A stretch of DNA of 64,000 nucleotides. Origin: Candidatus Woesearchaeota archaeon (GTDB lineage: Archaea > Nanobdellota > Nanobdellia > Woesearchaeales > 21-14-0-10-32-9). The notes beneath the pieces were generated by a model. The model saw only the letters and a list, made by a program, of their open reading frames with translations. It was not told the origin of the DNA and searched no databases. Every line of letters starts with the position of its first letter. Within the stretch, counting starts at the first letter, position 1. Of this stretch, positions 1-64,000 are shown piece by piece. The position numbers and the translations under genes were made by a program. The stretch spans positions 26,147-90,146 of the forward strand of contig JAIPET010000001.1 in the NCBI GenBank assembly GCA_021736975.1. The letters run 5' to 3'.

Positions 1-292
1 CTGTATTTTTATCCAAGAAAAAAAAGTGCATCTGAGATTTATAATTACATATCAAGATATTCTCAGAAAAATGGAGTGAAAGGTCCGAAAGCATTAGGGC
101 ATATTCTAAGTAAGTTTCCTGTAGATACAGATCTTACAGTGGTCAGTACAATGACTGGAACTAGGATTGTAAATAGTAGGTACATTAGACTTTATGTTTT
201 GCATAAGTCTTTTGTGATGAAATATTATAAAGAAAAAAATGAGTTAATTAAATTATCAAAGAAAAAGTCTCAGACCACTGCTAAGAAGAAAA

Positions 293-2392
293 ATGTCCGA
301 AGCTCCAGCAAAAAAAGATAAGTCAGTAATGGTACTTTCAAAAGTACATAGTGGCAGTAGGCAAACTGCTCTCACAGTAGATTATTCTACAGTTAATTAT
401 ACTAAATTAGAAACTATTTACAAAACCGATCAAATGCTTTTTCAAGCTGTCAACATCATCAGTAATTTTGCTATTTCTAAAGGGTATGAATTTATTATTG
501 ATGAGAATGTCAAAGAACAGATTGATCAAAGGGAAATCATATCTGACTTTGATTCAAAAGTAAATTTACCTAAACTTCTTACTGATGTTGTTAGACATTT
601 ACACATTTATGGTAATGCATATCTTGAGATTGTTTTCTCAAAAACTGAAAAAGATAAAGTTGTAGATCTTGTCTTAATTGATCCAAAAACTATCGAGTTT
701 AAGAAAACAGGTGCAGGAGAAATAGATCTTGATGATCAAGGCAAGATTAAAGGGTATGTTCAGAAAGTTGGAACTAAGACAATCGACTTAGATCCTGGTC
801 AAGTAATTCATTTCAGAATAAATACAATCGCTGATTCATTAACTGGTACTGGAATTATTGAGCCAGTCACTAAACTTATTGAAGCTAAAAGAAATATTGA
901 GCTAGGTCTTGCTGAATCCGTTTACAGACATGGCTTTCCTCAATTTCATGTTAAATTAGGAGATAAAGAACATCAACCAGAATCAGAACAGGTTGAAGAA
1001 GAAAGTGAGAAATATAAAAAGATTAATTCTAAATCTGAATTTGTTACGCCTTATTATTATGAGATTAAAGTTCTTGAAGCGCCATCTCTAAAAGGAGGAG
1101 AAGGTTATCTGAAATATTTTATTGATCAAATAGTTGCAGGTACTGGAGTTCCTAAAACTATTCTGCTTGGCACAGGAGAGAATACTAATAGAGCATCTTC
1201 TCAAACTGAGCAACAGAATTTCTTCTTATACATTGGAGGAATACAATCTCTCGTTTCTTCAGTATTAGAAAAAGAGTTATTTACAAAGATATTGAAAGTT
1301 GAAGAAAATACTGTTAGAATTCAATTTAATTCTTTACAATCAAAGACTGATCTTGAACTTGCACAAGAAAGGGAAATCTATCTGAAGTATGGAGTTGTTA
1401 CTCCTGATGAAGTCAGGCAAGAGATGGGCTTAGATCCTATTTCTTCACCCCCAAAAGAAAATAGCCAAGACATCTCTAATGTTTCATCAGGAGATTTTTT
1501 TAATTCAGATGACTTTTTAGGAAATGAAGATTTAATGATTGTGGAAGATGAAGATTTTAATGATGTCTTTATGCCTTATGCTCAGAAGTTTGCAGGATCT
1601 GATGCTAGTATCATGGAAGCACCGGGTGTTTTAGAAGTGTTAGGTCAACCAATTAAATCTAGATTTATCAAAGATGAACACATACTTATACATAGAGCTA
1701 ATAAGATCTTTGACAAGATAAGAAAGAAATTCTTAAAAGAGATTGATGGGAGATATGATATTAAAGATGATCTTGACAAACTCAAAGCTGAAGATATTAT
1801 TATTGATTCTGAACTACTTGCTCCTGAAAGAGATGCATTAGCAGCTGCAATATTTCTGGACTCTAAAAAGAAATTCAAACAAGGAATAAACTTGGGAGAG
1901 AAGTTTATCAAGAAAAATAATCCTGTTGTTGCAGGAATCAAGATTAAAAGTACAGTTCATGAGCCAGCACTTAAAGCATTAGATCTTTCTTCTTCTAAAC
2001 TTGCAGGTAAGGTTAGTGATGATTTGTTAAGGGAAACACAAAGAGTTCTACGTGAAGGTATTCAAGCAAGAAAAGGAGTAACTCAATTGAAAGAAGATAT
2101 TGAAACTGTATTTGAAAAGTTTGGAGGAACAAGTGGAAGATTCAATAAGATGGGAACTAGATCTGAATTAATTGCTAGAACTGAATTACAAAGATCTTTC
2201 ATTAATGGGAATATTCAAAGTTTCAAGGATCTAAAAGTTAAAACACTTAGAATGGTTACATTACCTGGTGCTTGTGAACAATGTTTAGAAGCTTCACCTG
2301 ATAATCAAGTAGTGCCGATTGATTTATCAGATGGAATTCTTCCAATTCATCCTAGATGCAGATGTGGCTGGTTTGCTAATAGTTTTAGTTAG
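293..2392 (+). CDS. phage portal protein fused to a Mu-gpF/SPP1-gp7-like head morphogenesis domain
   Basis: 699-aa ORF opening the structural module; the C-terminal ...HPRCRCGWF motif is typical of the Mu F family; too long for a portal alone. Confidence 0.45.
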   Translation: MSEAPAKKDKSVMVLSKVHSGSRQTALTVDYSTVNYTKLETIYKTDQMLFQAVNIISNFAISKGYEFIIDENVKEQIDQREIISDFDSKVNLPKLLTDVVRHLHIYGNAYLEIVFSKTEKDKVVDLVLIDPKTIEFKKTGAGEIDLDDQGKIKGYVQKVGTKTIDLDPGQVIHFRINTIADSLTGTGIIEPVTKLIEAKRNIELGLAESVYRHGFPQFHVKLGDKEHQPESEQVEEESEKYKKINSKSEFVTPYYYEIKVLEAPSLKGGEGYLKYFIDQIVAGTGVPKTILLGTGENTNRASSQTEQQNFFLYIGGIQSLVSSVLEKELFTKILKVEENTVRIQFNSLQSKTDLELAQEREIYLKYGVVTPDEVRQEMGLDPISSPPKENSQDISNVSSGDFFNSDDFLGNEDLMIVEDEDFNDVFMPYAQKFAGSDASIMEAPGVLEVLGQPIKSRFIKDEHILIHRANKIFDKIRKKFLKEIDGRYDIKDDLDKLKAEDIIIDSELLAPERDALAAAIFLDSKKKFKQGINLGEKFIKKNNPVVAGIKIKSTVHEPALKALDLSSSKLAGKVSDDLLRETQRVLREGIQARKGVTQLKEDIETVFEKFGGTSGRFNKMGTRSELIARTELQRSFINGNIQSFKDLKVKTLRMVTLPGACEQCLEASPDNQVVPIDLSDGILPIHPRCRCGWFANSFS

Positions 2393-2405
2393 TAGGTGAT
2401 CGTTA

Positions 2406-3246
2406 TTGAAATATTTCTCTATGTTTTCTGGAGTGGGAGGATTTGAAATTGGGATCAAAAAAGCAATACCAAAAGCAAAATGTATCGGATTCTCAGAAGT
2501 TGATACATACTCAGTTCAAATATATCAAAAGCACTTTCCAAAGCACAAGAATTTTGGTGATGCAACAAAAATCAACCCAAAAGACATACCTAACTTTGAT
2601 TTATTATGTGCAGGATTTCCTTGTCAAGCATTCAGCATTGCTGGAAAAAGGAAAGGTTTCGAAGATTCAAGAGGCACTTTGTTTTTTGAGATTGAAAGAA
2701 TTCTTAAAAGCAAAAAACCTGATTATTTACTCCTCGAAAACGTTAAAGGCCTACTCAGTCACAAACAAGGGAAAACTTTTGCCTACATTTTACAACGGCT
2801 GGATGAATTGGGGTATTGTATTGAATGGATGGTTCTTAACAGCAAGGATTTCAAAGTTCCCCAAAACAGAGAAAGAGTGTACATTATTGGATATCATAGA
2901 GAAAAATCCAAAAGAAAAATATTACCTTACGGATCAAACATTGAAATATTTAATAAAGCGAATCCGAAAGGGTTGGAACTCCAATATGATGGAGATTATC
3001 AAAGCAAAAGAATCTATTCTATATCAGGAGTTGCTCCAACAATACCCACAAGCAAATCAGGAGGAAATCATATTCCGTTTATTTCAGAAATACATTAGAC
3101 GATTGACTCCATTAGAAACTGAACGAGCTCAAGGGTTTCCAGATAACTGGACAAAAGGAGTCTCTGAAACACAAAGATATTCTATGATGGGGAATGCAGT
3201 AACAGTTAATGTAATTAAAGAAATACTTTCTAAAATAAAAAAATAA
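2406..3246 (+). CDS. DNA (cytosine-5)-methyltransferase, interrupted by an apparent frameshift near 3070-3100
   Basis: Motif I FSGVGGF, motif IV GFPCQAFS and motif VI ENVKGL lie in the frame of 2406..3098; motifs IX/X IRRLTPLETERAQGFPDNW...GNAV continue in the overlapping +1 frame ORF 2443..3246. Confidence 0.8.
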
Positions 3247-3277
3247 AAGGTGTCTCAGCCCACTTAGCCTGACTATT

Positions 3278-3366
3278 CCGACAAACCGGCCATTATTGTT
3301 TAGATTATTGTTGCCGTTGAGACCGTTATAATTATTGTTAAGGAACAGGACACGGCCCCAAGAGTA
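3278..3366 (-). repeat. DGR template repeat (TR), non-coding
   Basis: About 89 bp homologous to the 3' ends of both target genes; every difference from the VRs falls where the TR has T on the + strand (A on the coding strand); TR codons in the VR frame are mostly AAT/AAC and a stop codon is present. Confidence 0.8.
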
Positions 3367-3561
3367 GCCATTTCACTTTCTGGAAAGCCACCACCACTTC
3401 ACACATTAGGTGTCGTGGTTGTATTTTATAACAGCTAGGCTGTCATAGTGAAACGACGTGTAGTTCCAAGCTACTTCATTGCTTTTAATAAAGCAGCTGA
3501 GACAAAGTAGTAAGAATATATCTTATATAAAAACGTTTTTGTTTTCAGATTCTTTGGATGA

Positions 3562-4464
3562 TTATTTTCGCGCGCTTGGCGCCTCCGGCGCTACCCCGAC
3601 AAACCGGCCACCACCGTATAGATTATCGTCGCCGCCGAGACCGCCATAATCACTGTACAGGAACAGGACACGGCCCTGAGGAGTACTAGCATCACGACCA
3701 CCAAAAGGATGATAACAACCTAAGGTATCATCAGACGTGTCTTTTGCTCTTTCAAAGTATTCTTCTAAATTTTGCATTCCTGCGTTTCTTGCCATCACTA
3801 AAGAATTTGCTAAAAACTCCCTTTTTTTAACATAAGTAGATTCAGTATTCTGAGCTACTGAGTAAGGCATTACAATTCCAAACTGATGAGGTAAATCAGA
3901 AACACCTTTTTTAATTTCATCATCAAAATGATATAATTTAATTCCAGAGCCATCAGGAAGTTTACCATCCAGTAAATCATCAAACTCTTGATTTGTATAT
4001 TTAGCACTACCACTTACTAATCCTTCATCATAAGCTTGTTTAATACGTTTAGGAGTTAGTATTCCTCCGCCATTAACTAAAACTAAGACTGGTTCATTAG
4101 CACCATAAAATCTTCCCTTTTGATCAATTCCGATGTTTTCTTCTGTGTGAACAGTAAGCCAATTTTTATAAAAATCATGATTCTTTCCAGCTTTAACTTT
4201 GGCTGCAATAAGTTCAGGCATTGTAGCAACATAACCAGTACTTCCAGCATGTTCTAAAGCTTGTTGCAAAGCATCAGCAAGATTGCCATCATAAAACATC
4301 TTGCCTTTTAATATATCATTAATATTAACCATGTTTTGAGGCATAGCAGGTTGAGTTCTATTTGGGTTATTAACAGGTTGCCTTAAAGGTATTTCTTGTC
4401 CAGGAATCCAACCAGTAGCTTGAATGAATTTCTCCAAATCTTTATCAGGAATTATTCGAGTCAT
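3562..4464 (-). CDS. DGR variable (target) protein 1 with C-terminal variable region
   Basis: 300 aa; paralog of 6465..7385 with identical N- and C-terminal ends (MTRIIPDKDLEKFIQATGWIPGQEIP...FVGVAPEAPSARK); VR lies at the 3' end. Confidence 0.75.
   Translation of the reverse strand: MTRIIPDKDLEKFIQATGWIPGQEIPLRQPVNNPNRTQPAMPQNMVNINDILKGKMFYDGNLADALQQALEHAGSTGYVATMPELIAAKVKAGKNHDFYKNWLTVHTEENIGIDQKGRFYGANEPVLVLVNGGGILTPKRIKQAYDEGLVSGSAKYTNQEFDDLLDGKLPDGSGIKLYHFDDEIKKGVSDLPHQFGIVMPYSVAQNTESTYVKKREFLANSLVMARNAGMQNLEEYFERAKDTSDDTLGCYHPFGGRDASTPQGRVLFLYSDYGGLGGDDNLYGGGRFVGVAPEAPSARK
3568..3597 (-). promoter_or_regulatory. GC-rich IMH-like element with hairpin (GCGCC-TCC-GGCGC) at the VR1 3' boundary
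   Basis: tcgcgcgcttggcgcctccggcgctacccc is identical at both VRs and absent from the TR (TR has tagcctgactattcc instead); contains a short palindromic stem. Confidence 0.5.
3596..3685 (-). repeat. DGR variable region VR1
   Basis: Aligns to TR 3278..3366; 14 substitutions at TR-adenine positions, one elsewhere, and one indel at the 5' edge. Confidence 0.75.
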
Positions 4465-6449
4465 TTTGAAAGTAACACCTCCAGTCCAGCCTGAAGCATT
4501 TTATCCTTATCGTGAACAGGATGATAAACAATGTTAGGATCATTTCTTACGGCATTTCCTAGATCATAAGTTCCACCAATTTCAAAAAGTACAACATGAT
4601 TATTAGGATTACTTGCTATTTCTTTCATTTTCTTGGCTTCTCTTTGTGTTCGACCATCAATAACTAAACTACCATCAGTTACAACAACATATGTTCTTTG
4701 CTGTCCATCACGATAATTTGTGATACTGATATCTTCTTCATCATAACCATTATTAGGCTTAAACAAAGCACCTAAAGGTCCTGTTTCTCCTTTCCAAAAT
4801 TGATCAACAGTTACAATATCTGAACTTACTTGAGAATTACCAAAATTATGAATTCTCATTTTTGTTTGTTTACCCACCTGCTTTTCTCCTTGATGTAAAG
4901 CATCAACAAAACCATACATGACATGACTTAACATATCCCATCTACTTCCGTCATTTACTTTATATCTGCCAGCAGTACCGCCAAACATACTTCCTGAACT
5001 GTCAAGATAAAACTCAACCATATCAGGAACATTCATATGAGCATCAACATAAACAATATCTTTAAGATCTCGCTCTTTTAATTCATACTCGTTAAGTCTA
5101 TAAGTGCTATTTCCTATATCCATAAGCCATGGCAAACGAGTTTTCTTTTGTAAAGTACTGATTCTTCCAAGATTTACTCTACTTAATTGGTCTTCGGTAA
5201 GGACAGTACTCTTCTTTAGATTCCAATATTCTTGTTTTCCAACTATAACACTCTCGCCAACTTTTTGACCTCCAAGAATTTGAACCTTAGGATGATTTCG
5301 TTTGTAAAATTCATGTGTAGCTAAAACATCAAGATTTTTCATCTCATCAGCACTAGAATCTTTACTGCCAGGTTTTTTATTATCAACATCTTGAGGAAGT
5401 TGCATCTGAGATGCAGCTTGTTGTAAATCACCATCACTTTCTTGAGCTAATCCTTGAACGAATTGTTGTTGTTCAACAGGCGTCATGTCATCTAATAAAT
5501 CTTGTAAAATATTTTGAGGTGAAGCACCGCTACCAGCACCTTGCATATCAGGTCTTCCTTGAGGCATTCCTTTCTGAACATAAGGACCTAATACAGCCAT
5601 AAAACGTTCAATACCTTTATATCTATCATCTCCAGAAAAAACCTCTCTAATATCACTAACATAGGCTTGAACACGCTCATAATTCTCTTGATCAGAACCA
5701 CTTCCAAATAAAGATTTAGCTCTATCGACTAACGAAGCTCCTTTTGATTTAGGTAAATCAACAGATTGACCAATTAAACTACCTAAAGCTTTCTCAGCAA
5801 CAGCAACTCCTTCTTTGCCAGATTTACCTTCAAAGAAGCCATGAGTGCTTGCAGGACCGTACATAACACCATACAAGAATCTTGTAACAGTATAAAAATT
5901 AGTTTCAGAAGGAGAATCTTGTAATTCTAACAAGTCCCAAGTAGGAATAATATCATCTCTAACATACTCTCCTTTTTTATTATCTAATGCGAAACGATTA
6001 TCTAAAATAAAATCTTTAACTCCATTTTGAGATGCTTGAACCTTAACTACTTGTTCAAGTGGACTAAGATTTGGTTCAGCTTTTACAACACCACGTCTAA
6101 TGGATTGGTGGATTAATTTGTTATCATTATTTTCTCCTTCAACACTAAAAGGAGCTTCAATAGGATGATAAAGTTCATGATGTAATAAGTAATGTAAAGT
6201 CTCTTTTGCTAATTCTTCAGGAGTTCCATCCCAATACTTAGCAACAACATCTTCAAACTTTTGAGCTAAATTATTATCTTGAGAAATTTCTGCATAAATT
6301 CTTTTAAGATCAGTTGAAAATGTCCAGTCACGACCATTTTGTGCAACTCTTCGAATAACAGGAGTATCACTACGTAAAGGAAAGTCTCTCCTGACGTCAT
6401 CACGCCAGTCACGTTCAGCTTCATTAAGAAGCAATTGCATATCTTTCAT
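4461..6449 (-). CDS. VWA-domain (MIDAS) protein with N-terminal HExxH metallopeptidase-like motif
   Basis: DSSGSM MIDAS motif followed by DG/VVTDG stretches in the C-terminal third; HHELYH near the N-terminus; lies between the two DGR targets in one operon. Confidence 0.5.
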   Translation of the reverse strand: MKDMQLLLNEAERDWRDDVRRDFPLRSDTPVIRRVAQNGRDWTFSTDLKRIYAEISQDNNLAQKFEDVVAKYWDGTPEELAKETLHYLLHHELYHPIEAPFSVEGENNDNKLIHQSIRRGVVKAEPNLSPLEQVVKVQASQNGVKDFILDNRFALDNKKGEYVRDDIIPTWDLLELQDSPSETNFYTVTRFLYGVMYGPASTHGFFEGKSGKEGVAVAEKALGSLIGQSVDLPKSKGASLVDRAKSLFGSGSDQENYERVQAYVSDIREVFSGDDRYKGIERFMAVLGPYVQKGMPQGRPDMQGAGSGASPQNILQDLLDDMTPVEQQQFVQGLAQESDGDLQQAASQMQLPQDVDNKKPGSKDSSADEMKNLDVLATHEFYKRNHPKVQILGGQKVGESVIVGKQEYWNLKKSTVLTEDQLSRVNLGRISTLQKKTRLPWLMDIGNSTYRLNEYELKERDLKDIVYVDAHMNVPDMVEFYLDSSGSMFGGTAGRYKVNDGSRWDMLSHVMYGFVDALHQGEKQVGKQTKMRIHNFGNSQVSSDIVTVDQFWKGETGPLGALFKPNNGYDEEDISITNYRDGQQRTYVVVTDGSLVIDGRTQREAKKMKEIASNPNNHVVLFEIGGTYDLGNAVRNDPNIVYHPVHDKDKMLQAGLEVLLSK

Positions 6450-6464
6450 TGTTTGATACCTTCT

Positions 6465-7385
6465 CTATTTTCGCGCGCTTGGCGCCTCCGGCGCTACCCC
6501 GACAAACCGGCCATAATTGTTAAGATAATTGGCGCCGCTGAGACCGAAATAACTATAGTTAAGGAACAGGACACGGCCCTGAGGAGTACTAGCATCACGA
6601 CCACCAAAAGGATGATAACAACCTAAATCACCATCACTTGCTTTTGCCATTTCATAATATGATTCTAAATTCTCAAGTCCTCCTGCTCGAGCAATAACTA
6701 AAGGATTTTTCATAAAATCTTTCTTTTGATGATAACCTGATTTAGTTCCTTGAGCTATAGAATAAGGCATAACAACACCAAACCTATGAGGTAAACCAGA
6801 AACACCATCTTTTATTTGTTCAAAAGAAAACAATTCAATCTGAGAACCATCAGCTAATTTACCATCTAACAGATTATCAAACTCTTGATTTTCATATCTC
6901 GCACTATTGCTAATTAAACCCTCACCATAGGCTTTCATAATTCTATCAGGTGTAAGTATTCCTCCACCATTAACAACTACTAAAACAGGCTCATTTGCAG
7001 AATAAAACCTACCTTTTTGATCAATTCCGATGTTTTCTTCAGTATGAACTGCATACCATTTTTGCCAAAAATCATGACTTTTTTCTGCTTTTAATTTAGC
7101 AGAAATAAGTTCGGGCATTGTGGCAACATAACCATCAGTTCCAACATAATCTAAAGCTTCACCTAAAGCAACTGCTAAACCAATATAATTACCATCTTTC
7201 TTTTTTTCACTAAAAAAAGTCTTTCCCTTCAAGATATCATCAATATTAACGATACTTTGAGAAGTAATGGGTTGTGTTCTATTTGGGTTATTAACAGGTT
7301 GTCTTACAGGTATTTCTTGTCCAGGAATCCAACCAGTAGCTTGAATGAATTTCTCCAAATCTTTATCAGGAATTATTCGAGTCAT
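6465..7385 (-). CDS. DGR variable (target) protein 2 with C-terminal variable region
   Basis: 306 aa paralog of 3562..4464; the C-terminal 30 residues differ only at VR positions. Confidence 0.75.
   Translation of the reverse strand: MTRIIPDKDLEKFIQATGWIPGQEIPVRQPVNNPNRTQPITSQSIVNIDDILKGKTFFSEKKKDGNYIGLAVALGEALDYVGTDGYVATMPELISAKLKAEKSHDFWQKWYAVHTEENIGIDQKGRFYSANEPVLVVVNGGGILTPDRIMKAYGEGLISNSARYENQEFDNLLDGKLADGSQIELFSFEQIKDGVSGLPHRFGVVMPYSIAQGTKSGYHQKKDFMKNPLVIARAGGLENLESYYEMAKASDGDLGCYHPFGGRDASTPQGRVLFLNYSYFGLSGANYLNNYGRFVGVAPEAPSARK
6471..6500 (-). promoter_or_regulatory. GC-rich IMH-like element, second copy
   Basis: Identical 30-mer to 3568..3597, immediately 3' of VR2. Confidence 0.5.
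6499..6588 (-). repeat. DGR variable region VR2
   Basis: Aligns to the TR; differences (T to A, G or C on the + strand) occur only at TR T positions. Confidence 0.75.
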
Positions 7386-7390
7386 TTTAT

Positions 7391-8980
7391 CTACCTCACA
7401 ATAGAACCTAACCTGTGCTCATAGATACTGCTTTGTCCTTTTTTAGATTGATAGATTTCTCCAAAAGCTTTTATTGCTTCAGGTCCTCTTTCTTTTAGAG
7501 CAGAAGAAATATCTCCCTCATATGACCTACTAAAATGATCAAGCACTACAAGGTCAGCTAACACTCTTGATCTCATTGTTGCTTGAGCTGCACTTGTTGC
7601 TTGAGTATTAAGTTGAGACATATTATGTTGTAAGAAATTAAGATATTCCTTAAATCCATGTTCTTGACCAACTTTAATGGCTCCTTGCCATGCAGCTTGT
7701 CTTAATCCATAACCTTCAGGAATTCCAGCACCCTTATGCATATCAGCATAAGCTGATCTAGCATCATTTACAAGAGCCATTAAACTACCATAATCAGTAC
7801 CTGTAATTGTCTTACTTTCTAAAATTACTCCAATTCCTGCAGTAACATCATTTAAACCAACAGATGCATCATACGAACCATCTTTTACTCCTTTAATAAA
7901 TCCAAGAAGTCGTGATAAATCTCTGATTTTTCTAAGATCACGTCTAACAAATCCGTGCTTTAATTTACCTTGTGCATCAAGAATCTTTCTATAATTATTA
8001 TCATCTCTAACTGAAAAGTTTGGAGTAACACCTGCTTGTTGTAGTAATTCAATATTTCTTTCAAATGTTTGTTTAGGATCATAACCTACATACCCAAGAG
8101 CTGCATCAATAAATTCTCTTGTTTGACCGTCAAGTTGAGATGGGAACTGCTCAGGGTCTGTTATAACTGGATAAACTTCTTTCCAGCTTCCTTTTACACC
8201 TGAACGTTTAGCAAATTCACTCCAAAACTGTTCGTGTAAATCTCCTGCTAATGTTTTTTCTAACTGACTTGAACCTGCTTCTGCAACTCCATTAGGAAAT
8301 TTGAATTTTAAGAATCTGTTTTCTCCTGCGATATCAAGGTCAAGTGCAGCACTATGTTCTGCATCCGCAGGGTTCATAGCAGCTAAGATAGCAAGTCCTT
8401 TGTAACTACCATCTTTTCCAGGAATAGGAAGCCTTAAGTAACCAGTATCTCCATTGACGTGTACTACGCCATCAACTACTTGAAATACTTCTTGACTATC
8501 TCCTCTGTTAATTTCATCAATAAATAATGCTCCGTATTTAGAACATTTTTCTTGGTCAATCCTTGTTTTTGGTACTCCATTCTCTAAAGTGGTTTTAGTA
8601 AAAGGTTCAAGAGCTGAACTGCCTAAAACTCCTCCACTTAGTCTAAGAGTGTAATGCCCATCAGGACCGAATACTGCATTGAATAAGGCATCACTCGTGT
8701 ACGTTTTTCCAACACCCGTTACACCTTCATAGAGTACGTGAAAATCATCAAAAAACATGGATGCAGTATCAATATCGAGTACTGTTACTTCGGTTGAATT
8801 TGGAGAAGGTAATCTTCCTTTTCCATTTAAAAATTTCACATCAACATTATCTCCTTCTGTAATCTCCATATAAGGCGTTGGAGATACAACGCCATCAAGT
8901 GTGTCATACAAAGTTTGAACGAAATGTTTTCTCATTTCCTTATGATCTTTTTTTTCAGTTGCCATTTTGTACTTCTCCAT
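7391..8980 (-). CDS. AAA+ ATPase, MoxR-like
   Basis: Walker A GVTGVGKT, Walker B ALFIDEINRGD; 529 aa; upstream in the same operon as the VWA protein and the DGR targets. Confidence 0.6.
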   Translation of the reverse strand: MEKYKMATEKKDHKEMRKHFVQTLYDTLDGVVSPTPYMEITEGDNVDVKFLNGKGRLPSPNSTEVTVLDIDTASMFFDDFHVLYEGVTGVGKTYTSDALFNAVFGPDGHYTLRLSGGVLGSSALEPFTKTTLENGVPKTRIDQEKCSKYGALFIDEINRGDSQEVFQVVDGVVHVNGDTGYLRLPIPGKDGSYKGLAILAAMNPADAEHSAALDLDIAGENRFLKFKFPNGVAEAGSSQLEKTLAGDLHEQFWSEFAKRSGVKGSWKEVYPVITDPEQFPSQLDGQTREFIDAALGYVGYDPKQTFERNIELLQQAGVTPNFSVRDDNNYRKILDAQGKLKHGFVRRDLRKIRDLSRLLGFIKGVKDGSYDASVGLNDVTAGIGVILESKTITGTDYGSLMALVNDARSAYADMHKGAGIPEGYGLRQAAWQGAIKVGQEHGFKEYLNFLQHNMSQLNTQATSAAQATMRSRVLADLVVLDHFSRSYEGDISSALKERGPEAIKAFGEIYQSKKGQSSIYEHRLGSIVR

Positions 8981-9281
8981 CTAGAATTTTTATTTTAATT
9001 TCAACAAGCGTTTTAGGTCTAAGTTTATCTCTTAGGAATGCAGGAATAATGATTATATTCTGAGCTCCTTGCTTGCTGATTTGTTTTGTTAGTGTAAATT
9101 CATTCATTATACATTCACCATATAAACCACATAATATTTACATGTTGTTACTATGTAGTAAGCACAACTACTATTTAAATCTTTCTATATTTAGTCACTT
9201 ATAAGTAGTCCTTATTTGCTTTAGTACTCTGTTATTTATAAAGAAATAGGTAATTCTTTAAAAAGTTCTCCAACATAAACA

Positions 9282-9476
9282 TTACTCTGTTATGGGGAAT
9301 TTTTCAATAATTATGAACTCTTTATCGCCTGATCTGACTGCACTAACTTGTACTTTACTGCCGCTCTTTAAACCAATAGCTTTAGCTTCACGAGTGACCA
9401 AAACTCCAATTCCATTCCCGTAAGTATTCAACTGTTTTACAGATCTTTCGATGATTTCTTTTTTTGAATCAGTCAT
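9282..9476 (-). CDS. AbrB/MazE-like swapped-hairpin DNA-binding protein
   Basis: 64 aa from the internal Met (MTDSKKEI...); NGIGVLVTREAKAIGLKSGSKVQV resembles an AbrB/SpoVT domain; divergent from the RT. Confidence 0.45.
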   Translation of the reverse strand: MTDSKKEIIERSVKQLNTYGNGIGVLVTREAKAIGLKSGSKVQVSAVRSGDKEFIIIEKFPITE

Positions 9477-9486
9477 ATATTGTATA

Positions 9487-9579
9487 ATACTGTATATAAC
9501 TAATAAACACAGTATTATACTGTATATTACATATCCTTTGAACAACGTTAATAAATAAATGTAAGATACTGTATATTAC
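9487..9579. promoter_or_regulatory. three direct repeats ATACTGTATATWAC in the AbrB/RT divergent promoter region
   Basis: Copies at 9487-9500, 9517-9530 and 9565-9579, the last abutting the RT ATG; a partial inverted copy lies at 9508-9520. Confidence 0.5.
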
Positions 9580-9580
9580 T

Positions 9581-11254
9581 ATGGGTGATAAAAAAGACAT
9601 TCTTGTAGAAATATATGATGAAGTTTGTTCATATGAAAATTTAGAGCTAGCATTTCAAAGAGCCAGAAGGGGAAAAACACTAAAGCAGTATGTGATTGAT
9701 TTTGAAAAAGATTTAAAGGAAAATTTATTACAATTAAGATCGGAACTTCTTTTACATACATACGAACCAAGACCATTAAAAACATTCATTCTACGAGATC
9801 CAAAAACAAGAAAAATTAGTAAATCTGCATTTAGAGACAGAGTCATTCATCATGCAATATGTAACGTTATAGAACCTGTTTTTGATAAGCGATTTGTTCA
9901 TGATTCGTTTGCTAATAGAATTGGTAAAGGAACTCTTAATGCGATAAAACGATTTGATGTTTTCAAGAGAAAAGTATCTAAGAATAATACTATAAAATGT
10001 TATGTTCTTAAAGCAGATATTAAAAGTTATTTTGATACAGTTGATCATGAGATTTTAATAAAACTTCTATGTAAAAGAATTCATGATGGGAGATTAATGT
10101 GGCTAATTAGAATTATATTAAATAATCATCAAGGAAAAGTATCGAGTAAGGGGATGCCTTTAGGAAATCTAACATCTCAATTCTTTGCTAACGTGTATCT
10201 TAATGAGCTTGATCAATATGTTAAACAAAAACTGCGAGCAAAATATTATATAAGATATGTAGATGATTTTGTAATCCTACATCAATCTAGAATTCAATTA
10301 GAAGAGTATAAGGAAAAGATAGACCAGTTTCTCAAAGAAAAATTAGAACTAAAATTACATCCATTTAAATCTCAAATTATAAAATTAGAAAAGGGAATTC
10401 CTTTTTTAGGAATCAGAGTTTTTTATCATCACAAACTTCTTGTGAAAAAGAATATGAGAAAATTTGAGAAAAAAATGGAAGTTATGAAAAAAGATTACCA
10501 ATTGGAAAAAATAGAACGTGAAAAAGTAATAGAAAAATATGAGGGATGGATTGCCTATGCATCACATGCTAACACATACAAATATAGAAAACGGATGACT
10601 AGTAAATTAAACCATTCTTTCCCTGCTCAATCTGAAGTAAAAATTACTGCAGTAAAAAAACATGAGAATTTTCATAAAAAAGTAGATTTAAGTAAAATTG
10701 ACTTTACCCAACAAAAAACTCTACAATTAATTAATAGAGGAGTATCTATTGATAACATCGCTAAACAAAGAAACTTAAAGATTGGAACTGTTTGGGATCA
10801 TATCGCAAATCTAGTGGAATATCATCAAGTACCTCTTAAAAAAGTAATAACAACAAAGAAAGTTCATAAAATATTGTATGCAATAAAATCTCCAGAAGAT
10901 AAACTCAAAGATATCAAACAAAGAATAAATGATGAATCAATAAGTTATAATGAAATTCAAGTAGTACTTGCAAATGTAAAATCAAAGCATAAGAAAAAAA
11001 GTATTTCATATTATGTTGAATGGTATCAAAGAACAAACTGCTTTAGGAAATGCTATTACAATAAAGATCAAAGAAAAGAATGTCGAGTTAAATTTCAGCA
11101 ATTAGTAGCAAAAGGATTGAATATGGAGTTCTCAAAACATGATTTTCTGGATTTTTTTCATAATCATGTGAATATCTGTGTTCTACCTGAGAAAGATAAA
11201 AAAAGATTTATGTCTTGGGATGAATTTAAGAAATCAATTAAAAAGAAGCATTGA
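9581..11254 (+). CDS. DGR reverse transcriptase with about 180-aa C-terminal extension
   Basis: RT motifs: FDTVDH, GMPLGNLTSQFFANVYLNELD (DGR-type ...GxxxSQ) and YIRYVDDFVIL (YxDD); the extension carries an HTH-like segment and a Cys cluster. Confidence 0.85.
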   Translation: MGDKKDILVEIYDEVCSYENLELAFQRARRGKTLKQYVIDFEKDLKENLLQLRSELLLHTYEPRPLKTFILRDPKTRKISKSAFRDRVIHHAICNVIEPVFDKRFVHDSFANRIGKGTLNAIKRFDVFKRKVSKNNTIKCYVLKADIKSYFDTVDHEILIKLLCKRIHDGRLMWLIRIILNNHQGKVSSKGMPLGNLTSQFFANVYLNELDQYVKQKLRAKYYIRYVDDFVILHQSRIQLEEYKEKIDQFLKEKLELKLHPFKSQIIKLEKGIPFLGIRVFYHHKLLVKKNMRKFEKKMEVMKKDYQLEKIEREKVIEKYEGWIAYASHANTYKYRKRMTSKLNHSFPAQSEVKITAVKKHENFHKKVDLSKIDFTQQKTLQLINRGVSIDNIAKQRNLKIGTVWDHIANLVEYHQVPLKKVITTKKVHKILYAIKSPEDKLKDIKQRINDESISYNEIQVVLANVKSKHKKKSISYYVEWYQRTNCFRKCYYNKDQRKECRVKFQQLVAKGLNMEFSKHDFLDFFHNHVNICVLPEKDKKRFMSWDEFKKSIKKKH

Positions 11255-11312
11255 TTTGATACAAATTTAATAATCAATTATGATGGTAAATTAATTTAAC
11301 TCTTGAAATAAA

Positions 11313-11528
11313 TTACTTTTTAATATCTGAATCCTTGTTGGATATCACTTCTTGGATTAATAATTTGTAATAGTTTCCAAGTTCAATATCTTCTTCAGTC
11401 TTAGCCCAAACATCGTGGTCAAATTTGTTAAATCCCCATTCTTGTAGATATTCTTCTGCAAGTTTTTGGTCTTTGAAAACCATTAGTCCGCTGTTATCTT
11501 TCTTTAACAGTATGCATACTTCTTTCAT
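11313..11528 (-). CDS. hypothetical protein
   Basis: 71-aa ORF, no motif. Confidence 0.3.
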   Translation of the reverse strand: MKEVCILLKKDNSGLMVFKDQKLAEEYLQEWGFNKFDHDVWAKTEEDIELGNYYKLLIQEVISNKDSDIKK

Positions 11529-11602
11529 TTTGGATACCCCCTATTAATTAAAACTCACCCCTGAGAGTGGATAATACCTTAAAAGATATAATTTTTGTCA
11601 TT

Positions 11603-11863
11603 TTAGGATATTTTTCTTGTTTTTTTAGCATGGACTTCTTTCACTCTTTGAGTAAACCATGCAGATGCAAGGTCTTCTAATTCGGCTAGAAACTCTTGTT
11701 TTGCCAATGAAAATTCTAGTTTACTCTCTTTAGTTCTTTGATCCATTGATTTGAGATATTGTTTCACTTCTTTGAATGATTTCTCTAGTATCTCGTTTTG
11801 AATCTCTTTCTTACGAGCCATATTGAGTGAAGCGCTTACCTTTTTTAAATACTTTGCTATCAT
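11603..11863 (-). CDS. hypothetical protein
   Basis: 86-aa ORF, no motif. Confidence 0.3.
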   Translation of the reverse strand: MIAKYLKKVSASLNMARKKEIQNEILEKSFKEVKQYLKSMDQRTKESKLEFSLAKQEFLAELEDLASAWFTQRVKEVHAKKTRKIS

Positions 11864-11922
11864 TTAGGGATAACGATATTTCTCGAGTTTGTTTTTAGTT
11901 GTGATTTAGTTATTCTCTAGTT

Positions 11923-12201
11923 ATGACAATAAATTTATCATTTGACTGGAAAACCTACTCTTGGCTTAAAAGAGGTAATCGAAGGATCGAAGTTCTAAAG
12001 TTCCTTGCTAAATCTGAAAAGCCACTAACTGCAACTGATGTTAAAAAGGAGCAGAAAGTAGATATTACTCAATCTTCTTTTACTTTAAATGAGTTATGGA
12101 AGTTTAAGCTAATTGATTGTTTTAATCCAGAGGATCATCATGGTAAATTATTTGTAATCAATAAAAAAGGAATAAGTATGCTTGCTAAGCTGGAAAAATA
12201 A
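11923..12201 (+). CDS. winged-helix transcriptional regulator (ArsR/MarR-like)
   Basis: 92 aa; RIEVLKFLAKSEKPLTATDVKK...FKLI helix-turn-helix pattern. Confidence 0.4.
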   Translation: MTINLSFDWKTYSWLKRGNRRIEVLKFLAKSEKPLTATDVKKEQKVDITQSSFTLNELWKFKLIDCFNPEDHHGKLFVINKKGISMLAKLEK

Positions 12202-12256
12202 GGTTTATGTACACTCTAATAAAATAATATAAAGAAAAAAATAGATTTCTTTATCT

Positions 12257-13159
12257 ATGACAGATGAGCTTATCAAAGAGATAAATAGTTTTATTGAAGA
12301 ACTAGATAAGACAATAGAAGATTCATACGATTCTAAAAATATTATTGATAGTTTCATCGCCAATAATTATTCTACGTCAGAAGAGATTAATCAATTCATT
12401 GAACTTATTCAAGATCTTGATGAAGAAAAACCAAAGCAAGATCTAGAGGTTTTTGATGAAACACAAAATGAAATTTCCTTTATGTTGGAAGAACCATCAT
12501 CATTTATTGGTGATTCTCTTAAAAGACGTAATTTAGGAAGCGGTATATCAATTATAGTCGGATTTCTAAAGGATAGTACAAGAGCAAATTTAGCTTTACA
12601 AAGTTTCAGATTCAACAAGAAAGATCCATATAATTGGACTATGGATAAAGCTAAGGATTGGCTTAAAGGTAAAAAAGTCATTGAAGATAATAAAAGACAA
12701 GATCTCAAAAATCTTGAATATGTAACTATTGATGACGTTAAAATTCTCCATGTTCTAAAAGAAGGAACTAAACTAAGAATATTAGGAGTAGCAATTAGTG
12801 AGGGAGAATGGAACGGAATATTTTATCCAGCTAAAGAACTTGAGAAAGGATGTAAAAGTCTTGTAGGAAGACCACTAAGAATAGATCACTCATCAAGTTC
12901 AAGAGATATAGTTGGAAAAGTAATCAAATCAGTTTATGTTCCTGAGAAAAAGTGGATCGAGTTTGAAGCAATCGTAACTGATGAAGAGATTGCACAAAAG
13001 TTACTCGACAAACTTATTGATTCTGTTAGTGTCGGCGTACTCATAGATAAAGATGAGGTTGATGGTAAACCTGTGGCTCGTAATCTTGAGTTTAAGGAAT
13101 TAAGTTTAGTTGATGACCCCGCATGTAAAGATGCTAAGATTAAGCCTGTAAAAAATTGA
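12257..13159 (+). CDS. prohead serine protease (HK97 family) with N-terminal extension
   Basis: C-terminal ...ELSLVDDPA... motif and position immediately 5' of the scaffold and capsid genes. Confidence 0.5.
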   Translation: MTDELIKEINSFIEELDKTIEDSYDSKNIIDSFIANNYSTSEEINQFIELIQDLDEEKPKQDLEVFDETQNEISFMLEEPSSFIGDSLKRRNLGSGISIIVGFLKDSTRANLALQSFRFNKKDPYNWTMDKAKDWLKGKKVIEDNKRQDLKNLEYVTIDDVKILHVLKEGTKLRILGVAISEGEWNGIFYPAKELEKGCKSLVGRPLRIDHSSSSRDIVGKVIKSVYVPEKKWIEFEAIVTDEEIAQKLLDKLIDSVSVGVLIDKDEVDGKPVARNLEFKELSLVDDPACKDAKIKPVKN

Positions 13160-13233
13160 GTTCTGGATGACTGTCCTGCATATGGTATGCGAAAGTCAAA
13201 GCAAATAGAAAAACCTATGGAGGAGATTTTACA

Positions 13234-13701
13234 ATGGATGATGAACCAAAAGAATTGAAACAGGCAAAAGTCCTACTGAAGAAAGCTTCAGATGAACTTA
13301 ATGCCAAAAACTCCGAGATTGATAAATTAAAATCAGAGTCTGATAAAAAAGACAAGTTAATTTCGGAACTTACTGCAAAACACGAGGAGTTGTCTAAACA
13401 ACACACTGCAGTAATTGAAGAACTAAAACAGATCAAGCAAGAAGCTCGTGATGAAGTTCTAAAGAAACAGATTGAGTCAGAAGAGAAACTCGGAATTTTA
13501 GAAATGTCAAAAGAAGACAGACTAAAAGAACTAAGAGAACTTGACGAGAAAGGTGGCTTTGATCTGTATGCAAAACAGACAGAGAAAATGATGGAACTGC
13601 ACAAAGGTGTTGGTGACAGAAAGACTCTTGTCAATAATTCAAATCAACATAAGGATGCTAAGCAGGAGATTGCGAAAGCCCTTGGGATGGAGGCTGAATA
13701 A
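13234..13701 (+). CDS. scaffolding protein (coiled-coil)
   Basis: 155 aa, highly charged K/E-rich heptad-like sequence between the protease and capsid genes. Confidence 0.5.
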   Translation: MDDEPKELKQAKVLLKKASDELNAKNSEIDKLKSESDKKDKLISELTAKHEELSKQHTAVIEELKQIKQEARDEVLKKQIESEEKLGILEMSKEDRLKELRELDEKGGFDLYAKQTEKMMELHKGVGDRKTLVNNSNQHKDAKQEIAKALGMEAE

Positions 13702-13703
13702 AA

Positions 13704-14078
13704 ATGACATACGATATTCAAATTGATGAAGGTAAGAGTCCAAGTATGCTAATGGCATCAGCAGATCTTACCAAAGGGCAGTTTGTAGGTCTTGACTTAC
13801 AACCAGCTGTGGCAGGTGCAGACATCTTAGGAGTGTGTATCAGAGACTCGTTAGCGAATAATCCAATTTCATTGGCATGTATTGGTACTTTCTACCTTGA
13901 TGTAGAAGTTGGAGCTGCAGAGACAGTGAATGTTGGCGATGCATTGGAATTGAAAGATGCAAGTACGTTAATTGCTTTGAATCTTGGAACATCAGTAGCA
14001 AAAGCGTATGAGAAAATCGACAATAGTGCAGGTGGAACTTCCGTTGTGAAAAAGATTCCTGTTAAAATAATCAAATAG
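13704..14078 (+). CDS. hypothetical head protein
   Basis: 124-aa ORF in the head module. Confidence 0.35.
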   Translation: MTYDIQIDEGKSPSMLMASADLTKGQFVGLDLQPAVAGADILGVCIRDSLANNPISLACIGTFYLDVEVGAAETVNVGDALELKDASTLIALNLGTSVAKAYEKIDNSAGGTSVVKKIPVKIIK

Positions 14079-14094
14079 AGGAGGAAAGATCACA

Positions 14095-14901
14095 ATGAAA
14101 TCAATGAAAGAACTGTTTTCAACACAAGATGCGGCACCTATCATTAAAGAAATCATTGACGCTAATGTGTTCAAGGTTGCTACAAGAGAAAGGGTTGGTC
14201 GTCAAATCTTGCGATTAATAAATTTGAGCGAGGGCTCTTCAATAAAAATCCCCAAGATGGGTAAAGGAAAAGCGTATGTTATTCCTGAACTTGGAGAAAT
14301 CCCACTAGATGTAAGTACATTTGGCGATGTGGTTATCACACCATATAAGATTGGAAAAGCATTTGCTGTTCCATCAGAAGCTATCGAAGATTCAGCTTTT
14401 GACGTGATTAAACTAAAAGCAGATATGGCAACAGAAGATGTTGTTGCTAAAGAAGATGATGAAATCTTCAGAGTAATAAGTAATACTACAAACACTGTGT
14501 CTCCAAAGACTGTAGGAGAGTTTGTCCAGGAAGACGTTATTACTCTAAGAAATGCTGTCAACAAGAATAACTACAAAGCCAAGTTCTTAGTAGGTCATCC
14601 TGATGATATCGCTAAGCTTGAGAAAGATCTTATTAGCAAGGGCTATAAGGCTTTTGATAGACTTGACGAAGATGGAATCATCGGTAATGTCTCTGGATTA
14701 AGGGTTCTTGAAACTACAGCTGTGGAAGCAGGTTCTGTTATTGCTTTGGATAGCAGGGCAGTTGTGTTAGTTGAAAGACGACCTCTGAAGTTGAAGAACT
14801 TTGAAGATCCATTAAGAGATCTTGCAGGTGGAGTTACACTAACTGAAAGGGTAGCACCAGCAGTCCTTGATGACAATGCAATAGCGAAGATGATTTTGTG
14901 A
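14095..14901 (+). CDS. major capsid protein, HK97 fold (paralog 1)
   Basis: 268 aa, RBS-like GAGGAGG upstream, gene-order position; the C-terminal half is clearly paralogous to 14947..15684. Confidence 0.5.
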   Translation: MKSMKELFSTQDAAPIIKEIIDANVFKVATRERVGRQILRLINLSEGSSIKIPKMGKGKAYVIPELGEIPLDVSTFGDVVITPYKIGKAFAVPSEAIEDSAFDVIKLKADMATEDVVAKEDDEIFRVISNTTNTVSPKTVGEFVQEDVITLRNAVNKNNYKAKFLVGHPDDIAKLEKDLISKGYKAFDRLDEDGIIGNVSGLRVLETTAVEAGSVIALDSRAVVLVERRPLKLKNFEDPLRDLAGGVTLTERVAPAVLDDNAIAKMIL

Positions 14902-14946
14902 TCTTAACCGATCACATTTTTTTATCTTCTCTATGGAGGGTGACCT

Positions 14947-15684
14947 ATGGATTTAGTTAGTGTAAAATCTCAGATAATAGTAGAGACAAATAAGTTTCGT
15001 TTAGGTCCTGCTCTCTTTAAACTGCAACCATTATCAATTGGATCTGCAACTAAGATAAGTAAAATTAAAGGAGTCAATGGAGCGATAGTTCCTACTCTTG
15101 GCTCTGCCCCTATTTCTTTATTTGAAGTTGATACTGTAATTGCTTTTCCACTTACATTAAAATTACCTCTTCTTTTTTCTTCTGAAAGTTTCGAAGATAA
15201 TGATCTTGGATATATTATGCAAAAATCATTCAAAGAATGTTTTCATTTTGCAGATATAGAAAATCAGATTGTGATAGAAACACTTATTGCAGGATCAGGA
15301 AAGATCATAAGTGCAGAGAGCCACCCAAGCGTAAAAGAAACGCCTCTAATAAAAAATATTCATGAAGGTATGAAGTTCTTAGAAGATCATAAATATACGC
15401 CAAATAAGCTAGTAATTAACCCAGACATAGCAGAATCATTAAGACAAAGAGAAGAACTAAAAGAAAAACTTCAATCATATGCTATGGATGTCATAATCAA
15501 TGCATCTGTTCCAAAAGGGACTATCATCATTCTAGATAAAGATCACGCAGGACTGTTTATTGAAAGAGTGCCTGTTGAAATTAAAGATCACGTTGATTAT
15601 TGGAAAGATCAGAAAGGATTCCTACTTAGAGAAAGAGTTGTCCCTGTTGTAACAGATGGAAATGCTGTGGTGGTGATTCAATAA
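14947..15684 (+). CDS. capsid protein paralog (HK97 fold, paralog 2)
   Basis: 245 aa; LVINPDIAESL and ...FIERVPVEIKD...LLRERVVPVVTDGNAVVVI align with the corresponding segments of the preceding gene. Confidence 0.45.
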   Translation: MDLVSVKSQIIVETNKFRLGPALFKLQPLSIGSATKISKIKGVNGAIVPTLGSAPISLFEVDTVIAFPLTLKLPLLFSSESFEDNDLGYIMQKSFKECFHFADIENQIVIETLIAGSGKIISAESHPSVKETPLIKNIHEGMKFLEDHKYTPNKLVINPDIAESLRQREELKEKLQSYAMDVIINASVPKGTIIILDKDHAGLFIERVPVEIKDHVDYWKDQKGFLLRERVVPVVTDGNAVVVIQ

Positions 15685-16565
15685 TGGGAGTTGAAATTGA
15701 ATTACTTGAACAATTGAAAGAAGCTACCAAAGCTATTCAAACAGTAGCTGAAGCATTAACTATCAAAACAGATGGAAGTATCAACGTAAATGAACTTAAT
15801 CCTCTTCAAGAGATTATGTTAAAAGATGGAAGTGGGGCTATCTATAAAGCAAGAGTTAATTCAGATGGAAGATTACTTGTTGACACAAATCTTGTTATAT
15901 CTCCCGATGCAATAATTACTGATCCAATTGATCCAAATAAGAAAGCAAAAGTCAATTCCTCTGGAAGACTTCTCGTTGAAACTGAACAGCAGGGAGCAAA
16001 TGATACCATTATTGTAGATCCAATTGACAATGACAAAAAAGCTAAAGTGGATGCAAATGGAAGATTATTAGTAAGCGCTACCAGTGGGAACGGACTGCTT
16101 GGATCAGTAAAAATAGAAGATGCAACTGATTCAAGCAAGAAGGTTTTTGTTGATGCTTCTGGAAGAATGCTTGTTGCATTACCTCCACCAAGTCCACCTA
16201 TAGGTACAACTGAAGTTAAACAAACCAAGTTTAATGATGTTGGGGGAAATAGTGCTGATTATGATTATTATATAATTCCAAATGGGGAGACTATTAGAAT
16301 TCAGAAGCTACTTGGATCATCTGAAGATAGAGCAAAAGAATCATATGTTGCATTATGGTTAGACAATAATGGAGAAGACGCAACAGGAAGCGATGGTCAT
16401 GTAAACTGGAGTCTTATCTCTATAGCTTTCTCAAATATTAGCAATGTGAACTTCGATCTTAATGAAGAAGTAGTAGGAGATGGAATAAAAAGAATAGTTC
16501 TCCATAGAAGAAGAATGGATGCTGGAGCAAGATTGGTTTTTGCCAGATGGCAGGGGTATTACTAA
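15684..16565 (+). CDS. head decoration/fibre protein with tandem repeats of about 40 aa
   Basis: Repeats NSDGRLLVDTN / NSSGRLLVETE / DANGRLLVSAT / DASGRMLVAL. Confidence 0.45.
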   Translation: MGVEIELLEQLKEATKAIQTVAEALTIKTDGSINVNELNPLQEIMLKDGSGAIYKARVNSDGRLLVDTNLVISPDAIITDPIDPNKKAKVNSSGRLLVETEQQGANDTIIVDPIDNDKKAKVDANGRLLVSATSGNGLLGSVKIEDATDSSKKVFVDASGRMLVALPPPSPPIGTTEVKQTKFNDVGGNSADYDYYIIPNGETIRIQKLLGSSEDRAKESYVALWLDNNGEDATGSDGHVNWSLISIAFSNISNVNFDLNEEVVGDGIKRIVLHRRRMDAGARLVFARWQGYY

Positions 16566-16961
16566 ATGGCAACAGCTGAAACATACAAAGGAAAAATAGA
16601 ATTATACAACCCCGCGACCCAAGTAGACTTAACCACAGATTACTTGACTATCTTTGAAATTATCCATGAGGGTTTCATAGACATGATGAAACTTTCATTC
16701 AATAACTTATCTGATGTCGTGGTCAAGGTAACAATTGATGGAGAAACATATTATGAATTTAATCTTGAAGACCTCAAGAACCAAGTCAAACTCACAAAAG
16801 ATGAACAAGACACTTTCATGAATACAGCAAGTAATTCTTTTTGTGATTCATATCCAACTCCTTTATTCTTTGAGAGTTCAATCAAAGTCGAAGTGAAGAA
16901 ACTTTCAGGTAATAGAAAAATCAAAGGAGGCATCATAAGATACAGGTTGAAAGGTGATTAA
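16566..16961 (+). CDS. hypothetical structural protein
   Basis: 131-aa ORF in the co-directional block. Confidence 0.3.
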   Translation: MATAETYKGKIELYNPATQVDLTTDYLTIFEIIHEGFIDMMKLSFNNLSDVVVKVTIDGETYYEFNLEDLKNQVKLTKDEQDTFMNTASNSFCDSYPTPLFFESSIKVEVKKLSGNRKIKGGIIRYRLKGD

Positions 16962-16963
16962 TC

Positions 16964-17200
16964 ATGGTAACAGTTCAAGAAAAAATAGATGAAATCGAAA
17001 ACGGACTCAATTATGTAACAAACTCTCTAATCTTAAAGAGCCATGATGATAGGGGACTCGTCATCAAGTGGCTTGAACAAGATTTGGGTGTAGCCGAAAG
17101 AAAAGAAATTTTTATCGAACTCAACGAGGATGAGTCACATATGGCTGTTGAAAAAAGAACATCAATAAACAGTATAGAAGTTGAACCAGCAGGTGGGTAA
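16964..17200 (+). CDS. hypothetical protein
   Basis: 78-aa ORF. Confidence 0.3.
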   Translation: MVTVQEKIDEIENGLNYVTNSLILKSHDDRGLVIKWLEQDLGVAERKEIFIELNEDESHMAVEKRTSINSIEVEPAGG

Positions 17201-17288
17201 TCAAGATGGCTAATTGGAAATACAAAGTTGTACAAAGAAGAATTAAAGATGTTTCAGAATTAGCTCTGAACAATTTAGGTAACAACGG

Positions 17289-17603
17289 ATGGGAACTGAT
17301 ATTCATGAACCAATTGTGGAATGGCAAAATAATTGCTGTATTCAAAAAACAAACATAGGAGGGATAATTATGACAAACGTATATGTGAATGGAGAGTACG
17401 ATTGGAAATTAAGATTAAAGCTAGGTGCAAAGAGATTCCTTAAAGGATTAGGTGCATCTATACTTTTAACACTTATTCAATTCAGTGCAGAATTTCTACA
17501 AAACAATCCAGAGATCTTCCCACATGAATATACCCTATACACTGGACTTGTAGTTTCAGCATTACTTGGAATTGAAAAGGCAATCCAAAAAGAGAAGAAG
17601 TAA
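17289..17603 (+). CDS. small membrane protein (two predicted TM helices)
   Basis: 104 aa with hydrophobic segments GASILLTLIQF and LYTGLVVSALLGI. Confidence 0.3.
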   Translation: MGTDIHEPIVEWQNNCCIQKTNIGGIIMTNVYVNGEYDWKLRLKLGAKRFLKGLGASILLTLIQFSAEFLQNNPEIFPHEYTLYTGLVVSALLGIEKAIQKEKK

Positions 17604-17604
17604 A

Positions 17605-18087
17605 ATGGTTCAAAAAGAATACACAACAATAGATATAGTAAAATCCAGGATAGGCAATAAACACGTTGATACAGACGTGACTGATGCAGAAATTATTCAA
17701 TGGATTCAAGAAGCAAGTAACTTCATTGATTTATCTACCAAAAAAATAGGAATTGGTTTTGAAGAGACAGATCCATTGCATCCAACAGTCCAACAAATTG
17801 TTACAGATCTTGCAGTTATTAAGCTATTACTTAGAATAAGTGGGGCTGGTCTAGCTACTACTTCAGGACTTTCATATAAAGTTGGAGAATTCTCAGTAGA
17901 CAAGAAAAACTTAGAAGCATCTTCTATCAAAGAAATAAAAGTTTATGAGATCAGTGCAAAGGAGAGTCTCCTAACATTAAAAGAATATCTCAAAGTAGAT
18001 GATAAAAAATCGTTCATAGGTGCATCTGTTACGCAAGGAGAATCATCTCCAAATACAAATTATGGAGATAACTCACCTCAAGGATAA
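17605..18087 (+). CDS. head-tail connector/adaptor candidate
   Basis: Likely starts at the internal Met MVQKEYTT; position between the head and tail genes. Confidence 0.3.
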   Translation: MVQKEYTTIDIVKSRIGNKHVDTDVTDAEIIQWIQEASNFIDLSTKKIGIGFEETDPLHPTVQQIVTDLAVIKLLLRISGAGLATTSGLSYKVGEFSVDKKNLEASSIKEIKVYEISAKESLLTLKEYLKVDDKKSFIGASVTQGESSPNTNYGDNSPQG

Positions 18088-18089
18088 AA

Positions 18090-18464
18090 ATGGAAATTAA
18101 TACAGAAGACTTTGACAAAATAGTGGACTTAGATCTTGGAATAGATGTAACTTTAAGAAGAAAAACCACTACAGTTGATCCTGATTATGGAAGTTTAATC
18201 TCAGATTCAAATCAAGATACAATTATCAAAGTGGTCTGGCAAGAAATAACTGGGGAAGAGGAAAACTTTAGACCTGAAGGTGGGTTTAACATTGGAGACA
18301 TTAAGTGTTTTACAAAATCCAGTTATGAAAATGGGACTTTGATCATCGACTCAAAAACAGATACAATACTAAAAGGGGGAGTTGAACATAAGATCCTCAA
18401 AAATACTAATCACACAGTTGGTGATACAGTGGTGTACAAGGTGCTACATCTTAGGCTGAAATAA
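18090..18464 (+). CDS. head-tail joining protein candidate
   Basis: 124-aa ORF with tight coupling. Confidence 0.3.
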   Translation: MEINTEDFDKIVDLDLGIDVTLRRKTTTVDPDYGSLISDSNQDTIIKVVWQEITGEEENFRPEGGFNIGDIKCFTKSSYENGTLIIDSKTDTILKGGVEHKILKNTNHTVGDTVVYKVLHLRLK

Positions 18465-18492
18465 TATAAAGAAAAAAACATGATTTAGTTCT

Positions 18493-18855
18493 ATGGTCAA
18501 GATCAAAATAGAGAGTCCTGACCTGGCAAGAATCAGAAAGAAAGTGGACTCCTTTGCCGATAAGGGCTTTAAGGAAGATGTTCACGAATCGATAAGGAAA
18601 GTGCTTCCTAAGATTCATTCTGATGCATTTGATGACTGCCCTAAAAAGTCAGGGATCTTAGCCGCATCTTTGCATGTAGGCTTTGAAGATGAAGTCACAG
18701 GATATATTGCCGATGGAGTGTTTTATGGATTGTTCCAAGAAGAAGGAACTCGAACAATACCTGCAAAACATTTCATGAGAAATGCTGTAAATCACAATTT
18801 CCCAAGCGTGGGAGAAGAAGTGGTTGAGAAAGCAAAAAAGCGATTCAAACAGTAA
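18493..18855 (+). CDS. head-tail joining protein candidate (HK97 gp10-like)
   Basis: 120 aa, gene-order position. Confidence 0.3.
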   Translation: MVKIKIESPDLARIRKKVDSFADKGFKEDVHESIRKVLPKIHSDAFDDCPKKSGILAASLHVGFEDEVTGYIADGVFYGLFQEEGTRTIPAKHFMRNAVNHNFPSVGEEVVEKAKKRFKQ

Positions 18856-18889
18856 AGTTTGGGTATCTTCAAGAGCGAGGAGTCAAACA

Positions 18890-19351
18890 ATGGACAAAGA
18901 ACCAATTATAATAGTTCAAGATTTGCTAAGAAGCAATCTGTATGATTACAATACTTCTCGTTCTAGTGAATGGATTTATCCAGACTTTCCAAATGTAAAT
19001 TTAGGCAATCCATCTTATCCAAGAGTTTCTGTAACTGATGCAGACGAGCCAGCATCAAAAGTAACTGTTGGAACTAAAAGTGAAAAACAAATCATTGACA
19101 TTGATATCAATGTATGGGTTAAAGCTGGAGTGATCTATGAAAAGGATACAGAACAGTTTGAAGGAACTAAGCTAAGAGATGCTATCGCAAGAGCAATAGC
19201 CGACACATTACGAATTAATCAAAATCAACTGGCATCTGATGGATTGAACAATTACGAAAGAGTCAGTATGAAGACAATTAATAGTGAAGTTGCCGAGGGC
19301 ATTATGAGAAAGCAAATTACGATAAGGTTCACACGAATCATAATTGATTGA
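18890..19351 (+). CDS. tail completion protein candidate
   Basis: Probable start at the internal MDKEPIII. Confidence 0.3.
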   Translation: MDKEPIIIVQDLLRSNLYDYNTSRSSEWIYPDFPNVNLGNPSYPRVSVTDADEPASKVTVGTKSEKQIIDIDINVWVKAGVIYEKDTEQFEGTKLRDAIARAIADTLRINQNQLASDGLNNYERVSMKTINSEVAEGIMRKQITIRFTRIIID

Positions 19352-19405
19352 GTTTCAGAAAAAGAAAATGCAAAACAAAAAAACCAACATGGAGGATGAT
19401 TAAGA

Positions 19406-19879
19406 ATGACATTATTTTTTGGAACTCAAGGAAAGATATCAATAGATAGTGTTCAGTCTAAAAATGTGACTGAATGGAGTCTGTCTGTTAAGGCAGATAT
19501 TGAACAGATCAAGACCATTGGTAATTTTACCATATTTGATGAAAAACCTTTGGATCTTGTTGAGGGTAAGTTAAGTCTTATCACAGATGATCATGCATTT
19601 ATTGCGAAGTTGTTTGGAACAGTAGACACTACTGCAGACACACCATCAGTAGGGGATGAAACAAATGTTGTTACACTTGGATCTACAAGAACCAAATTCA
19701 ATGCAACATTTCAATACACAGATGCTAATGGCAACGATGTAAAAATTGAGTGCGTTGATTGTGTTGCTACAGACCACGAATTTAGCAACGAAGCAGAAGG
19801 TGTACTTGAAGAAAGTTTTAGCTTCAATGTAAAACCAAACGATGTGACCATTACCACAATAAAGAAAGCTACACCATAA
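19406..19879 (+). CDS. major tail protein candidate
   Basis: 157 aa, RBS GGAGGA upstream, precedes the chaperone pair and tape measure. Confidence 0.35.
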   Translation: MTLFFGTQGKISIDSVQSKNVTEWSLSVKADIEQIKTIGNFTIFDEKPLDLVEGKLSLITDDHAFIAKLFGTVDTTADTPSVGDETNVVTLGSTRTKFNATFQYTDANGNDVKIECVDCVATDHEFSNEAEGVLEESFSFNVKPNDVTITTIKKATP

Positions 19880-19914
19880 GCTTGACTAATTGAGTAAGGC
19901 AAAGGCATGACGAG

Positions 19915-20262
19915 ATGATACTCATGACAGAGGAAAACAAAACTAAGGAAAAGGAAAGTAAAGAAGTCGACCCAAAGGAAAAGCTGGAACAGCAAGACTT
20001 CCGAAACATCACCATATATCATATCCATAAGGATGTGGTAGATGATTTCAAAGAGTGGTGTAAGGTTAATGCTGGGAACAAGTTTCCTGCAGGTATTCAA
20101 CTTTTACTTTCCCGATCTAAAGTTTTTGAATTGATGTCAAACTTTGACACAAGAATCAAAGCTTTAGAACACAATTTGTCTATGATAATGAATAGACAAA
20201 AGAGTGTCGAGGAACACTCCCCTAAAGAACCGAAAGTTAAGACTATTGGAGGTGGAGCTTAA
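19915..20262 (+). CDS. tail assembly chaperone candidate
   Basis: 115 aa immediately upstream of the tape measure. Confidence 0.35.
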   Translation: MILMTEENKTKEKESKEVDPKEKLEQQDFRNITIYHIHKDVVDDFKEWCKVNAGNKFPAGIQLLLSRSKVFELMSNFDTRIKALEHNLSMIMNRQKSVEEHSPKEPKVKTIGGGA

Positions 20263-20594
20263 TGACAAGAAAATATACTATGCAGGATCTCTTAGCGAAA
20301 TCTAAAGAGAAAAAGAAAGTTGAAGTAAACTTTGAAGATGGAGTGGTTGAGTTTGATATCAGCAAAATTGATTTTGGTGTAATGAACCAAATCAGAAAGA
20401 AAACAAAAAATGATGATATGGAACTCACACGAGAAATGATCAAAGCATCAACTGATCTTCCTGACGATCAAGTGGATAGGTTGCCTTTAGGAGTCATTAG
20501 AGAATTAGGAGATAAGATCTCTGAACACTCAGGACTAGATAAGGCATCTAAGAGTGAAGCTGAACGTTTTCAAGATCCTCAGAAGGCAAATTAG
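20262..20594 (+). CDS. tail assembly chaperone candidate
   Basis: 110 aa, start overlapping the previous stop (ATGA). Confidence 0.35.
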   Translation: MTRKYTMQDLLAKSKEKKKVEVNFEDGVVEFDISKIDFGVMNQIRKKTKNDDMELTREMIKASTDLPDDQVDRLPLGVIRELGDKISEHSGLDKASKSEAERFQDPQKAN

Positions 20595-20775
20595 TTTATG
20601 TACTTCTGAGGCACTATGGAATGAGTTGGGATGAGATCAATAATTTAACGATTGACCAATTTAATTTCATGATTTCAGCATATAATGAAGACGTGAAGGA
20701 AAAGAATAGACAGGCAAGGAAGAAGCGTTAGAATGCTTCCTGCGAGGACAGGTGATAAACTATGAGTGAAAGGAC

Positions 20776-23700
20776 ATGGCTGAATCAGTACGGATCAAAT
20801 TTACAGGAGAAGATAAGGTCTCACCTACTGTCTCCAGGATTAATTCAAGTTTAGGTAGTCTTGGCTCTAAAATATCATCTGTTGGGAAGTCTTTTAACAA
20901 AGTCAATAAGGCACTAGTTCTCGGCTTTACTGCAATCACGGGTGCCGTTGTAGCACTTGGGGTTAAAGCCATAAAGAGTTTTGGAGAGTTTGATAGGCAA
21001 ATTAAAAGAGTTCAAGTTCTGGCAGGTGGAACAGAAGAAGATTTTAAGAGTTTAATGGACACAGCGTTCAGACTTGGTTCTAGCACAGCTTTTTCTGCAC
21101 AAGAAGTTGCGGAAGCATTTGAAGAATTTGCTAAAGCTGGTTTTTCTGTGAATCAAATTCTAAAAGCATCTGAATCAACATTGGGTTTAGCAACTGCGGG
21201 TAATATTAATCTTGCTGAAGCAGTTAATATTTCTGTTGCCGCTCTAAATGCATTTGGTAGAGAAGCAGATGATATGAATGGAGTAGCAACTATCTTAACA
21301 ACTTCATTTACTAATTCTGCTCAAACACTCGAAGATCTTGGTCAAGCATTAAAGTTCGTTGCTCCATTAGCTTCTAGTTTAGGGATTAGTTTAGAAGAGG
21401 TTAGTGCAGCTCTTGGAACTCTAGCAAATGTTGGTTTAAAGGGAAGTATTGCAGGAACTTCATTAAATCAGGCGATGTTACAATTGCTTAATCCAACAAC
21501 TAAATCTGCAGAAGTAATGGAAGATCTTGGCGTACAATTCTTTTCACTTGATGAGGCAGGTCAAGCGGCGAGTGCAACTATTAGAGCAACAAAAGACGAA
21601 TTTAATTTACTAAGAGATCGAGTAAGAGAGAGTGATATTGAAGTTGCTAATTTGGGATCTCAACTTGCAGAAGCAAAAAGAGAATTAAGTGGTCTTGCTA
21701 AAGATGCAGGTGGATTTGAAGGATTATCATCAGGTCTTACTGCGTTACAAAATAGTTTCGATGATGCTAGACTGAAAAATAAAGAATTAAGAGATGCTCT
21801 TGATGCACAAGAATCAACTTTTGAAGGATTAAGAAAACAAGTCCAGGAAGGATCTCAAGAGTTTATAGGGTTAAGAGATACAGCTAAACAACTTAATGAT
21901 GCTTTCAATGAAGTGGATGCATCAAGAATCCAAAGGGCAATGGCATTGGTTCAAATCTTCAAAGTTAGAGGTGCAAGATCATTTTTAACACTTACAAAAG
22001 AAATAGAAGAGTTTGACAGGTTATTCAATACAATAGCCGCAACTGAAATAAGAACAGAACTCCTCGATGAAGCAAGTTTAAGAAAAGCACTTGATGCACA
22101 AGATAGTTTTGCCTCTGCATTTGGGATTACATTTGAGAAACTTGTAGCAGATGCAACAAAAGTTCCAGAAGGATTAGACAAAGCATTAACTGATGCAAAA
22201 CTAGACGAAAGAGCTAGAGATATATTTAGAAATCTTAGAGATGAAGTAACAAATCTTGGACTAGATAGTGAATCTGTTGAAGCAGTATTATCTGATTTTT
22301 TACCATTAGATGCTGTAAAAGATTTTAGAAAAATAATTCAACTTACTGATCAAGATTTTGAAAGTTTTTTAGCTAATATTAATGCAACAAATCAAGATGC
22401 TCAAACATTAAACAAGACACTCCTAAATAATTTAGGATCTGCTTTAGAAGAATTACAAGATACAGTAACAACTACTTTTATCAGAATTGGCGGGGCAATT
22501 GCAGAAAGATTAGATCTTACAAATGTAGTGAGAAATATTCAGCAAGCAATAGAAGATTTCTCTACAGGTGGAGGAGTTGAAGCATTAGCAGACAAACTTG
22601 TAAATGTGTTCAAAACTATTGGGAATTTCTTTAAAGGAATTAAAACAGGTTTTTCTCAAGTATTTACGCCTGAAATAATTGATAATCTAAAGAACGCATT
22701 TGTAAGAAACTTTGGAATAATTCAAAACGAAGCAGGTAATCTTGGAGTAGTCTTTGGAAGAATACTTGGGAGCATGGTTAAAGGGGGGGCTGAACTTATA
22801 ACTAGAGTATTAAATTCAGACATTATAGAAAATGCTAGTAAGGCATTTAAGAGAATTGGAAGTGTCCTTGAAAAATTAGGTCCTACTATTGGTGCAGTTG
22901 CTACTGGCTTTGTTTTACTATCTCCCATTTTAGGTCCTTTATTCTACATTGGTGGAAAATTAGCGAGTATATTTGGATTCTTAATATCATCAGTTATTGG
23001 ATCAGGAAAAGCAATCTCTGGACTGATTGGTGGAACAGGGAAACTTGGAGGATCTTTTGGAGGTATTATTGGAAAGATCACAGGGGTAGGTGCAACTGCA
23101 ACAAAGACAACAGCTGGAACTGCAGGACTTCTTGGAAAACTTGGAGGTCTTGGATCTTCAATAAGTGGAGTATTCTCTGCTATAGGGTCTGCTTTAGGTG
23201 TAAGTGCAGGTGTAGCGGCTGGCATTGTAGTCGCTGTGATTGGAACAGTTATCGGATTTATTAATCAAGTGAGACAGAATTTCTTAGGACTAGGGGATGA
23301 TTTTAAAACAATTTTCGGAGCTATATGGACAGTTCTCAAAGCTGTTGGGTCTGCATTAAAAGAAAACCTTATCGATATTGGTGGACTGCTTAAACCAATT
23401 TGGGAAGGTATCAAAGACACTTTCAATGGACTTGGCAAGATCTTAGGTGCATTGGTAGCCTCAGTTATTCATCCTTTTGCAGAAGGACTTAGAAGATCTG
23501 GAGATGAGGGGCTTAAAGCTGGAGAGATAATCAAAGGTGCAGTTACTCTTATGCTTGCTCCATTAAGAATTGCATTAACTATTCTTGGAAGTTTACTAAA
23601 AGCAGTTGGAGCAATAATTAATTTTGTAGCCACAATCATTGCAGGTATTGTTGAACTTGGCTTTGCTTTCCAAGACGCATTTAGGAGATTTAAAACAGAG

Positions 23701-24960
23701 GGATTTTCTGCATTTAAAGGAGTTGGAGAAGTAGCTAAAAAGATTGGAATATCTATTCTTAAATCATTCATAGGTGCAATTGATTCAATCATAAATATAT
23801 TCATAGATCTAATTAATGAAGTCGTAAATATAGCGAAAAAGATTCCTTTACTTAACAAAGTAATTGATAAAAATTTCAAAATAGATAAAAATGTGCTTGG
23901 TAATCTTTTAGGATTCAGTAAAGAAGCTGAGAAGACAGTTGACAAAATTAAAGAAACACAAGATGTCTTAACGGAAGCACCAACAGCAATACCTGGCATT
24001 CAAGCAACTCAATCATTTTTACCAGGAATAAATGAAGGAAATACTGCTGGTTTAGGATTCTCAAGTTCAGCAATTGAAGCAATGTCTACAAACAGTGATG
24101 CTATTACAGCTTCGGCAGTAGATCCATTTAAAGAAGCAAGTATCCAAGCATCAGACTTTGGATTCACTTCTATGGAAAATTACTCTGCTCCGTTTAGAGA
24201 TCCTGATGCAATATCTTCAATAAAATCAGATATTATGTCAGTATTTCCAAGTCCTGAACAAGCATCTCAACAAGGGAGAGAGTTTGGTAAATTCTTCTTT
24301 ACAGGTTTGGCTAGTGGGATGCAGGAATTATCTGGAATCTTTCAACAAAATATTTTACCTATTTTTACAACTATGAATGAAGCATTGAAAACATTTATTT
24401 CAGCTTTCTTGAGAAACTTGTTTGTGCTAAAATCAGTTCCACCATTCTTCTTGAAATTAGCAACAAACATTTACAGAATATTTGTTGGTGGATGGCAATC
24501 TACATTCAACATGATTGCAGACATTACAGAAACTGTAGTCAATAGTATGCAGAATAATCTAGAAATATTTTATAATAATCTAGTATCAATAATTAACAGA
24601 TTAATTTCTGAATATAATCGAGCTGCAGAGATATTAGCCAGAGACATTACTAGAACTCATAAAAGCACAAGATCATATACTGACAGTAAAGGAAGATCAA
24701 GAACTAAAACCACTTACAGAACTGAGACTCTCTACAAAGGAGTCAACATTCCAAAACTTGCCCAATTCTCTAATGTTAAACTGGATAAGCTTCAGCTAGA
24801 GAGAGCTATAATACCTCAGTCTCCTGTAACTGTAGATGCTGGCGGATTCAATGTCAATATAGAGAATCTTAACACTTCAAGTGAAACTGACAAACAGAGA
24901 TTATTCTCAGAAATTGATGCGTTTATTGCTAATAAACTTGGAGGTTTAGTAAGATTATGA
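20776..24960 (+). CDS. tail tape measure protein
   Basis: 1394 aa; N-terminal alpha-helical region, central Gly-rich hydrophobic stretch, canonical position. Confidence 0.8.
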   Translation: MAESVRIKFTGEDKVSPTVSRINSSLGSLGSKISSVGKSFNKVNKALVLGFTAITGAVVALGVKAIKSFGEFDRQIKRVQVLAGGTEEDFKSLMDTAFRLGSSTAFSAQEVAEAFEEFAKAGFSVNQILKASESTLGLATAGNINLAEAVNISVAALNAFGREADDMNGVATILTTSFTNSAQTLEDLGQALKFVAPLASSLGISLEEVSAALGTLANVGLKGSIAGTSLNQAMLQLLNPTTKSAEVMEDLGVQFFSLDEAGQAASATIRATKDEFNLLRDRVRESDIEVANLGSQLAEAKRELSGLAKDAGGFEGLSSGLTALQNSFDDARLKNKELRDALDAQESTFEGLRKQVQEGSQEFIGLRDTAKQLNDAFNEVDASRIQRAMALVQIFKVRGARSFLTLTKEIEEFDRLFNTIAATEIRTELLDEASLRKALDAQDSFASAFGITFEKLVADATKVPEGLDKALTDAKLDERARDIFRNLRDEVTNLGLDSESVEAVLSDFLPLDAVKDFRKIIQLTDQDFESFLANINATNQDAQTLNKTLLNNLGSALEELQDTVTTTFIRIGGAIAERLDLTNVVRNIQQAIEDFSTGGGVEALADKLVNVFKTIGNFFKGIKTGFSQVFTPEIIDNLKNAFVRNFGIIQNEAGNLGVVFGRILGSMVKGGAELITRVLNSDIIENASKAFKRIGSVLEKLGPTIGAVATGFVLLSPILGPLFYIGGKLASIFGFLISSVIGSGKAISGLIGGTGKLGGSFGGIIGKITGVGATATKTTAGTAGLLGKLGGLGSSISGVFSAIGSALGVSAGVAAGIVVAVIGTVIGFINQVRQNFLGLGDDFKTIFGAIWTVLKAVGSALKENLIDIGGLLKPIWEGIKDTFNGLGKILGALVASVIHPFAEGLRRSGDEGLKAGEIIKGAVTLMLAPLRIALTILGSLLKAVGAIINFVATIIAGIVELGFAFQDAFRRFKTEGFSAFKGVGEVAKKIGISILKSFIGAIDSIINIFIDLINEVVNIAKKIPLLNKVIDKNFKIDKNVLGNLLGFSKEAEKTVDKIKETQDVLTEAPTAIPGIQATQSFLPGINEGNTAGLGFSSSAIEAMSTNSDAITASAVDPFKEASIQASDFGFTSMENYSAPFRDPDAISSIKSDIMSVFPSPEQASQQGREFGKFFFTGLASGMQELSGIFQQNILPIFTTMNEALKTFISAFLRNLFVLKSVPPFFLKLATNIYRIFVGGWQSTFNMIADITETVVNSMQNNLEIFYNNLVSIINRLISEYNRAAEILARDITRTHKSTRSYTDSKGRSRTKTTYRTETLYKGVNIPKLAQFSNVKLDKLQLERAIIPQSPVTVDAGGFNVNIENLNTSSETDKQRLFSEIDAFIANKLGGLVRL

Positions 24961-25340
24961 AAATAACAAGTCAAGATAAAAGTACAGATCTCTTTGTATT
25001 TGACAATGAAGAAAAAGCAGTTGTTACTTTAGAAACTACTGATAAAATCGTATGGGTTACTCATGAAATTCCAAATAGAGCAGGAAATATAAAACACTTT
25101 ATGGGATCAGGAGATGGCGACGTTCTTCTTACTGGCAAATTATTAGGACTGCAACCAACGAAAGCAGATAACAAAACAATTCTTAGAAATCTTGCTCTAG
25201 CTGGAACTATTGTTTACTTTGATACTGAAGGATATGAACCTGCTCTTGATGGACATTATGTGATAACAGAAATCAGTATCCCTGAAACAGGAGGAGAACC
25301 TTGGGAGTTTACTATTACACTCAGTCAATTCAATAATTAA
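24957..25340 (+). CDS. distal tail protein candidate
   Basis: 127 aa immediately after the tape measure. Confidence 0.35.
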   Translation: MKITSQDKSTDLFVFDNEEKAVVTLETTDKIVWVTHEIPNRAGNIKHFMGSGDGDVLLTGKLLGLQPTKADNKTILRNLALAGTIVYFDTEGYEPALDGHYVITEISIPETGGEPWEFTITLSQFNN

Positions 25341-25348
25341 GATTCAAG

Positions 25349-27892
25349 ATGATTCAAACGCACAAACCATTAAACAAGATCTATGTAGACATAGGCAATG
25401 GGTGGCAAGACATAAGTAGATTCATCACTAAATGGGATGCAGTAAAAAGTGTGACTTCACAAACAGATACTGCATCACTAAACTTTGATTACAACGCTTT
25501 ACAATATATCCAATCTTTTGATTCTTCAGCTAAAATTAAAGTTCTTGCAGGTTATGATTCTGAAAACTTAAAACTTTACTTTGATGGTTTGATTAAGAAC
25601 ATTAAAAAAACAAATACGAATGAAGATTTCGACGTGGAAGCAGAAGATTATTCTGTTTTCATGCTTAATAGAGTTGCCACATTCGCATTTAGTAATACAA
25701 AAGCAATAGATATTATCAAGCATGTTCTTTCAATTAAAATTCCTGAATATTCATGGACTGATGATACTTTTGATGATCATGAGTTCATAGTTGATAGTAT
25801 CGCATTTGAAGATAAACCCATTCATGAGATTATAGATTATTTTGCTAATCTTATCGGTGCTGATTTTTGGGTTACAAGTGACGGAGAAGGTAATATAATA
25901 TTTCATTGTAAGCAAAGAAATAGTATTGAGTCTGACTTTGTTCTTGAAAGAGGAGTTAATCTTAAGGGATTAATTTTTATTGAAGATAAAAGCCAAATGG
26001 CTAATAGGGTTATTGTTCAAGGAGATCAAAAAGAGTTTTCAACACAACAAAATTTCTTAGGGACTGGAGAATTAGTGGATTTCTATTTGATTTTTAGACC
26101 ACATAACGTGAGAGTGACTGTTGATGGTGTTCCTTTAAATGGTGGAGTCGAAGGTATTTCTCAAAATCCTGAGTTTTATGTTGATTACTATGAAAAGAAG
26201 ATCACTCTAAAAGTAGCCCCTCCTGAAAATGCAGTAATTGAAATTGGATATGCTTATGATATTCCTATCAAAGTTGAATCTTCTGATTTCGCTTCGATTA
26301 ATAAGTATGGAGAGAAAGTCAAGATCATTAAGAATAAGAATATCAGTGATAAGGCAGAAGCACAGAAGTATGCGAAAGAATATATTAAACAATTTGGCAA
26401 ACCAGTTTTTATTGCAGAAGCGGATGCTCCAGCAAGTACTGAGTTTGATGTTGGAGATGTAATCACTCTAAAAGATTCTGAAAAGCAAATTAACAATGCA
26501 ATGCAGGTTCTTGAATGTAGTTATAGTTTCTCAAAGACTGATGGATTTAATTCTTCACTTAAATTAGCACAAACTCAACAATCTGGAACTAACATGCTTA
26601 AAGATATTATTTTGAGATTGAAGCAATTAGAAGAAGTTCTCAAAGGAGACGTGGAGATAGTTACCAAATTAATGAAGTTTGAAGAAACTATTACAGTAAA
26701 GATCAAAAGAATTAGTGCAAGAAAAAGATTACTCCCACCAGGTTTCAGCTGGAGTAAAGAAGGAAGCTGGAATAATTTAGACTGGGGTATTTACGGAAAC
26801 ACTTCGTGGGAAACATTCTTTGAATCTGGAGACAAGGATATGTTTGCTAGTGAATTCCAAACAATCCATGATGAAGCATTAACTCTCGAAATATTTTTTA
26901 GTCCTGAATTAGATAAGATCATGATTTGGTCATTAGGACAATACACTAAAGATTCATGGAATAAACCAAGAGAGCTTATTGTACCAACTCCAACAATGCT
27001 TAAAGAAGTCATTGATGAATTAAGATATGAATATGATAAACTTTCTATGAATCTCTCAGTAGATCCAAATTATAGTGATGCAACTATCTGGAGTCTACAA
27101 GGTGGAAGCCCACCTTATTGGTCTAAGATGAGTTTCACTCGAAAGATTGCAGAAGCAGGACCTATTCAGCAAATCCATGATAAAGAATCATTTGATAATC
27201 TTGAATTTAGAGACAGAACAAGCTTTGGTCTTGACTTCTCCATAGAAAAGCCAATGTGGAGCATGAATTACACATGGAGTAGATCAGGTATAGAAATAAG
27301 TTCAAAAATATCTCAACATGATAAATATGCTGAAGATCTTATCAAAACAAAAGACAAGCTAAACATGGCTTATGACTTCTTAGAATTCTTAGACAAAGAA
27401 CTTGTATTTAGTAGATCTAAGTGGAGCAGAAGTCCTGAAATTGAGTATGTAGAAACAGAAAAAGATATTATGAAAGAAATACATGATAATCTTGTAGCAC
27501 AGGACAAACTATCAATGGAATTCAATCCATTAACAGATGGTTTCTTTTGGAGCATCAGAGGTTGGAATAAAGATGATTGGGGTAACATCCCATCAGATCT
27601 TGTTCAACAAGACCTAAAGCAGAGAACTGCTAAGGATGATTTGGTTTCTAAAGATAGAATGAACGTTGATCTAACTTGGTCAAACGAGTTCAAAGGTTGG
27701 AGTCTCAAAGTATGGGGCAAAGAAGGATGGATTAAGTTCGAACAACCAGCACCTCAAGAAAGTATTCAGGAGAAAACTGAGGAAGAATTGCTGACAATAA
27801 ATGAAAGAATTGGTTTTGAGAGTACAAACAACTTGGACAATGGTCTTGCTCTCATAAACACAAAATCACAATGGAGCGTGGCAACATGGTAG
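25349..27892 (+). CDS. tail tip / baseplate protein
   Basis: 847 aa following the tape measure and distal tail protein. Confidence 0.45.
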   Translation: MIQTHKPLNKIYVDIGNGWQDISRFITKWDAVKSVTSQTDTASLNFDYNALQYIQSFDSSAKIKVLAGYDSENLKLYFDGLIKNIKKTNTNEDFDVEAEDYSVFMLNRVATFAFSNTKAIDIIKHVLSIKIPEYSWTDDTFDDHEFIVDSIAFEDKPIHEIIDYFANLIGADFWVTSDGEGNIIFHCKQRNSIESDFVLERGVNLKGLIFIEDKSQMANRVIVQGDQKEFSTQQNFLGTGELVDFYLIFRPHNVRVTVDGVPLNGGVEGISQNPEFYVDYYEKKITLKVAPPENAVIEIGYAYDIPIKVESSDFASINKYGEKVKIIKNKNISDKAEAQKYAKEYIKQFGKPVFIAEADAPASTEFDVGDVITLKDSEKQINNAMQVLECSYSFSKTDGFNSSLKLAQTQQSGTNMLKDIILRLKQLEEVLKGDVEIVTKLMKFEETITVKIKRISARKRLLPPGFSWSKEGSWNNLDWGIYGNTSWETFFESGDKDMFASEFQTIHDEALTLEIFFSPELDKIMIWSLGQYTKDSWNKPRELIVPTPTMLKEVIDELRYEYDKLSMNLSVDPNYSDATIWSLQGGSPPYWSKMSFTRKIAEAGPIQQIHDKESFDNLEFRDRTSFGLDFSIEKPMWSMNYTWSRSGIEISSKISQHDKYAEDLIKTKDKLNMAYDFLEFLDKELVFSRSKWSRSPEIEYVETEKDIMKEIHDNLVAQDKLSMEFNPLTDGFFWSIRGWNKDDWGNIPSDLVQQDLKQRTAKDDLVSKDRMNVDLTWSNEFKGWSLKVWGKEGWIKFEQPAPQESIQEKTEEELLTINERIGFESTNNLDNGLALINTKSQWSVATW

Positions 27893-28347
27893 GAAAAAAA
27901 GATACACTCAAAGCAAAAGGAACTGTAAATATTAGCGTCATCAATAAAGATGGCAAAGTCATCGAGAGCATGACACATAACAAAGTTGTAGATTTAGGGA
28001 TTGAAGCACTCATAAAGCATGTCAATGGAGCATACACTAGTCTGATTGAATATTTTAGAATGGGGGTGGGACTAAATCCACCAACAGGATCAGACTCAGG
28101 TTTAGAGAGTCCTGTTGAGTTTACAACAGGTGTTACAACTAAGGTCTTTGATTCTGTAGGTTATCCAACTGTAAAAGAGATGAAATATCAATTAACAGTG
28201 GACTTTGCAGAAGGTAATGGGCAAACACTATCTGAGATAGGTTTATTCTTTGCAGATGGAACTATGTTCTCAAGATTCTTGCATCAAGGAGTAAACAAAA
28301 CAAGCTACATCAAGATAGTGTACCAATACACAATTTCAATCGAATAG
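27886..28347 (+). CDS. small tail protein (paralog A)
   Basis: SEIGLFFADGTMFS resembles SEIGIFDSASGGNMFV of the next gene. Confidence 0.35.
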   Translation: MVGKKDTLKAKGTVNISVINKDGKVIESMTHNKVVDLGIEALIKHVNGAYTSLIEYFRMGVGLNPPTGSDSGLESPVEFTTGVTTKVFDSVGYPTVKEMKYQLTVDFAEGNGQTLSEIGLFFADGTMFSRFLHQGVNKTSYIKIVYQYTISIE

Positions 28348-28356
28348 AGGTAAAAG

Positions 28357-28704
28357 ATGGGAGTAACTAAGAAAGGAAAAAAGCAGATCTTGGAATTACT
28401 GCAAGGGCAAATCTCTCACTTCGGGTTAGGTACAGATTCATCAAGTGAATCTGAGTTTGCAGAGAATCTTGGAGATGAGAAGTTCAGGAAAGTAATTACC
28501 GATAATGCAATTGATGAAGAAACTCTAAGCATGGATGTAGAGTGCTTTCTTGGTTCAGGAGAAGCCAATGGACATGACTTCTCTGAGATAGGTATATTTG
28601 ACTCAGCGAGTGGTGGAAATATGTTTGTGATATCAAACTTTCCTCCTGAAGAAAAAACCCCTCTACTTGAGTGGTTGATCGATGTTGTAATCGAGATAAA
28701 ATAA
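28357..28704 (+). CDS. small tail protein (paralog B)
   Basis: 115 aa paralog of the preceding gene. Confidence 0.35.
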   Translation: MGVTKKGKKQILELLQGQISHFGLGTDSSSESEFAENLGDEKFRKVITDNAIDEETLSMDVECFLGSGEANGHDFSEIGIFDSASGGNMFVISNFPPEEKTPLLEWLIDVVIEIK

Positions 28705-28732
28705 CATAAAGAAAGAAATATGAGGTGTTACT

Positions 28733-31402
28733 ATGGCATATGAAATAAAAAACAATGAAATTGCATGGGCTCCAGCAGTTGAAAATATCAACAGAGGATT
28801 TAGAGTCTTTGGCGTGAGTTCTGATGATAGTATGAAAGTTCTAACATATCAAGACATGACTTTACATGTACCTAATGGAGGTAATATTTGGATCAACGAC
28901 ATTAGACGAACATGGTTGACCAGTCTCCAAGATAATTTCGAAAATGGCATAACTGAATGGGAATCAGGAGATGACACAACAACAAGTGAAGAAAACTCAA
29001 TAGTTCAGAGTGGTACAAAATCATTGAAGTTAAGCTGGAATCATGATGGATCTACTCAATTTGCAAACAGAGTTCAAAAACTGTATAATGTTATTGATTT
29101 TAAGTACAGAAATAAATTAATTTTCCATTTCTACCCTGTCGCCAATCTCGAAGATAAATTATACATTAAGTACAAAAACAACGACAATGAATTCATTTTA
29201 GCAGAGGTTCTTCCACAAGACGTTACGGCAGGACAATGGAATAAAATAGAAATAGATTTACCTCCGACAGATGTTCAAAAGAATAAATTCCAAGCATTAA
29301 TTTTTGAATTCGATGGTTTACAATGGAGTACTGGAACACATGAGTTCTATATTGATGAGGTTTCTTTTGATACGCTCATTGATATTGTAGAAGCAGATCC
29401 TAACGACGAAAGAAAAGACATTATTACTATGGGGGAAGATGGCAAAATAGAGTTAATTACAGGAACTCCTCAAAGTCAGAACCCTGTTGAACCACCTGAT
29501 CTTCCAGCAGATAGATGTTGTCTTGCTATCATAACAGTTCCTGCTGGATCAACTCAAATAACTGCTGGACAAATTTTTGATACAAGAGTACCAAATACTT
29601 TTGCAGTTAATGCTGATAAAACTAAAAACGAATTAACGACAATAAAGAATGAAATAGTACAATTGGCATTAACAGATATTGAACAAAACGCACTTCTCAA
29701 TCTTCCTAGTGAGATTCCATTTAGCAATATGGTTGTTGAAAAGTTCTGGGATAGAGATGGTCTCAACAATACTGTTGAAACAGTGAATGAAGGAGAAAAC
29801 ATGCATGGTTATTATGAAGCATTAGATGCACCTAGAGGGCAAATCAATGTAAGTGGTTTGCCTGACATTTCAGGAATGGGTGGTACTGGGTGGGCAGAAG
29901 CCACATGGAGAACACGAGCTTACTATTGGAGGGGGAAAGTGTGGACTTGGATGCATAGCACTTCTGTTTATAACGAGATTGGTTGGGGGATTGCATCAAT
30001 TAATCCTGTAACTGGTGAAAAAATATTTGCAAATATTTGGACTGATGATTGGCAACTAGATCCTAATGATACCAATCCAAACGGCTCAAGAGAATTTAGT
30101 TACTACAAACAGAATAGTACTCAATGGTGTGCTCATCCTAAAGATTGGACTCATGACGAGGATTATTTGTATGTTCCTGTGTATGTCTCATCCATTCGTA
30201 TTGGGTACTATTCAAGTCAAGTAATTATTTTGGCTATAGATGAAGATGGAAATGTTGTGAGAACTATTCAGGCAGAAGAAACAAACGGTCCTTATCATGA
30301 TTGGTATGCTGTTCATCAGTTTCAGTATGATGTAAATCTAAAATCATTTCTGATTTATCATAGTGGGAGACGTTACACTGATTGGGGTCATCATAATGTG
30401 CCTGTTATGTATGATAAAAATTGGAATTCTGTTTTTGTAGGTAATATGCAAGACACAAATTATTATCCTTATTTGTGGGCATATATTCCAGATAATCAGT
30501 ACTTGTATCAACTGTCATGGTATAATGTATCTGGCAACTACAGGATTTATGCATATAGGTGGAGAATTGTAAAAAAAACAAATGGTGATCTTGATATAAC
30601 CTATCAAGGAGGATATACTCAAGGAAATCATACTAACACATTTGGGAGGCCTTTTTGGTATAATCAAACAGTGATATGTAATCAGAAAGATAGAATTTGG
30701 ATGTGTTATAGGGATGCTGAATATCATTTGCGTTGTTTATATATTGAAGCAGGTACTAACGATGACTGGTGGGAGAATTATAACCTAGGAGATAATCCTC
30801 TTGATAGAGGACTAGTTATGGAGTCATCTGTAGAGTCAACTCAAACTAATGGACTTCCTTATGTCTCTTATGCGGTAGCGTATGGTAGTGACACTGCTTT
30901 TTATGGATACGGTGATAAAACGTACAAACTTGAAGGTGGAAAAGGTATTCCTGGAGAAGTAGTTGCAGCTGGATCTTTTGCAGGTAGAAGAGGAGTGAGT
31001 GCAGTGGGTAAAACATCATTAGCGTTTTGGGACACTACAAATGATGCTTTTTACATTGCAGACTATTCTAATGCATTAACTGGAAGGGAGCAGACAGGAT
31101 TTGATATGACAACAAAAACTTTCAACTTTGAAAATGTTAAAGGGTTGTATATTACTGCAAAAGTTGCTGGGAGAGGGACTTCAGATCTATTGTCCATGAT
31201 TAAGGTTGATGTGCTGGATAACTTAGGAACTCCTATAACAGGTCTAACTAATTTGAGTGTTGATACTTATCATGTGATTCCTGTTGAACTTCAACCAATA
31301 GATCAGTTTAAGTTAAGGTTTCATTTTACGCCTGATGGAACTAAAAATATTCTTGCACAATTCCACGAATATGGTGTATTCGTAGATAATGAGGTGGTCT
31401 AA
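28733..31402 (+). CDS. tail fibre / receptor-binding protein
   Basis: 889 aa, very Trp/Tyr/Asn-rich C-terminal part, distal position in the tail module. Confidence 0.5.
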   Translation: MAYEIKNNEIAWAPAVENINRGFRVFGVSSDDSMKVLTYQDMTLHVPNGGNIWINDIRRTWLTSLQDNFENGITEWESGDDTTTSEENSIVQSGTKSLKLSWNHDGSTQFANRVQKLYNVIDFKYRNKLIFHFYPVANLEDKLYIKYKNNDNEFILAEVLPQDVTAGQWNKIEIDLPPTDVQKNKFQALIFEFDGLQWSTGTHEFYIDEVSFDTLIDIVEADPNDERKDIITMGEDGKIELITGTPQSQNPVEPPDLPADRCCLAIITVPAGSTQITAGQIFDTRVPNTFAVNADKTKNELTTIKNEIVQLALTDIEQNALLNLPSEIPFSNMVVEKFWDRDGLNNTVETVNEGENMHGYYEALDAPRGQINVSGLPDISGMGGTGWAEATWRTRAYYWRGKVWTWMHSTSVYNEIGWGIASINPVTGEKIFANIWTDDWQLDPNDTNPNGSREFSYYKQNSTQWCAHPKDWTHDEDYLYVPVYVSSIRIGYYSSQVIILAIDEDGNVVRTIQAEETNGPYHDWYAVHQFQYDVNLKSFLIYHSGRRYTDWGHHNVPVMYDKNWNSVFVGNMQDTNYYPYLWAYIPDNQYLYQLSWYNVSGNYRIYAYRWRIVKKTNGDLDITYQGGYTQGNHTNTFGRPFWYNQTVICNQKDRIWMCYRDAEYHLRCLYIEAGTNDDWWENYNLGDNPLDRGLVMESSVESTQTNGLPYVSYAVAYGSDTAFYGYGDKTYKLEGGKGIPGEVVAAGSFAGRRGVSAVGKTSLAFWDTTNDAFYIADYSNALTGREQTGFDMTTKTFNFENVKGLYITAKVAGRGTSDLLSMIKVDVLDNLGTPITGLTNLSVDTYHVIPVELQPIDQFKLRFHFTPDGTKNILAQFHEYGVFVDNEVV

Positions 31403-31567
31403 AGATGAGGATTTATAGAAAAAGACAGTCAAAAGCACAAATGATTCAAGCAAAAGCTAGACTCATGGCTCAAAAATCAGAGTATGTTCTTGGGTCTCCT
31501 GAGGAAATCCAATGTCAATCTATGATTGATAGATATGATGAGTTGATCGGAGCATAGTGAGGGAAAA

Positions 31568-32086
31568 ATGAATGAAGAAATTAAGTTTGATGAAGAAATG
31601 GTTATACAAGGTCAATGGACTCAAGATCAATTGGATCTTATGAAATCATTAATGGATCAGATTAACAAGGTAATGTCAGAAAGATTTCCGGGATTAGCAG
31701 ATCATGTTTCAATAAAATATGATTTACCTGACGAAGGAATTGGAGCAAAGTTTACTGCTAACTTTAATGTTGACGAAATTATGTATTTGGGAGATATGAA
31801 TCAAATACATAATTTAGAAGTATTCAAAGAACATCCTAAGGATTCTGAGAAATCTCTTAGAGCATTGTTTAATGATATGGCAGTATTGACATATTACCAA
31901 TTGCTACAAAAAGCAATCACAAGTGCATTAGGTTATGTTACTAAACGAGCTGAAGAAGAAGGGATGCATGATCAAGGGAGATTCTTTGTGAAAAGAAAGA
32001 AAGTTATTCCTTTGCCATTTATTCCAGAGGATGTTGTGTTGATGCATCCTAACACAATTAAGAATCTAAAAAGAGATGGAAGGTGA
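31568..32086 (+). CDS. hypothetical protein
   Basis: 172-aa ORF. Confidence 0.3.
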   Translation: MNEEIKFDEEMVIQGQWTQDQLDLMKSLMDQINKVMSERFPGLADHVSIKYDLPDEGIGAKFTANFNVDEIMYLGDMNQIHNLEVFKEHPKDSEKSLRALFNDMAVLTYYQLLQKAITSALGYVTKRAEEEGMHDQGRFFVKRKKVIPLPFIPEDVVLMHPNTIKNLKRDGR

Positions 32087-32450
32087 TCATATGAATTCAA
32101 AAGACCAAATAATCATATTGAATAAAGTACTTAAGGAAGTGCAGGAAGAGGATGACTCTTCGCTACCACTTTTATTTAATTTTAGCGTGAGAAATGAAGC
32201 AGGTAAGTTCACACATACAATTAATGCCAAAGTAGCATTAGAAGCGAGTTATGTGGGTGACAATACATTATCTAGTGCTATTCGAGAACAGAATCTTGAA
32301 GAAGTAAAGAGCATCTTGAGATCTGCGTATCAATATCTTTCAGATAACATCAACAAAAAACTTTCTTCCTTGGCAACCAAAAAAGTAAAGGAAAAGAAAA
32401 AAGAGATTGTAGAGGAGACTAAGGAAGAAGATGGCGTCTCCGAAGCTTAA
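32076..32450 (+). CDS. hypothetical protein
   Basis: 124-aa ORF. Confidence 0.3.
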   Translation: MEGDHMNSKDQIIILNKVLKEVQEEDDSSLPLLFNFSVRNEAGKFTHTINAKVALEASYVGDNTLSSAIREQNLEEVKSILRSAYQYLSDNINKKLSSLATKKVKEKKKEIVEETKEEDGVSEA

Positions 32451-32757
32451 TGGCAAACATGGCGAGATGATCACCCAGATGTATGGAAAGATCGGGGTGC
32501 TGATCAACGATGTTGCTAATATAAAAGATAGTCAAAAAGAGATGAAGTTAGATATATCTAAGATCAATGATAATATTACCGATCTAAAAGTGAATACTAA
32601 AGGTTACTCTGAAAAAATCAAAGCTGTTTCTGATGATATTAATGAACACAAAAAAGAGCATGATAAAATGTTTGGAAAGGTGCTAGGGATCATTGGAGTG
32701 ATCACAACAGTTATTTCTTTATTTGTCTCTATTATATTTAATTTCTTTAAGCGCTGA
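32431..32757 (+). CDS. membrane-anchored coiled-coil protein (holin-like candidate)
   Basis: C-terminal TM segment GIIGVITTVISLFVSIIFNFF. Confidence 0.3.
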   Translation: MASPKLNGKHGEMITQMYGKIGVLINDVANIKDSQKEMKLDISKINDNITDLKVNTKGYSEKIKAVSDDINEHKKEHDKMFGKVLGIIGVITTVISLFVSIIFNFFKR

Positions 32758-32799
32758 AACAGAATATTTATTAAATGTTTATTGTTCTGATGATTCAAT

Positions 32800-33564
32800 A
32801 TGGGAGACTTGATGGAAAGAAAAGAGCCAGATAAAAAGCATCTGAATTTATTTGATGAAATGGCTGTAAGGATGAAAGAAGTAATCAAAGATTCAGATAT
32901 GCCTCAACCTGTAAGCAATGGAGAATCTAGCGCCTATCTTAATCTCTTCAAATACTGGAATGATTTCTTAATTAAGGGCAAACTTCCATCATATAGCTGG
33001 ATAATTAGTAATATTTTCAGGGCAAGTGACCTAGGCGGAGCTTCCATTTTCATGGGTTGTAAAGAACTCGCTATTTTCCAGTTTTATTCTAAAGAATTTA
33101 TGGACTTTTTAGCTAAATCGATTAAAGACATAGGTGCTAATAAGATCATCGAAATAGGGGCAGGAGATGGGCTTCTAAGCCACTTTCTACAGCAAAAGGG
33201 AATAGATATCATTCCAACAGATAATCACAGTAGAGAGGACATAAATCATCCTAAAAGTGTTGAGAAACTAAGCCATAAAGAAGCTCTAGAAAAGCATAAT
33301 CCTGAAATAGTTTTAATCAGCTGGGAAGAGCTGGGATATGATTATGCAATTGACGTTCTAAAGTATCATTCAGTAAAATGTATTGTTTGGATAGGGGAGT
33401 ATAAAGGTGGTTGTACAGGTAGTGAAAAGCTGTGGAATTATGAAAATAAAGATACTGACAATCCATTCTGCCTTGCTAGAACTGATAACTGTATGTTTGG
33501 AGAAAATGTTCACAAACACACAGGAGTTTGGATCTTTTATCCAAAAAAATCTACTTTAGAATAA
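32800..33564 (+). CDS. class I SAM-dependent methyltransferase
   Basis: Motif I IIEIGAGDGLL. Confidence 0.5.
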   Translation: MGDLMERKEPDKKHLNLFDEMAVRMKEVIKDSDMPQPVSNGESSAYLNLFKYWNDFLIKGKLPSYSWIISNIFRASDLGGASIFMGCKELAIFQFYSKEFMDFLAKSIKDIGANKIIEIGAGDGLLSHFLQQKGIDIIPTDNHSREDINHPKSVEKLSHKEALEKHNPEIVLISWEELGYDYAIDVLKYHSVKCIVWIGEYKGGCTGSEKLWNYENKDTDNPFCLARTDNCMFGENVHKHTGVWIFYPKKSTLE

Positions 33565-33623
33565 ACTTAAAATAAACATACATACCTAGAATTGGCAATG
33601 CAGGGATTAAATATTCCATTATA

Positions 33624-33872
33624 TCAACCATGCAGTATGTATTCACAAAGTCTTCTTAATTGACCTGCTTTGATCTCTATCTTTTCAGTTGCATCAGAAT
33701 AATCTAATTTTTCTTCCCATGTTCGAGCAACTCTTTTTACATAGTCTCTCTCATGTTTTTCTTTGCTTAGATGTTTTCGATCACTGAATCTTCCCTTTTT
33801 GTCTCGTCTTTTTGATTTCATATGTATAACCTTGATTACATTAATCCAAAGAATCTCTTTATCTTTTGCCAC
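33624..33872 (-). CDS. hypothetical basic protein
   Basis: 82-aa ORF. Confidence 0.3.
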   Translation of the reverse strand: MAKDKEILWINVIKVIHMKSKRRDKKGRFSDRKHLSKEKHERDYVKRVARTWEEKLDYSDATEKIEIKAGQLRRLCEYILHG

Positions 33873-33905
33873 AGAGTAAATTTAACTTCTATCTTGTGGG
33901 GGCTT

Positions 33906-34133
33906 TTAATTCTTTGAAGTGTTCTCTTTTTGGTAGTTTTCTTTTTTGTTTTTGCCATGAGTTCTTCCTCCTATTCTTTGGTTGATTTCATGATTTAAGA
34001 AATTTCTAAATGCGATAATATCTTTAGTTCTATGATTGACTTTGTACTTCATGCCAATTCGTTTCATATCGATAAGTTCCTTTAGACTAACAACGAGTCC
34101 TCCCTTAGACGATACTTTCATTTGTTGATCCAT
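33906..34133 (-). CDS. hypothetical protein
   Basis: 75-aa ORF, overlaps the next start. Confidence 0.3.
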   Translation of the reverse strand: MDQQMKVSSKGGLVVSLKELIDMKRIGMKYKVNHRTKDIIAFRNFLNHEINQRIGGRTHGKNKKENYQKENTSKN

Positions 34134-35188
34134 TATGCAATAACCTCCACAACAGATTCATTTTTTGATTGATTAAGAGTATATTCTTTCTCAACAAGTA
34201 TCCCTTTACCTTTAATATGAGGAAGAATCCAAATCTTTTTCCCAGCATTAACTCCATATCTTTCTGCTTTAAGAGTTCTAAAATGACCTCTAACCCAAAA
34301 ACGATGAGAATAAGCTACATCATTCAATGTTGGATCAATAGAATTAATATATTTTTTCAACGTATCGCTTATCTTAATTACTGCTCTTATTGGTAATGGT
34401 GCTTTTCCTTTTTTAACTCGTTTAATATTTTGTTCTTCAGTAGGTTTTATTTCTGTGTATGAAACAGAGGGGTCATTAAGAAAATTAAGAAAATTCTTTA
34501 ATAAAATCCTTAGTTGTTTTCTAATTTTTCTTTCAAGTAAAGGTTTTTTGTAATCTGATTTATTTGATTTTAATATAAACCAATCATTTATAATAAAATT
34601 TGATTCATAATTCCATCCAAAATAATGACATTCAATATCAAAATTATCGCCTATATGCCCTATTTCTCTAAAACAAATTCCTTGAATTTGAACATTATCT
34701 ATTTTTATTGAAGTATCAAGAAAAACACTTAGAAAAGGAAGTCTAGGATTATTTACTGAAGATTTAGTTAGCATTAATAAATTCAAAATTTTACTGTCTA
34801 TTTGAAATGATTTTGACATTAACATATAAGGTAAAAACTTGATTGATCTTTTGTGAATTCCAGCAAGTTCAGAAGGAAGCATATTCGCTGAATGAACCAT
34901 TGTAGTCATAAACTCAACATTTTTTAAATAGCAATTCCCATCAGAAAACATTTCATTAAAATCTCTATTTTTCGGAACGAAATTTGTAATAAGAGAATGT
35001 GTTTTCTTTGAAGTTTCTATAAGTGAATTAAATTCTTCATCTTCAGGAAATCTATCATTTTTGTAAATAAAATAATGATAATAAAATGCATTCAAACTTT
35101 CACCGAGTTTTTTTAACATTATTTTTACCTCTTCTTTGTTTTCTTTTTGTAATGGATAAGAAAGACTTGTTTTAATCCTTCTTCCCAC
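34133..35188 (-). CDS. hypothetical protein
   Basis: 351-aa ORF, no motif. Confidence 0.35.
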   Translation of the reverse strand: MGRRIKTSLSYPLQKENKEEVKIMLKKLGESLNAFYYHYFIYKNDRFPEDEEFNSLIETSKKTHSLITNFVPKNRDFNEMFSDGNCYLKNVEFMTTMVHSANMLPSELAGIHKRSIKFLPYMLMSKSFQIDSKILNLLMLTKSSVNNPRLPFLSVFLDTSIKIDNVQIQGICFREIGHIGDNFDIECHYFGWNYESNFIINDWFILKSNKSDYKKPLLERKIRKQLRILLKNFLNFLNDPSVSYTEIKPTEEQNIKRVKKGKAPLPIRAVIKISDTLKKYINSIDPTLNDVAYSHRFWVRGHFRTLKAERYGVNAGKKIWILPHIKGKGILVEKEYTLNQSKNESVVEVIA

Positions 35189-35290
35189 ATTATGTAGAGT
35201 TGTCCAAGTATCTTAGACACTACATATAGTGTCCAAATTATTACTGCACTAAGACCCATTGTCTTAATGAGTAATGCAACAAGGAGAATC

Positions 35291-35689
35291 TCAAGCAGTA
35301 GGTTCATTTTCTTTTTCCTGATCCTCTTCAGATGTCTCTGTTGTTACCTTTACTTCAGAAGTTGTTTCAGGTTCTGCAGGTGTTGATTCTTCAGTACTTG
35401 GCTGTACTTCTTCATTTACTGCATCTTCTTCTGAGAAGTTCTTTTCTAAAACTTCAATCTTTCCCTGAAGAGTTTTGATTTCATGGTCTTTTGAAGCAAT
35501 CAAGTCTTTCAATTCTGAAAGAGTTTTTGTAACATCAGACTTGAATTCCATGAATGATGTCTTTACTTCAACTATTGTTTTTTCTAATCCATTAATTTTT
35601 TCAATTTGTTCCATTTGTATTCCTCCTTTCTCTCTGCCATTTTGGCAGACATTGTTTATGAAAGCGTAATTGTTGATCACCATGACCAA
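35291..35689 (-). CDS. coiled-coil acidic protein
   Basis: Heptad-like segment and an E/T-rich acidic tail. Confidence 0.3.
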   Translation of the reverse strand: MVMVINNYAFINNVCQNGREKGGIQMEQIEKINGLEKTIVEVKTSFMEFKSDVTKTLSELKDLIASKDHEIKTLQGKIEVLEKNFSEEDAVNEEVQPSTEESTPAEPETTSEVKVTTETSEEDQEKENEPTA

Positions 35690-35748
35690 TTAATAGGCCT
35701 GGATTCTCAACTGTTTGATTCATTGGTTTCTTACAGTAATGACATGAG

Positions 35749-35958
35749 TTATTTGATTGCATAGGCTTTTATCGTCCCCACTTTTGTGGATTTTACATTG
35801 CTATATTCTTCTTCAATTTCTGTTAGAAGTTTGCTTGTTAGATTCCAGCTTCTATTGATGCTCATAGCTATCTCTCGAGCAGACTTAGGATTATACGTAA
35901 TGCATTTTATGATCTGCTCTTTGATTCTATTCCTAGTTTCCTCATTTATTTTGCTCAT
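35749..35958 (-). CDS. small wHTH DNA-binding protein
   Basis: 69 aa; SAREIAMSINRSWNLTSKLL helix-turn-helix. Confidence 0.4.
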   Translation of the reverse strand: MSKINEETRNRIKEQIIKCITYNPKSAREIAMSINRSWNLTSKLLTEIEEEYSNVKSTKVGTIKAYAIK

Positions 35959-36066
35959 AATGTTTCACCAAAGGAAAATATTTTCATAAATAGAAATGAG
36001 TATTTTTTTCTTTATATTATTTCAGCAGACACGATGTCTTATTATATAAGAAGAAGAAATAAAAGA

Positions 36067-37161
36067 TTATTTTAAATCAATATTGACTTCGATTAACTTA
36101 TTTATGTCATCAACAATGCTGTTTTTTATTTTACTAAGCTTAGAAATCTTATTAGCAATATCTTTTTGTTTTTTAAAATCCAAATGTTTATCTTTATCAA
36201 CAGGAATCTTAATTTCTATGTCTTTGATTCTTCCCTTACCTGCTTTATGACCAAAACCAAATTTTTTCTTTGAAAATTCTTTTTCTATTTCATATTTTAG
36301 AAAATCAATTGATAATAGTTCTTTATATTTTTCATAAATTATTAAAGGTATTACTTTTTCAGATAACGAAAATCTTCCTTGTCTAAAATGAGGTTTCTCA
36401 ACAGATCCATCAATATTCCAAGTTAAACAGTCTTCAAAATATTTAATATCTTTTAGATTATCTTTCACATACCCATAATCAACAGAGTCTTTATCTTTTG
36501 ATGCACTATAAACAGGGATTGTTCCTTTATTTTTATTAATAAAATCTTTAGTAAAAAAACTTCTGTTTGTGGTGATGGATAAATCAAAGATATCACTAAT
36601 TTTTAATATTTTATACTTATTATCTGTGATAAAATTTACTTTGAGACTTTGGATTTCTTCAATTTTTGAAACCAATTCTTTCTTAATTTCTTTGATTAAG
36701 TTGTATTTTTCAATTATTTCTTTTTGTTTAGAAACATCAATCTCGTTATTTTTTTTAAGAGGAATCTTAATTTTAAATTTAGACATGTTTTTCAAAGATG
36801 ATCTTAAAGTTCTATCAAATCCATACTTTTTTTTGTTTTCCTCCAATTGATATAATATATATTCTGGTAAAATCTTATCTTCAATAATTTCTAAACAACC
36901 ACAGTGATCGGTAGGCATGAATTTAATACCTTTTTTTATATGATTAAAATCAAAATTGCCATCTATCCCCCATATAATAAATTCTTTATCAAAATTCTTA
37001 ATGATTGTTTTATCTGTAAAACCCATTGATTGAAAAACATTAGCACTGATTACAGGGATGTCTTTATTCGATTGAAATATATCTTTTCTAAGAACTCTCT
37101 TTCCAAGAAACATTTTAAAATAATTCTTATCATTTAAGGTAGTTTCTTTGTAAGATGCCAT
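36067..37161 (-). CDS. hsdS: type I restriction-modification specificity subunit (HsdS-like)
   Basis: Two repeated target-recognition-like halves (IPVISANVF... / IPVYSASKD...); immediately downstream of the N6-MTase with overlapping stop/start. Confidence 0.55.
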   Translation of the reverse strand: MASYKETTLNDKNYFKMFLGKRVLRKDIFQSNKDIPVISANVFQSMGFTDKTIIKNFDKEFIIWGIDGNFDFNHIKKGIKFMPTDHCGCLEIIEDKILPEYILYQLEENKKKYGFDRTLRSSLKNMSKFKIKIPLKKNNEIDVSKQKEIIEKYNLIKEIKKELVSKIEEIQSLKVNFITDNKYKILKISDIFDLSITTNRSFFTKDFINKNKGTIPVYSASKDKDSVDYGYVKDNLKDIKYFEDCLTWNIDGSVEKPHFRQGRFSLSEKVIPLIIYEKYKELLSIDFLKYEIEKEFSKKKFGFGHKAGKGRIKDIEIKIPVDKDKHLDFKKQKDIANKISKLSKIKNSIVDDINKLIEVNIDLK

Positions 37162-37162
37162 T

Positions 37163-39187
37163 TTATTTCAGTAGGGATATTTGTTGTTTATATTCATCCA
37201 TTTTTTCAGAGATTGTATCAACTAATTCTAAAAACCCTTCAACATCAACTTCCTTTTCTTCTTCCTCAATTCCTAGTTTAACTTTCTCTTCGAATGACCA
37301 CCATCGATCTACAGACCAAAATTTATCAACATCATCATAGAACTTCTTAATCGGGAATATTTTGCATCTTGGATCTTTTGTTTTGAAATCTGATTTGATA
37401 TTCTTGAATTGATTAAATAGTTTAACTGCTTCCTCTAAATCATTCTCTACAATATCAAAACGATTTACATCTAATGTTTCCCCAATCTCACTTACAAGAT
37501 ATGAAAATACTGGATGATTTTGTTTATCAGAAGAATTTCTTTTTTTTGTGATTGCAAGAATATATGTTTTTTTAATTGTTGTAAAAAATGTTTTTTTAGG
37601 TAAAGAAATTATGGCATCAATAAAACATTCATTTAAAATAAATTGCCTCATCTTTTTATCATTTATTCTATTTAAGATACCATCAGGGATTACGATAAAA
37701 GCTTTCCCTCCTTTTTTCAATGATCTTACAACCCATTCCATGAATAAACCTTCAACACCAAGAGCATTAACACTATAATACTGTTTTAATTCATTATCTT
37801 TATTGATCTCATCTTTTAAATTTGAACTACCACTCGTGACATAAGGCGGATTAGTTAAAATTAGGTCAAATTCTTCTTTAACTGGATATCTTAATGTTCC
37901 AAGTATTGAATTTGTTTTAAGTTCAAAAGAATCATTAAATAACTTAGAAAATTGTGTTGTAATCTTTGGATTTCTTTTAATTAGATCAGAAAAATAAATT
38001 AGCATATTTGCTTTAGCAAGAATAATGGTTTTTTGTTCTTCTGTATCGAAACCTTTATCAAATCCCCTTATATTAATGTGTGATTCTAATTTATTGTTTT
38101 TTACTTTATAAAAATCATCTAAGTTCTTCAAAATTGGCTCAAGCAAGAATTTACCAACACCGCACGCAGGATCACAGATTGTTTTATCATAATAATTCTC
38201 TATGTCAAACATTTTAGAAACTGCTTTTACTACCTTTAATGGTGTAAAAAATTGACCCCAATTTTTCTTACTGATACTCTCTTTTAGAAAACTTTCAAAT
38301 AATTTACTCTTAAAATCATAAGAAACATTTTCTAGTTTACCATATCCTTCAAATTTATAAAGTATTTTTTTAAAGACTGTCGCGTATCCCTCAACTGCCT
38401 TTTCATCTTTACTTACAAAGATTGTACCATTTATGATTGTAGTTCCATCTTTTTTATTCATAGGAAACAATTCATACTTTATTTTAGGACGAATATTATT
38501 TGCATAATATTCTAAAACATATGAATCATTTCTTTTACTATAAAGTTTAAGTAAAGACTTAAAATCTTCAGGATCTTCCAAAATATCTAAATCGCTTAAA
38601 TACTTGAAAATAAATAACTCGACAAAAGTATAAAGACAATTCTCAGGCGTTGCACCACTAACAGACCAAATATCTTGCCATATAGATTTTGCCAAGTCAG
38701 TAGGATCTCTTTCCTTCTTAGGTTTAATTTGAGAAGTAGTTTCATCTATTGAATCATTAATCTTTATTATTAATTGTTCCAACTCATTAGAGTCCAAATC
38801 TTTAAAATTCTGATTTAATGCATTTCCTTTCTCGTCTTTTATTAATTCTCCTTTTCTTAATACATTGCACCATACTGTGTTTATAGTGTCTGTAGCAATT
38901 AATAATTTTGTTTTCAAAGATTTAGCAACTACTAATTCTTGATTGATTGCTTTTTGTCTTAACTTTTCTGTTCTAAATTCTTTAGGTGTCTTACCTTCAA
39001 TTAGAGCTATAACTTTTTTATTTTCTAAAATCAAACAATCTGGTTTTTTATTTTCAACACCTTTATATGTTCTTTTTTCTATTAAATTATTTTCTTTCAG
39101 TTGTTTAATTGTAGTAGCCCCAAGAATTTTAAATTCCCAATTAGTAAAATTCTTTTTTAATGTTTTAAGATTTAGTTCCTCGCTCAT
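37163..39187 (-). CDS. hsdM: N6-adenine DNA methyltransferase (type I HsdM-like)
   Basis: Motif I DPACGVGKFLLE and motif IV LTNPPY. Confidence 0.7.
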   Translation of the reverse strand: MSEELNLKTLKKNFTNWEFKILGATTIKQLKENNLIEKRTYKGVENKKPDCLILENKKVIALIEGKTPKEFRTEKLRQKAINQELVVAKSLKTKLLIATDTINTVWCNVLRKGELIKDEKGNALNQNFKDLDSNELEQLIIKINDSIDETTSQIKPKKERDPTDLAKSIWQDIWSVSGATPENCLYTFVELFIFKYLSDLDILEDPEDFKSLLKLYSKRNDSYVLEYYANNIRPKIKYELFPMNKKDGTTIINGTIFVSKDEKAVEGYATVFKKILYKFEGYGKLENVSYDFKSKLFESFLKESISKKNWGQFFTPLKVVKAVSKMFDIENYYDKTICDPACGVGKFLLEPILKNLDDFYKVKNNKLESHINIRGFDKGFDTEEQKTIILAKANMLIYFSDLIKRNPKITTQFSKLFNDSFELKTNSILGTLRYPVKEEFDLILTNPPYVTSGSSNLKDEINKDNELKQYYSVNALGVEGLFMEWVVRSLKKGGKAFIVIPDGILNRINDKKMRQFILNECFIDAIISLPKKTFFTTIKKTYILAITKKRNSSDKQNHPVFSYLVSEIGETLDVNRFDIVENDLEEAVKLFNQFKNIKSDFKTKDPRCKIFPIKKFYDDVDKFWSVDRWWSFEEKVKLGIEEEEKEVDVEGFLELVDTISEKMDEYKQQISLLK

Positions 39188-39423
39188 TTTTGGACTTCTC
39201 CGTTAGAGTGTTTTTTTAGATAATCATCTATTATTGGTTCTAAAACTTCCCACACATTTCTATGTCCATTTTTCTTGATAGTATATTGGAGATCAATCCA
39301 TTTACTTTTATCTCCCCTGAATGATATTGTTTTAAGCCCATTAGAATTTTGTGGAGATTTAGTTTTAGATACCATATTATTACTTGTAATAAAGATTACA
39401 TATATAAATGTTGTCATCTTCAA
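39184..39423 (-). CDS. hypothetical protein
   Basis: 79-aa ORF overlapping the hsdM start. Confidence 0.3.
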   Translation of the reverse strand: MKMTTFIYVIFITSNNMVSKTKSPQNSNGLKTISFRGDKSKWIDLQYTIKKNGHRNVWEVLEPIIDDYLKKHSNGEVQK

Positions 39424-39460
39424 AGTAATAATTATTACTTGTAATAAAGGTTACATAAAT

Positions 39461-40516
39461 TTACAATGATAAGTACTCTACCTTAGAAGTGTTCCCTTTC
39501 TTGCCTCCAAAGACTTTGGTTACGGCAATGTATTTGTTTAATTCTAGAGCTTTTATACGCCTATAGAAGCTCCTGTAGCCTAGATCACCATTAACCTCTT
39601 GATATGCTTTAAAGAGTGCAGGGATGGTTTCTCCGTTCTTCTTTTTTACAAGATCTAGTATGTTTCTTGTAGGTTCATCTAGGTCAGAGCTTCCTTTAAT
39701 CGCATACTTGTCAATCTTATCCAAGATCTTCTTTACATGATCAAGTTTAACATATTTAGATGAAAGATTGTCAGCATATTTTCCAGCTTTCAATAGAATC
39801 AACAAACCACTTCTTATATCTCCACGATCATAAGTTTGATCAACTGCAAATGCGAATGAATCATTTTCAAAACATCCTTTACAAAAAGCATGATCAACTC
39901 TTTCCTTAAGAATTCCTCTTGTTTCTTCTAAATTGTATTTTTTAAATTCTACACATTCAAGAAATAATCTTGATCTAATTCTGTTATCTATTGATGATAA
40001 TAATTTCCCTTTGTGGTTAGTTATTAATATGATGCTGTATCTTAAAATGTGTTCAGTGATTGTGTAAAGAAAATCTAGATCTTCAGCTTTATCAATTTCA
40101 TCGAAGACAAATACTGCACTTGATTTGTTAATCCTATCTGCTATCTCTTTGAATAGTTCAACTCCCTTCTTGTTGTTAGTAAATGGATAATTTAATTGCT
40201 CACAAATATATAAGGCAATTTTGTAAGTAGTATTGTGTTGCCAGCAATTAACATAAATTGGTGTGATAGAGTCTGTTTCTTCTTCAAGCTCTTTAATGAT
40301 ATTTTTACATGCAAGGGTTTTCCCAATACCTGAAGAACCGTAAACTAAAACATTCTCTCCTTTCTGATTTTTGAAGAGAGGTTTTATACAGTTAGCTATT
40401 GCGAACTGATGATTTTCTCTATATCTTATTAGCTTCGGCTGATAGTCGAAATCAAGAACATGAATGTTTTTGAAAACACATTCATCAGCAGTTAGCATAT
40501 CCTTGAACAGTGTCAT
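39461..40516 (-). CDS. Orc1/Cdc6-family AAA+ replication initiator
   Basis: Walker A VYGSSGIGKT, Walker B VFVFDEIDK, C-terminal winged-helix-like region, about 350 aa; AT-rich upstream region with palindromes. Confidence 0.7.
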   Translation of the reverse strand: MTLFKDMLTADECVFKNIHVLDFDYQPKLIRYRENHQFAIANCIKPLFKNQKGENVLVYGSSGIGKTLACKNIIKELEEETDSITPIYVNCWQHNTTYKIALYICEQLNYPFTNNKKGVELFKEIADRINKSSAVFVFDEIDKAEDLDFLYTITEHILRYSIILITNHKGKLLSSIDNRIRSRLFLECVEFKKYNLEETRGILKERVDHAFCKGCFENDSFAFAVDQTYDRGDIRSGLLILLKAGKYADNLSSKYVKLDHVKKILDKIDKYAIKGSSDLDEPTRNILDLVKKKNGETIPALFKAYQEVNGDLGYRSFYRRIKALELNKYIAVTKVFGGKKGNTSKVEYLSL

Positions 40517-40714
40517 TTTTCTGTTTAACTTAATCCTGCTATTTTATAGCATTCCAACTACCTGAAGCTTTAGAGAAAGAAGAATGTATAAATTTGATTA
40601 TCAAATTGGGATAACTTTTTTGGAAGTTTATCCCAAACATTCATCTTACCTGCTTTTTAAAGCCTCGGTGTAGATAAAAGAGCCTAAGAAATATATAAAT
40701 TCTTTGATAACTTG

Positions 40715-40891
40715 TCAAGTCCAAGAGGATTAAACTAGAAGAAGTAAGATTTGACGAGGATAGAACGCCAAATCATTGATTCTGCACTTGACAAAATACA
40801 TAGAGTTTATTCTGCAATATCTTCCATCTTAATATAATCTCATAGAGTCATTTAAATATTGTAGGTCTACTTGTCATGTCTGTCAAGTCTA
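40715..40891. promoter_or_regulatory. ACTTGNCAAGT palindromic motifs in the orc1/cdc6 upstream region (putative operator or origin elements)
   Basis: ACTTGTCAAGT at 40715-40725, a half site at 40780, ACTTGTCATGTCTGTCAAGT at 40871-40890; related ACTTGACTTGACAAGT at 44253-44268 upstream of the second integrase, and 45391-45406. Confidence 0.4.
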
Positions 40892-40894
40892 ACC

Positions 40895-41140
40895 TTATTC
40901 ATTTGCCCAAGACCAAACATCTTCAGGTAAAGCATCTCTTGATGCAGTATCAAGATCATGAATTATTCTTTTTGCTTTCTCAAGTCTATCTTCTTTGATC
41001 AACTGTGCAACATATCTAAAATCGGTTGCATCTGACTTTAATTGACCACCTGCAGGATCAAATTGTTTTCCTTTCTCTAATTGATCTGCTCTAGAGTTTA
41101 ATTCTTTAATAAATAATTCTTTGTTCATTATAATCACCAA
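40895..41140 (-). CDS. hypothetical protein
   Basis: 81-aa ORF. Confidence 0.3.
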   Translation of the reverse strand: MVIIMNKELFIKELNSRADQLEKGKQFDPAGGQLKSDATDFRYVAQLIKEDRLEKAKRIIHDLDTASRDALPEDVWSWANE

Positions 41141-41724
41141 TCTAAAGTCCTACTATACTCGGTGGCTTCTTTTCTTTTTTCAGAATAAGATTTAAGATCC
41201 CATAACATATCGGCTAATTCATCTTTACTTAGATCATTCATCATAACAATAAAGTATTCTTTGTAAGATTCAATCTTTGCTTCTGGAGACAAAGTATCAC
41301 TTTCACGTTCTAAGATTCCCACATATCTCGGATAATCATATCCTTGCGTATCAACTAAAATAAATTCATCTTCTGTTTTAAGTAATACTTTCCACAATCT
41401 ATATTCTGAGAAGTTAAACTCTTGCATTTCATTCCAATCCTTAAATGATTGTTCTCCAATTTCTTTCTCTTGATTCATCATTTCAGATAATTCTGCAGGA
41501 GTAATCTTCCCTGTTGTTTTACCATAAACTTCTTTTAATGATTCAGGTTTTCTTGAAAGTAAAATCCTTTTGTTGTTCTGATTTTCTTGGTCGTTACTCC
41601 CATCTTGAAACCCATCAGTGTATATTTTATCAAAGATGACTTCTAAGTCCTCATCATGTTCTGTAGATTTTACTTTTAACAAGTCCTTTACTTGTTTGAC
41701 AATAGATTTTATGTAATCTCCCAT
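41134..41724 (-). CDS. hypothetical protein
   Basis: 196-aa ORF. Confidence 0.3.
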   Translation of the reverse strand: MGDYIKSIVKQVKDLLKVKSTEHDEDLEVIFDKIYTDGFQDGSNDQENQNNKRILLSRKPESLKEVYGKTTGKITPAELSEMMNQEKEIGEQSFKDWNEMQEFNFSEYRLWKVLLKTEDEFILVDTQGYDYPRYVGILERESDTLSPEAKIESYKEYFIVMMNDLSKDELADMLWDLKSYSEKRKEATEYSRTLDW

Positions 41725-41725
41725 T

Positions 41726-41950
41726 TTAAACCTCTAACCAAGATCTTTCTCTTTGGATTGTTTCAGTAGGAATTATCTCCCCCTTTCGTTTTGATTCGGC
41801 TACGCTAAAATCAAAGATAGCTTCTTCAGTTCCACAACAACTACAAATCATAGTTTTATTATCTCGCCTACTTGTTGCCCCGTAACCTTGTGTGTGGTTA
41901 TGACATCGAGGACATTTCCATATTTTTTTATCCATTTTTATCATCTCCAA
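41726..41950 (-). CDS. zinc-ribbon protein
   Basis: CPRCHNH...CSCCG cysteine pairs. Confidence 0.4.
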   Translation of the reverse strand: MEMIKMDKKIWKCPRCHNHTQGYGATSRRDNKTMICSCCGTEEAIFDFSVAESKRKGEIIPTETIQRERSWLEV

Positions 41951-42125
41951 ATTTTTCTTTGAGTTTCTTGTCTATCATCTCAATATGATTCATTACATCA
42001 TCAGCGTTTGTTTGACTTTTGTCATAGTACCTTTTGATTTTCCAAGTATAACTGCCTCTTGCAGTTCGACTAATTTCGATACTATCTTGTTTATCGTTTT
42101 GTAATTCTTCAGCTTCCAATTTCAT
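41928..42125 (-). CDS. hypothetical protein
   Basis: 65-aa ORF. Confidence 0.25.
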   Translation of the reverse strand: MKLEAEELQNDKQDSIEISRTARGSYTWKIKRYYDKSQTNADDVMNHIEMIDKKLKEKFGDDKNG

Positions 42126-42172
42126 TGTTTATCATCCCCATTATCGGTTCTTGTTTTTTTCTTCATAATATT

Positions 42173-43057
42173 TTAGTCAACCATTTTCTTTACATTGTGT
42201 TTCATAAAGATCTGATTTTGCATCATTGCTATGGCTTCTTCTTCTGCAATGTTTTCTTTTGGTTTAGTGCTTGCTTCTGATTGTGGTGTGATTACAATCT
42301 TCACTAGGTTTGTGAGTTCTGCAATTTGATCTTTAAGACTACTAATCTCTTTGTTGTGCTTTTCTTCTGTCGAATTAAATACGCTATTGACTATGTCTCG
42401 TTTTGCTTTCATGCTTGTTTTGATATATCGTTCAGTTGACCTAAGATTCTTATGCCTTCCACAGATTTGTGCGGCGAATACACCTCTTGAATCACAGATC
42501 TTCTGCAGATAATAATGTCTTAATGTATGATAACTTAGAACCGATAGTTTATGTCCTGTTGCAGATGTGCTATATTTGTGATCAAGCCCAGCTGCTTTTC
42601 TGAACCTTATAGTTCTTGATCTAATTGTTCCAGGACTAAGATGTTTTTCACCAGTGTATGAATACCTTCCAGAACTAGGTGGTCTTCCACACCTCGACAT
42701 GCGACCGTATTTCATCCTCCAAAAGATGTAATTATCAGAAAGAAGTATTTGCTGTTTGTAAGTTAAGATATGATTCTTTAATCTCTCGATCATAAAGTCA
42801 GGAATGATTATCTTTTCTCCTTTCTCTTTGTTTTTTTGTTCAGGGAGGATTAAAGTTTTTTCAACAAAATCTATGTGATCAACTTTTATGCTACAAGTCT
42901 CAATGCTTCTTAATCCTAGTTCACTAGCACAGTAATATATGTTCTCCCAAAACATAACATAGTCTGAATCATACCTTGATTCCACATCTCTTACTGCTTG
43001 CATAAATATATTGAATTGTGCTTCAGTAATTGATTTTTGTTTTGCTTCTTGTGCCAT
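42173..43057 (-). CDS. int: tyrosine recombinase / integrase (paralog 1)
   Basis: LRSIETC (Arg), HTLRHYY (H-x-x-R), RSTERY (Tyr) catalytic residues. Confidence 0.75.
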   Translation of the reverse strand: MAQEAKQKSITEAQFNIFMQAVRDVESRYDSDYVMFWENIYYCASELGLRSIETCSIKVDHIDFVEKTLILPEQKNKEKGEKIIIPDFMIERLKNHILTYKQQILLSDNYIFWRMKYGRMSRCGRPPSSGRYSYTGEKHLSPGTIRSRTIRFRKAAGLDHKYSTSATGHKLSVLSYHTLRHYYLQKICDSRGVFAAQICGRHKNLRSTERYIKTSMKAKRDIVNSVFNSTEEKHNKEISSLKDQIAELTNLVKIVITPQSEASTKPKENIAEEEAIAMMQNQIFMKHNVKKMVD

Positions 43058-43107
43058 AGTTTTATTCTCCAGCGCTCACGCTATCTTGTAAATAATAAAT
43101 GAAAAAA

Positions 43108-43470
43108 TTAAGCCCATAACTTAGTCATAAGCTCCTTTGCGTATGTCGCTATTTCTTGTGGTGTAGCTTTAGATCCAGCATGTATTGTGGCTGTTGCTTT
43201 TAGGCATACTTGTAAATGTATATCTTCTGTTAGAATATCATCTCTTTTAGGTTTAGGTGTTGGACTTGGTTTTGGTTTCTCTGCAGATTTAATCTTTTCA
43301 AAGGATTTTACGTTTCTAAATTTCCCATTGGGGTCATATTCTACTTTTACAGTGTCTCCTTTTTCAAGATCACATTTACCATATCCATTGTACCAGGTAT
43401 CTTCAATTACAAAACCAAACTTAGGACCTTTTCTGCTTACAGCAGTTACTTCTCCAGTTTCAGATGGCAT
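43108..43470 (-). CDS. hypothetical protein
   Basis: 120-aa ORF. Confidence 0.3.
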   Translation of the reverse strand: MPSETGEVTAVSRKGPKFGFVIEDTWYNGYGKCDLEKGDTVKVEYDPNGKFRNVKSFEKIKSAEKPKPSPTPKPKRDDILTEDIHLQVCLKATATIHAGSKATPQEIATYAKELMTKLWA

Positions 43471-43804
43471 TTGGTTTCACCTCTTGAGTCTTTTTGTCCC
43501 ACTCTGTTAAAGAAAACATTCCTTTACCCATAACTTTGAATCTATTCTTTTTGTCAGTTGACATTCTGGCAAAGATTGTGTTTTGTGGTGTGAGTCCTTT
43601 TGACTCTCCTATCTTTAGAACTTCTTCCATTACTTTTTTGTAATGCATTGGTTTGCCAAATTCTTTTAGAATATTGTAGCAGATTTCTCTATGAGATTCT
43701 GCAGTACTTTTTTGTTTCTTTGGCTCTGTTTTAATCTCTGCAGGTTCTTTTTTTGTATCTGCATCGATAACTTTATATGGTTGCTTTTGTTTTTTTCCTT
43801 TCAT
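43460..43804 (-). CDS. wHTH (Mrr-N/HARE-HTH-like) DNA-binding protein
   Basis: HREICYNILKEFGKPMHYKKVMEEVL...TPQNTIFARMSTD...FSLTEW pattern. Confidence 0.35.
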   Translation of the reverse strand: MKGKKQKQPYKVIDADTKKEPAEIKTEPKKQKSTAESHREICYNILKEFGKPMHYKKVMEEVLKIGESKGLTPQNTIFARMSTDKKNRFKVMGKGMFSLTEWDKKTQEVKPNAI

Positions 43805-44350
43805 GGTAGTTTACCTCCGGGTACTCTATCTAGGGATTGAGACACTGCTTTGCGGTTGGGTCTCAGTCCCGCTCATAATTATATGAGTATTATTTTGTTT
43901 TGCAGTTTTCTTTTAAGATCACATAAACCTCCTTTCCAATGTGTTTCTTTAGATATGGTATTACTGCTCCATTTCCTGATTTATTTACAGGTCTTATTTC
44001 TATATCTTCAGGTTCTACTATGATCGTCCTTGTTTTAATTTGTGTTTTATTAGGCATTTGTATCGTCCTCGTAAATTATGGTTATGTCTATACATTAAGA
44101 GACTATCCTTCTATATAAATCTTGTCATGAAATGAGCTATTTTTAGCGGATATTTCGCTGTCATATCTGCGTGATAATAGCAGATACATACTAGACTTGA
44201 CTAACATAATCCAGTTAATTTCTCCTCAACAAATAGCAGTTTTCAAAGCTAAATCGATTTGGACTTGACTTGACAAGTAGGGAGATTTCCCTTATAAGGG
44301 TGTACAATTTCTGTTACATCATATCAATACATTAATGGGGGTAATGTAAT

Positions 44351-45349
44351 TTGGAATCGAAAAACTCAAGAGGTCCGTTCGGACATCGAAACGAAGCTAA
44401 AGAAAAAACAATAACAGATGAACAATTCGAGAGATTCATTAAAGCAGTTGCATTTGTAGAAGAACCTGAGTATATCGCTTTTTGGGAGAACATATACTAT
44501 TGTGCATCATACTTGGGTCTTAGAAGTATTGAAACATGCAAAGTAAGAATAGAAGATATTGACTTTTTAGCCAAAACCCTCACATTACCCGAACAAAAGA
44601 ATAAGGTTCGATTTGAAAAGATCATTATCCCTGATTTCATGCTTGAAAGACTAAAAGAACACATAATAAAATACAAAGCCCAAATTATCATAAATTCAGA
44701 ATATGGTAGCTTAATTCACGATCCAAGAATCATATCCAAAGCAAAAAAGCAAGAACTCAAAGGAGAATATTATCTCTTCTGGAGAATGAAGCAAAAAATC
44801 AGAGGTTGTAAACGATACAATGAGAAACACATGGATACTTCTACTATCAGAACTCACTTAATCAAAACTAGAAAGACTGCAGGTCTTGACATGAAATACG
44901 GAATGACCAACACAGGTCATGCATTATCCATCCTAAGTTACCATACCCTTAGGCATTATTATCTGCAGAAGATTTGTGATCAAAGAGGAGTCTTTGCGGC
45001 TCAGATAAGTGGTCGACATAAGAATTTACGATCTACAGAAAGATATTTGACAACTTCATTAACAGCCAAACAATCTATTGTCAATGAAGTATTCAATGTT
45101 CAATCACAACATGAATCGGCAGAAATTGCATCTCTAAAACATGAGATCCAGGAGCTGAAAGAAATTATGAAGGCTTCTGTCTTGCTTAGCAATGGCAATC
45201 CCAGAAACATCAAAAATCAAAATAGGATAGCAGTAGAAGAATCAGAAAGTTATATGCAAAATCGAGCATTGTATCAGGCTCGTAAGATCAGACGAGTGAC
45301 CGAAGAAACTGAAGTCAGAAAAGAAGTTGTTGTAGGTGAACAATTTTAA
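44351..45349 (+). CDS. int: tyrosine recombinase / integrase (paralog 2)
   Basis: About 60% identical to 42173..43057 across the catalytic region, same R/H-x-x-R/Y residues. Confidence 0.75.
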   Translation: MESKNSRGPFGHRNEAKEKTITDEQFERFIKAVAFVEEPEYIAFWENIYYCASYLGLRSIETCKVRIEDIDFLAKTLTLPEQKNKVRFEKIIIPDFMLERLKEHIIKYKAQIIINSEYGSLIHDPRIISKAKKQELKGEYYLFWRMKQKIRGCKRYNEKHMDTSTIRTHLIKTRKTAGLDMKYGMTNTGHALSILSYHTLRHYYLQKICDQRGVFAAQISGRHKNLRSTERYLTTSLTAKQSIVNEVFNVQSQHESAEIASLKHEIQELKEIMKASVLLSNGNPRNIKNQNRIAVEESESYMQNRALYQARKIRRVTEETEVRKEVVVGEQF

Positions 45350-45666
45350 TCTGATTCAAGATCATACAATTTTTTGCATATCTCTTTCTTGGACTTGTCC
45401 ACTTGACAGGGCAACCGAAAACTATATATCTGTCCTATGTTTTAATGATTGTAAGTTTCCCTTAACCAAGATTCATTCCAGAAAAGGTCTGATTCGGGTT
45501 ATAACGAATTTGGGGAAAGCGTTATATTCTTGTAACGGAAATATAAATGTTTCGATTATTTATCACTATAAAGTAACAAAATTATTGTTTGTGTTTTTTA
45601 TAGTTATTTATGAATATAGCTTAAAATATAGTTAGCTTTTTATAAAGAGGATTTTTTTTTAAAATA

Positions 45667-48069
45667 ATGAAATACGAATTAATAGGATTAGGAAACCCGA
45701 TGATGGATATAATGTTAGAAGTCTCTGATGAAAAATTACAAGAATTAAATTTACAAAAAGGACAATGCAACTTAGTAGATGAAGAAACAATAAAAAAATT
45801 AGAATCGCAAATAGATGAATCAAATGGAAAATTGATTTTAGGCGGATCAGTATCAAATATGATTGCAATATTCTCGCAATTAGGCGGAAAATCAAAATTT
45901 ATAGGAAAAATAGGTTCTGACAAAATAGGTCAAAAATATGAAGAAGGAATGAAAAAAATAGGAGTAGATCCAAATCTAATAATTTCTGAAAAAATGACAG
46001 GACGAAATTTAAATTTTGTGACTCCAGACTCAGAAAGAACAATGACAGTTCATCTAGGTTCTGCATTAACATTAAGATCAGAAGACATATCAGAAGAGAT
46101 AATACAAGAAACAAAATATTTCCAAGTAGCAGGATACGTATTAGAAGACGAAAATCTAAGAACTGCAACAATAAAAGCATTCAAAATAGCAAAACAAAAA
46201 GGAGCAAAAATATCAATAGACTTAGCAGATCCATGGCTGGTAGAAAGATGTAAAAACTCTTTATTAGATATAGTTAAAGAACACGCAGACATATTATTTG
46301 CAAACGAAGAAGAAGCAAAAAAAATAACAGGAAAAGAAACAGCAAAAGAATCAATAGAAGAACTATCAAAATATGTAGATTTAGTAATTGTAAAAATAGG
46401 AAAAGAAGGAAGCATAATAAAAAAACAAAACGAAAAAATAATCACAATAAAAGGATTTAAAGTAGAAGCAAAAGACACAACAGGAGCAGGGGATAGCTAC
46501 GCAGGAGCATTCTTATATGGATTAACACAAAATTGGCCACTAGAAAAAACAGGAAAACTAGCATCCTTTATAGCATCAGAAGTTGTAAAAATCATAGGTG
46601 CAAGATTAACAAAAATACCTGAATACGAACACATATTCAAAAATACATTTTCAACGGAGGAAACAAAAATGGATTATAAAGTAGCAGATATATCGCAAGC
46701 AAAATACGGAAGACAAGAAATAACAATAGCAGAAAAAGAAATGCCAGGACTAATAGCACTAAGAGAAAAATACGGCGAAGAAAAACCACTAAAAGGCGCA
46801 AAAATAATGGGCTCACTACACATGACAATACAAACCGCAGTACTCATAGAAACATTATCTGAATTAGGAGCAGACGTAAGATGGTGCTCATGCAATATTT
46901 ATAGTACACAAGACCATGCAGCAGCAGCAATAGCACAAACAGGAATACCTGTATTTGCATGGAAAGGAGAAACACTAAAAGAATACTGGTGGTGCACAGA
47001 ACAAGCACTAACTTGGCCAGATGGAACAGGACCAGACCTAATAGTTGATGATGGAAGCGACGCAACAATGCTCGTTCACAAAGGAGCTGCAGCTGAAAAA
47101 AATCCTGCTTTGCTAAACATTGATTACAGTAGTGAGGGTGAAGATTACCAAGAACTAATAAAATTAATAAAAGAATCATATCAAAAAGACAAAACTAAAT
47201 GGACAAAAATCGCTGAATACATAAAAGGAGTAAGCGAAGAAACAACAACAGGCGTAAATAGACTATACCAAATGATGAAAAACAAAGAATTACTATTTCC
47301 TGCAATAAACGTGAATGACTCAGTAACAAAAAGCAAATTTGACAACCTATACGGCTGCAGAGAATCATTAGCAGACGGAATCAAAAGAGGAACAGACGTA
47401 ATGATAGCAGGAAAAAAAGTTTTAGTATGCGGATATGGAGATGTAGGGAAAGGATGCGCACACAGCATGAAAAGCTATGGTGCTAGAGTTACAGTAACCG
47501 AAATAGATCCAATATGCGCATTACAAGCAGCAATGGAAGGATACGAAGTAAAAACCATTGAAGATGTCGTATCGGATGTAGATATATTTGTAACAACAAC
47601 AGGAAATAAAGACATAATAACAATACAGCACATGGAAAAAATGAAAGACAACGCAATAGTTTGCAACATCGGACATTTTGACAACGAAATCCAAGTAGAA
47701 AAACTAGAAAAATATCCAGGAATAAAAGAAGAAAACATAAAACCACAAGTAGACAAATTCGAATTCCCAGACGGACATTCAATAGTTTTACTAAGTAGAG
47801 GAAGACTAGTAAATCTAGGAAATGCAACAGGACACCCAAGCTTTGTAATGAGTAACAGTTTTACAAACCAAGTACTAGCACAAATAGAACTATGGAAAAA
47901 CAAACACGAAATAGGAGTAAGCGTACTTCCAAAAGAACTAGACGAAGAAGTAGCAAGACTGCACTTAGCAAAAATAGGAGTGAAACTAACTAAACTAAGC
48001 AAAGAACAAGCAGACTACATAAACGTTAAACAAGAAGGACCATATAAACCAAATCACTATAGGTATTAA
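45667..48069 (+). CDS. fused adenosine kinase (PfkB family) and S-adenosyl-L-homocysteine hydrolase
   Basis: N-terminal half has the PfkB signature [13 protein letters not shown]; C-terminal half has SAHH hallmarks ([20 protein letters not shown]-binding [10 protein letters not shown]); single uninterrupted 800-aa ORF. Confidence 0.8.
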
Positions 48070-48258
48070 TTTTTTTTTTATTTTTTACTTTTTGGGCATG
48101 CATAAATTATGTATTTATATCCGCGGAAAAAATATGGATGCGACCGTAATCAGCTAATGCTGATTGAATATAGTTGTTTTATGTGTTTTTTCTGCAAGAA
48201 AAAAAGCCGAAGGCTCAGTTCAAAAAATATTTTTCGCACTTCTTCAAAAACGAGCTTT

Positions 48259-48717
48259 TTACTTTTCAAAATAAGTTTTATATGACCTTAAAGTTGCATT
48301 TCCTATGCTTCTTGAACCAAAATTCCTATATAGAAATCCTAAAAATCCTGGAAATTGTACATTACTTATAATTAGATGAAAATTGACAACCTTGCCTTTA
48401 CTAGAAAACTCACAAAAATAATGTGACTTTCCATTCATCTTTTTTCCGGCTTGGTATTCTTCATCGAATTCAATTACAAATTTATCTGTTTGGACACTTT
48501 TAACAATATTTGTACGTTTCATAAGTCCTTCATTGTTTTTAATTATTACAAAATCCTTCCCTTCCTTATCCAAAACAACATTTGAAATTCCAGGCATTAG
48601 GCTAACTACACCAACAAAATGTTTCCCAATTTCTGCAAGTGATTTTTTAACTTTTTGTATATCGCAATCAATTTGATTAGAACCATCGAACCAAACAGAT
48701 TTTTTTAATTTAGTCAT
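48259..48717 (-). CDS. hypothetical protein
   Basis: 152-aa ORF bracketed by an 18-bp perfect inverted repeat. Confidence 0.4.
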   Translation of the reverse strand: MTKLKKSVWFDGSNQIDCDIQKVKKSLAEIGKHFVGVVSLMPGISNVVLDKEGKDFVIIKNNEGLMKRTNIVKSVQTDKFVIEFDEEYQAGKKMNGKSHYFCEFSSKGKVVNFHLIISNVQFPGFLGFLYRNFGSRSIGNATLRSYKTYFEK

Positions 48718-48897
48718 ATAAAACTTATTTCTTTATTATTATATAAATGTATTCGTCATCCAAGATAAATATTTTTTTAATTGAATGCGCTATGTGTTAA
48801 ATGATTGTGTGGTAGAATGAAAGAAGCAATATTTTGTTTAAATGTTGATAAGTTGTGTGAGGCAAAGTCGAAACCCGTAGATTTTTATTATTGCGCG

Positions 48898-49179
48898 TTA
48901 TTTGTAAATATTTTTTCTATGGCCTATTTCAATAACAATAATTAAAAGTTTGCCTGCTTTAATGTCAATAATTACTCTATAGTCTCCAACTCGTAATCTA
49001 AAATAAGGAGAAGCAACTAATTTTTTAACGTGAGAATGTGGTCTAATTCTACATCTTTCTAATGTAGAAATAATTCTTCTAGAATCTTGTTTATTTAGTT
49101 TATTTAGGAATTTTTTAGATTCGTTTGTAAAAAAAAGATCAAACACTAAAAAATCACCTCGTGATTTTGTGTGCACCAA
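48898..49179 (-). CDS. RelE/ParE-family type II toxin
   Basis: ...YFRLRVGDYRVIIDI...IIVIEIGHRKNIYK. Confidence 0.7.
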   Translation of the reverse strand: MVHTKSRGDFLVFDLFFTNESKKFLNKLNKQDSRRIISTLERCRIRPHSHVKKLVASPYFRLRVGDYRVIIDIKAGKLLIIVIEIGHRKNIYK

Positions 49180-49203
49180 AAATTTTTAATTTTTAAGTGC
49201 ATT

Positions 49204-49422
49204 TTACATTCCTAATTCCTTTTTAACATCTTCAAGAGAATAAACTCTTCCTGCTTTAATATCTTCTTCAGCTAGTTTGATTCTTTTTTTAGTTTCTTCA
49301 GATAATTCCATGGAATCCTCTAAAGCATCCCAAATTACTTCTTCATAAGATTCTTTATCATACATCTTTCTCTCTTTTAGTTTTGAGAGCAATTCTTGAC
49401 TTACTGATATTGTTGTTGCCAT
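49204..49422 (-). CDS. antitoxin candidate (RelB-like) upstream of RelE
   Basis: 72-aa acidic protein immediately upstream of and co-oriented with the toxin. Confidence 0.45.
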   Translation of the reverse strand: MATTISVSQELLSKLKERKMYDKESYEEVIWDALEDSMELSEETKKRIKLAEEDIKAGRVYSLEDVKKELGM

Positions 49423-49999
49423 AACAACTATATAATTGACTATATATATAAATATTTTGTTTTTTTAAGGCTTAAAAGAAAATTAGAACCTAAATACAAT
49501 TGCAACTAATCCTTGTAGGGCTGAAATTTAGTACCTCGTTCCGAAGGAAAATTTTTGAGTAAGCGGGCGGGCGACATTCTAAGCAAATTGGGATAGGATT
49601 ACTAAAGAAATTATTGCAAGAACAGATTTAATACCTGTATCGGGACATGAATATACTCATAGAGTGCAACATAACAATGGAGTTGTGTCTAAAAAATATT
49701 CAATATTTATGGAAGGTCATGCAAGGGGAGTGCAAAGACAATTATCTGAAGATTATCAAGAGTGAGAAGACAACGAAGCATTTCTCTATAACATTTTGGA
49801 CATCACAGTTGGAGAATTTAAAAGTACATATTTATGGATGTGTAAAAAGTTAGGCCAAGAACCAAGTAAAAGTTTGTTAAAAACAAAAAGCATACGAAGC
49901 AGGAAGAAAATAAATTTTACTTTTTTTTAGCTTTCCTTTATTCTTATTTTATCTTTCGGTTTAGTCAAAGCCCTATTCTATTTTTAGCCCAAATCTCAA

Positions 50000-50042
50000 A
50001 TTGCAATTAATCCTTGTTATACGTTTTTTCTGCAAGAAAAAA
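50000..50042 (+). repeat. dif-like site followed by the hairpin TTTTTTCTGCAAGAAAAAA; start of a 130-bp repeat module
   Basis: ATTGCAATTAA-TCCTTG-TTATACG then a perfect 8-bp stem with GCA loop; the module 50000-50130 is about 95% identical to 56125-56245. Confidence 0.6.
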
Positions 50043-50155
50043 AGCTGAAGGCTCAGTTAAATTTTCACGTTAATAAATATCGACCAAAGGGAGCCTATAT
50101 GTCCGAAGGACGAGTTGGGGCGTTTTAAATAGTTAAATATATAATGAGTTAATGT

Positions 50156-51159
50156 TTGTTTGTTCTTATGGTTGCAAACGATGATGAAATTAGAACAATA
50201 TTCAAATCATTAGATTTAAACATAAATAATATTTCTAAAGTCAAAACACTTGCTAATTTCTTGGTTAAAGTTGAAACTGATAAAGGGAATTATTTTCTAA
50301 AGATTTATGATAGTAAAATAGAAGCTAAGACAGGTTACAAATTAGCTCATTTGTATCCGCTTTTATTAGAAAATAATATTCCTGTTCCAAAAGTTGTCAA
50401 ATATGATGACAGTTTAGAATTAGTTAAGCATCCTTACTTGATAATTACTGAAATTGAAGGTCAAATGCTTTGCGATGTAATTGAGACAATGAGCAGAAAA
50501 GAAAAAGTTTCTTTTTATTATGAATTTGGAAAAATAATTGCGAATTTCCATTCAATTACTTTTGATAAATTCGGAGAAACTTTTGATGGTAAAACTGTTC
50601 AGAATTTTACTGAAGCAAATAATAAAGGTCCGTTTGATAATTGGAAAGATATGCATAAAGAAATAATCGAATTTAGGTTAAATATTTTCAGAAACTCAAG
50701 TTTTGAAGATCTAATTGAACCTATTAGTTCTTGGTTTGAAAAAAATTCAGATCTTATTGATTATCATATTACTCCGAGACTACTTCATATTGATTTAAAT
50801 CAAAAAAATGTATTCGTGAATAATAATAAAATTTCAGGAATAATTGATTTTGATGGAGCTTTTGTTGGACATAATGAAGAAGAATTAATGAGAACTGAAG
50901 GTGCAAATTTTTCAAATGATGAAGAATTAAAGCAATCATTTTTCGAATGATATACAGAAATTATTAAATTAGATTCTGATTATGAACTACGAAGAAAATA
51001 CTATTATTTTGCAAGATTACTTGTTCATACTGATTGCATAATTCAATATGGTGAAAGTTATGTTGATGTTAAAAAAGAAGGAGATATTGTTAGAAAAGAA
51101 ATTTTTAAATTATTAAATGATGAAGAAATTGATTTTAATAAGAATAAGCGAAATACTTA
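50156..51159 (+). pseudogene. aminoglycoside/choline-kinase-type phosphotransferase (APH family) with in-frame TGA at 50948-50950
   Basis: HIDLNQKNVFV (HxDLxxxN) and IIDFDGAF (DFG/IDxD) motifs; the same frame stays open for 69 more codons after the TGA, giving a typical family length of about 334 aa. Confidence 0.55.
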
Positions 51160-51214
51160 ATCTAGCTCCAACTCTTTTTGTTTCTTTTTTCTAAAAAGAA
51201 AATAGTGAAAATTT

Positions 51215-51238
51215 AATTGCGTATAAGCCTTGTTATAC
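51215..51238 (+). repeat. dif-like palindromic site ATTGCGTATAA-GCCTTG-TTATACG
   Basis: 7-bp perfect inverted arms CGTATAA/TTATACG around a 6-bp spacer; a member of an at least 10-copy family, all in + orientation, lying between the single-gene units. Confidence 0.6.
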
Positions 51239-51302
51239 GTTTTTTCTGCAAGAAAAAATCGCGAAGTGAAACGTAGCGACAGTATGACGCAAGGTGGTGG
51301 CG

Positions 51303-51860
51303 TTACAGAAGTGGCTTAATATTATTAAATAATTCTTCAAATTCAATATATCCTGCTTCCTCGTTAAAGTGTCCTGCATTTTTTATAATATTAGGTATTG
51401 CACCAAGTTTATCTGCTAACTCATTTGCACATTCTATTGGAACGTAAGGGTCATTATCTGAATGATAAATAAAGAATTGTTTACAATTTTGTTTTATCTT
51501 TGACCAATCAAAGGTTTTATCTACAAATGTTCTATTGATTGAATCAAAAGTTTCATTTCCTAATAATTTTAAGAAACCTGAAATGAAATATGAACCTTTG
51601 ATTGTTACATTAATATGTTCCAATACACTTAGTAAAAATGCAGGTGCTAAACTATGACCTACAAAAATGGTATTCTCATCAATTTGGTTTTCATATTCTG
51701 CAAAAATAGTATTCCAGTTTTCCAATGATTGATTTTCAGGAGTTGGAAATTCAGGAACAATCACTTCGTGATTTAATTCTTCTAATTTTTGCTTTAACCA
51801 AGGAAACCAGTTTTCTTTTGGATTACCAAAAGCACCATGAATGAGGAAAATTTTTGTCAT
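51303..51860 (-). CDS. alpha/beta hydrolase (YdeN/RBBP9-like serine hydrolase)
   Basis: 185 aa, GHSLA nucleophile elbow, D and H later in the sequence. Confidence 0.55.
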   Translation of the reverse strand: MTKIFLIHGAFGNPKENWFPWLKQKLEELNHEVIVPEFPTPENQSLENWNTIFAEYENQIDENTIFVGHSLAPAFLLSVLEHINVTIKGSYFISGFLKLLGNETFDSINRTFVDKTFDWSKIKQNCKQFFIYHSDNDPYVPIECANELADKLGAIPNIIKNAGHFNEEAGYIEFEELFNNIKPLL

Positions 51861-51920
51861 AATAATATAATAGAAAGCAGGATTTTATAAGATTTGTGAT
51901 TAAGCCACCACCTGAGTAAT

Positions 51921-51944
51921 ATTGCGTATAATCCTTGTTAAACT
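51921..51944 (+). repeat. dif-like site (right arm degenerate)
   Basis: ATTGCGTATAA-TCCTTG-TTAAACT. Confidence 0.5.
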
Positions 51945-52064
51945 CTCCGTTAGGATTGATTTTTAGTGCAACGATGCCGAAGGCAAAAAATCAAAGTCGA
52001 GAAAGAGGGCGTTCTATTTAATGAGCGAATGCAATACATCAAGAACAGGAATATAGGGGCACAC

Positions 52065-52982
52065 TCACGTTTCTTTTAGTTCATATACATTATCCAATAA
52101 ATCTGGCTTTGGAATTGAAGATAATTCTCCTTTACTTCCACTTTTAACCCATTTAATATGCCATAAATATAGAAGTCCGACAGACATTTGTTCTAAATAT
52201 ATTCCTAATGTCCAAATTATTCCTTCATAAATTATTACTACTGTCCAAAATAAAGATGAGAATGCAACACCAGATTTATCCAAATAAATAATTATTATCA
52301 ATGGAATAGCCATAAATAATGATGCAATACCTGTTAAAGTATATGTTGTAATAAATTGTAATGGATGTTTTTTTATGACTTCAAGAGATCTTTTAAACGC
52401 TGAAAATGGTCCTTTATTTTCCCAAGCAATAGCTGGTAATGTTAAAAAGATGTACATTCTAACTAATTTTTCAAACATTCTTAATCCGAGTTTTAACCAA
52501 CTAAAGGGTCCAGAGTTTGCTCCTCCTAATGTTAATGCAGCATCTCTAGGAGATGGTTCTGGTCTTGAACTTCTTCCTTTCTTTTTACTAGTTAAAACTC
52601 TAATAATTAGTAGAATAAACCAAACAATTGCCCAAATTAGCGCGACTGGAATTACTTTTATCAAATCTAAAAATACTGCTTCTTTTATTGCTTTTCCAAA
52701 TGATATTTTTTCTCCGAATTCAATCTGTTGCATGAATTCAAGCATCATAATATTTGCAACACAAATAATTAATGTAATCAGGAAAATTACTCCAAATATA
52801 ATTAATAGTAGTAATCCTAAATCATTTGGTGCTTCAAAATAATACCTTAGATATAATATAATTGATGCAACTAAAATCCATGAGAAAAATATTGGGATTA
52901 GAAAAATTGGTTTTCTAAAAAGAAATTTGAATGAATCAGTAAAAAGTTTCCATCCTTCGCCTAGTTTACCTAAAAATGCCAT
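52065..52982 (-). CDS. polytopic membrane protein
   Basis: 305 aa with several hydrophobic helices; flanked by two nested perfect 14-bp inverted repeats. Confidence 0.45.
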   Translation of the reverse strand: MAFLGKLGEGWKLFTDSFKFLFRKPIFLIPIFFSWILVASIILYLRYYFEAPNDLGLLLLIIFGVIFLITLIICVANIMMLEFMQQIEFGEKISFGKAIKEAVFLDLIKVIPVALIWAIVWFILLIIRVLTSKKKGRSSRPEPSPRDAALTLGGANSGPFSWLKLGLRMFEKLVRMYIFLTLPAIAWENKGPFSAFKRSLEVIKKHPLQFITTYTLTGIASLFMAIPLIIIIYLDKSGVAFSSLFWTVVIIYEGIIWTLGIYLEQMSVGLLYLWHIKWVKSGSKGELSSIPKPDLLDNVYELKET

Positions 52983-53084
52983 TTAAATATTAAATGTCAA
53001 GAGTAATATATAAATATTTCTAGAGTGAGTGTGCCCCTTTCAAATCTTTAGCCCTCTTTCTCGATTGAGTTTAAGTGCTGTTAT

Positions 53085-53125
53085 CTTTCCTGACGACCAA
53101 AGGGAGGAAAGCGCAGCGGGGCTCG
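53085..53125 (+). repeat. repeat module B: CGACGACYRAARGGAGGARAGCGCAGCGGGGC
   Basis: Copies at 53085-53125, 53958-53995 and 58897-58930, partial at 60072-60100; contains the SD-like AAAGGAGG. Confidence 0.5.
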
Positions 53126-53299
53126 AAGGTGTAGCGAAGCGGAACCATCGAGAGTTGAGAATAAGTCCGTCCATCAGATGAACGAAGTGGTACATCTAGA
53201 CAAATCATCGAGGGGTTTGGTTGTTAGAAAACTTGTTGCCACTAAATAGAGACTATAAAGCGAAAGGTTTTTAAATACATAATCATTTTCCTTTTTAAA

Positions 53300-53902
53300 A
53301 TGACAATAATAATTCCAAAATATTCAGAATCAAAAATTGTTGAACCAACAAAACAAGATTATCAACAACTAAGTATTGATATGCCTGATAAGAAAAATAT
53401 AAGATTAGCATCATTAGATGAAATAAAAACTTTTTCTGGAGTTGATTTATCATATGGAGTTCCAATTATTAAAAAAGGATTTTTTGGAAATAAAAATTCA
53501 GATTTATATGCACCAACTGATGAAGATTGTTCTAGATTAGGAATAGAAAATAATTATGCCGTATCTCAAGAAGGTGATGTAATGCTAAAAAGTTATTCTT
53601 TAGAAGATGGTGTTGCATATGTTTCTGATCCACATGGAAGTTTAGTTGAAACTTTTGCAAAAAGTTCAGCAATAGCATCGGATGTAATCAAAAATGGAAT
53701 TGTAAATATGAAAGTATTTATCAAAGATGCAGGTATTGGAAATTTAGTATTAACCCATCCTGATGTGGGTACTTCTTTAAAAAATCATGGATCAAAATTT
53801 GTTGATACCTTATTTCCAAATTATAGAAAAATAATGGCAACAATACCAGATTCAAGTTCGCAAGGTATAACATCTAACGGACTAGAATATGCATTATATT
53901 AA
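53300..53902 (+). CDS. hypothetical protein
   Basis: 200-aa ORF; TATA-like TTTTTAAATA about 25 bp upstream; flanked by a 14-bp perfect inverted repeat. Confidence 0.45.
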   Translation: MTIIIPKYSESKIVEPTKQDYQQLSIDMPDKKNIRLASLDEIKTFSGVDLSYGVPIIKKGFFGNKNSDLYAPTDEDCSRLGIENNYAVSQEGDVMLKSYSLEDGVAYVSDPHGSLVETFAKSSAIASDVIKNGIVNMKVFIKDAGIGNLVLTHPDVGTSLKNHGSKFVDTLFPNYRKIMATIPDSSSQGITSNGLEYALY

Positions 53903-54102
53903 ACCAAACCCCCTTCTTTTTTTTAGGACTTATTCTCAATTGAAGATAATTCCTGTTATGTCTCCCGACGACTAAAAGGAGGAGAGCGCAGCGGGGCAAA
54001 ATCCAAAGGATTTTGAGTTCAGAATTCGGGCGTTATTAATATTAACTTTAAAGTGGTAACAGTACCGAAAGATTTATAAATATAAAGTCAATTCATTTTA
54101 TT

Positions 54103-54387
54103 ATGAGATTATATCAAAAAATTATCGCTGGAGGAATAGTAATTGCTGGTTTGGCTGGACTTACTGGATGTAAAGATAATTCTAATCAAGAATCTCAAAG
54201 AAATGAACCTGCTCCATCACATTTTGCGACAGTTCCAATGGTTTATGAAACTGGAATGTCAATGACGAGTGGAGATTTTGATGGAGATGGAGATTTAGAT
54301 TTGATTGTTGGAGCAAAATATCCTGGAAAAAGCGAAGGACGAGTTTATAGATTCAACAATGATGGAGAAGGTAATCTTTCTCAGTAA
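54103..54387 (+). CDS. lipoprotein with FG-GAP/VCBS-like repeat
   Basis: Signal peptide and lipobox LTGC; DFDGDGDLDLIVGAKY; TATA-like TTTATAAATA about 25 bp upstream. Confidence 0.5.
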   Translation: MRLYQKIIAGGIVIAGLAGLTGCKDNSNQESQRNEPAPSHFATVPMVYETGMSMTSGDFDGDGDLDLIVGAKYPGKSEGRVYRFNNDGEGNLSQ

Positions 54388-54433
54388 ATCTTTCGGTTTC
54401 TATAATTATACTTTTAGCCCGAATTCTGAATTA

Positions 54434-54472
54434 GACATAATCCTTGTTATACGTTTTTTCTGCAAGAAAAAA
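54434..54472 (+). repeat. dif-like half site plus hairpin TTTTTTCTGCAAGAAAAAA
   Basis: ...ATAA-TCCTTG-TTATACG followed by the hairpin; a variant module is shared with 51239-51300. Confidence 0.5.
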
Positions 54473-54518
54473 TTGCGAAATGAAATGGAGCAACAGTATG
54501 ACGCAGAGAGCTTTTCCG

Positions 54519-55016
54519 TTACTTGTTGAAAAAATTAATACATTCTGGAATTACTTTTAGAAAATTCTCTGGAGAATTATTTAAACTTTGAAGTAATTCC
54601 TCTTTTGAAAACCATTTGATTTTTTCAACTTCATCTTCTTGAATTGTAAATTGTTTTATATCTTTATCGACTAAAGCAAAAAACCATTGAGTAAAATGTT
54701 TGTGTTCTCCATCGTGAAAATGATGAAATGACTTTTGAAATTTTTGATTCTTTAAACCAATCTCTTCTTCAGCTTCTTTAACAATATTGGATTCATATGA
54801 TTCTCCTTCATCAATAGTTCCAGCAACTGCTGGACCCCATTTCCCAGGATTATTTTTTTTGTTAAATGATCTTTGTGCAAGGAGAATCTCGCCATTAGAA
54901 TTTTGAATCCATAAAGCTGAAACTCTATAAATATCAGATTGGTTTAAAGTTCCTCTTTCTTTAGAACCTATGATTTCATCATTTTCATTTACAATAACTA
55001 TTTTTGCTTTAGACAT
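54519..55016 (-). CDS. NUDIX hydrolase
   Basis: Nudix box GTIDEGESYESNIVKEAEEEIGL. Confidence 0.75.
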   Translation of the reverse strand: MSKAKIVIVNENDEIIGSKERGTLNQSDIYRVSALWIQNSNGEILLAQRSFNKKNNPGKWGPAVAGTIDEGESYESNIVKEAEEEIGLKNQKFQKSFHHFHDGEHKHFTQWFFALVDKDIKQFTIQEDEVEKIKWFSKEELLQSLNNSPENFLKVIPECINFFNK

Positions 55017-55075
55017 ATCTTTTTACAATTCAAGAAGTAATATAAATTTATCGAAAGGAAAAGCTCTCGAGTAAT

Positions 55076-55099
55076 ATTGCGTATAACCCTTGTTATATT
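55076..55099 (+). repeat. dif-like site
   Basis: ATTGCGTATAA-CCCTTG-TTATATT. Confidence 0.5.
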
Positions 55100-55167
55100 C
55101 CCCGTAGGGCAGAAATTTAGTGCAACGTCCCGAAGGGAAATTTCAGAGTTTTGGAAATGGGCCGTCA

Positions 55168-56064
55168 TTAAAAATTTGATATTAAAAAATCTGTAACAAC
55201 TTTTGCTAATTCTTCTTCCTTATCTTCAAAATCGTGATTAGTTTTTGGAATAATTACTGCTTTGGTTCTGCTGTTACTTTTCTTCAATAATTCAACTGAT
55301 TCGTTGACTGACATCATCATATGTTCAGAACCTTCTTTAACAACATCTGCATTTGTGAATTTGTCATTATTTGAAATTACTGCCAAAATAGGAACTTTAA
55401 TTTTAGAATAAAAATCCAATTTCTTTAGACGAAATGGAAATGCTTTAGATAATTCTGAATTGTCTGAAAACTGATTTATGAACGATTCGGCACTTTTTGG
55501 CAGTATCCCTGCGTGACTATACCATTGTGTTGTTAAAAATTGTTCTCTTTTATCTTTTTCAATTAGGTTTTTTGCTTCAGTAAATAAGTCATCTTTACAG
55601 TTAGTTTTATCCATGAATTTATGGGCACAACCAAAAGAATCAGAAAAACCTAAAAGTACAATTCCAGTAATTTTATCTTTATACTTTCCTTTATTCATGT
55701 AATAAACAATTTTTTCAGTTCCTAAACTATGGCCTTGTAGGATTATGTTTGAATATCCCTTATTTATGACAAATTCAATCCATGCATCAATATCCAAAAG
55801 ACAATCCTCAAAATTCTCGACCGCTGAGCCTGTTTTTTGCCAAGTGTGTGTCAAAACAGAATTTCCTCTGTTGTTAATTGATAACCACGAGAATCCATTT
55901 TTGGGAAAAGCAACAGCCATATTCTCAAAGAATGGCTCTTCATAAAAATTGCTTGCAGAACCATGAATATTAATCACGATTTTGTCTGAATTTTTATTTT
56001 CCAAAAATAATCCGTGAAGAATTAACTTGTCTTTTGTTGTTACAGATACTATTGGGTATTTCAT
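55168..56064 (-). CDS. alpha/beta hydrolase (esterase/lipase-like)
   Basis: GHSLG nucleophile motif, 298 aa. Confidence 0.6.
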   Translation of the reverse strand: MKYPIVSVTTKDKLILHGLFLENKNSDKIVINIHGSASNFYEEPFFENMAVAFPKNGFSWLSINNRGNSVLTHTWQKTGSAVENFEDCLLDIDAWIEFVINKGYSNIILQGHSLGTEKIVYYMNKGKYKDKITGIVLLGFSDSFGCAHKFMDKTNCKDDLFTEAKNLIEKDKREQFLTTQWYSHAGILPKSAESFINQFSDNSELSKAFPFRLKKLDFYSKIKVPILAVISNNDKFTNADVVKEGSEHMMMSVNESVELLKKSNSRTKAVIIPKTNHDFEDKEEELAKVVTDFLISNF

Positions 56065-56124
56065 ATCTATATAGATTTGAAGAAGAATTAAAAAGATTTC
56101 GTTTTAGGCCCCTTTCCAAAATTG

Positions 56125-56245
56125 AATATAAGCTCTGTTATACGTTTTTTCTGCAAGAAAAAAAGCCGAAGGCTCAATTAAATTTTCACGTCAATCAATA
56201 ACGACCAAAGGGAGCCAATATGTCCGAAGGACGAGGGGGGTCCAG
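56125..56245 (+). repeat. dif-like half site, hairpin and 100-bp repeat module (second copy)
   Basis: Near-identical to 50000-50130; ends in the left inverted repeat of the next unit. Confidence 0.6.
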
Positions 56246-56286
56246 ATTTTTTGTTTCTTTTTTTTTAAAAAAGAATATTGAATCTT

Positions 56287-57714
56287 TTAGTTTCTCATAA
56301 TTTTTTCAAAAATTAATCCTACAAATATTCCAACTATTCCTGCTAACAAATTCATTATTGCCGGTTCAAATCCAAATAAAGGAATCTTAAGAAATAAGTT
56401 TAATATTACTGATATTAATCCGAAAGATAGGGCAAACCAACCAACAGTTTTTGATTTAATTCCATGTAATGGGGCTAATAAGCAAGGAAGCAAACCCATT
56501 AAACCCGCAATTTGAATAGTTGCTAAACTTACGATGAATTTAGGAGGTGAAATAGAAAGTATTACACTTATCACTAGAACAGATATCATCAATATTCTGC
56601 TTAGAGATACTTTAATTTTTTCTCTTTTCAAAACATTTTCTTCAAATATTGCTGTTACTGAAAGTAGAACTGAATCTATTGTTGATATGGATGCTGCAAC
56701 AACTCCGACAATCACAAGTATGGATGCAATGATTATCAATCCTAGTAAAAATCCTGTTGAGTTTGACAAAACACTTTGAATAACATCTCCGACTACAAAA
56801 TCAGGGGTTGAAACAGCAACATTTGCTGCAGCGTATAAACCAATTAATCCCGCAAACAAAATTGTAAAAACTCCTGCAATTGGATACCACAAGCTAATCA
56901 TCTTTAGCGTCTTTTTATTTGCTGCCATTATTCTTACACTAACTTGAGGTGTTGCTAGAACAATGAATGCAAAAAGTATTGCATAGGAGATTAAAAGAGG
57001 TACTGTGAAATAGCCATTCGGACCTGGAATTGAAGTTAGTCCTGCTTCACTAATCTTTGCTAAAAAATTAGTGCCTTTCATAAAAAATAACAATACTGCT
57101 CCAAAAACACCTACTCCAACTAAAGTGAATATTCCTTGAATTTGATCAGTCTTTGCGTCAACAATAGAACCGCCCTTCCATAAATAAAATCCAACTAAAG
57201 CCGCAAGAATTATTAAACCAGTGATATAGCTAATTGCTCCATCTGTATATGAAACAAATAATTTGCCTATTCCAGCTAGTTGCAATATTAAATACGGAAA
57301 CAAAAATAATATTGTTGTCAAAGATAATATTTTTGAAAGACTTTTTGAATTATATCCATCTAATAACAATCCAATAGGAGAAAGAAAAGTTTTATTGTTT
57401 TTTTCTTGGTCCTGTCTTAGTTTTGATATTTTAACACCATAAGTCATTAAAATAATAGGAGTTAACATCACACCTAAACCGAGAAAGAAAAATGCACCGA
57501 CTCCATGTGCATAATATAATGCGGGTAAACCAACAACAGTGAATGCACTAAATGTTGTAGCAAAAAGAGAAAAGAAAATAAGGTTCGGACTAAGTCTTCC
57601 AATAGCAGTAAAAAATTCATAATTAGTGATTTTTTTAGGGAGTTTAATTTTAACCCATAAAGAAATTCCAATAACCAAGAGAATGGATATAATTGCAATT
57701 GTTAGTTCAATCAT
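56287..57714 (-). CDS. polytopic membrane transporter (sodium:solute symporter-like)
   Basis: 475 aa, about 12 hydrophobic helices. Confidence 0.4.
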   Translation of the reverse strand: MIELTIAIISILLVIGISLWVKIKLPKKITNYEFFTAIGRLSPNLIFFSLFATTFSAFTVVGLPALYYAHGVGAFFFLGLGVMLTPIILMTYGVKISKLRQDQEKNNKTFLSPIGLLLDGYNSKSLSKILSLTTILFLFPYLILQLAGIGKLFVSYTDGAISYITGLIILAALVGFYLWKGGSIVDAKTDQIQGIFTLVGVGVFGAVLLFFMKGTNFLAKISEAGLTSIPGPNGYFTVPLLISYAILFAFIVLATPQVSVRIMAANKKTLKMISLWYPIAGVFTILFAGLIGLYAAANVAVSTPDFVVGDVIQSVLSNSTGFLLGLIIIASILVIVGVVAASISTIDSVLLSVTAIFEENVLKREKIKVSLSRILMISVLVISVILSISPPKFIVSLATIQIAGLMGLLPCLLAPLHGIKSKTVGWFALSFGLISVILNLFLKIPLFGFEPAIMNLLAGIVGIFVGLIFEKIMRN

Positions 57715-58219
57715 AATTTAGATTTATTAATTAAAGTTTATAATGTTTTCTAAAATCAACGTGGACTTGGAATGTTTTTCTCAGTAAATCAATTTCGAAC
57801 AACAAAGTTGTGAGCCAATATGTGCGTAGCACCTGGACTCCCCCTCTTTTGCTTCTTTTTCTAAAAGAAGAATGAGATTTAGACTAGTGAAAATTTAATT
57901 GCGTATAACATCGCGATTAAGAGAAGTTGTTTGCAGTGACTTTAATCTATAAATAAGCAAACAATTTGGGCTAATTTCTGGTCGGGCACGAAGCCGATTT
58001 GCGAAGCAAAAAGAAATTACCTCTTAATCTGCTGTTGGGAGATTTTTTCTGAAAGAAAAAACACGAGCTGACGCACAAAGCGTCCTCGTGAGTAAAAAAT
58101 TATCTTTGGGTGGGGGGCGGAGGTGGAAACTCCGCAATTAAATAGGAAAAATTATCGTGTTATTTTGAGAAATTAGGGTTGGGCGAAAGACTTATAAACT
58201 ATAGGGTGATAACAAGAAT

Positions 58220-58570
58220 ATGATAAAAGAAATTTGGAAAGAATGTGTAGCACTTGGCTTAGCAGGAGCAATTTATTTTTCTCCAGCTGCGGTTGAAATT
58301 TACATGAACAGCAAATTTAAGGACATTGGAGAAGAATTTTCTGTAAGAGAAATTGGTAATCAAAGACAATTTTATATTGGTGCCGAGATGGGATTGGCTC
58401 GTCTTGCAATAGATGAAAACAAAGACGGCACCCTTGACAAAGTATATAGAAATATGCCAATTTCTCCAATGATGGGTGGTCCAGGATACAGATTGATGGA
58501 AACAGAAACAACCGCAACCGACAGAGAAAAATTTGCAAGGGCAGAACGACTTCTAAGCCAAGCAAAATAA
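58220..58570 (+). CDS. hypothetical protein
   Basis: 116-aa ORF; TATA-like CTTATAAACT about 25-30 bp upstream. Confidence 0.4.
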   Translation: MIKEIWKECVALGLAGAIYFSPAAVEIYMNSKFKDIGEEFSVREIGNQRQFYIGAEMGLARLAIDENKDGTLDKVYRNMPISPMMGGPGYRLMETETTATDREKFARAERLLSQAK

Positions 58571-58877
58571 ATTCTTTCTTTCAAAAATAAAGCCCTACCC
58601 TAAGAAAAATTTGGGAGAGCAAAGCGAACCCTTTACCCTTTGTTATATGAGGTGCGAAGCATTTCATTTCTGTTTTTGTTTGGTCGGGTAAAAGAAGTTT
58701 TTCATAGTATTTTCACGATGATTTTTCAGTATCTCGGGTGGGAAGAAAGATAATTTTTTATTTCCCCGAGCCGAAGAATGAGGCGAGTGGTGTAAATCCC
58801 AACGTCAGGGATATACGAAGTTTTTCTGGAACGAAGCGGAAGAAAAATTTGGGTGAAGCCCGAGCCGAGGGCTGAAC

Positions 58878-58897
58878 CGTATATCCCTTGTTATACG
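58878..58897 (+). repeat. dif-like site
   Basis: CCGTATAT-CCCTTG-TTATACG. Confidence 0.5.
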
Positions 58898-58969
58898 CCC
58901 CGACGACTGAAAGGAGGAGAGCGCAGCGTGGTGCGAACGAAGTGAGCAAGTCAGTGGAGTGGCGTTAAT

Positions 58970-59935
58970 CTAATAAGAAGTCGTTCTCGTTAAATGATAT
59001 GGTTTATCATTTTTTAATTTTTCTTGTCCAAGAATCCAAATATGATCGTTAACATGAATAGAATCTGCGTGTGCAATCTTCTTTTTTATCTTTTGTTTGA
59101 TTAGTTCTACAACCCAAACAGTATTTGCTCTTAATTCTATTTCTTCCTCGCTGTCTTTATCAATTTGAATTTGATTATCAATTTTATCAGCGAGGTAATC
59201 TGAATAAGAGAAAATACCTAATCTTCTTAAAACAAAAGGTAATTTATAATCGGCACACGCAGTTAGTTTATCAATATTTTTTAACTTGCCAAATTCGTGT
59301 CCGTTGAAAGCTTGCACAATATCAGCAACTAAAAGTTGTGCACGCTTGTAAAAATAAACTCTCTTTCCGTTGTAAGTTGATGAGTCCTCAAAAGAAGGAA
59401 AATTCTCAACTATCAAACTCAATAATTTTTGTGAATCGCCATTTGCTTTTTCTAGGAGATTAGTAAAATCGCCGTCAAATTTCTTGAGTAATGTTGTTCC
59501 AATTTCTCTTAAAATATTCAACCTTTCTTCAAAAAGAGGAATTTGAACATTTCCCTCCAAGATTTTACTAAGCTCTTCTTCTTTAATCTCAGAAAGAAAT
59601 TTTGCGTCCAAAATGGGAATTTTATTTTCTATTGCTCTGGCAACAGCACTTATCATTCCATACGCACCATCAACTTCTTCGGAATGATAAATTATTTTCC
59701 ATTTTGGGTCGCCCCAATATGAAAAACTGATTGAGTTAAACACGAGTAAAAAATGCAGTCTATCTTTCGGGCTTAACTTTTTGAGATTAAATGGCGATTC
59801 ATCAATCCAATGTTTGATATGAGAATGACTAAAATAATCAACAAACTCATCAACTTTTTCAGAGTTTATTTTTACGTGTTGAGAATTATCAACAACGAAT
59901 TTGCAAGTTTCAATTATTCTATTCATGTTATCCAT
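58970..59935 (-). CDS. hypothetical protein (possibly DUF2419 / queuosine-salvage-like)
   Basis: 321-aa ORF; the family assignment is tentative, from overall pattern only. Confidence 0.35.
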   Translation of the reverse strand: MDNMNRIIETCKFVVDNSQHVKINSEKVDEFVDYFSHSHIKHWIDESPFNLKKLSPKDRLHFLLVFNSISFSYWGDPKWKIIYHSEEVDGAYGMISAVARAIENKIPILDAKFLSEIKEEELSKILEGNVQIPLFEERLNILREIGTTLLKKFDGDFTNLLEKANGDSQKLLSLIVENFPSFEDSSTYNGKRVYFYKRAQLLVADIVQAFNGHEFGKLKNIDKLTACADYKLPFVLRRLGIFSYSDYLADKIDNQIQIDKDSEEEIELRANTVWVVELIKQKIKKKIAHADSIHVNDHIWILGQEKLKNDKPYHLTRTTSY

Positions 59936-60015
59936 TATAAATTAAAAAATGATACTAATTAAAAAATGTTTCTATAACGACTTCCACTTTGTAGCCACTC
60001 CACTGATTGCGTATA

Positions 60016-60039
60016 ATCGCTGTTCATTTTCCCGAGCGT
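60016..60039 (+). repeat. dif-like site (right arm degenerate)
   Basis: ATTGCGTATAA-TCGCTG-TTCATTT, overlapping the end of the right inverted repeat of the 58970 unit. Confidence 0.45.
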
Positions 60040-60215
60040 AATGAAATGAAGCGAGAGCCTGCAAGGCGTGGCACGAGCGGAACGACTGAAAGGAGTGACC
60101 TCGTGAGTTTCCAATCTCCGAAAATTCTTTGATATCATAGTTGCTGAAATGTATATTGACTATGTAGTAGTAAATAAATAGAAAGATTTAAAAGTAAACA
60201 GATTCTTCTTTTTCT

Positions 60216-60719
60216 ATGACAATGGAAAGTTCCCAAACATACGCGAAGCCATTTGATTTAGAAGAAAGGCTGGAAACTCAAGATAGCAGAAGCGCCTTTC
60301 AAAAAATCAAAGATGTATATTTCAAACCTAAATCTTTTGAAAAATGGAAGAACGGGAGAGTTTACGAATGGATTGGTGCAAAATATATTCAAAAAGCAGT
60401 GATGGGAACAGTAGGTAAACTCGGGCGTTCAATAGGAAGGGATGAAGAAAGTGGAACAAATTATTTTATTGGAAAACAATTAAATCTTGATGCCTTAGAA
60501 ACTTATGAAAGAAAAACAAGATTTAATGAAATGTTACATGCCCCCCAAATAATTTGGAACGCGTCTGTATTGGTAAAATATTTAGGTGATGGTAATTATG
60601 GCGGAGAGGTTTTCTGGGGAAGTTTTTTTCTTGCATTAAATAGTTCTTGCACAATTATTCAAAGATACAATCGTGCAAGAGTAGATAATGTCATAGAAAA
60701 AAGATACAAGAAAAAATAA
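60216..60719 (+). CDS. hypothetical protein
   Basis: 167-aa ORF. Confidence 0.4.
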   Translation: MTMESSQTYAKPFDLEERLETQDSRSAFQKIKDVYFKPKSFEKWKNGRVYEWIGAKYIQKAVMGTVGKLGRSIGRDEESGTNYFIGKQLNLDALETYERKTRFNEMLHAPQIIWNASVLVKYLGDGNYGGEVFWGSFFLALNSSCTIIQRYNRARVDNVIEKRYKKK

Positions 60720-61037
60720 TCTTTCTATTTTACAAAATACTTTTCAGCAATTTCGTTTAATCAGCGATGTTATGCGACAATTTTAATTTCGCATTGGAGC
60801 GTTAAGCGAAGATATCAAAATCAGAATTTTTGGTTTACCGACGCTAGGAGGAGATTGGAAATTGAAATGAACAATATATATACGAAAAAAGGCAAATTTT
60901 GCTTTTTTAGGACTTCAGAGTCTTAAATTTATGATTTCGATTCAGAAAAAGTGTTTTGATTTATTAGTGTCAAATCCGAAAATTTTCCAAAATTTTGATG
61001 GTAGCACATATAAATTTCATAATATTCACGTTCATTA

Positions 61038-61853
61038 ATGACTTTTGATGTTCTTTACAATATGAAAAGAGAAATGCTCCGTCGCAAACTTTCTCCAAGA
61101 ACAGTAAAAACCTATTTGAATTATGTTAAAATGTTTTTGCTTGCTAATAAAGAAAAAGATGTTAGAAAATTTTCTAAAAAAGACGTAAGAGAATTTCTTT
61201 ATAAACTTGAAGAAAAAAAAGTTTCAGGAAGTACACTAAATGTAGCTCATAACGCTTTGCGTTTCATGATGATTGATGTTTTACACAAAGCTTGTTATTT
61301 AAAAATAAAATATGCAAAAACTCCTGTTAGACAAATAGAATATCTAACTAAAGAAGAGGTTATTAAAATTTTAAATGTTATTGAAAATGCAAAACATAAA
61401 TTATTAATTTCTTTGATGTATGGAGCAGGTCTTAGAGTGCGAGAAGTGACTCGTTTAAAGATTACAGATTTTAGTTTTGAAGAAAATATTGGATTTGTTA
61501 GAGGAGGAAAAGGAAACAAGGATAGATTATTTATTATTCCTCAAAAAATAAAGAAAGAACTACAAAAAGTTTGTTCTCAAGAAACACACTGGATTTTTCC
61601 AGGAAGAAACGGTTCGTTAACTGTCAAATCTGTACAATTAATTGTTAAACAGGCAGGAAAGAAAGCAAAAATAAAAAAACATGTTCATCCACACATATTT
61701 AGACATTCATTCACAACGCATTTATTAGAATCAGGAATTGATGTAAATTCAGTTCAAGGACTTCTTGGACATGTAAGACCAGAAACAACTCTAGGATATT
61801 CGCATACATTAAGACCGAAAAAGATTACAATAAAAAGTCCGCTAGATTACTAA
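61038..61853 (+). CDS. xer: Xer-like tyrosine recombinase (XerA/XerC/D family)
   Basis: GLRVREVTRL (box I Arg); HPHIFRHSFTTHLLESGIDVNSVQGLLGHVRPETTLGYSHT (box II H-x-x-R...H...Y); 271 aa. Confidence 0.8.
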   Translation: MTFDVLYNMKREMLRRKLSPRTVKTYLNYVKMFLLANKEKDVRKFSKKDVREFLYKLEEKKVSGSTLNVAHNALRFMMIDVLHKACYLKIKYAKTPVRQIEYLTKEEVIKILNVIENAKHKLLISLMYGAGLRVREVTRLKITDFSFEENIGFVRGGKGNKDRLFIIPQKIKKELQKVCSQETHWIFPGRNGSLTVKSVQLIVKQAGKKAKIKKHVHPHIFRHSFTTHLLESGIDVNSVQGLLGHVRPETTLGYSHTLRPKKITIKSPLDY

Positions 61854-61985
61854 AGTATGTTATTGTATAATTATGAATCTTTTATGATTTTTATTTCATA
61901 TTTTTACACATTTAATATTTTTTTCGTGTTATTTTTTTTGAGTCAAAAAGATACTTTTTTAAATAATCTATTTATTTTTAATTAA

Positions 61986-62585
61986 ATGCTTAATGAATAC
62001 ACAGTTCTTGACATTGAAACAACAGGACTTTCTAGATATAGACATAAAATAACAGAAATAGCAGCAGTAAATATAGTTGATGGAATTGTAAAAAAAGAAT
62101 TTCAAACACTAATAAATCCAGAAACAAAAATACCAAGATTCATAACGCGCTTAACAGGAATAAATGACGAAATGGTAAAAGATGCACCTACAATAAACGA
62201 AGCAATGCCTAAATTCTTAAATTTTTTAGATGAATCAGTAATGATTGCACATAATGCTTCATTTGACTACGGATTTTTGAAATATAATACAGAAGAATTA
62301 ATAGGAAAAAAATTTGAAAATCAAAAACTATGCACAAGAAAACTCGCATCAAGACTTATTCCTGAATTGCCAAGTAAAAAATTATCTTGTGTTTGCGAAC
62401 ATTATAATATAATTAATGAAGATGCACACAGAGCAATGACTGATGTAAAAGCAACATTTGAAGTATTTAAAAAATTTCACGAAACATTACTTGAAGCTGG
62501 AATAAAAGAAAGAGAAGAAATATTAAAATTTGAATCATTGCCAGGGCATAAATGCAGACAAATTCTATATGAAAAATTAAATTGA
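61986..62585 (+). CDS. DnaQ-like 3'-5' exonuclease (DEDDh)
   Basis: Exo I VLDIETTGL, Exo II AHNASFDYGFL, Exo III HRAMTDV. Confidence 0.75.
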   Translation: MLNEYTVLDIETTGLSRYRHKITEIAAVNIVDGIVKKEFQTLINPETKIPRFITRLTGINDEMVKDAPTINEAMPKFLNFLDESVMIAHNASFDYGFLKYNTEELIGKKFENQKLCTRKLASRLIPELPSKKLSCVCEHYNIINEDAHRAMTDVKATFEVFKKFHETLLEAGIKEREEILKFESLPGHKCRQILYEKLN

Positions 62586-62778
62586 TACTAATATGAAAAA
62601 CTAATTTTTTTGTATTGCGAAACACTATTTTTGATTCCATCAAAAACAAATAATAAATATTTATACCTATTTTGATTTACAAAATGCAAATATTTCAAAA
62701 TTATTTCAAGGCAATACTGATGTTTTTATATTATCCTAAAAATTGTATAATATTTAAAAAATAAAAAATTAAAAATAA

Positions 62779-63993
62779 TTATTTAGTTTTATACTGATTG
62801 AATAATTCAGCAAATACTTTAGGAACAAGAGCCATTTTTTCTGGAGTTTCAACATAAGCAATTCTCATCTGAGTATTCCCAGGATTAACTTCTCCTTCTT
62901 TTGCATTATAAAAACCTGCCATTGGAGAAACTAAAAGAGTATACTTTTCCCCATTTATTTCTACTTTTCCTTCACTAGCACAATAATTAACAAAATCCAT
63001 TGCGTCAAATTGATCATTCACTAAATTTCTAACATCAACAACACTATAAATAGACGCATCAGGACTAGAAACAATAATTCCAGGAAGTTCTTCTTTAATC
63101 TTTGTTGTTAATTGAGTAAGCATAGGTTTGTAGTAATTTCTTTGAGTTTCAAACCAAGACTTTAAATTTTCAACAGATTCATGAGCTAATGCTCCAAATA
63201 AATACTGATCAATAACAGGACTACAAAGTTCCTTAGTATTTTCTGCAACGCATTTTTCATTAAACGCCTTATTATCAGTAACCATTGCACCTATTCTAAG
63301 TCCGCAAGCATTCCAAACCTTTGAAGCAGTTTCAATAACAATTCTTCTACCTTCAATTCCAGGAACTAAATTATTAGTTAAACCATATAAACTCGTAGTT
63401 TCAGAACTATTATAATGTAATTCTCTATAAGCTTCATCACTAATCATCCACATATTGTTTTCAACACATAACTTTCCAAGTTCCTTCATATCATCCATAG
63501 AATAAAAATGACCAGTAGGATTATCATAAGGAATAACAACCATCGCCCCAGGATTTTCATTTTTAATAATATTTTCAATTTCACTAATATCAGGAATAGC
63601 AAATTTACCATTCTCATTAAGATGTCTACTTACAGAAACAGTTCTAATGCCAAGAGGTTTAGCCATCGCATTATAATTTGTGTACGCAGCATCAATTAAT
63701 AATAAAGGCCTATCGCCATTAAGAACACTCTCACAAGTACCATAAATTATAAGTCCCATAGCTTGAGAACCGCCATTTGTAATTTGAGCATATAATTTAC
63801 TTGTATCAAAACCTGATGCACTAATAATATTCAAAAAAGCATCATTAGTTTCTTTAAATCCTATAGTGGAAGAATACTGAATAACTCCATCTTTAAACGG
63901 ACTACTTTCTTTTTTTAAATCAAACATTCTTTTTTGAATAGATGGATGCGCAGGTAAACTAACATTTCCAATGTGCGTGTTTAATGCAATCAC
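62779..63993 (-). CDS. class I/II PLP-dependent aminotransferase (N-terminus beyond the window end)
   Basis: SKVWNACGLRIGAMV (PLP-lysine region), about 400 aa; the ORF runs to the window edge. Confidence 0.55.
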   Translation of the reverse strand: MIALNTHIGNVSLPAHPSIQKRMFDLKKESSPFKDGVIQYSSTIGFKETNDAFLNIISASGFDTSKLYAQITNGGSQAMGLIIYGTCESVLNGDRPLLLIDAAYTNYNAMAKPLGIRTVSVSRHLNENGKFAIPDISEIENIIKNENPGAMVVIPYDNPTGHFYSMDDMKELGKLCVENNMWMISDEAYRELHYNSSETTSLYGLTNNLVPGIEGRRIVIETASKVWNACGLRIGAMVTDNKAFNEKCVAENTKELCSPVIDQYLFGALAHESVENLKSWFETQRNYYKPMLTQLTTKIKEELPGIIVSSPDASIYSVVDVRNLVNDQFDAMDFVNYCASEGKVEINGEKYTLLVSPMAGFYNAKEGEVNPGNTQMRIAYVETPEKMALVPKVFAELFNQYKTK

Positions 63994-64000
63994 ACCATCA

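Follow-up and report, generated by a model that had tools for sequence, protein, structure and literature searches.

The DGR of Bordetella phage BPP-1, arranged as brt-avd-TR-mtd, is virus-borne and relies on adenine-specific transfer from a template repeat (TR) to a variable repeat (VR) at the 3' end of its target. DGRs have also been described for Nanoarchaeota and ANMV-1, that is, for DPANN archaea and archaeal viruses, with small basic ORFs located between the reverse transcriptase (RT) and the target (Paul et al. 2015, PMC4372165). C-terminal extensions, reaching ~150 aa and with no motif found in them, were reported for about 20% of DGR RTs (PMC4372165; survey by Wu et al. 2018, PMC5758913). 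According to the same survey, 29% of DGRs are without accessory genes, and the Treponema-type DGRs of architecture C have HRDC-type accessory proteins (Wu et al. 2018, PMC5758913). Control of DGR mutagenesis is largely obscure, and our literature search on DGRs found no description of a dedicated regulator. Autoregulated divergent promoters are served by small dimeric repressors, such as the AbrB/MazE-type antitoxins, and the archaeal repressors MDR1, Phr, and LrpA occupy the interval from the TATA box to the transcription start site.

The DGR considered here was analyzed within a 64-kb stretch of DNA (the window) and is carried by a provirus of the head-tailed kind, whose host is a DPANN archaeon of Woesearchaeota/Nanoarchaeota type. 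It is a genuine DGR: a TR (3273..3358, minus strand; repeat family D6) is paired with VR1 (3591..3676, minus strand) and VR2 (6494..6579, minus strand), which lie at the 3' ends of the target genes at 3562-4464 and 6465-7385, respectively; TR adenines account for 16 of the 17 mismatches with VR1 and for all 12 with VR2; and an RT is encoded nearby (9581..11254, plus strand). The RT domain spans aa 75-280 (Pfam RVT_1, E 7.7e-27; PHROG reverse transcriptase, E 7e-114) and contains the SQxFxN-type motif (LGNLTSQFFANVY). Directly 5' of the TR lies an RT-16 RNA (Rfam RF03019; 3359..3502, minus strand; cmscan score 84.1 bits, gathering score 50, E 1.1e-11). Every relative examined has the RNA at this position too, and the relatives of the RT likewise adjoin RT-16/TR units.

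The locus thus resembles the BPP-1 DGR in its adenine-specific TR-to-VR transfer, in the position of the VRs, in the SQxFxN-type motif of its RT, and in being virus-borne, but differs from it in several respects. There is no Avd: no Avd-type Pfam domain was found among the neighbors in the window or in the related loci examined. There are two target genes, the TR and the RT are on opposite strands 6 kb apart, an RT-16 RNA precedes the TR, the RT has a roughly 215-aa extension, and a dedicated small protein is accompanied by putative operators at the RT promoter. We consider it probable, judging from sequence, that this protein of 64 aa is an autorepressor which also blocks transcription of the putatively leaderless RT gene and thereby gates DGR activity.

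The preliminary description had pointed to the length of the RT, to an HTH-like segment, and to a Cys cluster in its C-terminal part, and had proposed a domain search of residues 380-557. All three features were borne out. The ORF encodes 557 aa, and its extension (aa ~340-557) comprises two domains. The first, at aa 376-463 (10706..10969, plus strand), is HTH_40 (PF14493), which takes in the HTH-like segment noticed initially and is similar to the HTH domain at the C-terminus of RecQ-type helicases; Pfam recognizes it over the full profile (positions 1-89 of 89, E 1.8e-19, 70.2 bits, cut-off 27), the isolated segment scores 75.3 bits, and it is structurally similar to a solved helicase C-terminal domain. 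The second, at aa ~480-557 (11018..11251, plus strand), is a helical domain with the pattern CX3CX9CX31C, in which C487, C491, C501, and C533 are conserved in 100%, 100%, 100%, and 98%, respectively, of 114 aligned full-length relatives. This Cys4 domain has no match in Pfam or PDB and falls outside known families; its conserved cysteines might bind a metal or an Fe-S cluster.

The long RT is not an oddity of this locus. The combination of RVT_1 and HTH_40 is present in 120 of the 120 top RT homologs, which measure about 540-610 aa and come from DPANN archaea, ruling out that the extension is a read-through artifact. It is a trait of a large DPANN clade, and databases already annotate RVT_1 plus HTH_40 automatically; we found no paper that names both HTH_40 and reverse transcriptase. 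Unlike in the earlier accounts of DGR RT extensions (PMC4372165, PMC5758913), the extension can be assigned, to a RecQ-C-terminal-like HTH_40 and a Cys4 domain. A parallel is the HRDC-type accessory, which likewise represents the recruitment of a nucleic-acid-binding domain from the C-terminus of a RecQ-type helicase to a DGR; however, that accessory is a separate gene of a different fold family, whereas in this RT HTH_40 is part of the same polypeptide and Cys4 comes after it, with a function that is predicted. The extension is a clade-wide, separate feature and probably a nucleic-acid-binding module serving the retrohoming reaction rather than operator regulation. It marks a large uncharacterized clade of Avd-less DGR RTs, and its ligand would bear on how retrohoming proceeds without Avd. 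We do not claim that HTH_40 replaced Avd, because the short-RT relatives are also without Avd. Nor do we claim that the extension compensates for the placement of RT and TR RNA in trans, which is only partly true: RT-16/TR is collinear with the RT in 10 of 10 short-RT relatives and on the opposite strand here and in most HTH_40 RT loci, but three long RTs (loci L016, L027, and L045) have the collinear RT-16-TR-RT arrangement.

The RT and the gene of the 64-aa protein (9282..9476, minus strand) are transcribed divergently from a shared intergenic region of 104 bp (9477-9580), close to the 100 bp or so estimated initially. As reported in the preliminary description, the 14-mer ATACTGTATATWAC occurs there three times (9487-9500, 9517-9530, and 9566-9579), the last copy ending 1 nt 5' of the RT ATG. 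These are the only exact copies in the 64 kb; all six matches with up to two mismatches are also inside the region, a number reached in none of 100 shuffles. The copies had been taken for direct repeats, but are better described as parts of a 19-bp inverted repeat, GTAATATAC-N-GTATATTAC, a consensus that forms a clean dyad across 22 sites and that, in the 64 kb, is limited to 9472-9579, where it is present in four copies (O0 to O3).

The putative operators alternate with two TATA-like boxes. O3 (9561..9579; GTAAGATACTGTATATTAC, one mismatch to the consensus) holds the third 14-mer and is preceded by the A/T-rich TTAATAAATAAAT (9548..9560, plus strand; -33..-21 relative to the RT ATG), a putative core promoter that would give a leaderless RT mRNA. 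O2 (9512..9530; GTATTATACTGTATATTAC, one mismatch; -54..-36 from the small-gene ATG) holds the second 14-mer, and between it and O1 lies TGTGTTTATTA (9501..9511, minus strand), which would serve the small gene as its core promoter. O1 (9482..9500; three mismatches; -24..-6) holds the first 14-mer and shares a half-site with O0 (9472..9490; three mismatches), which overlaps the small-gene start codon. Judged by their match to the consensus, O2 and O3 are strong sites, whereas O0 and O1 are weaker and overlapping. The small-gene start is the ATG at 9476 and not the TTG at 9545, with homologs aligning from MTDSKKE, and the RT start codon and the sequence directly 5' of it are retained in L001 and L056. 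Leaderless starts are plausible for the first genes of transcription units in this virus, which are preceded by an A/T box at about -33..-26 and by no SD motif; internal genes have GGAGG or GGTGA.

The intergenic region is more conserved than the genes on either side, being 93% identical to that of L056 (RT, 78%; small gene, 86%) and 83% identical to that of L057 (RT, 70%; small gene, 74%). This conservation, the palindromic form, the placement between TATA-like box and start codon, and the recurrence described below suggest that the repeats are very probably operator sites controlling the RT and hence retrohoming, as originally proposed. A resemblance of the palindrome to the LexA box (TACTGTATAT) was rejected, as symmetry and spacing differ; LexA is a bacterial regulator.

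Palindromes can also form hairpins, and the repeats might act as RNA, masking the RT start codon within a 5' untranslated region (UTR). A long leader could originate from a second conserved promoter-like element at 9148..9209 (plus strand), which points toward the RT and consists of the palindrome TTACTATGTAGTAA (9148-9161), TATTTAAA (9172-9179), and TCACTTATAAGTAGT (9195-9209). The element also precedes the RT of L002, L003, L004, L017, L024, L025, and L056, and RT transcription probably started from it ancestrally; a transcript with a long leader, or an antisense one, could arise from it, perhaps placing the site in a 5' UTR. Yet the folding energy of the region is not clearly better than that of shuffled sequences (z of -1.2 for the RT strand and -2.1 for the other), the 1-nt center leaves poor, A/U-rich hairpins, and the same sites flank TATA boxes in intergenic regions of 51-62 bp that have no room for a UTR. 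An action as RNA is therefore very improbable, and we favor operators in DNA.

The candidate reader of these operators, the 64-aa protein, is basic (7.0 kDa, pI 9.45) and belongs to a family of 122 clusters that are 57-98% identical to it (most at 70% or more) and nearly all 61-68 aa long. The family has no counterpart in Pfam, NCBIfam, or PHROG, and a search of 1.84 billion proteins yielded only 18 representatives at E < 1e-3. The preliminary description had assigned the protein an AbrB fold and suggested that structure prediction be used to distinguish AbrB from Avd. Avd, a four-helix bundle of roughly 110-130 aa, can be set aside for a protein of 64 aa with no Pfam match and a beta-rich predicted secondary structure of three beta-strands and one short helical stretch. 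Membership in AbrB was not confirmed: PF04014 (MazE_antitoxin/SpoVT-AbrB) does not match the protein, gives no significant match to its distant relatives, and hits only 3 of 45 family members, at E-values of at least 0.015 and below the cut-off. The fold is not recognizably DNA-binding. The toxin domain that one would expect beside a type II antitoxin is also absent downstream of the gene in the window, but HEPN_Swt1 or DruA genes follow in some other contexts of the family.

The palindrome travels with this protein. In a small sample of 12 independent contexts of the family, chosen from the longest contigs, it is found upstream of the small gene in all 12, including all four that were added later to the survey. 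Five contexts are linked to an RT (the window/L056, L057-60, L061, L065, and L069-71, the last with a remnant RT that an IS200-type gene interrupts), and seven are without an RT (L062, with DUF5343 and HEPN_Swt1; L067; L072; L074; L075, with DUF2779; L076, with DruA; and L077). Across about 727 kb of fetched loci, a search allowing two mismatches returned 25 matches within 130 nt upstream of small-gene homologs; the only two others come from L064, a duplicate of the L001 contig, and repeat its sites. Degenerate versions with four mismatches occur in L061, L069, and L077, and the variant small protein of L077 is accompanied by the half-sites GTATGATAC. The preliminary description had suggested a search for the 14-mer in related viruses; the palindrome of which it is a part recurs upstream of every family member examined.

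The arrangement is equally constant, running from a site at the divergent start codon through a TTTATT(A/T)A box to a second site that overlaps or abuts the small-gene ATG. The box adjoins a palindrome in all contexts, and the site-TATA-site unit seen at the small gene is repeated in L062, L065, L067, L074, L075, and L076; the proximal site overlaps the ATG in these same loci except L067. On the other side, the distance to the start codon of the divergent gene is 0-1 nt in L056, L057/58, L062, L065, L067, L072, and L075 and 7-9 nt in L076 and L077.

These observations bear on who reads the sites. The RT contains a genuine HTH-type domain and has O3 right next to its start codon, so that HTH_40 might bind the repeats and the RT regulate itself. 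However, the palindrome is present in the seven contexts without any RT and, at up to two mismatches, absent from HTH_40 RT loci without the small gene (L002-4, L016, L024-27, and L036), including the collinear L016 and L027, as it is from the collinear L045; HTH_40, for its part, is conserved throughout the clade irrespective of the operator. Self-regulation by the RT accordingly has a very low probability, and the palindrome, in the loci examined, goes with the 64-aa protein and not with the RT.

Another factor, be it a host or viral regulator or TBP/TFB, might read the palindromes, which would then make up a portable promoter accompanying a small gene whose protein has some other job. The promoter region would be inherited along with the gene whoever binds it, and the lack of a recognizable DNA-binding fold fits such a reading. 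Against it, two to four dyad-symmetric 19-mers flanking a TATA box and covering both start codons are what classically marks a divergent promoter under autoregulation, the sites are better conserved than the coding DNA, and the cassette occurs in distantly related DPANN lineages and viruses, so that a separate trans-acting factor would have to be co-conserved everywhere. We regard this alternative as unlikely.

Somewhat less likely still is that the 64-aa protein is a DGR accessory factor, an Avd stand-in that binds the RT and/or the TR RNA, with the palindromes serving merely autoregulation or promoter function. The protein is small and basic, sits between the RT and the target genes, and exceeds the RT in conservation; none of the loci examined has an Avd Pfam domain; and the nanoarchaeal ORFs located between RT and target were termed Avd-like from pI and mass alone (PMC4372165, Fig. 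3). Nevertheless, 7 of the 12 contexts of the protein are without an RT, many HTH_40-RT DGRs (the same L002-4, L016, L024-27, and L036) and all short-RT relatives are without the protein, and the predicted structure is beta-rich rather than a four-helix bundle. Unlike the small ORFs as originally described (PMC4372165, PMC5758913), this one belongs to a family that is linked to the operator and found outside DGRs as well, and is therefore more likely a regulator than an Avd analog, although it may combine both roles. Should the nanoarchaeal ORFs prove to belong to this family, they would probably be regulators instead of Avd-like proteins.

The reading as an autorepressor accounts for the dyad-symmetric, repeated sites specific to the protein's own upstream region, and its size, basic pI, and high conservation suit a regulator. 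The 64-aa protein would bind O0 to O3, probably as a dimer or higher oligomer. Since each site falls in the interval from a TATA-like box to the start codon of a gene that appears to be leaderless, occupancy should block recruitment of RNA polymerase: at O3 the RT would be shut off, whereas O0, O1, and O2 would mediate autoregulation of the small gene and perhaps also control the co-directional genes (50-aa ORF, 529-aa ORF, target 2, 662-aa ORF, and target 1). With the palindromes covering the start points of both genes, the protein would act as an on/off switch for targeted hypermutation, the limited supply of RT gating mutagenic retrohoming. The promoter of the RT-16/TR RNA (3503-3561) appears to contain a TATA box of its own and to be free of operators, none being detected there at up to three mismatches.

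In this design, the locus resembles autoregulated divergent promoters, with multi-copy palindromes over the TATA-to-start interval of both genes and a small basic candidate regulator. As in AbrB/MazE-type systems, the cassette often heads defense-like or TA-like operons (HEPN_Swt1, DruA); unlike the antitoxins of that type, the protein has no toxin partner at this locus, its membership in the superfamily is not confirmed, and its binding and mode of repression are putative. The locus thus offers a compact candidate for the control of DGR mutagenesis, consisting of a 64-aa protein, a 19-bp operator, and predicted promoter occlusion of a leaderless RT. Since other DPANN genomes have the same cassette ahead of defense-like genes, it may be a regulatory part of general use in these organisms, which are so far beyond genetic manipulation, and it could serve as a minimal orthogonal repressor-operator pair. 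A broader reading, which we consider possible but somewhat less likely than not, is that this portable unit of a 7-kDa protein of unrecognized fold and its operator would be the first dedicated DGR on/off switch to be described, coupling hypermutation in DPANN viruses and cells to a signal and gating HEPN_Swt1, DruA, and DUF2779 genes elsewhere, while the fused HTH_40 and Cys4 domains would replace the accessory protein and define an Avd-independent DGR lineage.

Scans of viral contigs, using either the RT or the small protein as query, returned only a single near-identical contig (L001 = L064) and are therefore uninformative on conservation. The first co-directional gene downstream of the small gene, a conserved 50-aa ORF (8955..9107, minus strand) without a match in Pfam or PHROG, has an AbrB-like IIIIPAFLRDKL pattern and is a second small candidate regulator; its homologs are directly divergent from long RTs in L004, L024, and L025 and are also present in L057-L060.

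The locus is a genuine DGR within a provirus. A repeat family, D6, ties the template repeat (TR, 3273-3358) to variable repeats (VRs) at 3591-3676 and 6494-6579, each at the 3' end of one of two paralogous minus-strand genes, and TR adenines account for 16 of 17 and 12 of 12 of the TR/VR mismatches. An Rfam RT-16 RNA (RF03019, 84 bits; 3359-3502, minus strand) lies directly 5' of the TR, and the portal (293-2392) and capsid (14095-14901) genes stand on either side of the DGR. The element forms a divergon about a 104-bp region, with the RT gene on the plus strand and, in minus-strand order, a small gene, a 50-aa ORF, a 529-aa ORF, target 2, a 662-aa ORF, target 1, RT-16, and the TR. No Avd gene was found in the window or in the related loci examined (numbered with the prefix L), and the nearest homologues of the RT carry Woesearchaeota or Nanoarchaeota labels. 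Across the window and loci L005-L061, RT-16 runs collinear with the RT in 10 of 10 loci with short RTs, whereas it lies opposite the long, HTH_40-bearing RT in most loci, being collinear with it in L016, L027, and L045. The 662-aa (4461-6449) and 529-aa (7391-8980) minus-strand ORFs are each paired with one target gene and yielded no family match beyond a weak AAA_25 hint (E 0.07); the 529/523-aa protein and the ~300-aa target are conserved in L002, L004, L024, and L057-L060.

The RT ORF (9581-11254, plus strand) encodes 557 aa, as the preliminary description had it, with RVT_1 at residues 75-280 and, where that description saw an HTH-like segment, HTH_40 (PF14493) at residues 376-463, both exceeding the Pfam cut-offs. 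Its proposed Cys cluster is equally real: when the RT is aligned with 113 full-length relatives, conservation spans the whole extension, and C487, C491, C501, and C533 (CX3CX9CX31C) are 98-100% conserved. All of the top 120 homologues, most of them ~540-610 aa long, combine RVT_1 with HTH_40, so that the extension is a clade trait, neither a read-through artefact nor a feature that makes this RT unusual within its own lineage. Shorter DPANN relatives (365-385 aa; RT core 55-63% identical) are without it. About 20% of DGR RTs carry extensions, in which no recognisable motif was reported (Wu et al., PMC5758913), and none of the papers searched linked HTH_40 to RTs.

The small gene ends at 9282 on the minus strand. 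Although its longest reading starts at TTG 9545, nearly all of 120 homologues are 61-68 aa long and align from ATG 9476, which defines a 64-aa product (7.0 kDa, pI 9.45) and a 104-bp intergenic region (9477-9580). Most relatives are 70-98% identical to the window copy, and the protein is thus more conserved than the accompanying RT. The family is compact, a search of 1.84 billion proteins giving only 18 representatives at E<1e-3, and has no entry in Pfam, NCBIfam, or PHROG. Its AF2 model (beta-alpha-beta-beta, pLDDT 85.4) is of a monomer; a swapped-hairpin fold needs a dimer to form. Of the two folds that structure prediction was to distinguish, the model excludes the Avd-type four-helix bundle; the AbrB-fold label given earlier was not confirmed, the Pfam MazE_antitoxin model matching only 3 of 45 family members (E>=0.015) and hhalign aligning the protein with MazE at E 0.019-0.29, in register over the GNG...VxV pattern.

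The divergent region contains three exact copies of the 14-mer ATACTGTATATWAC (starts 9487, 9517, and 9566), the last stopping 1 nt ahead of the RT ATG, in full agreement with the preliminary description. Exact copies are confined to this region within the 64-kb window, and all six matches at <=2 mismatches fall here too, a count reached in 0 of 100 shuffles. Rather than simple direct repeats, however, the copies belong to a 19-bp palindrome, GTAATATAC-N-GTATATTAC, derived from the contigs of eleven family members, of which the 14-mer is the centre and right arm. Four palindromes can be placed: O0 (9472-9490) and O1 (9482-9500), each with 3 mismatches, and O2 (9512-9530) and O3 (9561-9579), each with 1. 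L056, a syntenic virus with an 84% identical RT, has the same 104-bp region, the second and third 14-mer copies being exact. Identity between the window and L056 is 93% in the intergenic region, 78% in the RT, and 86% in the small gene; for L057 the values are 83%, 70%, and 74%. The higher intergenic identity is taken as a sign of selection on the region. That the repeats act as RNA hairpins seems very improbable, folding of the region giving z-scores of -1.2 and -2.1, no clear gain over shuffles.

Across ~727 kb of fetched loci, 25 palindromes at <=2 mismatches precede small-gene homologues by no more than 130 nt, and the only two others belong to L064, which duplicates the L001 contig. The layout is near-constant: one site close to the start codon of the divergent gene, at 0-1 nt (in L076 and L077, 7-9 nt), then a TTTATT(A/T)A box, and a second site overlapping or abutting the small-gene ATG, the whole unit fitting intergenic regions down to 51-62 bp. 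In the window, the O2-TATA-O1/O0 unit is placed for the small gene, and an additional half-unit, TATA (9548-9560) plus O3, for the RT. The earlier proposal of operator sites controlling retrohoming is thereby substantially supported, through palindromy, conservation, and co-occurrence with the 64-aa protein, for which the repeats are candidate operators; another factor reading the palindromes is a minor possibility.

The small gene and palindrome occur together in 12 independent contexts, five DGR-linked (window/L056; L057-L060; L061; L065; L069-L071) and seven without an RT. In the latter, the small gene heads or neighbours DUF5343 and HEPN_Swt1 genes (L062), a peptidase-like pair (L067), DUF2779 (L075), or a DruA-domain protein (L076), or stands alone (L072, L074, and L077). 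These contexts, together with DGRs that do without the 64-aa protein, make it unlikely to be an Avd-like cofactor. They also count against self-regulation of the RT through its own HTH_40, a reading to which we give scarcely any credence, since HTH_40-RT loci without the small gene have no palindrome at <=2 mismatches either; HTH_40 is thus an unlikely reader of the sites. A likelier role for the extension, judging from the helicase-derived HRDC proteins that serve some DGRs as accessory factors (Wu et al., PMC5758913), is that of a module binding nucleic acid during retrohoming. L062, L075, and L076 are cellular DPANN contigs, in which the cassette heads defence-like genes. L069-L071 hold a decayed DGR (~3900-4000) in which the small gene, a target gene, and RT-16 survive, the RT being cut off by an IS200-type Y1 transposase gene that adjoins its 5' remnant (MGSKDLSKRDIWQDL...).

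Our preferred reading, which we consider probable, is that oligomers of the 64-aa protein bind the palindromes and repress both the RT promoter and that of the small gene. Bound protein would occlude the TATA-to-start interval of both divergent promoters, and a lowered RT supply would limit mutagenic retrohoming. The sites are placed as for those archaeal repressors that act from downstream of the TATA box, which favours repression over activation. In this virus, the first genes of transcription units show an A/T box ~26-33 nt before the ATG and no Shine-Dalgarno motif, whereas GGAGG or GGTGA is found at internal genes. The RT and the small gene both lack a Shine-Dalgarno motif, which makes leaderless organisation plausible; a leaderless start would put O3 at about -1 to -20 of the RT promoter. 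The locus is a DGR whose RT has the HTH_40+Cys4 extension and which comes with its own dedicated and portable cassette of candidate repressor and operators. The case is a comparative one throughout; it is solid, lends itself to experiment, and has a bearing on how DGRs are regulated.

Another conserved, promoter-like element occupies 9148-9209, between the 50-aa ORF and the small-gene 3' end, and comprises the palindrome TTACTATGTAGTAA (9148-9161), TATTTAAA (also listed as TATTTAAATCTTTC; 9172-9179), and TCACT..AGT (also listed as TCACTTATAAGTAGT; 9195-9209). It is oriented toward the RT, antisense to the 64-aa gene, and could give an antisense or long-leader transcript. The same element immediately precedes long RTs in L002, L003, L004, L017, L024, L025, and L056. 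The 50-aa ORF (8955-9107, minus strand; MNEFTLTKQISKQGAQNIIIIPAFLRDKL...) is conserved, with an AbrB-like IP-x-x-L-R pattern and no family match; its homologues occur in L057-L060 and are the RT's divergent neighbour in L024, L025, and L004. Where the 64-aa gene is lacking, the element stands just ahead of the long RT and this ORF faces the RT as its divergent neighbour. The element may be the ancestral promoter of the RT and the operator of the 50-aa protein. Its position in those loci suggests that, in this lineage, insertion of the 64-aa gene with its operators separated an older promoter from the RT. Elsewhere, the probable standard promoter of the virus is a recurrent motif, AATAATATAAAGAAAAAAA, found ~12-33 nt upstream of first genes without Shine-Dalgarno motifs (217-262, 12219-12264, ~18460-18492, ~28700-28732, and ~35960-35990).

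The right third of the window, from ~45.6 kb to 64000, carries cellular genes, including a PfkB-AdoHcyase fusion (45667-48069), a XerC-like integrase (61038-61853), and genes for a symporter, queuosine salvage, and an aminotransferase. The virus has therefore either integrated beside host DNA or been joined to it in assembly. The window yielded no tRNA. A GC-rich repeat, ...CCTGACGACCAAAGGGAGGAAAGCGCAGCGGGGC, is present in three copies (53034-53122, 53909-53997, and 58889-58931) in this otherwise AT-rich genome, with no Rfam or tRNA match. An intergenic repeat family of the cellular part, TGTTATACGTTTTTTCTGCAAGAAAAAAAGCCGAAGGCTCAG, which contains the palindrome TTTTTTCTGCAAGAAAAAA (48172-48223, 50007-50075, 51223-51291, 54437-54505, and 56128-56196), may be a terminator or REP-like element.

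What the first reader, a model, noticed from the sequence alone, without database searches (positions are those of the whole stretch)
45667..48069. Single ORF fusing adenosine kinase (PfkB) to S-adenosylhomocysteine hydrolase
The N-terminal about 330 aa carry the PfkB signature [13 protein letters not shown]. The C-terminal about 470 aa are a complete SAHH (NAD-binding [27 protein letters not shown]). The junction is continuous (...[34 protein letters not shown]...). A fusion would couple the reversible SAH hydrolysis directly to adenosine removal, a neat solution for a reduced genome. Composition changes sharply here to a strongly A-rich coding strand, which also generates long spurious antisense ORFs.
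Basis: seen in the sequence. Interest (0 to 1): 0.6.

Follow-up and report, generated by a model that had tools for sequence, protein, structure and literature searches.

The report
Natural adenosine kinase–SAH hydrolase fusion
One real 800-codon gene in a probable DPANN archaeon joins an adenosine-kinase-type enzyme to a complete S-adenosylhomocysteine hydrolase; it formed recently when the stop codon between two neighbouring genes was lost, a rare and apparently undescribed arrangement that is biochemically unsurprising.

Summary
ORF 45667-48069 (+) encodes 800 aa: a PfkB kinase (Pfam 1.9e-49; best solved relatives are bacterial adenosine kinases, E 4e-43), a roughly 15-residue linker predicted to be disordered, and a full long-form SAHH (TIGR00936, 624 bits against a cutoff of 498). 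All catalytic motifs are intact. Two independent read-run assemblies match the window exactly, so an artefact is unlikely. Profile searches find about 23 such fusions (90% clusters), nearly all labelled DPANN archaea, against thousands of stand-alone SAHHs. The window's fusion is an independent, young event. Its kinase half is sister (100% bootstrap) to an unfused kinase whose gene is followed by a separate SAHH gene. The window's linker, [10 protein letters not shown], is the translated former intergenic spacer and still carries the SAHH ribosome-binding site (GGAGG-N8-ATG). Unfused kinase-SAHH pairs occur in related archaea and some bacteria. The likely function is kinetic coupling: ATP-driven removal of adenosine pulls the unfavourable SAH hydrolysis. 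Activity, substrate specificity and any channelling are inferred, not shown. The sharp composition change is real; the flanks are mobile DNA (a provirus and a cassette array). No paper describing the fusion was found. Verdict: a new variant of a known kind, of modest interest.

The parts
45639..45646 (+). TATA-like box TTTATAAA, about 25 nt upstream of the ATG (putative archaeal promoter with a short or absent leader)
   Evidence: Read directly from the sequence. TTTAWA-like boxes lie 25-40 nt upstream of the start codons of the five other fusion genes examined. This is an inference, not a tested promoter.
45667..46638 (+). Kinase half (residues 1-324): PfkB/ribokinase-fold kinase of the adenosine-kinase subfamily
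   Evidence: Pfam PF00294, E 1.9e-49. Best solved relatives are 3ubo 'adenosine kinase' (E 4.3e-43) and 4e3a (E 8.5e-43), followed by eukaryotic adenosine kinases. Motifs GLGNPMMD 7-14, GGSVSN 59-64, NEEE 213-216 and DTTGAGD 270-276 are present and invariant among relatives. Model pLDDT is about 90.
46639..46668 (+). Linker [10 protein letters not shown] (residues 325-334): the translated former intergenic spacer. The former stop-codon position is about 46642-46644, and an A5 run lies at 46639-46643.
   Evidence: DNA alignment with the unfused sister locus L010, whose kinase ends ...EHIFE-TAA. Residues 324-339 have pLDDT below 50. Linker length and sequence are unconserved across fusions. A +/-1 change in the A5 run would give a stop 3-4 codons after Met335.
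46656..46671 (+). Relic (possibly still active) ribosome-binding site and start codon of SAHH: GGAGG (46656-46660), 8-nt spacer, ATG of Met335 (46669-46671)
   Evidence: Window GGAGGAAACAAAAATG versus L010 GGAGGAATAAAAAATG in front of its separate SAHH gene. Unfused SAHH genes in L011, L012 and L005 also have GGTGG or GGTGA 6-9 nt upstream.
46669..48066 (+). SAHH half (residues 335-800): complete long-form, NAD-dependent S-adenosyl-L-homocysteine hydrolase
   Evidence: TIGR00936, 624 bits against a 497.6 cutoff. PF05221 E 4.7e-150 and PF00670 E 2.3e-85. 64-68% identical to solved SAHHs (6uk3 E 6e-214). Motifs SLHMT 383-387, DDGSDA 461-466, EETTTG 524-529, [11 protein letters not shown] 550-560, GYGDVGKG 589-596, GHFDNEI 669-675, TGHPSFVMS 721-729 and the C-terminal YKPNHYRY 793-800 are present.
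48067..48094 (+). TAA stop followed by a T-rich tract (T10 A T6 ...), a likely archaeal-type termination signal
   Evidence: Read from the sequence. Inference.
48172..48223 (.). First copy of a repeated intergenic element that bounds the neighbouring cassette-like array. It is not part of the gene, but it marks the right-hand edge of the native locus and explains why other assemblies break here.
   Evidence: the repeat finder family D6 has copies at 48172, 50010, 51226 and 56131. Both Logan contigs end at window position 48214.
45621..48002 (-). Antisense ORFs of 93-175 aa inside the gene: spurious
   Evidence: Listed. Stops are rare on the T-rich antisense strand. They lie wholly within a gene whose sense-strand product has very strong homology.

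Best explanation
This is a genuine bifunctional gene of a DPANN-type archaeon. Its product has three parts: an N-terminal adenosine-kinase-type PfkB domain (about residues 1-320), a flexible linker of about 15 residues, and a C-terminal long-form NAD-dependent SAH hydrolase (335-800). It arose recently in this lineage from an adjacent, co-oriented kinase->SAHH gene pair. The kinase stop codon was lost, so translation now runs in frame through about 30 nt of former spacer, including the SAHH ribosome-binding site, into the SAHH start codon. Proposed mechanism (inferred): the SAHH halves assemble into the usual homotetramer. The C-terminal tail needed for this is left free because the kinase is attached at the N-terminus, so four kinase domains are tethered at the periphery. 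SAHH splits SAH into homocysteine and adenosine, a reaction whose equilibrium favours synthesis. The tethered kinase phosphorylates adenosine to AMP using ATP. That pulls net hydrolysis, keeps inhibitory adenosine and SAH low, salvages the purine, and fixes a 1:1 stoichiometry without extra regulation. Shown here: the ORF, the identity and completeness of both domains, the intact motifs, the predicted disorder of the linker, the origin of the junction, recurrence in other genomes, and adjacency of the two genes in unfused relatives. Inferred: catalytic activities, adenosine specificity, oligomeric state and kinetic coupling.
For: ORF and domains. Solved-structure relatives: kinase; SAHH. Catalytic motifs intact in both halves and invariant across 20 fusions. 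AlphaFold model: two confident domains with a disordered 324-339 linker. Not an artefact: two independent run assemblies are 100% DNA-identical, and a second NCBI assembly shares the adjoining region. Same architecture elsewhere: 21 full-length plus 2 truncated clusters at 1108-1495 bits against at most 1030 bits for stand-alone SAHHs, with variable linkers. Pre-fusion state in the nearest relatives: L011 and L012 have kinase then SAHH 13 and 9 nt apart; L010 has a 183-nt spacer with GGAGGAATAAAAAATG before SAHH. Kinase tree: window + unfused P0271 at 100% bootstrap, while other fusions form separate clades at 98-100%. Functional linkage: adjacency also in a Pacearchaeota genome in reverse order and in 7 of 80 representative genomes, including bacteria. 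Native locus: RNase_T and aminotransferase synteny with L011 and L008 at 59% identity each. [quoted passage not shown] Established knowledge (not tested here): SAH hydrolysis is thermodynamically unfavourable and is driven by product removal, and the SAHH C-terminal tail contributes to the neighbouring subunit's NAD site.
Against: No biochemical data exist for any member. No curated NCBIfam kinase model passes its cutoff; the best sub-threshold hits are iolC_N at 149 bits and ribokinase at 113 bits, so adenosine specificity rests on 35-40% identity to structural-genomics 'adenosine kinase' entries and on gene context. The fusion is young and its sister lineage is unfused, so it could be a nearly neutral read-through that selection has not yet tested. 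The retained GGAGG-N8-ATG could still produce free SAHH. A single +/-1 change in an A5 run would restore two overlapping genes, and raw reads were not inspected. The model gives no defined inter-domain interface (pTM 0.46), so there is no evidence for a channel as opposed to simple proximity.
Confidence: 0.8

Rival explanations
1. Sequencing or assembly artefact: the true genome has two genes (kinase, then SAHH), and a missed stop or a homopolymer-length error has merged them.
For: The sister lineage is unfused. The junction is A-rich with A5 runs, and a +/-1 change at 46639-46643 gives a stop 3-4 codons after Met335, a plausible overlapping-gene layout. An intact RBS and ATG precede the SAHH half.
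Against: Two separate run assemblies (SRR12088350 and SRR12088351) and the MAG contig are identical base for base. About 22 other genomes carry the same architecture with quite different linkers. A5 runs are not error-prone in short-read assemblies (general knowledge).
Confidence: 0.04
2. The fused ORF is real but is a young, effectively neutral read-through. Most SAHH is still made separately from the internal GGAGG-N8-ATG, so the cell behaves as if it had two genes and no selected coupling exists in this lineage.
For: A perfect Shine-Dalgarno-like motif and ATG are retained at the old SAHH start. The same holds in two other fusions that fall outside the well-supported fused clades (P0002: GGAGG-N5-ATG; P0012: GGTGA-N7-ATG), but not in members of those deeper fused clades (P0003, P0015, P0020). 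The linker is simply the old spacer.
Against: Independent recurrence of the same fusion, and its persistence through well-supported, diverged clades (kinase halves only 34-46% identical to the window's), argue that the fused state is tolerated and probably favoured. Whatever happens at the internal start, ribosomes starting at 45667 must produce the full-length protein. Whether DPANN archaea use Shine-Dalgarno-type initiation inside ORFs is unknown.
Confidence: 0.15
3. The N-terminal half is not an adenosine kinase. It is another PfkB enzyme (a broad nucleoside, inosine/guanosine, ribose or sugar kinase), so the fusion links SAHH to a different reaction.
For: No NCBIfam equivalog passes its cutoff; the top sub-threshold hits are iolC_N, ribokinase and R1P kinase. 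The PDB names for 3ubo and 4e3a come from structural genomics. Archaeal PfkB nucleoside kinases such as MJ0406 (2c49, E 2.8e-14) are broad in specificity (general knowledge).
Against: The best matches by a margin of about 18 orders of magnitude in E-value are the adenosine-kinase subfamily, followed by eukaryotic adenosine kinases over the full length. The N-terminal GxGNxxxD motif resembles that of adenosine kinases (comparison from memory). Repeated adjacency and fusion to the one enzyme that releases adenosine is strong context evidence. NCBI names the stand-alone relatives 'adenosine kinase'.
Confidence: 0.1
4. The gene is foreign cargo, brought in by the neighbouring provirus, integrase or cassette array, which would explain its aberrant codon usage.
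For: It lies between an integrase (44351-45349) and a repeat-bounded cassette array (48172 onward). Its codon usage is unlike that of every neighbour.
Against: Synteny supports a native locus. RNase_T and the aminotransferase, which flank the kinase/SAHH genes in L011 and L008, lie just beyond the array here, at 59% identity each, so the array looks like the insertion. No repeat or att-like site was found upstream of the gene. Core genes to the right show the same direction of strand-linked A/T skew, though weaker, while both mobile blocks are unskewed.
Confidence: 0.1

Closest known systems
Unfused, adjacent adenosine kinase (PfkB) and SAHH (ahcY) gene pairs in Woesearchaeota/Nanoarchaeota-type archaea and some bacteria (L010, L011, L012, L008, L014, L016, L074, L083, L092)
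   Same: The same two protein families (kinase 43-69% identical, SAHH 70-85%), the same order in most cases, and gaps of 9-190 nt. These pairs are the direct evolutionary precursor.
   Different: They are two polypeptides with their own stop codon and RBS. The window has lost the stop and translates the spacer.
Other PfkB-AdoHcyase fusion proteins in public metagenomes (P0002-P0018, P0020, P0021, P0023; labelled Woesearchaeota, Pacearchaeota or 'archaeon'; annotated only as 'adenosylhomocysteinase')
   Same: The same architecture and domain order, about 793-823 aa, 52-63% identity overall, and invariant catalytic residues.
   Different: They do not share an origin with the window's fusion. The window's kinase half groups with an unfused kinase at 100% bootstrap, while these form other clades. 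Their linkers differ in length (10-50 aa) and sequence, and members of the deeper fused clades have lost the relic RBS.
Non-covalent SAHH-adenosine kinase association in plants
   Same: [quoted passage not shown]
   Different: In plants these are separate eukaryotic proteins, the interaction is non-covalent and regulated, and the ADK belongs to the eukaryotic subfamily.
SAHH-like proteins with N-terminal extensions (AHCYL1/IRBIT, PDB 3mtg; AHCYL2, 3gvp)
   Same: They show that the SAHH fold tolerates an added N-terminal module (hits; their biology is from general knowledge).
   Different: Their extension is a regulatory, largely disordered region and the SAHH-like domain is catalytically inactive. 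Here the added module is a complete enzyme and the SAHH motifs are intact.
Engineered SAM-regeneration cascades that combine SAHH with adenosine kinase (in vitro biocatalysis; from memory, not checked here)
   Same: The same logic: phosphorylating adenosine pulls SAH cleavage and recycles the nucleoside.
   Different: Those are mixtures of separate enzymes, not a natural single polypeptide.

Membership tests
S-adenosyl-L-homocysteine hydrolase (AdoHcyase; TIGR00936 / PF05221+PF00670) | Full-length match above the curated family threshold | tested here: met
   TIGR00936 scores 624.2 bits against a 497.6 cutoff and covers profile 1-416/416. PF05221 covers 1-299/299 at E 4.7e-150.
S-adenosyl-L-homocysteine hydrolase (AdoHcyase; TIGR00936 / PF05221+PF00670) | NAD-binding Rossmann motif GxGxxGxG and the conserved catalytic His/Asp/Glu/Lys/Asp/His positions | tested here: met
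   GYGDVGKG 589-596; [35 protein letters not shown] and TGHPSFVMS are all present and invariant in 20 fusions. The assignment of roles to these motifs comes from the literature on rat and human SAHH (from memory).
S-adenosyl-L-homocysteine hydrolase (AdoHcyase; TIGR00936 / PF05221+PF00670) | Free C-terminal tail (Lys/Tyr) that completes the neighbouring subunit's cofactor site in the tetramer | tested here: met
   The protein ends ...[10 protein letters not shown]-stop, as in 6uk3 (...GPYKPDHYRY). The kinase is attached at the other end. Tetramer formation itself was not tested.
S-adenosyl-L-homocysteine hydrolase (AdoHcyase; TIGR00936 / PF05221+PF00670) | SAH hydrolase activity (as opposed to S-inosylhomocysteine hydrolase activity) | not testable with these tools
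   The sequence is far closer to true SAHHs (E 1e-214) than to the archaeal SIH hydrolase 7r3a (E 3e-87). An enzyme assay is needed.
PfkB / ribokinase-like kinase superfamily (PF00294) | Pfam match above the gathering threshold, plus the GG, NxxE and DTxGAGD motifs | tested here: met
   169.1 bits against 25.8. GG 59-60, N213/E216 and DTTGAGD 270-276 are present and invariant.
Adenosine kinase (EC 2.7.1.20), bacterial-type subfamily exemplified by PDB 3ubo / 4e3a | Closest characterised or solved relatives are adenosine kinases, over the full length | tested here: met
   3ubo E 4.3e-43 (residues 2-313) and 4e3a E 8.5e-43. The next non-ADK hit is at E 3.4e-25, and eukaryotic ADKs are at 1e-17 to 1e-21. 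The names are the depositors' own.
Adenosine kinase (EC 2.7.1.20), bacterial-type subfamily exemplified by PDB 3ubo / 4e3a | Match to a curated equivalog model above its cutoff | tested here: inconclusive
   No NCBIfam kinase model passes its cutoff, and no adenosine-kinase model appears among the best 25 of the 36 families matched (only 25 were shown). This may reflect the library rather than the protein.
Adenosine kinase (EC 2.7.1.20), bacterial-type subfamily exemplified by PDB 3ubo / 4e3a | Phosphorylation of adenosine preferred over other nucleosides or sugars | not testable with these tools
   Only context evidence is available: repeated adjacency and fusion to SAHH.
The existing clade(s) of DPANN PfkB-AdoHcyase fusion proteins (membership by descent) | Same domain architecture and order | tested here: met
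The existing clade(s) of DPANN PfkB-AdoHcyase fusion proteins (membership by descent) | Shared origin of the fusion event (fused proteins monophyletic) | tested here: not met
   Kinase tree: window + unfused P0271 at 100% bootstrap, while the other fusions fall in separate clades at 98-100%. SAHH tree: fusion monophyly recovered in 0 of 100 replicates, though the deep nodes are unresolved. The junction is derived from the window lineage's own spacer. So it works like these proteins but is a convergent member.
Integron (side observation: array at 48.2-61 kb) | attC sites that fold as long imperfect hairpins, next to an IntI-type integrase | tested here: inconclusive
   The recombinase at 61038-61853 scores 193 bits on NF040815 (XerA / integron integrase; cutoff 220) and 187 bits on TIGR02249 (cutoff 265). 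The repeats carry a dif-like 11-6-11 core, but as single-stranded DNA they fold no better than shuffled sequence in most cases (z from -2.7 to +0.5).

The most novel reading that the evidence does not exclude
The same kinase-SAHH fusion has been invented several times independently in DPANN archaea because tethering gives a real kinetic advantage. Under this reading a tetrameric SAHH core with four tethered adenosine kinases acts as a SAH-to-AMP 'metabolon', handing adenosine over without release to bulk solvent. In the young fusions (the window, P0002 and P0012), the retained internal ribosome-binding site would let one gene produce both full-length enzyme and free SAHH, tuning the kinase:hydrolase ratio.
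Probability: 0.2. Interest if true: 0.55.

Novelty: new variant of a known kind. Interest (0 to 1): 0.35.

Why it matters
If the inferred coupling holds, SAH is a potent inhibitor of nearly all SAM-dependent methyltransferases, and its hydrolysis only proceeds if adenosine and homocysteine are removed. A natural single-chain kinase-hydrolase would then be a compact solution for organisms with minimal genomes and few regulators. It could also serve as a ready-made part for SAM-regeneration biocatalysis. For evolutionary biology the window offers an unusually clear snapshot of how gene fusions arise: the unfused sister, the lost stop codon and the old ribosome-binding site frozen inside the linker can all be seen, alongside older independent fusions in which that relic has decayed. 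Public annotation calls all of these proteins simply 'adenosylhomocysteinase', so the architecture is currently hidden. The fusion also acts as Rosetta-stone evidence that this poorly characterised bacterial/archaeal PfkB subfamily acts on adenosine.

Tried and rejected
(1) The search of protein representatives with the full protein. The 50%-identity clustering folds the fusions into SAHH clusters, so it could not count them. It yielded only two stand-alone kinases (P0193, P0255) and some unrelated long SAHH-containing proteins.

(2) A tree of the SAHH halves. SAHH is too conserved: deep bootstraps were 10-40%. It could neither prove nor disprove a single origin, so the kinase tree was used instead.

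(3) A genome-contig scan with the kinase alignment. It was useful only for adjacency statistics and not for DPANN taxonomy.

(4) The search for homologous proteins with the kinase half did not list P0001 or any other known fusion. The list is therefore not exhaustive, and absence from it was not used as evidence.

(5) The idea that the fusion gene is provirus or cassette cargo. No att-like direct repeat or dif-like site was found upstream of the gene, and the synteny of RNase_T and the aminotransferase argues for a native locus. Rejected as the main explanation.

(6) The idea that the Logan contigs end at 48214 because of an element boundary. The break is explained instead by a dispersed repeat at 48172-48223.

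(7) A possible SAH riboswitch or other known RNA in L010's 183-nt GC-rich spacer. Rfam found nothing at E<=1, and the fold z-score was only -1.5.

(8) The repeats to the right of the gene as classical attC hairpins. This was not supported by ssDNA folding.

(9) Foldseek of the whole model against the PDB. It matched only the SAHH half; no solved chain has both domains.

(10) Six literature searches for the fusion found no description of it. Absence from this library is not proof of absence.
Full report
OBSERVATION. The window has one uninterrupted ORF at 45667-48069 on the + strand (ATG start, TAA stop, 800 aa). Pfam places a PfkB kinase domain at residues 41-314 (E 1.9e-49). It places a complete AdoHcyase domain at 336-799 (E 4.7e-150, whole profile) with its NAD-binding sub-domain at 560-722. 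The NCBIfam equivalog for adenosylhomocysteinase (TIGR00936) is passed at 624 bits against a cutoff of 498.

THE TWO HALVES. By sequence, the C-terminal half is 64-68% identical to solved SAH hydrolases of the long, insertion-bearing type found in bacteria, plants and protists. These include 6uk3 (E 6e-214), 3ond, 5v96 and 4lvc. It is much further from the short archaeal enzymes and from the S-inosylhomocysteine hydrolase 7r3a (E 3e-87). All conserved catalytic and cofactor motifs are present: [52 protein letters not shown] and the C-terminal YKPNHYRY.

The N-terminal half is closest to PDB 3ubo ('adenosine kinase', E 4.3e-43) and 4e3a (E 8.5e-43). The best solved match not named adenosine kinase is at E 3.4e-25, and eukaryotic adenosine kinases follow at 1e-17 to 1e-21. 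It has the PfkB hallmarks: GG 59-60, NxxE 213-216 and DTTGAGD 270-276. It also has an N-terminal GLGNPMMD motif, which from memory resembles that of adenosine kinases. No curated NCBIfam kinase model passes its cutoff. The adenosine specificity is therefore a well-supported inference and not a demonstrated fact.

An AlphaFold2 model built on 20 fusion sequences shows two confidently folded domains (pLDDT about 90 and about 85). They are joined by a low-confidence segment at residues 324-339. The model gives no defined inter-domain packing (pTM 0.46). No solved structure contains both domains.

IS THE JUNCTION REAL? Two Logan assemblies of separate sequencing runs (SRR12088350, a 40.9-kb contig, and SRR12088351, a 4.4-kb contig) are 100% identical to the window over 12.5 kb and 4.4 kb, including the whole gene. 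A +/-1 change in the A5 run at 46639-46643 would give a stop 3-4 codons after Met335, which would mean two overlapping genes. Inspecting the reads is therefore still worthwhile, but three concordant assemblies make an artefact unlikely.

THE ARCHITECTURE ELSEWHERE. A search of 5.8 billion proteins with the window protein, and then with a profile of 20 fusions, finds 21 full-length proteins of 770-823 aa and 2 contig-truncated proteins, all with PfkB+AdoHcyase. These score 1108-1495 bits, after which only stand-alone SAHHs appear at 1030 bits or less. Only the 8000 candidates sharing the most words were scored in each search, so 23 is a lower bound.

Where the sources name an organism, the names are Woesearchaeota, Pacearchaeota or 'archaeon', with one 'Moranbacteria'. 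Their contigs carry archaeal markers: ribosomal proteins S19e and L31e, GatD, family-B DNA polymerase and TrmB. Identity to the window protein is 34-46% in the kinase half and 66-77% in the SAHH half. The linkers differ in length (about 10-50 residues) and in sequence, as expected for true inter-domain linkers. All of these proteins are annotated merely as 'adenosylhomocysteinase'.

ORIGIN OF THIS FUSION. The nearest relatives of the window's kinase half are stand-alone kinases of about 325 aa, mostly labelled Woesearchaeota or Nanoarchaeota 'adenosine kinase'. P0271 is 69% identical and many others are 45-50%. That is closer than any other fusion's kinase half. In their contigs the kinase gene is followed by a separate SAHH gene in the same orientation. 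The gap is 13 nt in L011, 9 nt in L012 and 183 nt in L010.

A neighbour-joining tree of 142 kinase sequences (200 bootstraps) pairs the window's kinase half with the unfused P0271 at 100%. Most other fusions fall in separate clades supported at 98-100%. The SAHH tree is too poorly resolved to add anything.

At the DNA level, the L010 kinase ends ...GAACATATATTTGAG-TAA, and its SAHH gene begins GGAGGAATAAAAAATG. The window reads ...GAACACATATTC-AAA-AAT-ACA-TTT-TCA-ACG-GAG-GAA-ACA-AAA-ATG. The ten linker residues [10 protein letters not shown] are therefore the translated former spacer. The old stop has been replaced at about 46642-46644. The old ribosome-binding site and start codon (GGAGG-N8-ATG, 46656-46671) survive inside the ORF.

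Two other fusions that lie outside the well-supported fused clades (P0002 and P0012) also keep an SD-like motif before a linker Met. Three members of the deep fused clades (P0003, P0015, P0020) do not. The simplest reading is that several independent stop-loss fusions of different ages occurred, at least two and probably three or four, and that the window's is among the youngest.

FUNCTIONAL LINK. The two genes are also neighbours in other genomes. In a Pacearchaeota genome that carries DNA polymerase D, they lie in the reverse order and overlap (kinase 43% identical). In 7 of 80 representative genomes sampled through the kinase family, SAHH lies within 3.5 kb of the kinase. These include a Nanoarchaeota archaeon and genomes labelled Victivallales, Desulfobacteraceae and Aestuariibacter. 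None of the 80 is fused. In plants the two enzymes are reported to interact physically (PMC7367456).

From established biochemistry, SAH hydrolysis is reversible, its equilibrium lies toward synthesis, and SAH and adenosine are inhibitory. The most likely role of the fusion is therefore kinetic coupling, in which ATP-dependent phosphorylation of adenosine to AMP pulls net SAH cleavage and salvages the purine. Attaching the kinase at the N-terminus leaves free the SAHH C-terminal tail, which in known structures completes the neighbouring subunit's NAD site. A tetramer with four peripheral kinase domains is therefore plausible. None of this was tested. The model offers no evidence of a channel as opposed to simple proximity and fixed 1:1 stoichiometry.

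In two Pacearchaeota-type loci, the fusion sits between a SAM-dependent RsmB/F methyltransferase gene and a second salvage fusion of a nucleoside phosphorylase with a phosphoribosyltransferase. That fits a purine-salvage and methylation neighbourhood.

CONTEXT AND COMPOSITION. In four-fold codon families the gene uses A 79% and T 13%, against 43%/43% in both flanks. Ile ATA is 82% against 28-30%. The flanks are mobile DNA.

To the left lies a tailed-virus-like block with a portal protein, a tape-measure protein and a diversity-generating retroelement. It also has a type I restriction-modification system, an archaeal-type Orc1/Cdc6 protein (TIGR02928, 176 bits against a cutoff of 181) and two integrases.

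To the right is a 13-kb array of short gene modules separated by a repeated element with a dif-like 11-6-11 core. It is followed by a recombinase that scores best on the archaeal XerA/integron-integrase model. The first repeat copy (48172-48223) explains why both Logan contigs stop at 48214.

Beyond the array, a second NCBI assembly gave access to an RNase_T gene and an aminotransferase gene. The RNase_T is 59% identical to the one that directly follows the unfused pair in L011. The aminotransferase is 59% identical to the one that directly precedes SAHH in the Pacearchaeota locus L008. The fusion gene is therefore at its ancestral chromosomal position, and the array is the insertion.

Core genes to the right show an A-over-T excess on the + strand at synonymous sites. 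The + strand genes have AT3 skew +0.35 and +0.38, and the - strand genes have -0.13 to -0.31, with NrdR an exception at +0.14. The fusion's bias runs in the same direction but is stronger (+0.63). That could reflect high expression, but it remains unexplained.

Taken together, the relatives, the synteny with a polymerase-D genome, the Orc1/Cdc6 protein, the XerA-like recombinase and the TATA-like box about 25 nt upstream of the ATG indicate a DPANN archaeon. The MAG's NCBI label, 'Candidatus Cloacimonetes bacterium', is probably a binning or naming error.

COMPARISON AND NOVELTY. Both enzymes and their metabolic partnership are textbook knowledge. The closest known things are listed here:
- the unfused gene pairs in related archaea and some bacteria;
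- the other unannotated DPANN fusions;
- the non-covalent plant SAHH-ADK association;
- SAHH-like proteins with N-terminal extensions;
- engineered SAHH plus ADK cascades.

By descent the window protein is not a member of the existing fusion clades; it is a convergent instance. Six full-text searches found no description of a natural ADK-SAHH fusion, which is not proof that none exists. I classify it as a new variant of a known kind.

VERDICT. The fusion is real and rare, it has arisen more than once, and it seems to be undescribed. Its likely function is what a biochemist would predict. The most instructive aspect is evolutionary: a gene fusion caught soon after it formed, with its unfused sister and its fossil ribosome-binding site both visible. 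Interest 0.35.

Noticed in passing
window 3273-11254: A diversity-generating retroelement. The template repeat at 3273-3358 matches variable repeats at 3591-3676 and 6494-6579, at the 3' ends of two (-)-strand genes (3562-4464 and 6465-7385). 28 of 29 differences fall at template T on the + strand, which is A on the coding strand. A reverse transcriptase (RVT_1+HTH_40) lies at 9581-11254, and an Rfam RT-16 RNA (84 bits) at 3359-3502 abuts the template repeat.
   Followed up: partly
window 293-45349: A tailed-virus-like block: portal 293-2392, tape measure/PhageMin_Tail 20776-24960 and a YQBQ-like protein 25349-27892. It is followed by type I R-M genes (36067-39187), an archaeal-type Orc1/Cdc6 (39461-40516; TIGR02928 176 bits against a 181 cutoff) and two tyrosine recombinases (42173-43057 and 44351-45349). 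It is probably an integrated archaeal provirus or element that ends just upstream of the fusion gene. Its ends were not determined.
   Followed up: partly
window 48172-61853: An array of short, mostly (-)-strand gene modules: ParE toxin, APH kinase, serine hydrolase, NUDIX, DUF1749 hydrolase, SSF symporter and a queuosine-salvage protein. They are separated by a repeated 50-140-nt element. Its core, ATTGCGTATAA-N6-TTATACGTTTT, looks like a Xer/dif site (3 matches, 0 expected by chance), with further variants and a second repeat family at 53034, 53909 and 58889. A recombinase at 61038-61853 scores just below the cutoffs of the archaeal XerA/integron-integrase and integron-integrase models. The repeats do not fold like classical attC sites. 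This may be an integron-like or dif-module array in an archaeon (compare PMC9668308).
   Followed up: partly
window 45667-48069, compared with the rest of the window and L098 10949-20437: The fusion gene avoids T at third codon positions far more than any neighbour (AT3 skew +0.63). Core genes right of the array show a weaker A excess on the same strand, and the mobile blocks show none. Whether the excess in the fusion gene reflects high expression, purine loading or an old xenologous replacement remains unexplained.
   Followed up: partly
whole window (taxonomic label of P0001): NCBI labels the source MAG 'Candidatus Cloacimonetes bacterium'. However, the relatives of both halves, the synteny with a DNA-polymerase-D genome, the Orc1/Cdc6 protein, the XerA-like recombinase and TATA-like promoters all point to a DPANN archaeon. 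The contig is probably mis-binned or mislabelled. NrdR and UvrD just outside the window are bacterial-type genes, so the question is not fully closed.
   Followed up: partly
L094 9535-10815; L097 9847-11118: Next to the Pacearchaeota-type kinase-SAHH fusions lies another two-enzyme salvage fusion: PNP_UDP_1 (nucleoside or MTA phosphorylase) plus Pribosyltran (phosphoribosyltransferase), 423-426 aa. A divergent RsmB/F SAM-dependent methyltransferase lies upstream. This is a conserved purine-salvage and methylation neighbourhood.
   Followed up: no
SAHH half, window 46669-48066, compared with P0025-P0120: The SAHH of these DPANN archaea is the long bacterial/eukaryotic type. It is 76-80% identical to SAHH of Bacteroidota (Marinilabiliaceae: Carboxylicivirga, Saccharicrinis), which is as close as it is to other DPANN copies. 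The kinase also belongs to a mainly bacterial subfamily. The gene pair may have crossed between domains, possibly as a unit.
   Followed up: partly
L010 2155-2336: In the unfused sister locus, the kinase-SAHH spacer is 183 nt and contains a GC-rich stretch of about 115 nt in an otherwise AT-rich contig. There was no Rfam match at E<=1, and the fold z-score was only -1.5. Its nature is unknown; it may be an insertion or a small RNA.
   Followed up: partly
P0151, P0189, P0224 (827, 800 and 824 aa); P0121 (614 aa); P0135 (745 aa): Other unusually long proteins contain SAHH-like regions. Some match in four separate stretches at about 35% identity, so they may be different SAHH fusions or duplications. 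They were not examined.
   Followed up: no
window 48898-49179 (-) and L008 1468-1731: A ParE-family toxin gene lies close to the SAHH locus both in the window and in the Pacearchaeota relative. This is probably a coincidence arising from mobile-DNA-rich regions.
   Followed up: no

Follow-up and report, generated by a model that had tools for sequence, protein, structure and literature searches.

In integrons, a tyrosine recombinase gene ends a co-oriented array of mostly single-gene accessory cassettes, with a distinct insertion site beside the gene, and there is one fixed crossover by a conserved triplet. Integrons are already known in archaea (PMC9668308). In xerS-difSL, xerH-difH and archaeal xerA/dif, the recombinase gene is linked to a single site and serves chromosome dimer resolution. 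XerA recombines duplex dif without partners (PMC2958812). Modules of the xerA/dif type are known in some archaea, and CTX-type elements integrate as folded single-stranded DNA via Xer (PMC5357621). The pdif modules of Acinetobacter plasmids are small accessory-gene modules between inversely oriented XerC/D and XerD/C sites, and occur in varied contexts; how they move is unclear.

The locus described here lies on the chromosome of a member of the Woesearchaeota (a DPANN archaeon), in a stretch of 64,000 nucleotides, here called the window, to which all coordinates refer. Sixteen cassettes are found on one strand between 48173 and 60871, directly upstream of a Xer recombinase gene. The array ends at a conserved terminal site, 169 nt upstream of this gene, which encodes a XerA-type recombinase of 271 aa. 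We consider it likely that the locus is a chromosomal gene-cassette array, integron-like in its working and built on an archaeal XerA/dif module, although recombination is inferred rather than shown. The features are as follows.

~48095–48161, just upstream of S1: possible degenerate site or mini-cassette
48162–48186, +: site S1, the leftmost recognisable junction, GATTGAATATA GTTGTT TTATGTG, then an A-type module (TTTTTTCTGCAAGAAAAAAAGCCGAAGGC)
48173–48790, +: cassette 1; 152-aa ORF of unknown function, 48259–48717 (-); arms decayed; inverted repeats bracket the gene (48215–48235/48764–48784, and 48269–48286/48713–48730, 18 nt, perfect)
48791–49509, +: cassette 2; ParE-family toxin 48898–49179 (-) and DUF7557 antitoxin-like gene 49204–49422 (-); end pairing decayed
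49510–50010, +: cassette 3; no convincing gene (only a 68-aa ORF); degenerate B-like module; ends decayed
50011–51226, +: cassette 4; APH/fructosamine-kinase-like gene 50156–51160 (+); arms TTATACGT/GCGTATAA
51227–51931, +: cassette 5; Ser_hydrolase 51303–51860 (-)
51932–53074, +: cassette 6; DUF4013 membrane protein 52065–52982 (-); arms TTAAACTC/GAGTTTAA; hp2 module with AGTGCAACG at 51965; nested stems GAGAAAGAGGGC/GCCCTCTTTCTC and GGGGCACACTCAC/GTGAGTGTGCCCC
53075–53949, +: cassette 7; 200-aa ORF of unknown function, 53300–53902 (+); arms TTATCTTT/GAAGATAA; C-type module; 28-nt inverted repeat 53141–53168/53926–53953
53950–54440, +: cassette 8; FG-GAP lipoprotein 54103–54387 (+); arms TTATGTCT/AGACATAA
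54441–55086, +: cassette 9; NUDIX hydrolase 54519–55016 (-); arms TTATACGT/GCGTATAA
55087–56131, +: cassette 10; DUF1749 alpha/beta hydrolase 55168–56064 (-); arms TTATATTC/GAATATAA; hp2 with AGTGCAACG at 55119
56132–57908, +: cassette 11; sodium:solute symporter 56287–57714 (-); arms TTATACGT/GCGTATAA
57909–58028, +: cassette 12; 120-nt mini-cassette without ORF; spacer CATCGC; closing stem (ATTAAGAG/CTCTTAAT) around two or three hairpins
58029–58636, +: cassette 13; 116-aa ORF of unknown function, 58220–58570 (+); arms decayed, subterminal stem retained
58637–58884, +: cassette 14; non-coding, 248 nt
58885–60016, +: cassette 15; queuosine-salvage protein 58970–59935 (-); arms TTATACGC/GCGTATAA, 8/8 paired
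60017–60871, +: cassette 16, proximal to xerA; CrtO-like acyltransferase 60216–60719 (+); arms TTCATTTT/GAAATGAA
60861–60888, +: terminal site, putatively attI-like, ATTGAAATGAA / CAATAT / ATATACGAAAA; left arm from cassette 16
61038–61853, +: xerA-type tyrosine recombinase gene, 271 aa, without the IntI-specific insertion

The anatomy and the boundaries of the array are shown. Each cassette carries from none to several genes, in either orientation: three (3, 12 and 14) are gene-less and one (cassette 2) holds two genes. The cargo comprises ParE with an antitoxin-like gene, APH, two hydrolases, NUDIX, an SSF transporter, Q_salvage, the CrtO-like gene and unknowns. The APH gene of cassette 4 has an in-frame TGA at 50948–50950. 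A TATA-like box lies at -29 to -33 of the ATG in 11 of the 14 cassette genes. Of the 14, nine are encoded by the - strand and five by the + strand. The array does not fit the integron pattern of cassettes that mostly lack promoters, share one orientation and depend on a common promoter Pc. The cassettes encode no recombinase of their own, and xerA adjoins the array.

When the window was searched for ATTGCGTATAA-N6-TTATACG with up to 3 mismatches, 6 matches were found, against 0.04 expected. All lie within 50.0–56.2 kb. Only one is a - strand match, produced by the palindromic 51216 site overlapping itself; the other five are + strand matches. A position weight matrix (PWM) finds 11 + strand sites from 49.5 to 60.0 kb, while outside the array, in the other 48 kb of the window, it gives only one weak - strand match (35878) and nothing of note. 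By inspection, at least one site is present in 15 of the 16 intergenic regions between 48070 and 61037, the exception being the 24-nt gap within the toxin–antitoxin pair. All the sites in the window are in direct orientation with an 11+6+arm layout, and the presence of at least 17 copies means that this is not a single-site dif module.

The left arm has the consensus ATTGnnnnTAA, followed by a 6-nt spacer and an 8-nt right arm, TTAnnnnn. Each junction is a hybrid, made of the left arm of one cassette and the spacer and right arm of the next, and is not a palindrome as such. Within one site, the arms match as inverted repeats only by coincidence, their complementarity being at the random level (mean 1.72 vs 1.74 of 5 positions). 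The arms are highly variable for a sequence-specific Xer, which counts against the reading preferred here.

The original prediction, made from the sequence alone, was of a cassette-capture platform with co-oriented dif-like sites and a Xer-like recombinase. This is supported, by stronger evidence than was then given. Its list of accessory cargo holds as stated, as does the 271-aa Xer-type recombinase at 61038–61853; its claim that each unit has its own promoter largely holds, and that of a site in every intergenic region very nearly does. Its site coordinates need adjusting by only a few bases, for example from 58878 to 58874 and from 60016 to 60006. The claim of at least 12 single-gene units holds in part, given 16 cassettes of which one has two genes and three have none. 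The proposed 7-bp perfect palindromic arms are not supported, since the sites are hybrid and the paired arm is 8 nt. Where it saw copies that retain a single arm, two cassettes with unlike arms meet, and the last site is not the motif at 60750 but the distinct terminal site at 60861–60884.

The complementarity and covariation of the cassette ends are likewise shown. Pairing joins the right arm of site n to the left arm of the next site, n+1, and changes in one arm are compensated in the other. Over the five variable positions, pairing is perfect in 24% of consecutive pairs, compared with 2.8% of random pairs and 3.7% of same-site arms (p<=5e-5), and the covariation spans ten different arm variants. 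Within the window, 7–8 of 8 positions are paired in 10 of the 16 cassettes, and longer cassette-specific stems bracket each payload. When the window ends are joined, cognate ends gain -14.7 kcal/mol and non-cognate ends -3.4 +/- 2.8 (p<=5e-5); the real array junctions give -3.35. For 18 independent cassettes from elsewhere, with the arms excluded, the figures are -16.6 and -3.3 +/- 2.2, the cognate partner ranking first in 16 of 18. Helices of at least 11 bp account for 25.7 bp per cassette in cognate ends and 0.84 in non-cognate ends. The test for an excess of G.T wobble pairs on the + strand was weak or null, so that neither the folding strand nor the nucleic acid (DNA or RNA) is established; and since the stems are almost all Watson-Crick, cruciform extrusion in duplex DNA is also possible.

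On the + strand, each cassette runs in the order spacer, right arm, hairpin modules, stem halves, payload, complementary stem halves, left arm. The conserved modules 3' of the right arm, hp1 and hp2, are strongly strand-specific: CGAAG occurs 21 times in the intergenic DNA of the array and CTTCG not at all, and AGTGCAACG has 71 occurrences on the site strand against a single one on the opposite strand. The hp2 module has cGAAg loops and the invariant unpaired AGTGCAACG; its stem is 94.9% paired, with double changes in 5 of 9 pairs, a result reached by 0 of 500 shuffles. The modules are found in more than 120 metagenome contigs. The cassette ends are short, with a closing stem and three hairpins in about 92–130 nt. 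In cassettes 5 and 9, the 5' module can pair the spacer and right arm locally, as an alternative fold.

The same cassettes are found in different contexts. The Ser-hydrolase cassette 5 has a 91% identical copy in a metagenome contig (L099, 981–1688) whose flanks on either side are unrelated. Homology begins exactly where the spacer does and stops at the final left-arm base, both boundaries being base-exact, and this maps the crossover to the invariant TAA; from such boundaries, exchange is inferred to occur within or just 3' of the TAA. A crossover there would make every array junction a hybrid of two cassettes. Cassette 4 (APH) has an 85% identical copy beside another upstream neighbour in contig L110, which stops inside the 3' module of the cassette; the left boundary is again at the spacer. 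More breakpoints at sites were found between other loci. The spacer behind an identical left arm varies with context (TCCTTG or CATCGC) and the terminal spacer remains with the chromosomal half, which together place the exchange point on the left arm/spacer side. No recombination event was seen directly in the data examined. Cassette order is identical within one repeatedly sampled population (two MAGs, two read sets), and contig L062, whose ends overlap by 127 nt, is the sole candidate for a circular product and would be explained equally well by a tandem duplication.

Conservation beside xerA extends across species. The same architecture is found upstream of xerA in other Woesearchaeota, one of them a complete genome, with different cargo; between species the unit content is completely different, while sites and modules stay conserved. 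Across 15 Woesearchaeota xerA loci, all PWM matches lie upstream of xerA and on the strand of that gene, and none was found in ~150 kb downstream of xerA in these relatives. All sites are on one strand in 38 of 40 multi-site loci. When the modules, rather than the recombinase, served as the basis of a search, the arrays recovered included some that end immediately upstream of Xer genes with only 33–38% identity.

The product of 61038–61853 matches PF13495 and PF00589, with the RKHRHY residues present in the alignments. It scores 192.9 bits on the NCBIfam XerA model NF040815, under the cut-off of 220, and its best match among solved structures is P. abyssi XerA (E 9.5e-35), which aligns without a gap. 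Against the integron-integrase model TIGR02249 it scores 187.3 bits (cut-off 265), the match being split in two stretches. In the alignment with VchIntIA (2a3v), residues 177–198 (22 aa) stand opposite IntI 179–246 (68 aa), so that ~46 residues of the IntI-specific insertion are missing. Orthologues at 70–84% identity are found across Woesearchaeota MAGs. We infer that this adjacent XerA is the recombinase acting on the array, although its catalysis has not been shown. The spacer and right arm of the terminal site form a conserved chromosomal half, found 167–217 nt upstream of xerA in 14 other loci. By analogy, the terminal site is likely to be the counterpart of attI, and is probably the dif of this lineage; its function is inferred.

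On the basis of these observations, we hypothesise that new cassettes most likely enter at the terminal site beside xerA, in the manner of attI, the site retaining its own spacer and right arm, and that distal cassettes would decay after the entry of new ones. As single-stranded + strand DNA, each cassette would fold on itself, and a folded junction would then consist of two duplex arms around a spacer existing on the top strand only. XerA could thus exchange only that strand, and replication would complete the exchange, a logic like that of integron attC sites and CTX phage integration. That the platform uses folded single-stranded DNA is probable, though both this substrate and the exchange of only one strand are inferred. 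A bolder reading, for and against which we find the balance roughly equal, is that this is an independent archaeal form of gene capture, an 'inside-out integron', in which a housekeeping XerA acts on folded single-stranded cassettes with the payload inside the structure, by top-strand exchange at TAA, and insertion is at dif beside xerA. If so, the system would be widespread in DPANN archaea, would be one of the main sources from which their hypervariable gene content is drawn, and would offer a living model for the origin of integrons from a Xer/dif module.

The alternative that survives best, and remains possible, is a conventional version of the same platform, in which small IMEX-like circles are integrated and excised by XerA as duplex DNA at dif-like sites. 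The repeats and hairpins would then serve transfer or replication of the circle, binding of accessory proteins as at cer/psi, or bidirectional termination and insulation. In its favour, the arm–6 bp–arm layout is that of dif, XerA handles duplex dif without partners (PMC2958812), the stems are nearly all Watson-Crick with no wobble excess, and T-rich hairpins such as TTTTTTCTGCAAGAAAAAA could terminate in either direction. Against it, a homodimer on duplex DNA gives no reason for compensatory changes between cassette ends, partner spacers differ (nCCTTG, CATCGC, CAATAT) and should block the second strand exchange, the spacer always moves with the right-hand side, and the modules are strongly strand-asymmetric.

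It is unlikely that the modules act instead as RNA, whether as processed or circularised transcripts or as a guide or regulatory RNA for recombination. Such a role would fit the strand-specific conserved secondary structure, the covariation, the invariant unpaired 9-mer, and the cloverleaf-like folding of mini-cassettes. However, an Rfam search of the modules gave no matches, RNAalifold with RNA parameters gave no consensus for them, payload genes face both ways with promoters inside the stems, and the boundaries mark crossover of DNA at a dif-like site. The cGAAg triloop is, moreover, a hallmark of stable DNA mini-hairpins. An RNA role additional to DNA recombination remains possible.

A canonical integron or attC cluster, as reported in Archaea including Nanoarchaeota/Woesearchaeales (Ghaly et al. 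2022), is very unlikely. The score of 187 bits on TIGR02249, the PF13495 N-terminal domain, and the position of the recombinase at the array end next to an attI-like site would support it; against it are the score below cut-off, the missing insertion, and cassettes with their own promoters facing both ways. The motif strings were not found in the text supplements of Ghaly et al. 2022. Sites of attC type were considered and rejected, by pairing and not by an attC covariance model: same-site arms pair at the random level and junctions gain only -3.35 kcal/mol, so no intergenic region holds an attC hairpin. With a recombinase lacking the integron-integrase insertion and sites failing the attC definition, this is not an integron.

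Also very unlikely is that there is no recombination system, only REP- or MITE-like elements or terminators spread in a variable genomic island with xerA a neighbour by chance: structured, strand-biased intergenic repeats are common in prokaryotes, no event was seen directly and the array is stable in the sampled population, but the elements occur only upstream of xerA and on its strand across recombinases 33% to 84% identical, with a conserved terminal half-site at a fixed distance, cassette-specific complementarity across the payload, and the same cassettes in different contexts with site-exact boundaries.

Returning to the XerA-based cassette array, the likeness to integrons goes beyond the recombinase gene, the array and the insertion site. 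Crossover would be at one conserved triplet (TAA here, AA/C on the integron bottom strand), the sites are set more by pairing than by sequence, with structural information on one strand, and the array includes a toxin–antitoxin cassette. Unlike in integrons, the recombinase is XerA-like without the IntI-specific domain; the pairing partners flank the payload, so that the payload is inside the folded structure; the hairpin halves are split when integrated and rejoined only in a circle or by looping out of the cassette; only a 6-nt spacer separates successive structures; cassettes bring their own promoters and their genes face either way; and cassettes with several genes, or with none, are common.

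With IMEX and CTX elements the locus would share integration at or beside the host dif by a host-type Xer, and it shares tandem accumulation with hybrid dif-like junctions. Cassettes without a recombinase of their own, an adjacent xerA and recurrence in other contexts are consistent with IMEX, given the inferred catalysis by XerA; a folded single strand with a single exchange completed by replication, as in CTX (PMC5357621), is inferred here. It differs in its minimal cassettes without replication, transfer or phage genes, in their much larger number, 16 in a row, and in belonging to Archaea with what appears to be a single XerA (single-copy status is unverified); self-complementary ends and shared structured modules are absent from IMEX. 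The small accessory-gene modules between Xer-type sites in varied contexts recall pdif, but the sites here are chromosomal, in direct orientation and beside xerA, with a homodimer-type Xer, a terminal entry site and cassette-specific end pairing. With xerS-difSL, xerH-difH and archaeal xerA/dif it shares a recombinase gene linked to its probable site, here about 170–215 nt upstream of xerA; unlike those single-site modules, it has a cassette array attached.

The original prediction that the layout resembles integrons or pdif modules, built from different parts and not recognisable as a described system, thus held, no prior description having been found in the literature searched. Three outcomes that would have told against it do not apply: the motif is not a general genomic element (judged, in 15 relatives, on ~150 kb downstream of xerA and, in the window, on the other 48 kb), unit content is not identical in relatives, differing completely between species, and Xer is not limited to a single chromosomal dif, there being many sites. 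It had missed that the sites are hybrid and the cassette ends self-complementary, and it had overlooked the conserved terminal (attI-like) site and the strand-specific structured modules.

If the interpretation is correct, integron-type gene capture would have evolved by a second route, on the basis of an archaeal chromosome-maintenance recombinase, and cassette platforms would be seen not to depend on IntI/attC. The array would provide a concrete mechanism for accessory-gene turnover in DPANN archaea, which have tiny genomes and in which, to our knowledge, no capture system of comparable kind has been described. IntI and Xer are closely related, and a Xer/dif module in which crossover takes place at a single, structure-defined position therefore makes the origin of integrons and cassettes directly testable. 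The cassette ends and the 271-aa recombinase would be attractive for genome engineering if active. Contigs often end a short way upstream of xerA, and the arrays may be the reason, though repeats alone would suffice.

The array of cassettes and its recombinase occupy the following positions in the window:

48173-60871, + strand: 16 cassettes, with dif-like sites at their junctions
61038-61853: xerA, coding for a Xer-type tyrosine recombinase of 271 aa with PF13495 and PF00589 domains

The motif ATTGCGTATAA-N6-TTATACG, with up to 3 mismatches allowed, has 6 matches in the window against 0.04 expected, all of them in the 50.0-56.2 kb interval. The + strand carries five of these; the remaining one, on the - strand, is the palindromic self-overlap of the site at 51216. 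With a PWM, 11 sites are recovered on the + strand from 49.5 to 60.0 kb, and the rest of the 64 kb yields only one weak match, on the - strand. By inspection, 15 of the 16 intergenic regions between 48070 and 61037 contain at least one site. A provisional site at 60750 ('S16') was discarded, the true terminal site being found at 60861-60884. The cargo consists of ParE with an antitoxin-like gene, APH, Ser_hydrolase, DUF4013, FG-GAP, NUDIX, a DUF1749 hydrolase, an SSF transporter, Q_salvage, a CrtO-like protein and three unknowns. TATA-like boxes of archaeal type precede the cassette genes, at about -30 from the ATG. The original prediction, of an array of co-oriented dif-like palindromic sites with accessory cargo and a Xer-like recombinase at its end, therefore holds as an observation, since site counts, intergenic coverage, cargo list and recombinase domains all agree with it. 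Its reading as a cassette-capture platform is supported and sharpened, in that the sites are hybrid and the cassette ends complementary. We interpret the array as a site-specific cassette platform, with the reservation that recombination itself has not been demonstrated.

Each site is composed of the left arm of one cassette, a 6-nt spacer and the right arm of the next. Reverse complementarity links the right arm of a site, R(n), to the left arm of the following site, L(n+1), and not to the left arm of the same site, as in these R(n)/L(n+1) pairs:

TTAAACTC/GAGTTTAA
TTATCTT/AAGATAA
TTATGTCT/AGACATAA
TTATATTC/GAATATAA
TTCATTT/AAATGAA

The arms pair at 7-8 of 8 positions in 10 of the 16 window cassettes. 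Across 137 loci, the PWM finds 178 sites, compared with 16 in shuffled sequence. Of consecutive R(n):L(n+1) combinations, 24% are perfectly paired at all five variable positions; random combinations reach this in 2.8% of cases and the arms within a single site in 3.7% (permutation p<=5e-5). Ten different arm variants lie behind this pairing.

Cassette-specific stems flank the payload beyond the arms, for example GAGAAAGAGGGC...GGGGCACACTCAC before the gene and GTGAGTGTGCCCC...GCCCTCTTTCTC after it. A generic inverted-repeat search was dropped because of AT-rich noise, and was replaced by tests of cognate ends (the 5' and 3' ends of the same cassette) against non-cognate ends. Within the window, joining cognate 3' and 5' ends gives a gain of -14.7 kcal/mol (DNA energy parameters), compared with -3.4 +/- 2.8 for non-cognate ends and -3.35 kcal/mol for real array junctions (p<=5e-5). 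The same comparison without the arms, made on 18 independent cassettes taken from other loci, gives -16.6 for cognate and -3.3 +/- 2.2 for non-cognate ends, and the cognate end comes first in 16. Strict helices of at least 11 bp amount to 25.7 bp per cassette for cognate ends and 0.84 bp for non-cognate ends. The pairing is mostly gone in the three cassettes most distant from xerA (48.2-50.0 kb). An excess of G.T wobble pairs, examined as a test of the folding strand, was weak when alignments were loose and disappeared once helices were strict. In two cassettes (at 51227-51300 and 54441-54510), local pairing of the spacer and right arm (CCTTGTTATACG) is also possible, with CAGTATGACGCAAGG some 55 nt further downstream and a 2-nt bulge. 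Such pairing would be an attC-like alternative fold, competing with pairing to the distal left arm.

Conserved hairpins, among them the modules hp1 and hp2, are found 3' of the right arm. In the intergenic DNA of the array CGAAG occurs 21 times, and its complement not at all. RNAalifold gave no consensus structure for hp2, and an explicit pair count was used instead: the outer stem is 94.9% paired, with changes on both sides in 5 of 9 pairs, a count matched by 0 of 500 shuffles and far lower in every slid register. The hp2 stem flanks an unpaired, invariant 9-mer, AGTGCAACG (for example at 51965-51973 and 55119-55127), which in related loci has 71 copies on the site strand and 1 on the other, where about 1.4 would be expected by chance. 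XerA or an accessory factor could recognise it. Read in direct orientation, the 9-mer is also similar to some left arms (ATTGCAAC...).

Cassettes without a gene (mini-cassettes, 92-130 nt) consist of an 8-bp closing stem, formed by right arm and left arm, around two or three hairpins. Where a cassette bears genes, it is the third hairpin (AGTTTTG...CAAAATT-G) whose loop holds the payload. No Rfam family was matched in the array at either the gathering or the E<=1 threshold. One family of mini-cassettes that lack a gene and measure about 95-120 nt recurs at 57909-58028 in the window and in seven other loci (L062, L094, L023, L067, L098, L103 and L110). It has an unusual spacer, CATCAG, CATCGG or CATCGC, and a larger cassette lies directly downstream of it at every known occurrence.

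The xerA-anchored loci share no cassettes, only modules being common to them. Shared cassettes were found instead through a metagenome scan for the module CGACCNNAGGGAGNNNANNTGTNCGAAGGAC, which gave at least 120 contigs. The Ser-hydrolase cassette of the window is also present, at 91% identity, in the metagenome contig L099, with unrelated flanks on both sides. Homology starts at the spacer, the sequences on either side of the boundary being AATTGCGTATAA and GCCTTGTTATACG in the window and ...TTTCTTGAAA and TCCTTGTTATACG in L099. It stops at the exact last base of the next left arm (ATATTGCGTATAA), past which the window has TCCTTGTTAAACT and L099 has CATCGCGGGTTAATG. The APH cassette recurs at 85% identity in a second contig, L110, with another upstream neighbour; L110 stops within the 3' module of this cassette, so that the right boundary is outside the contig. 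Breakpoints between other pairs of loci are at the same positions. From these boundaries it follows that the mobile unit runs from the spacer and right arm through to the left arm, the spacer moving with the right-hand cassette, and that the exchange point is within or just 3' of the invariant TAA.

A further contig, L062 (Ga0210057_1041134; 3711 nt), has a 127-nt terminal direct repeat that includes cassette-specific stems. Its path of a mini-cassette and a 3.3-kb cassette fits a 3.58-kb circular or tandem form, and it may be a circle or a tandem duplication, but this is suggestive only. The cargo, carried by the 3.3-kb cassette, is defence-like (N6/N4 DNA methylase, DndB-like and DpnI-like proteins). 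The 36-nt terminal overlap of L094 was rejected as evidence for a circle because it falls in a shared module. Both of these contigs consist of one mini-cassette of the recurrent family and one large cassette.

Orthologues of the window recombinase, with 70-84% identity, are found in many Woesearchaeota. In a 538-kb contig, a 59-kb contig and the complete 1.13-Mb genome CP060219.1, the same sites again precede xerA and share its strand. The cargo of these three loci is unrelated to that of the window and includes multi-gene cassettes, but the modules and nested stems are the same. In 15 species-representative loci, all PWM matches of at least 13 bits are upstream of xerA and on its strand, with none in about 150 kb downstream. 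The terminal site is 167-217 nt upstream of xerA in 14 loci. Its left arm is variable, its spacer is distinct (CCATAT, CAATCT or CTCTTT type), and its right arm is conserved (ATATGCGAA, then GAATT), a pattern to be expected if circles insert at a chromosomal half-site that stays fixed. We consider it likely that this site is the dif of a xerA/dif module, such modules being known in some archaea (PMC5357621).

Among the loci of the module-based set that reach a recombinase, L124 and L067 have a Xer-type gene (33-38% identity) directly downstream of the last site. Module arrays end beside Xer-type recombinases only 33-43% identical to the window protein in L124 (~5440-5694, oriented), L067 (~3180-3399, oriented), L039 and L103, all contigs of unknown taxonomy. 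It is therefore probable that the system is not confined to this Woesearchaeota family.

The recombinase stays below the cut-off of two models, with 192.9 bits against 220 for NCBIfam XerA and 187.3 bits against 265 for the integron integrase. The latter match is in two pieces because the IntI-specific insertion is absent: 22 residues lie opposite 68 in VchIntIA, while the alignment with P. abyssi XerA is continuous. On the evidence of arm and junction pairing, the array sites fail the definition of an integron attC. Integrons reported from archaea to date combine canonical attC sites with an IntI that has the extra domain (PMC9668308), and the array motif strings are absent from those text supplements of that work that were examined. 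Clusters of attC sites lacking an integrase have also been reported from Woesearchaeales. In contrast to pdif modules, which need inversely oriented sites, the array has sites in direct orientation only; and it has many of them, whereas archaeal dif is reportedly single-copy (PMC8371274; PMC2958812). In its working the system resembles both integrons and tandem IMEX elements, but it belongs to neither family. The literature searched, whose coverage was incomplete, contained no account of Xer-linked cassette arrays from DPANN archaea, and novelty is unproven.

The anatomy, the boundaries, the covariation, the linkage to Xer and the presence of the same cassettes in different contexts are shown. 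The mechanism is inferred, and we regard its single-strand version as no more likely to be right than wrong. In this version, each cassette would fold on itself when the + strand is single-stranded. At the folded junction, one duplex arm, R(n-1):L(n), and a second, R(n):L(n+1), would flank a 6-nt spacer present on the top strand only, and on the cleaved strand each arm would run on into the hp3 stem via the conserved ATTG. Exchange of the top strand alone is predicted, at TAA, with replication completing the event. A single-stranded circle could be released by two XerA molecules acting as a pair at neighbouring closing stems. The model would account for arms that are obliged to pair yet free to vary, for the unmatched arms of one junction, and for spacers that differ between partner sites yet move with one side. 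Integration of CTX phage proceeds in this way, by a single-strand exchange completed by replication (PMC5357621). Integron attC x attI recombination is likewise a one-strand exchange completed by replication. A duplex, IMEX-like mechanism remains possible, but leaves both the compensatory arm changes and the heterologous spacers unexplained.

The source of the window is a Candidatus Woesearchaeota (DPANN) population with a G+C content of about 30%. The recombinase and 13 kb of array are identical in contig JAIPGR010000017.1 of GCA_021735585.1, and are also present in GCA_021734925.1 and two Logan assemblies. Exact-protein look-ups with two cassette proteins found the same strain only, with cassette order unchanged, and there is therefore no evidence of recent rearrangement. 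In the xerA-locus set, 9 or 10 of 15 contigs stop within 2.5 kb upstream of xerA; this was downgraded as proof that the population is heterogeneous, since breaks within repeated modules also occur in short contigs of the window's own strain. Two MAGs from one population differ by about 100 nt in the FG-GAP gene (window 54214-54348, L146 6803-6837), with products of 94 and 150 aa, probably through variation in repeat number inside the gene; the rest of their array is 99.98-100% identical.

The APH cassette gene contains an in-frame TGA at 50948-50950, where the L110 copy reads GGA (Gly). The window copy is thus a nonsense pseudogene or codes for a truncated protein. An alternative genetic code was rejected on the grounds of this GGA and of the array gene at 52065-52982, which reads as ending in TGA.

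It is worth adding that the gene directly adjoining the array on the left (45667-48069) codes for an 800-aa fusion of a PfkB-family (adenosine-kinase-like) domain and S-adenosyl-L-homocysteine hydrolase. The start of the window (293-3502) is a virus-like stretch, with the following features in and beside it:

293-2392: phage portal protein
2443-3246: C-5 cytosine DNA methylase fragment
3359-3502, - strand: Rfam RT-16 RNA (84 bits)
3562-6449: ORFs without Pfam matches, beside the virus-like stretch
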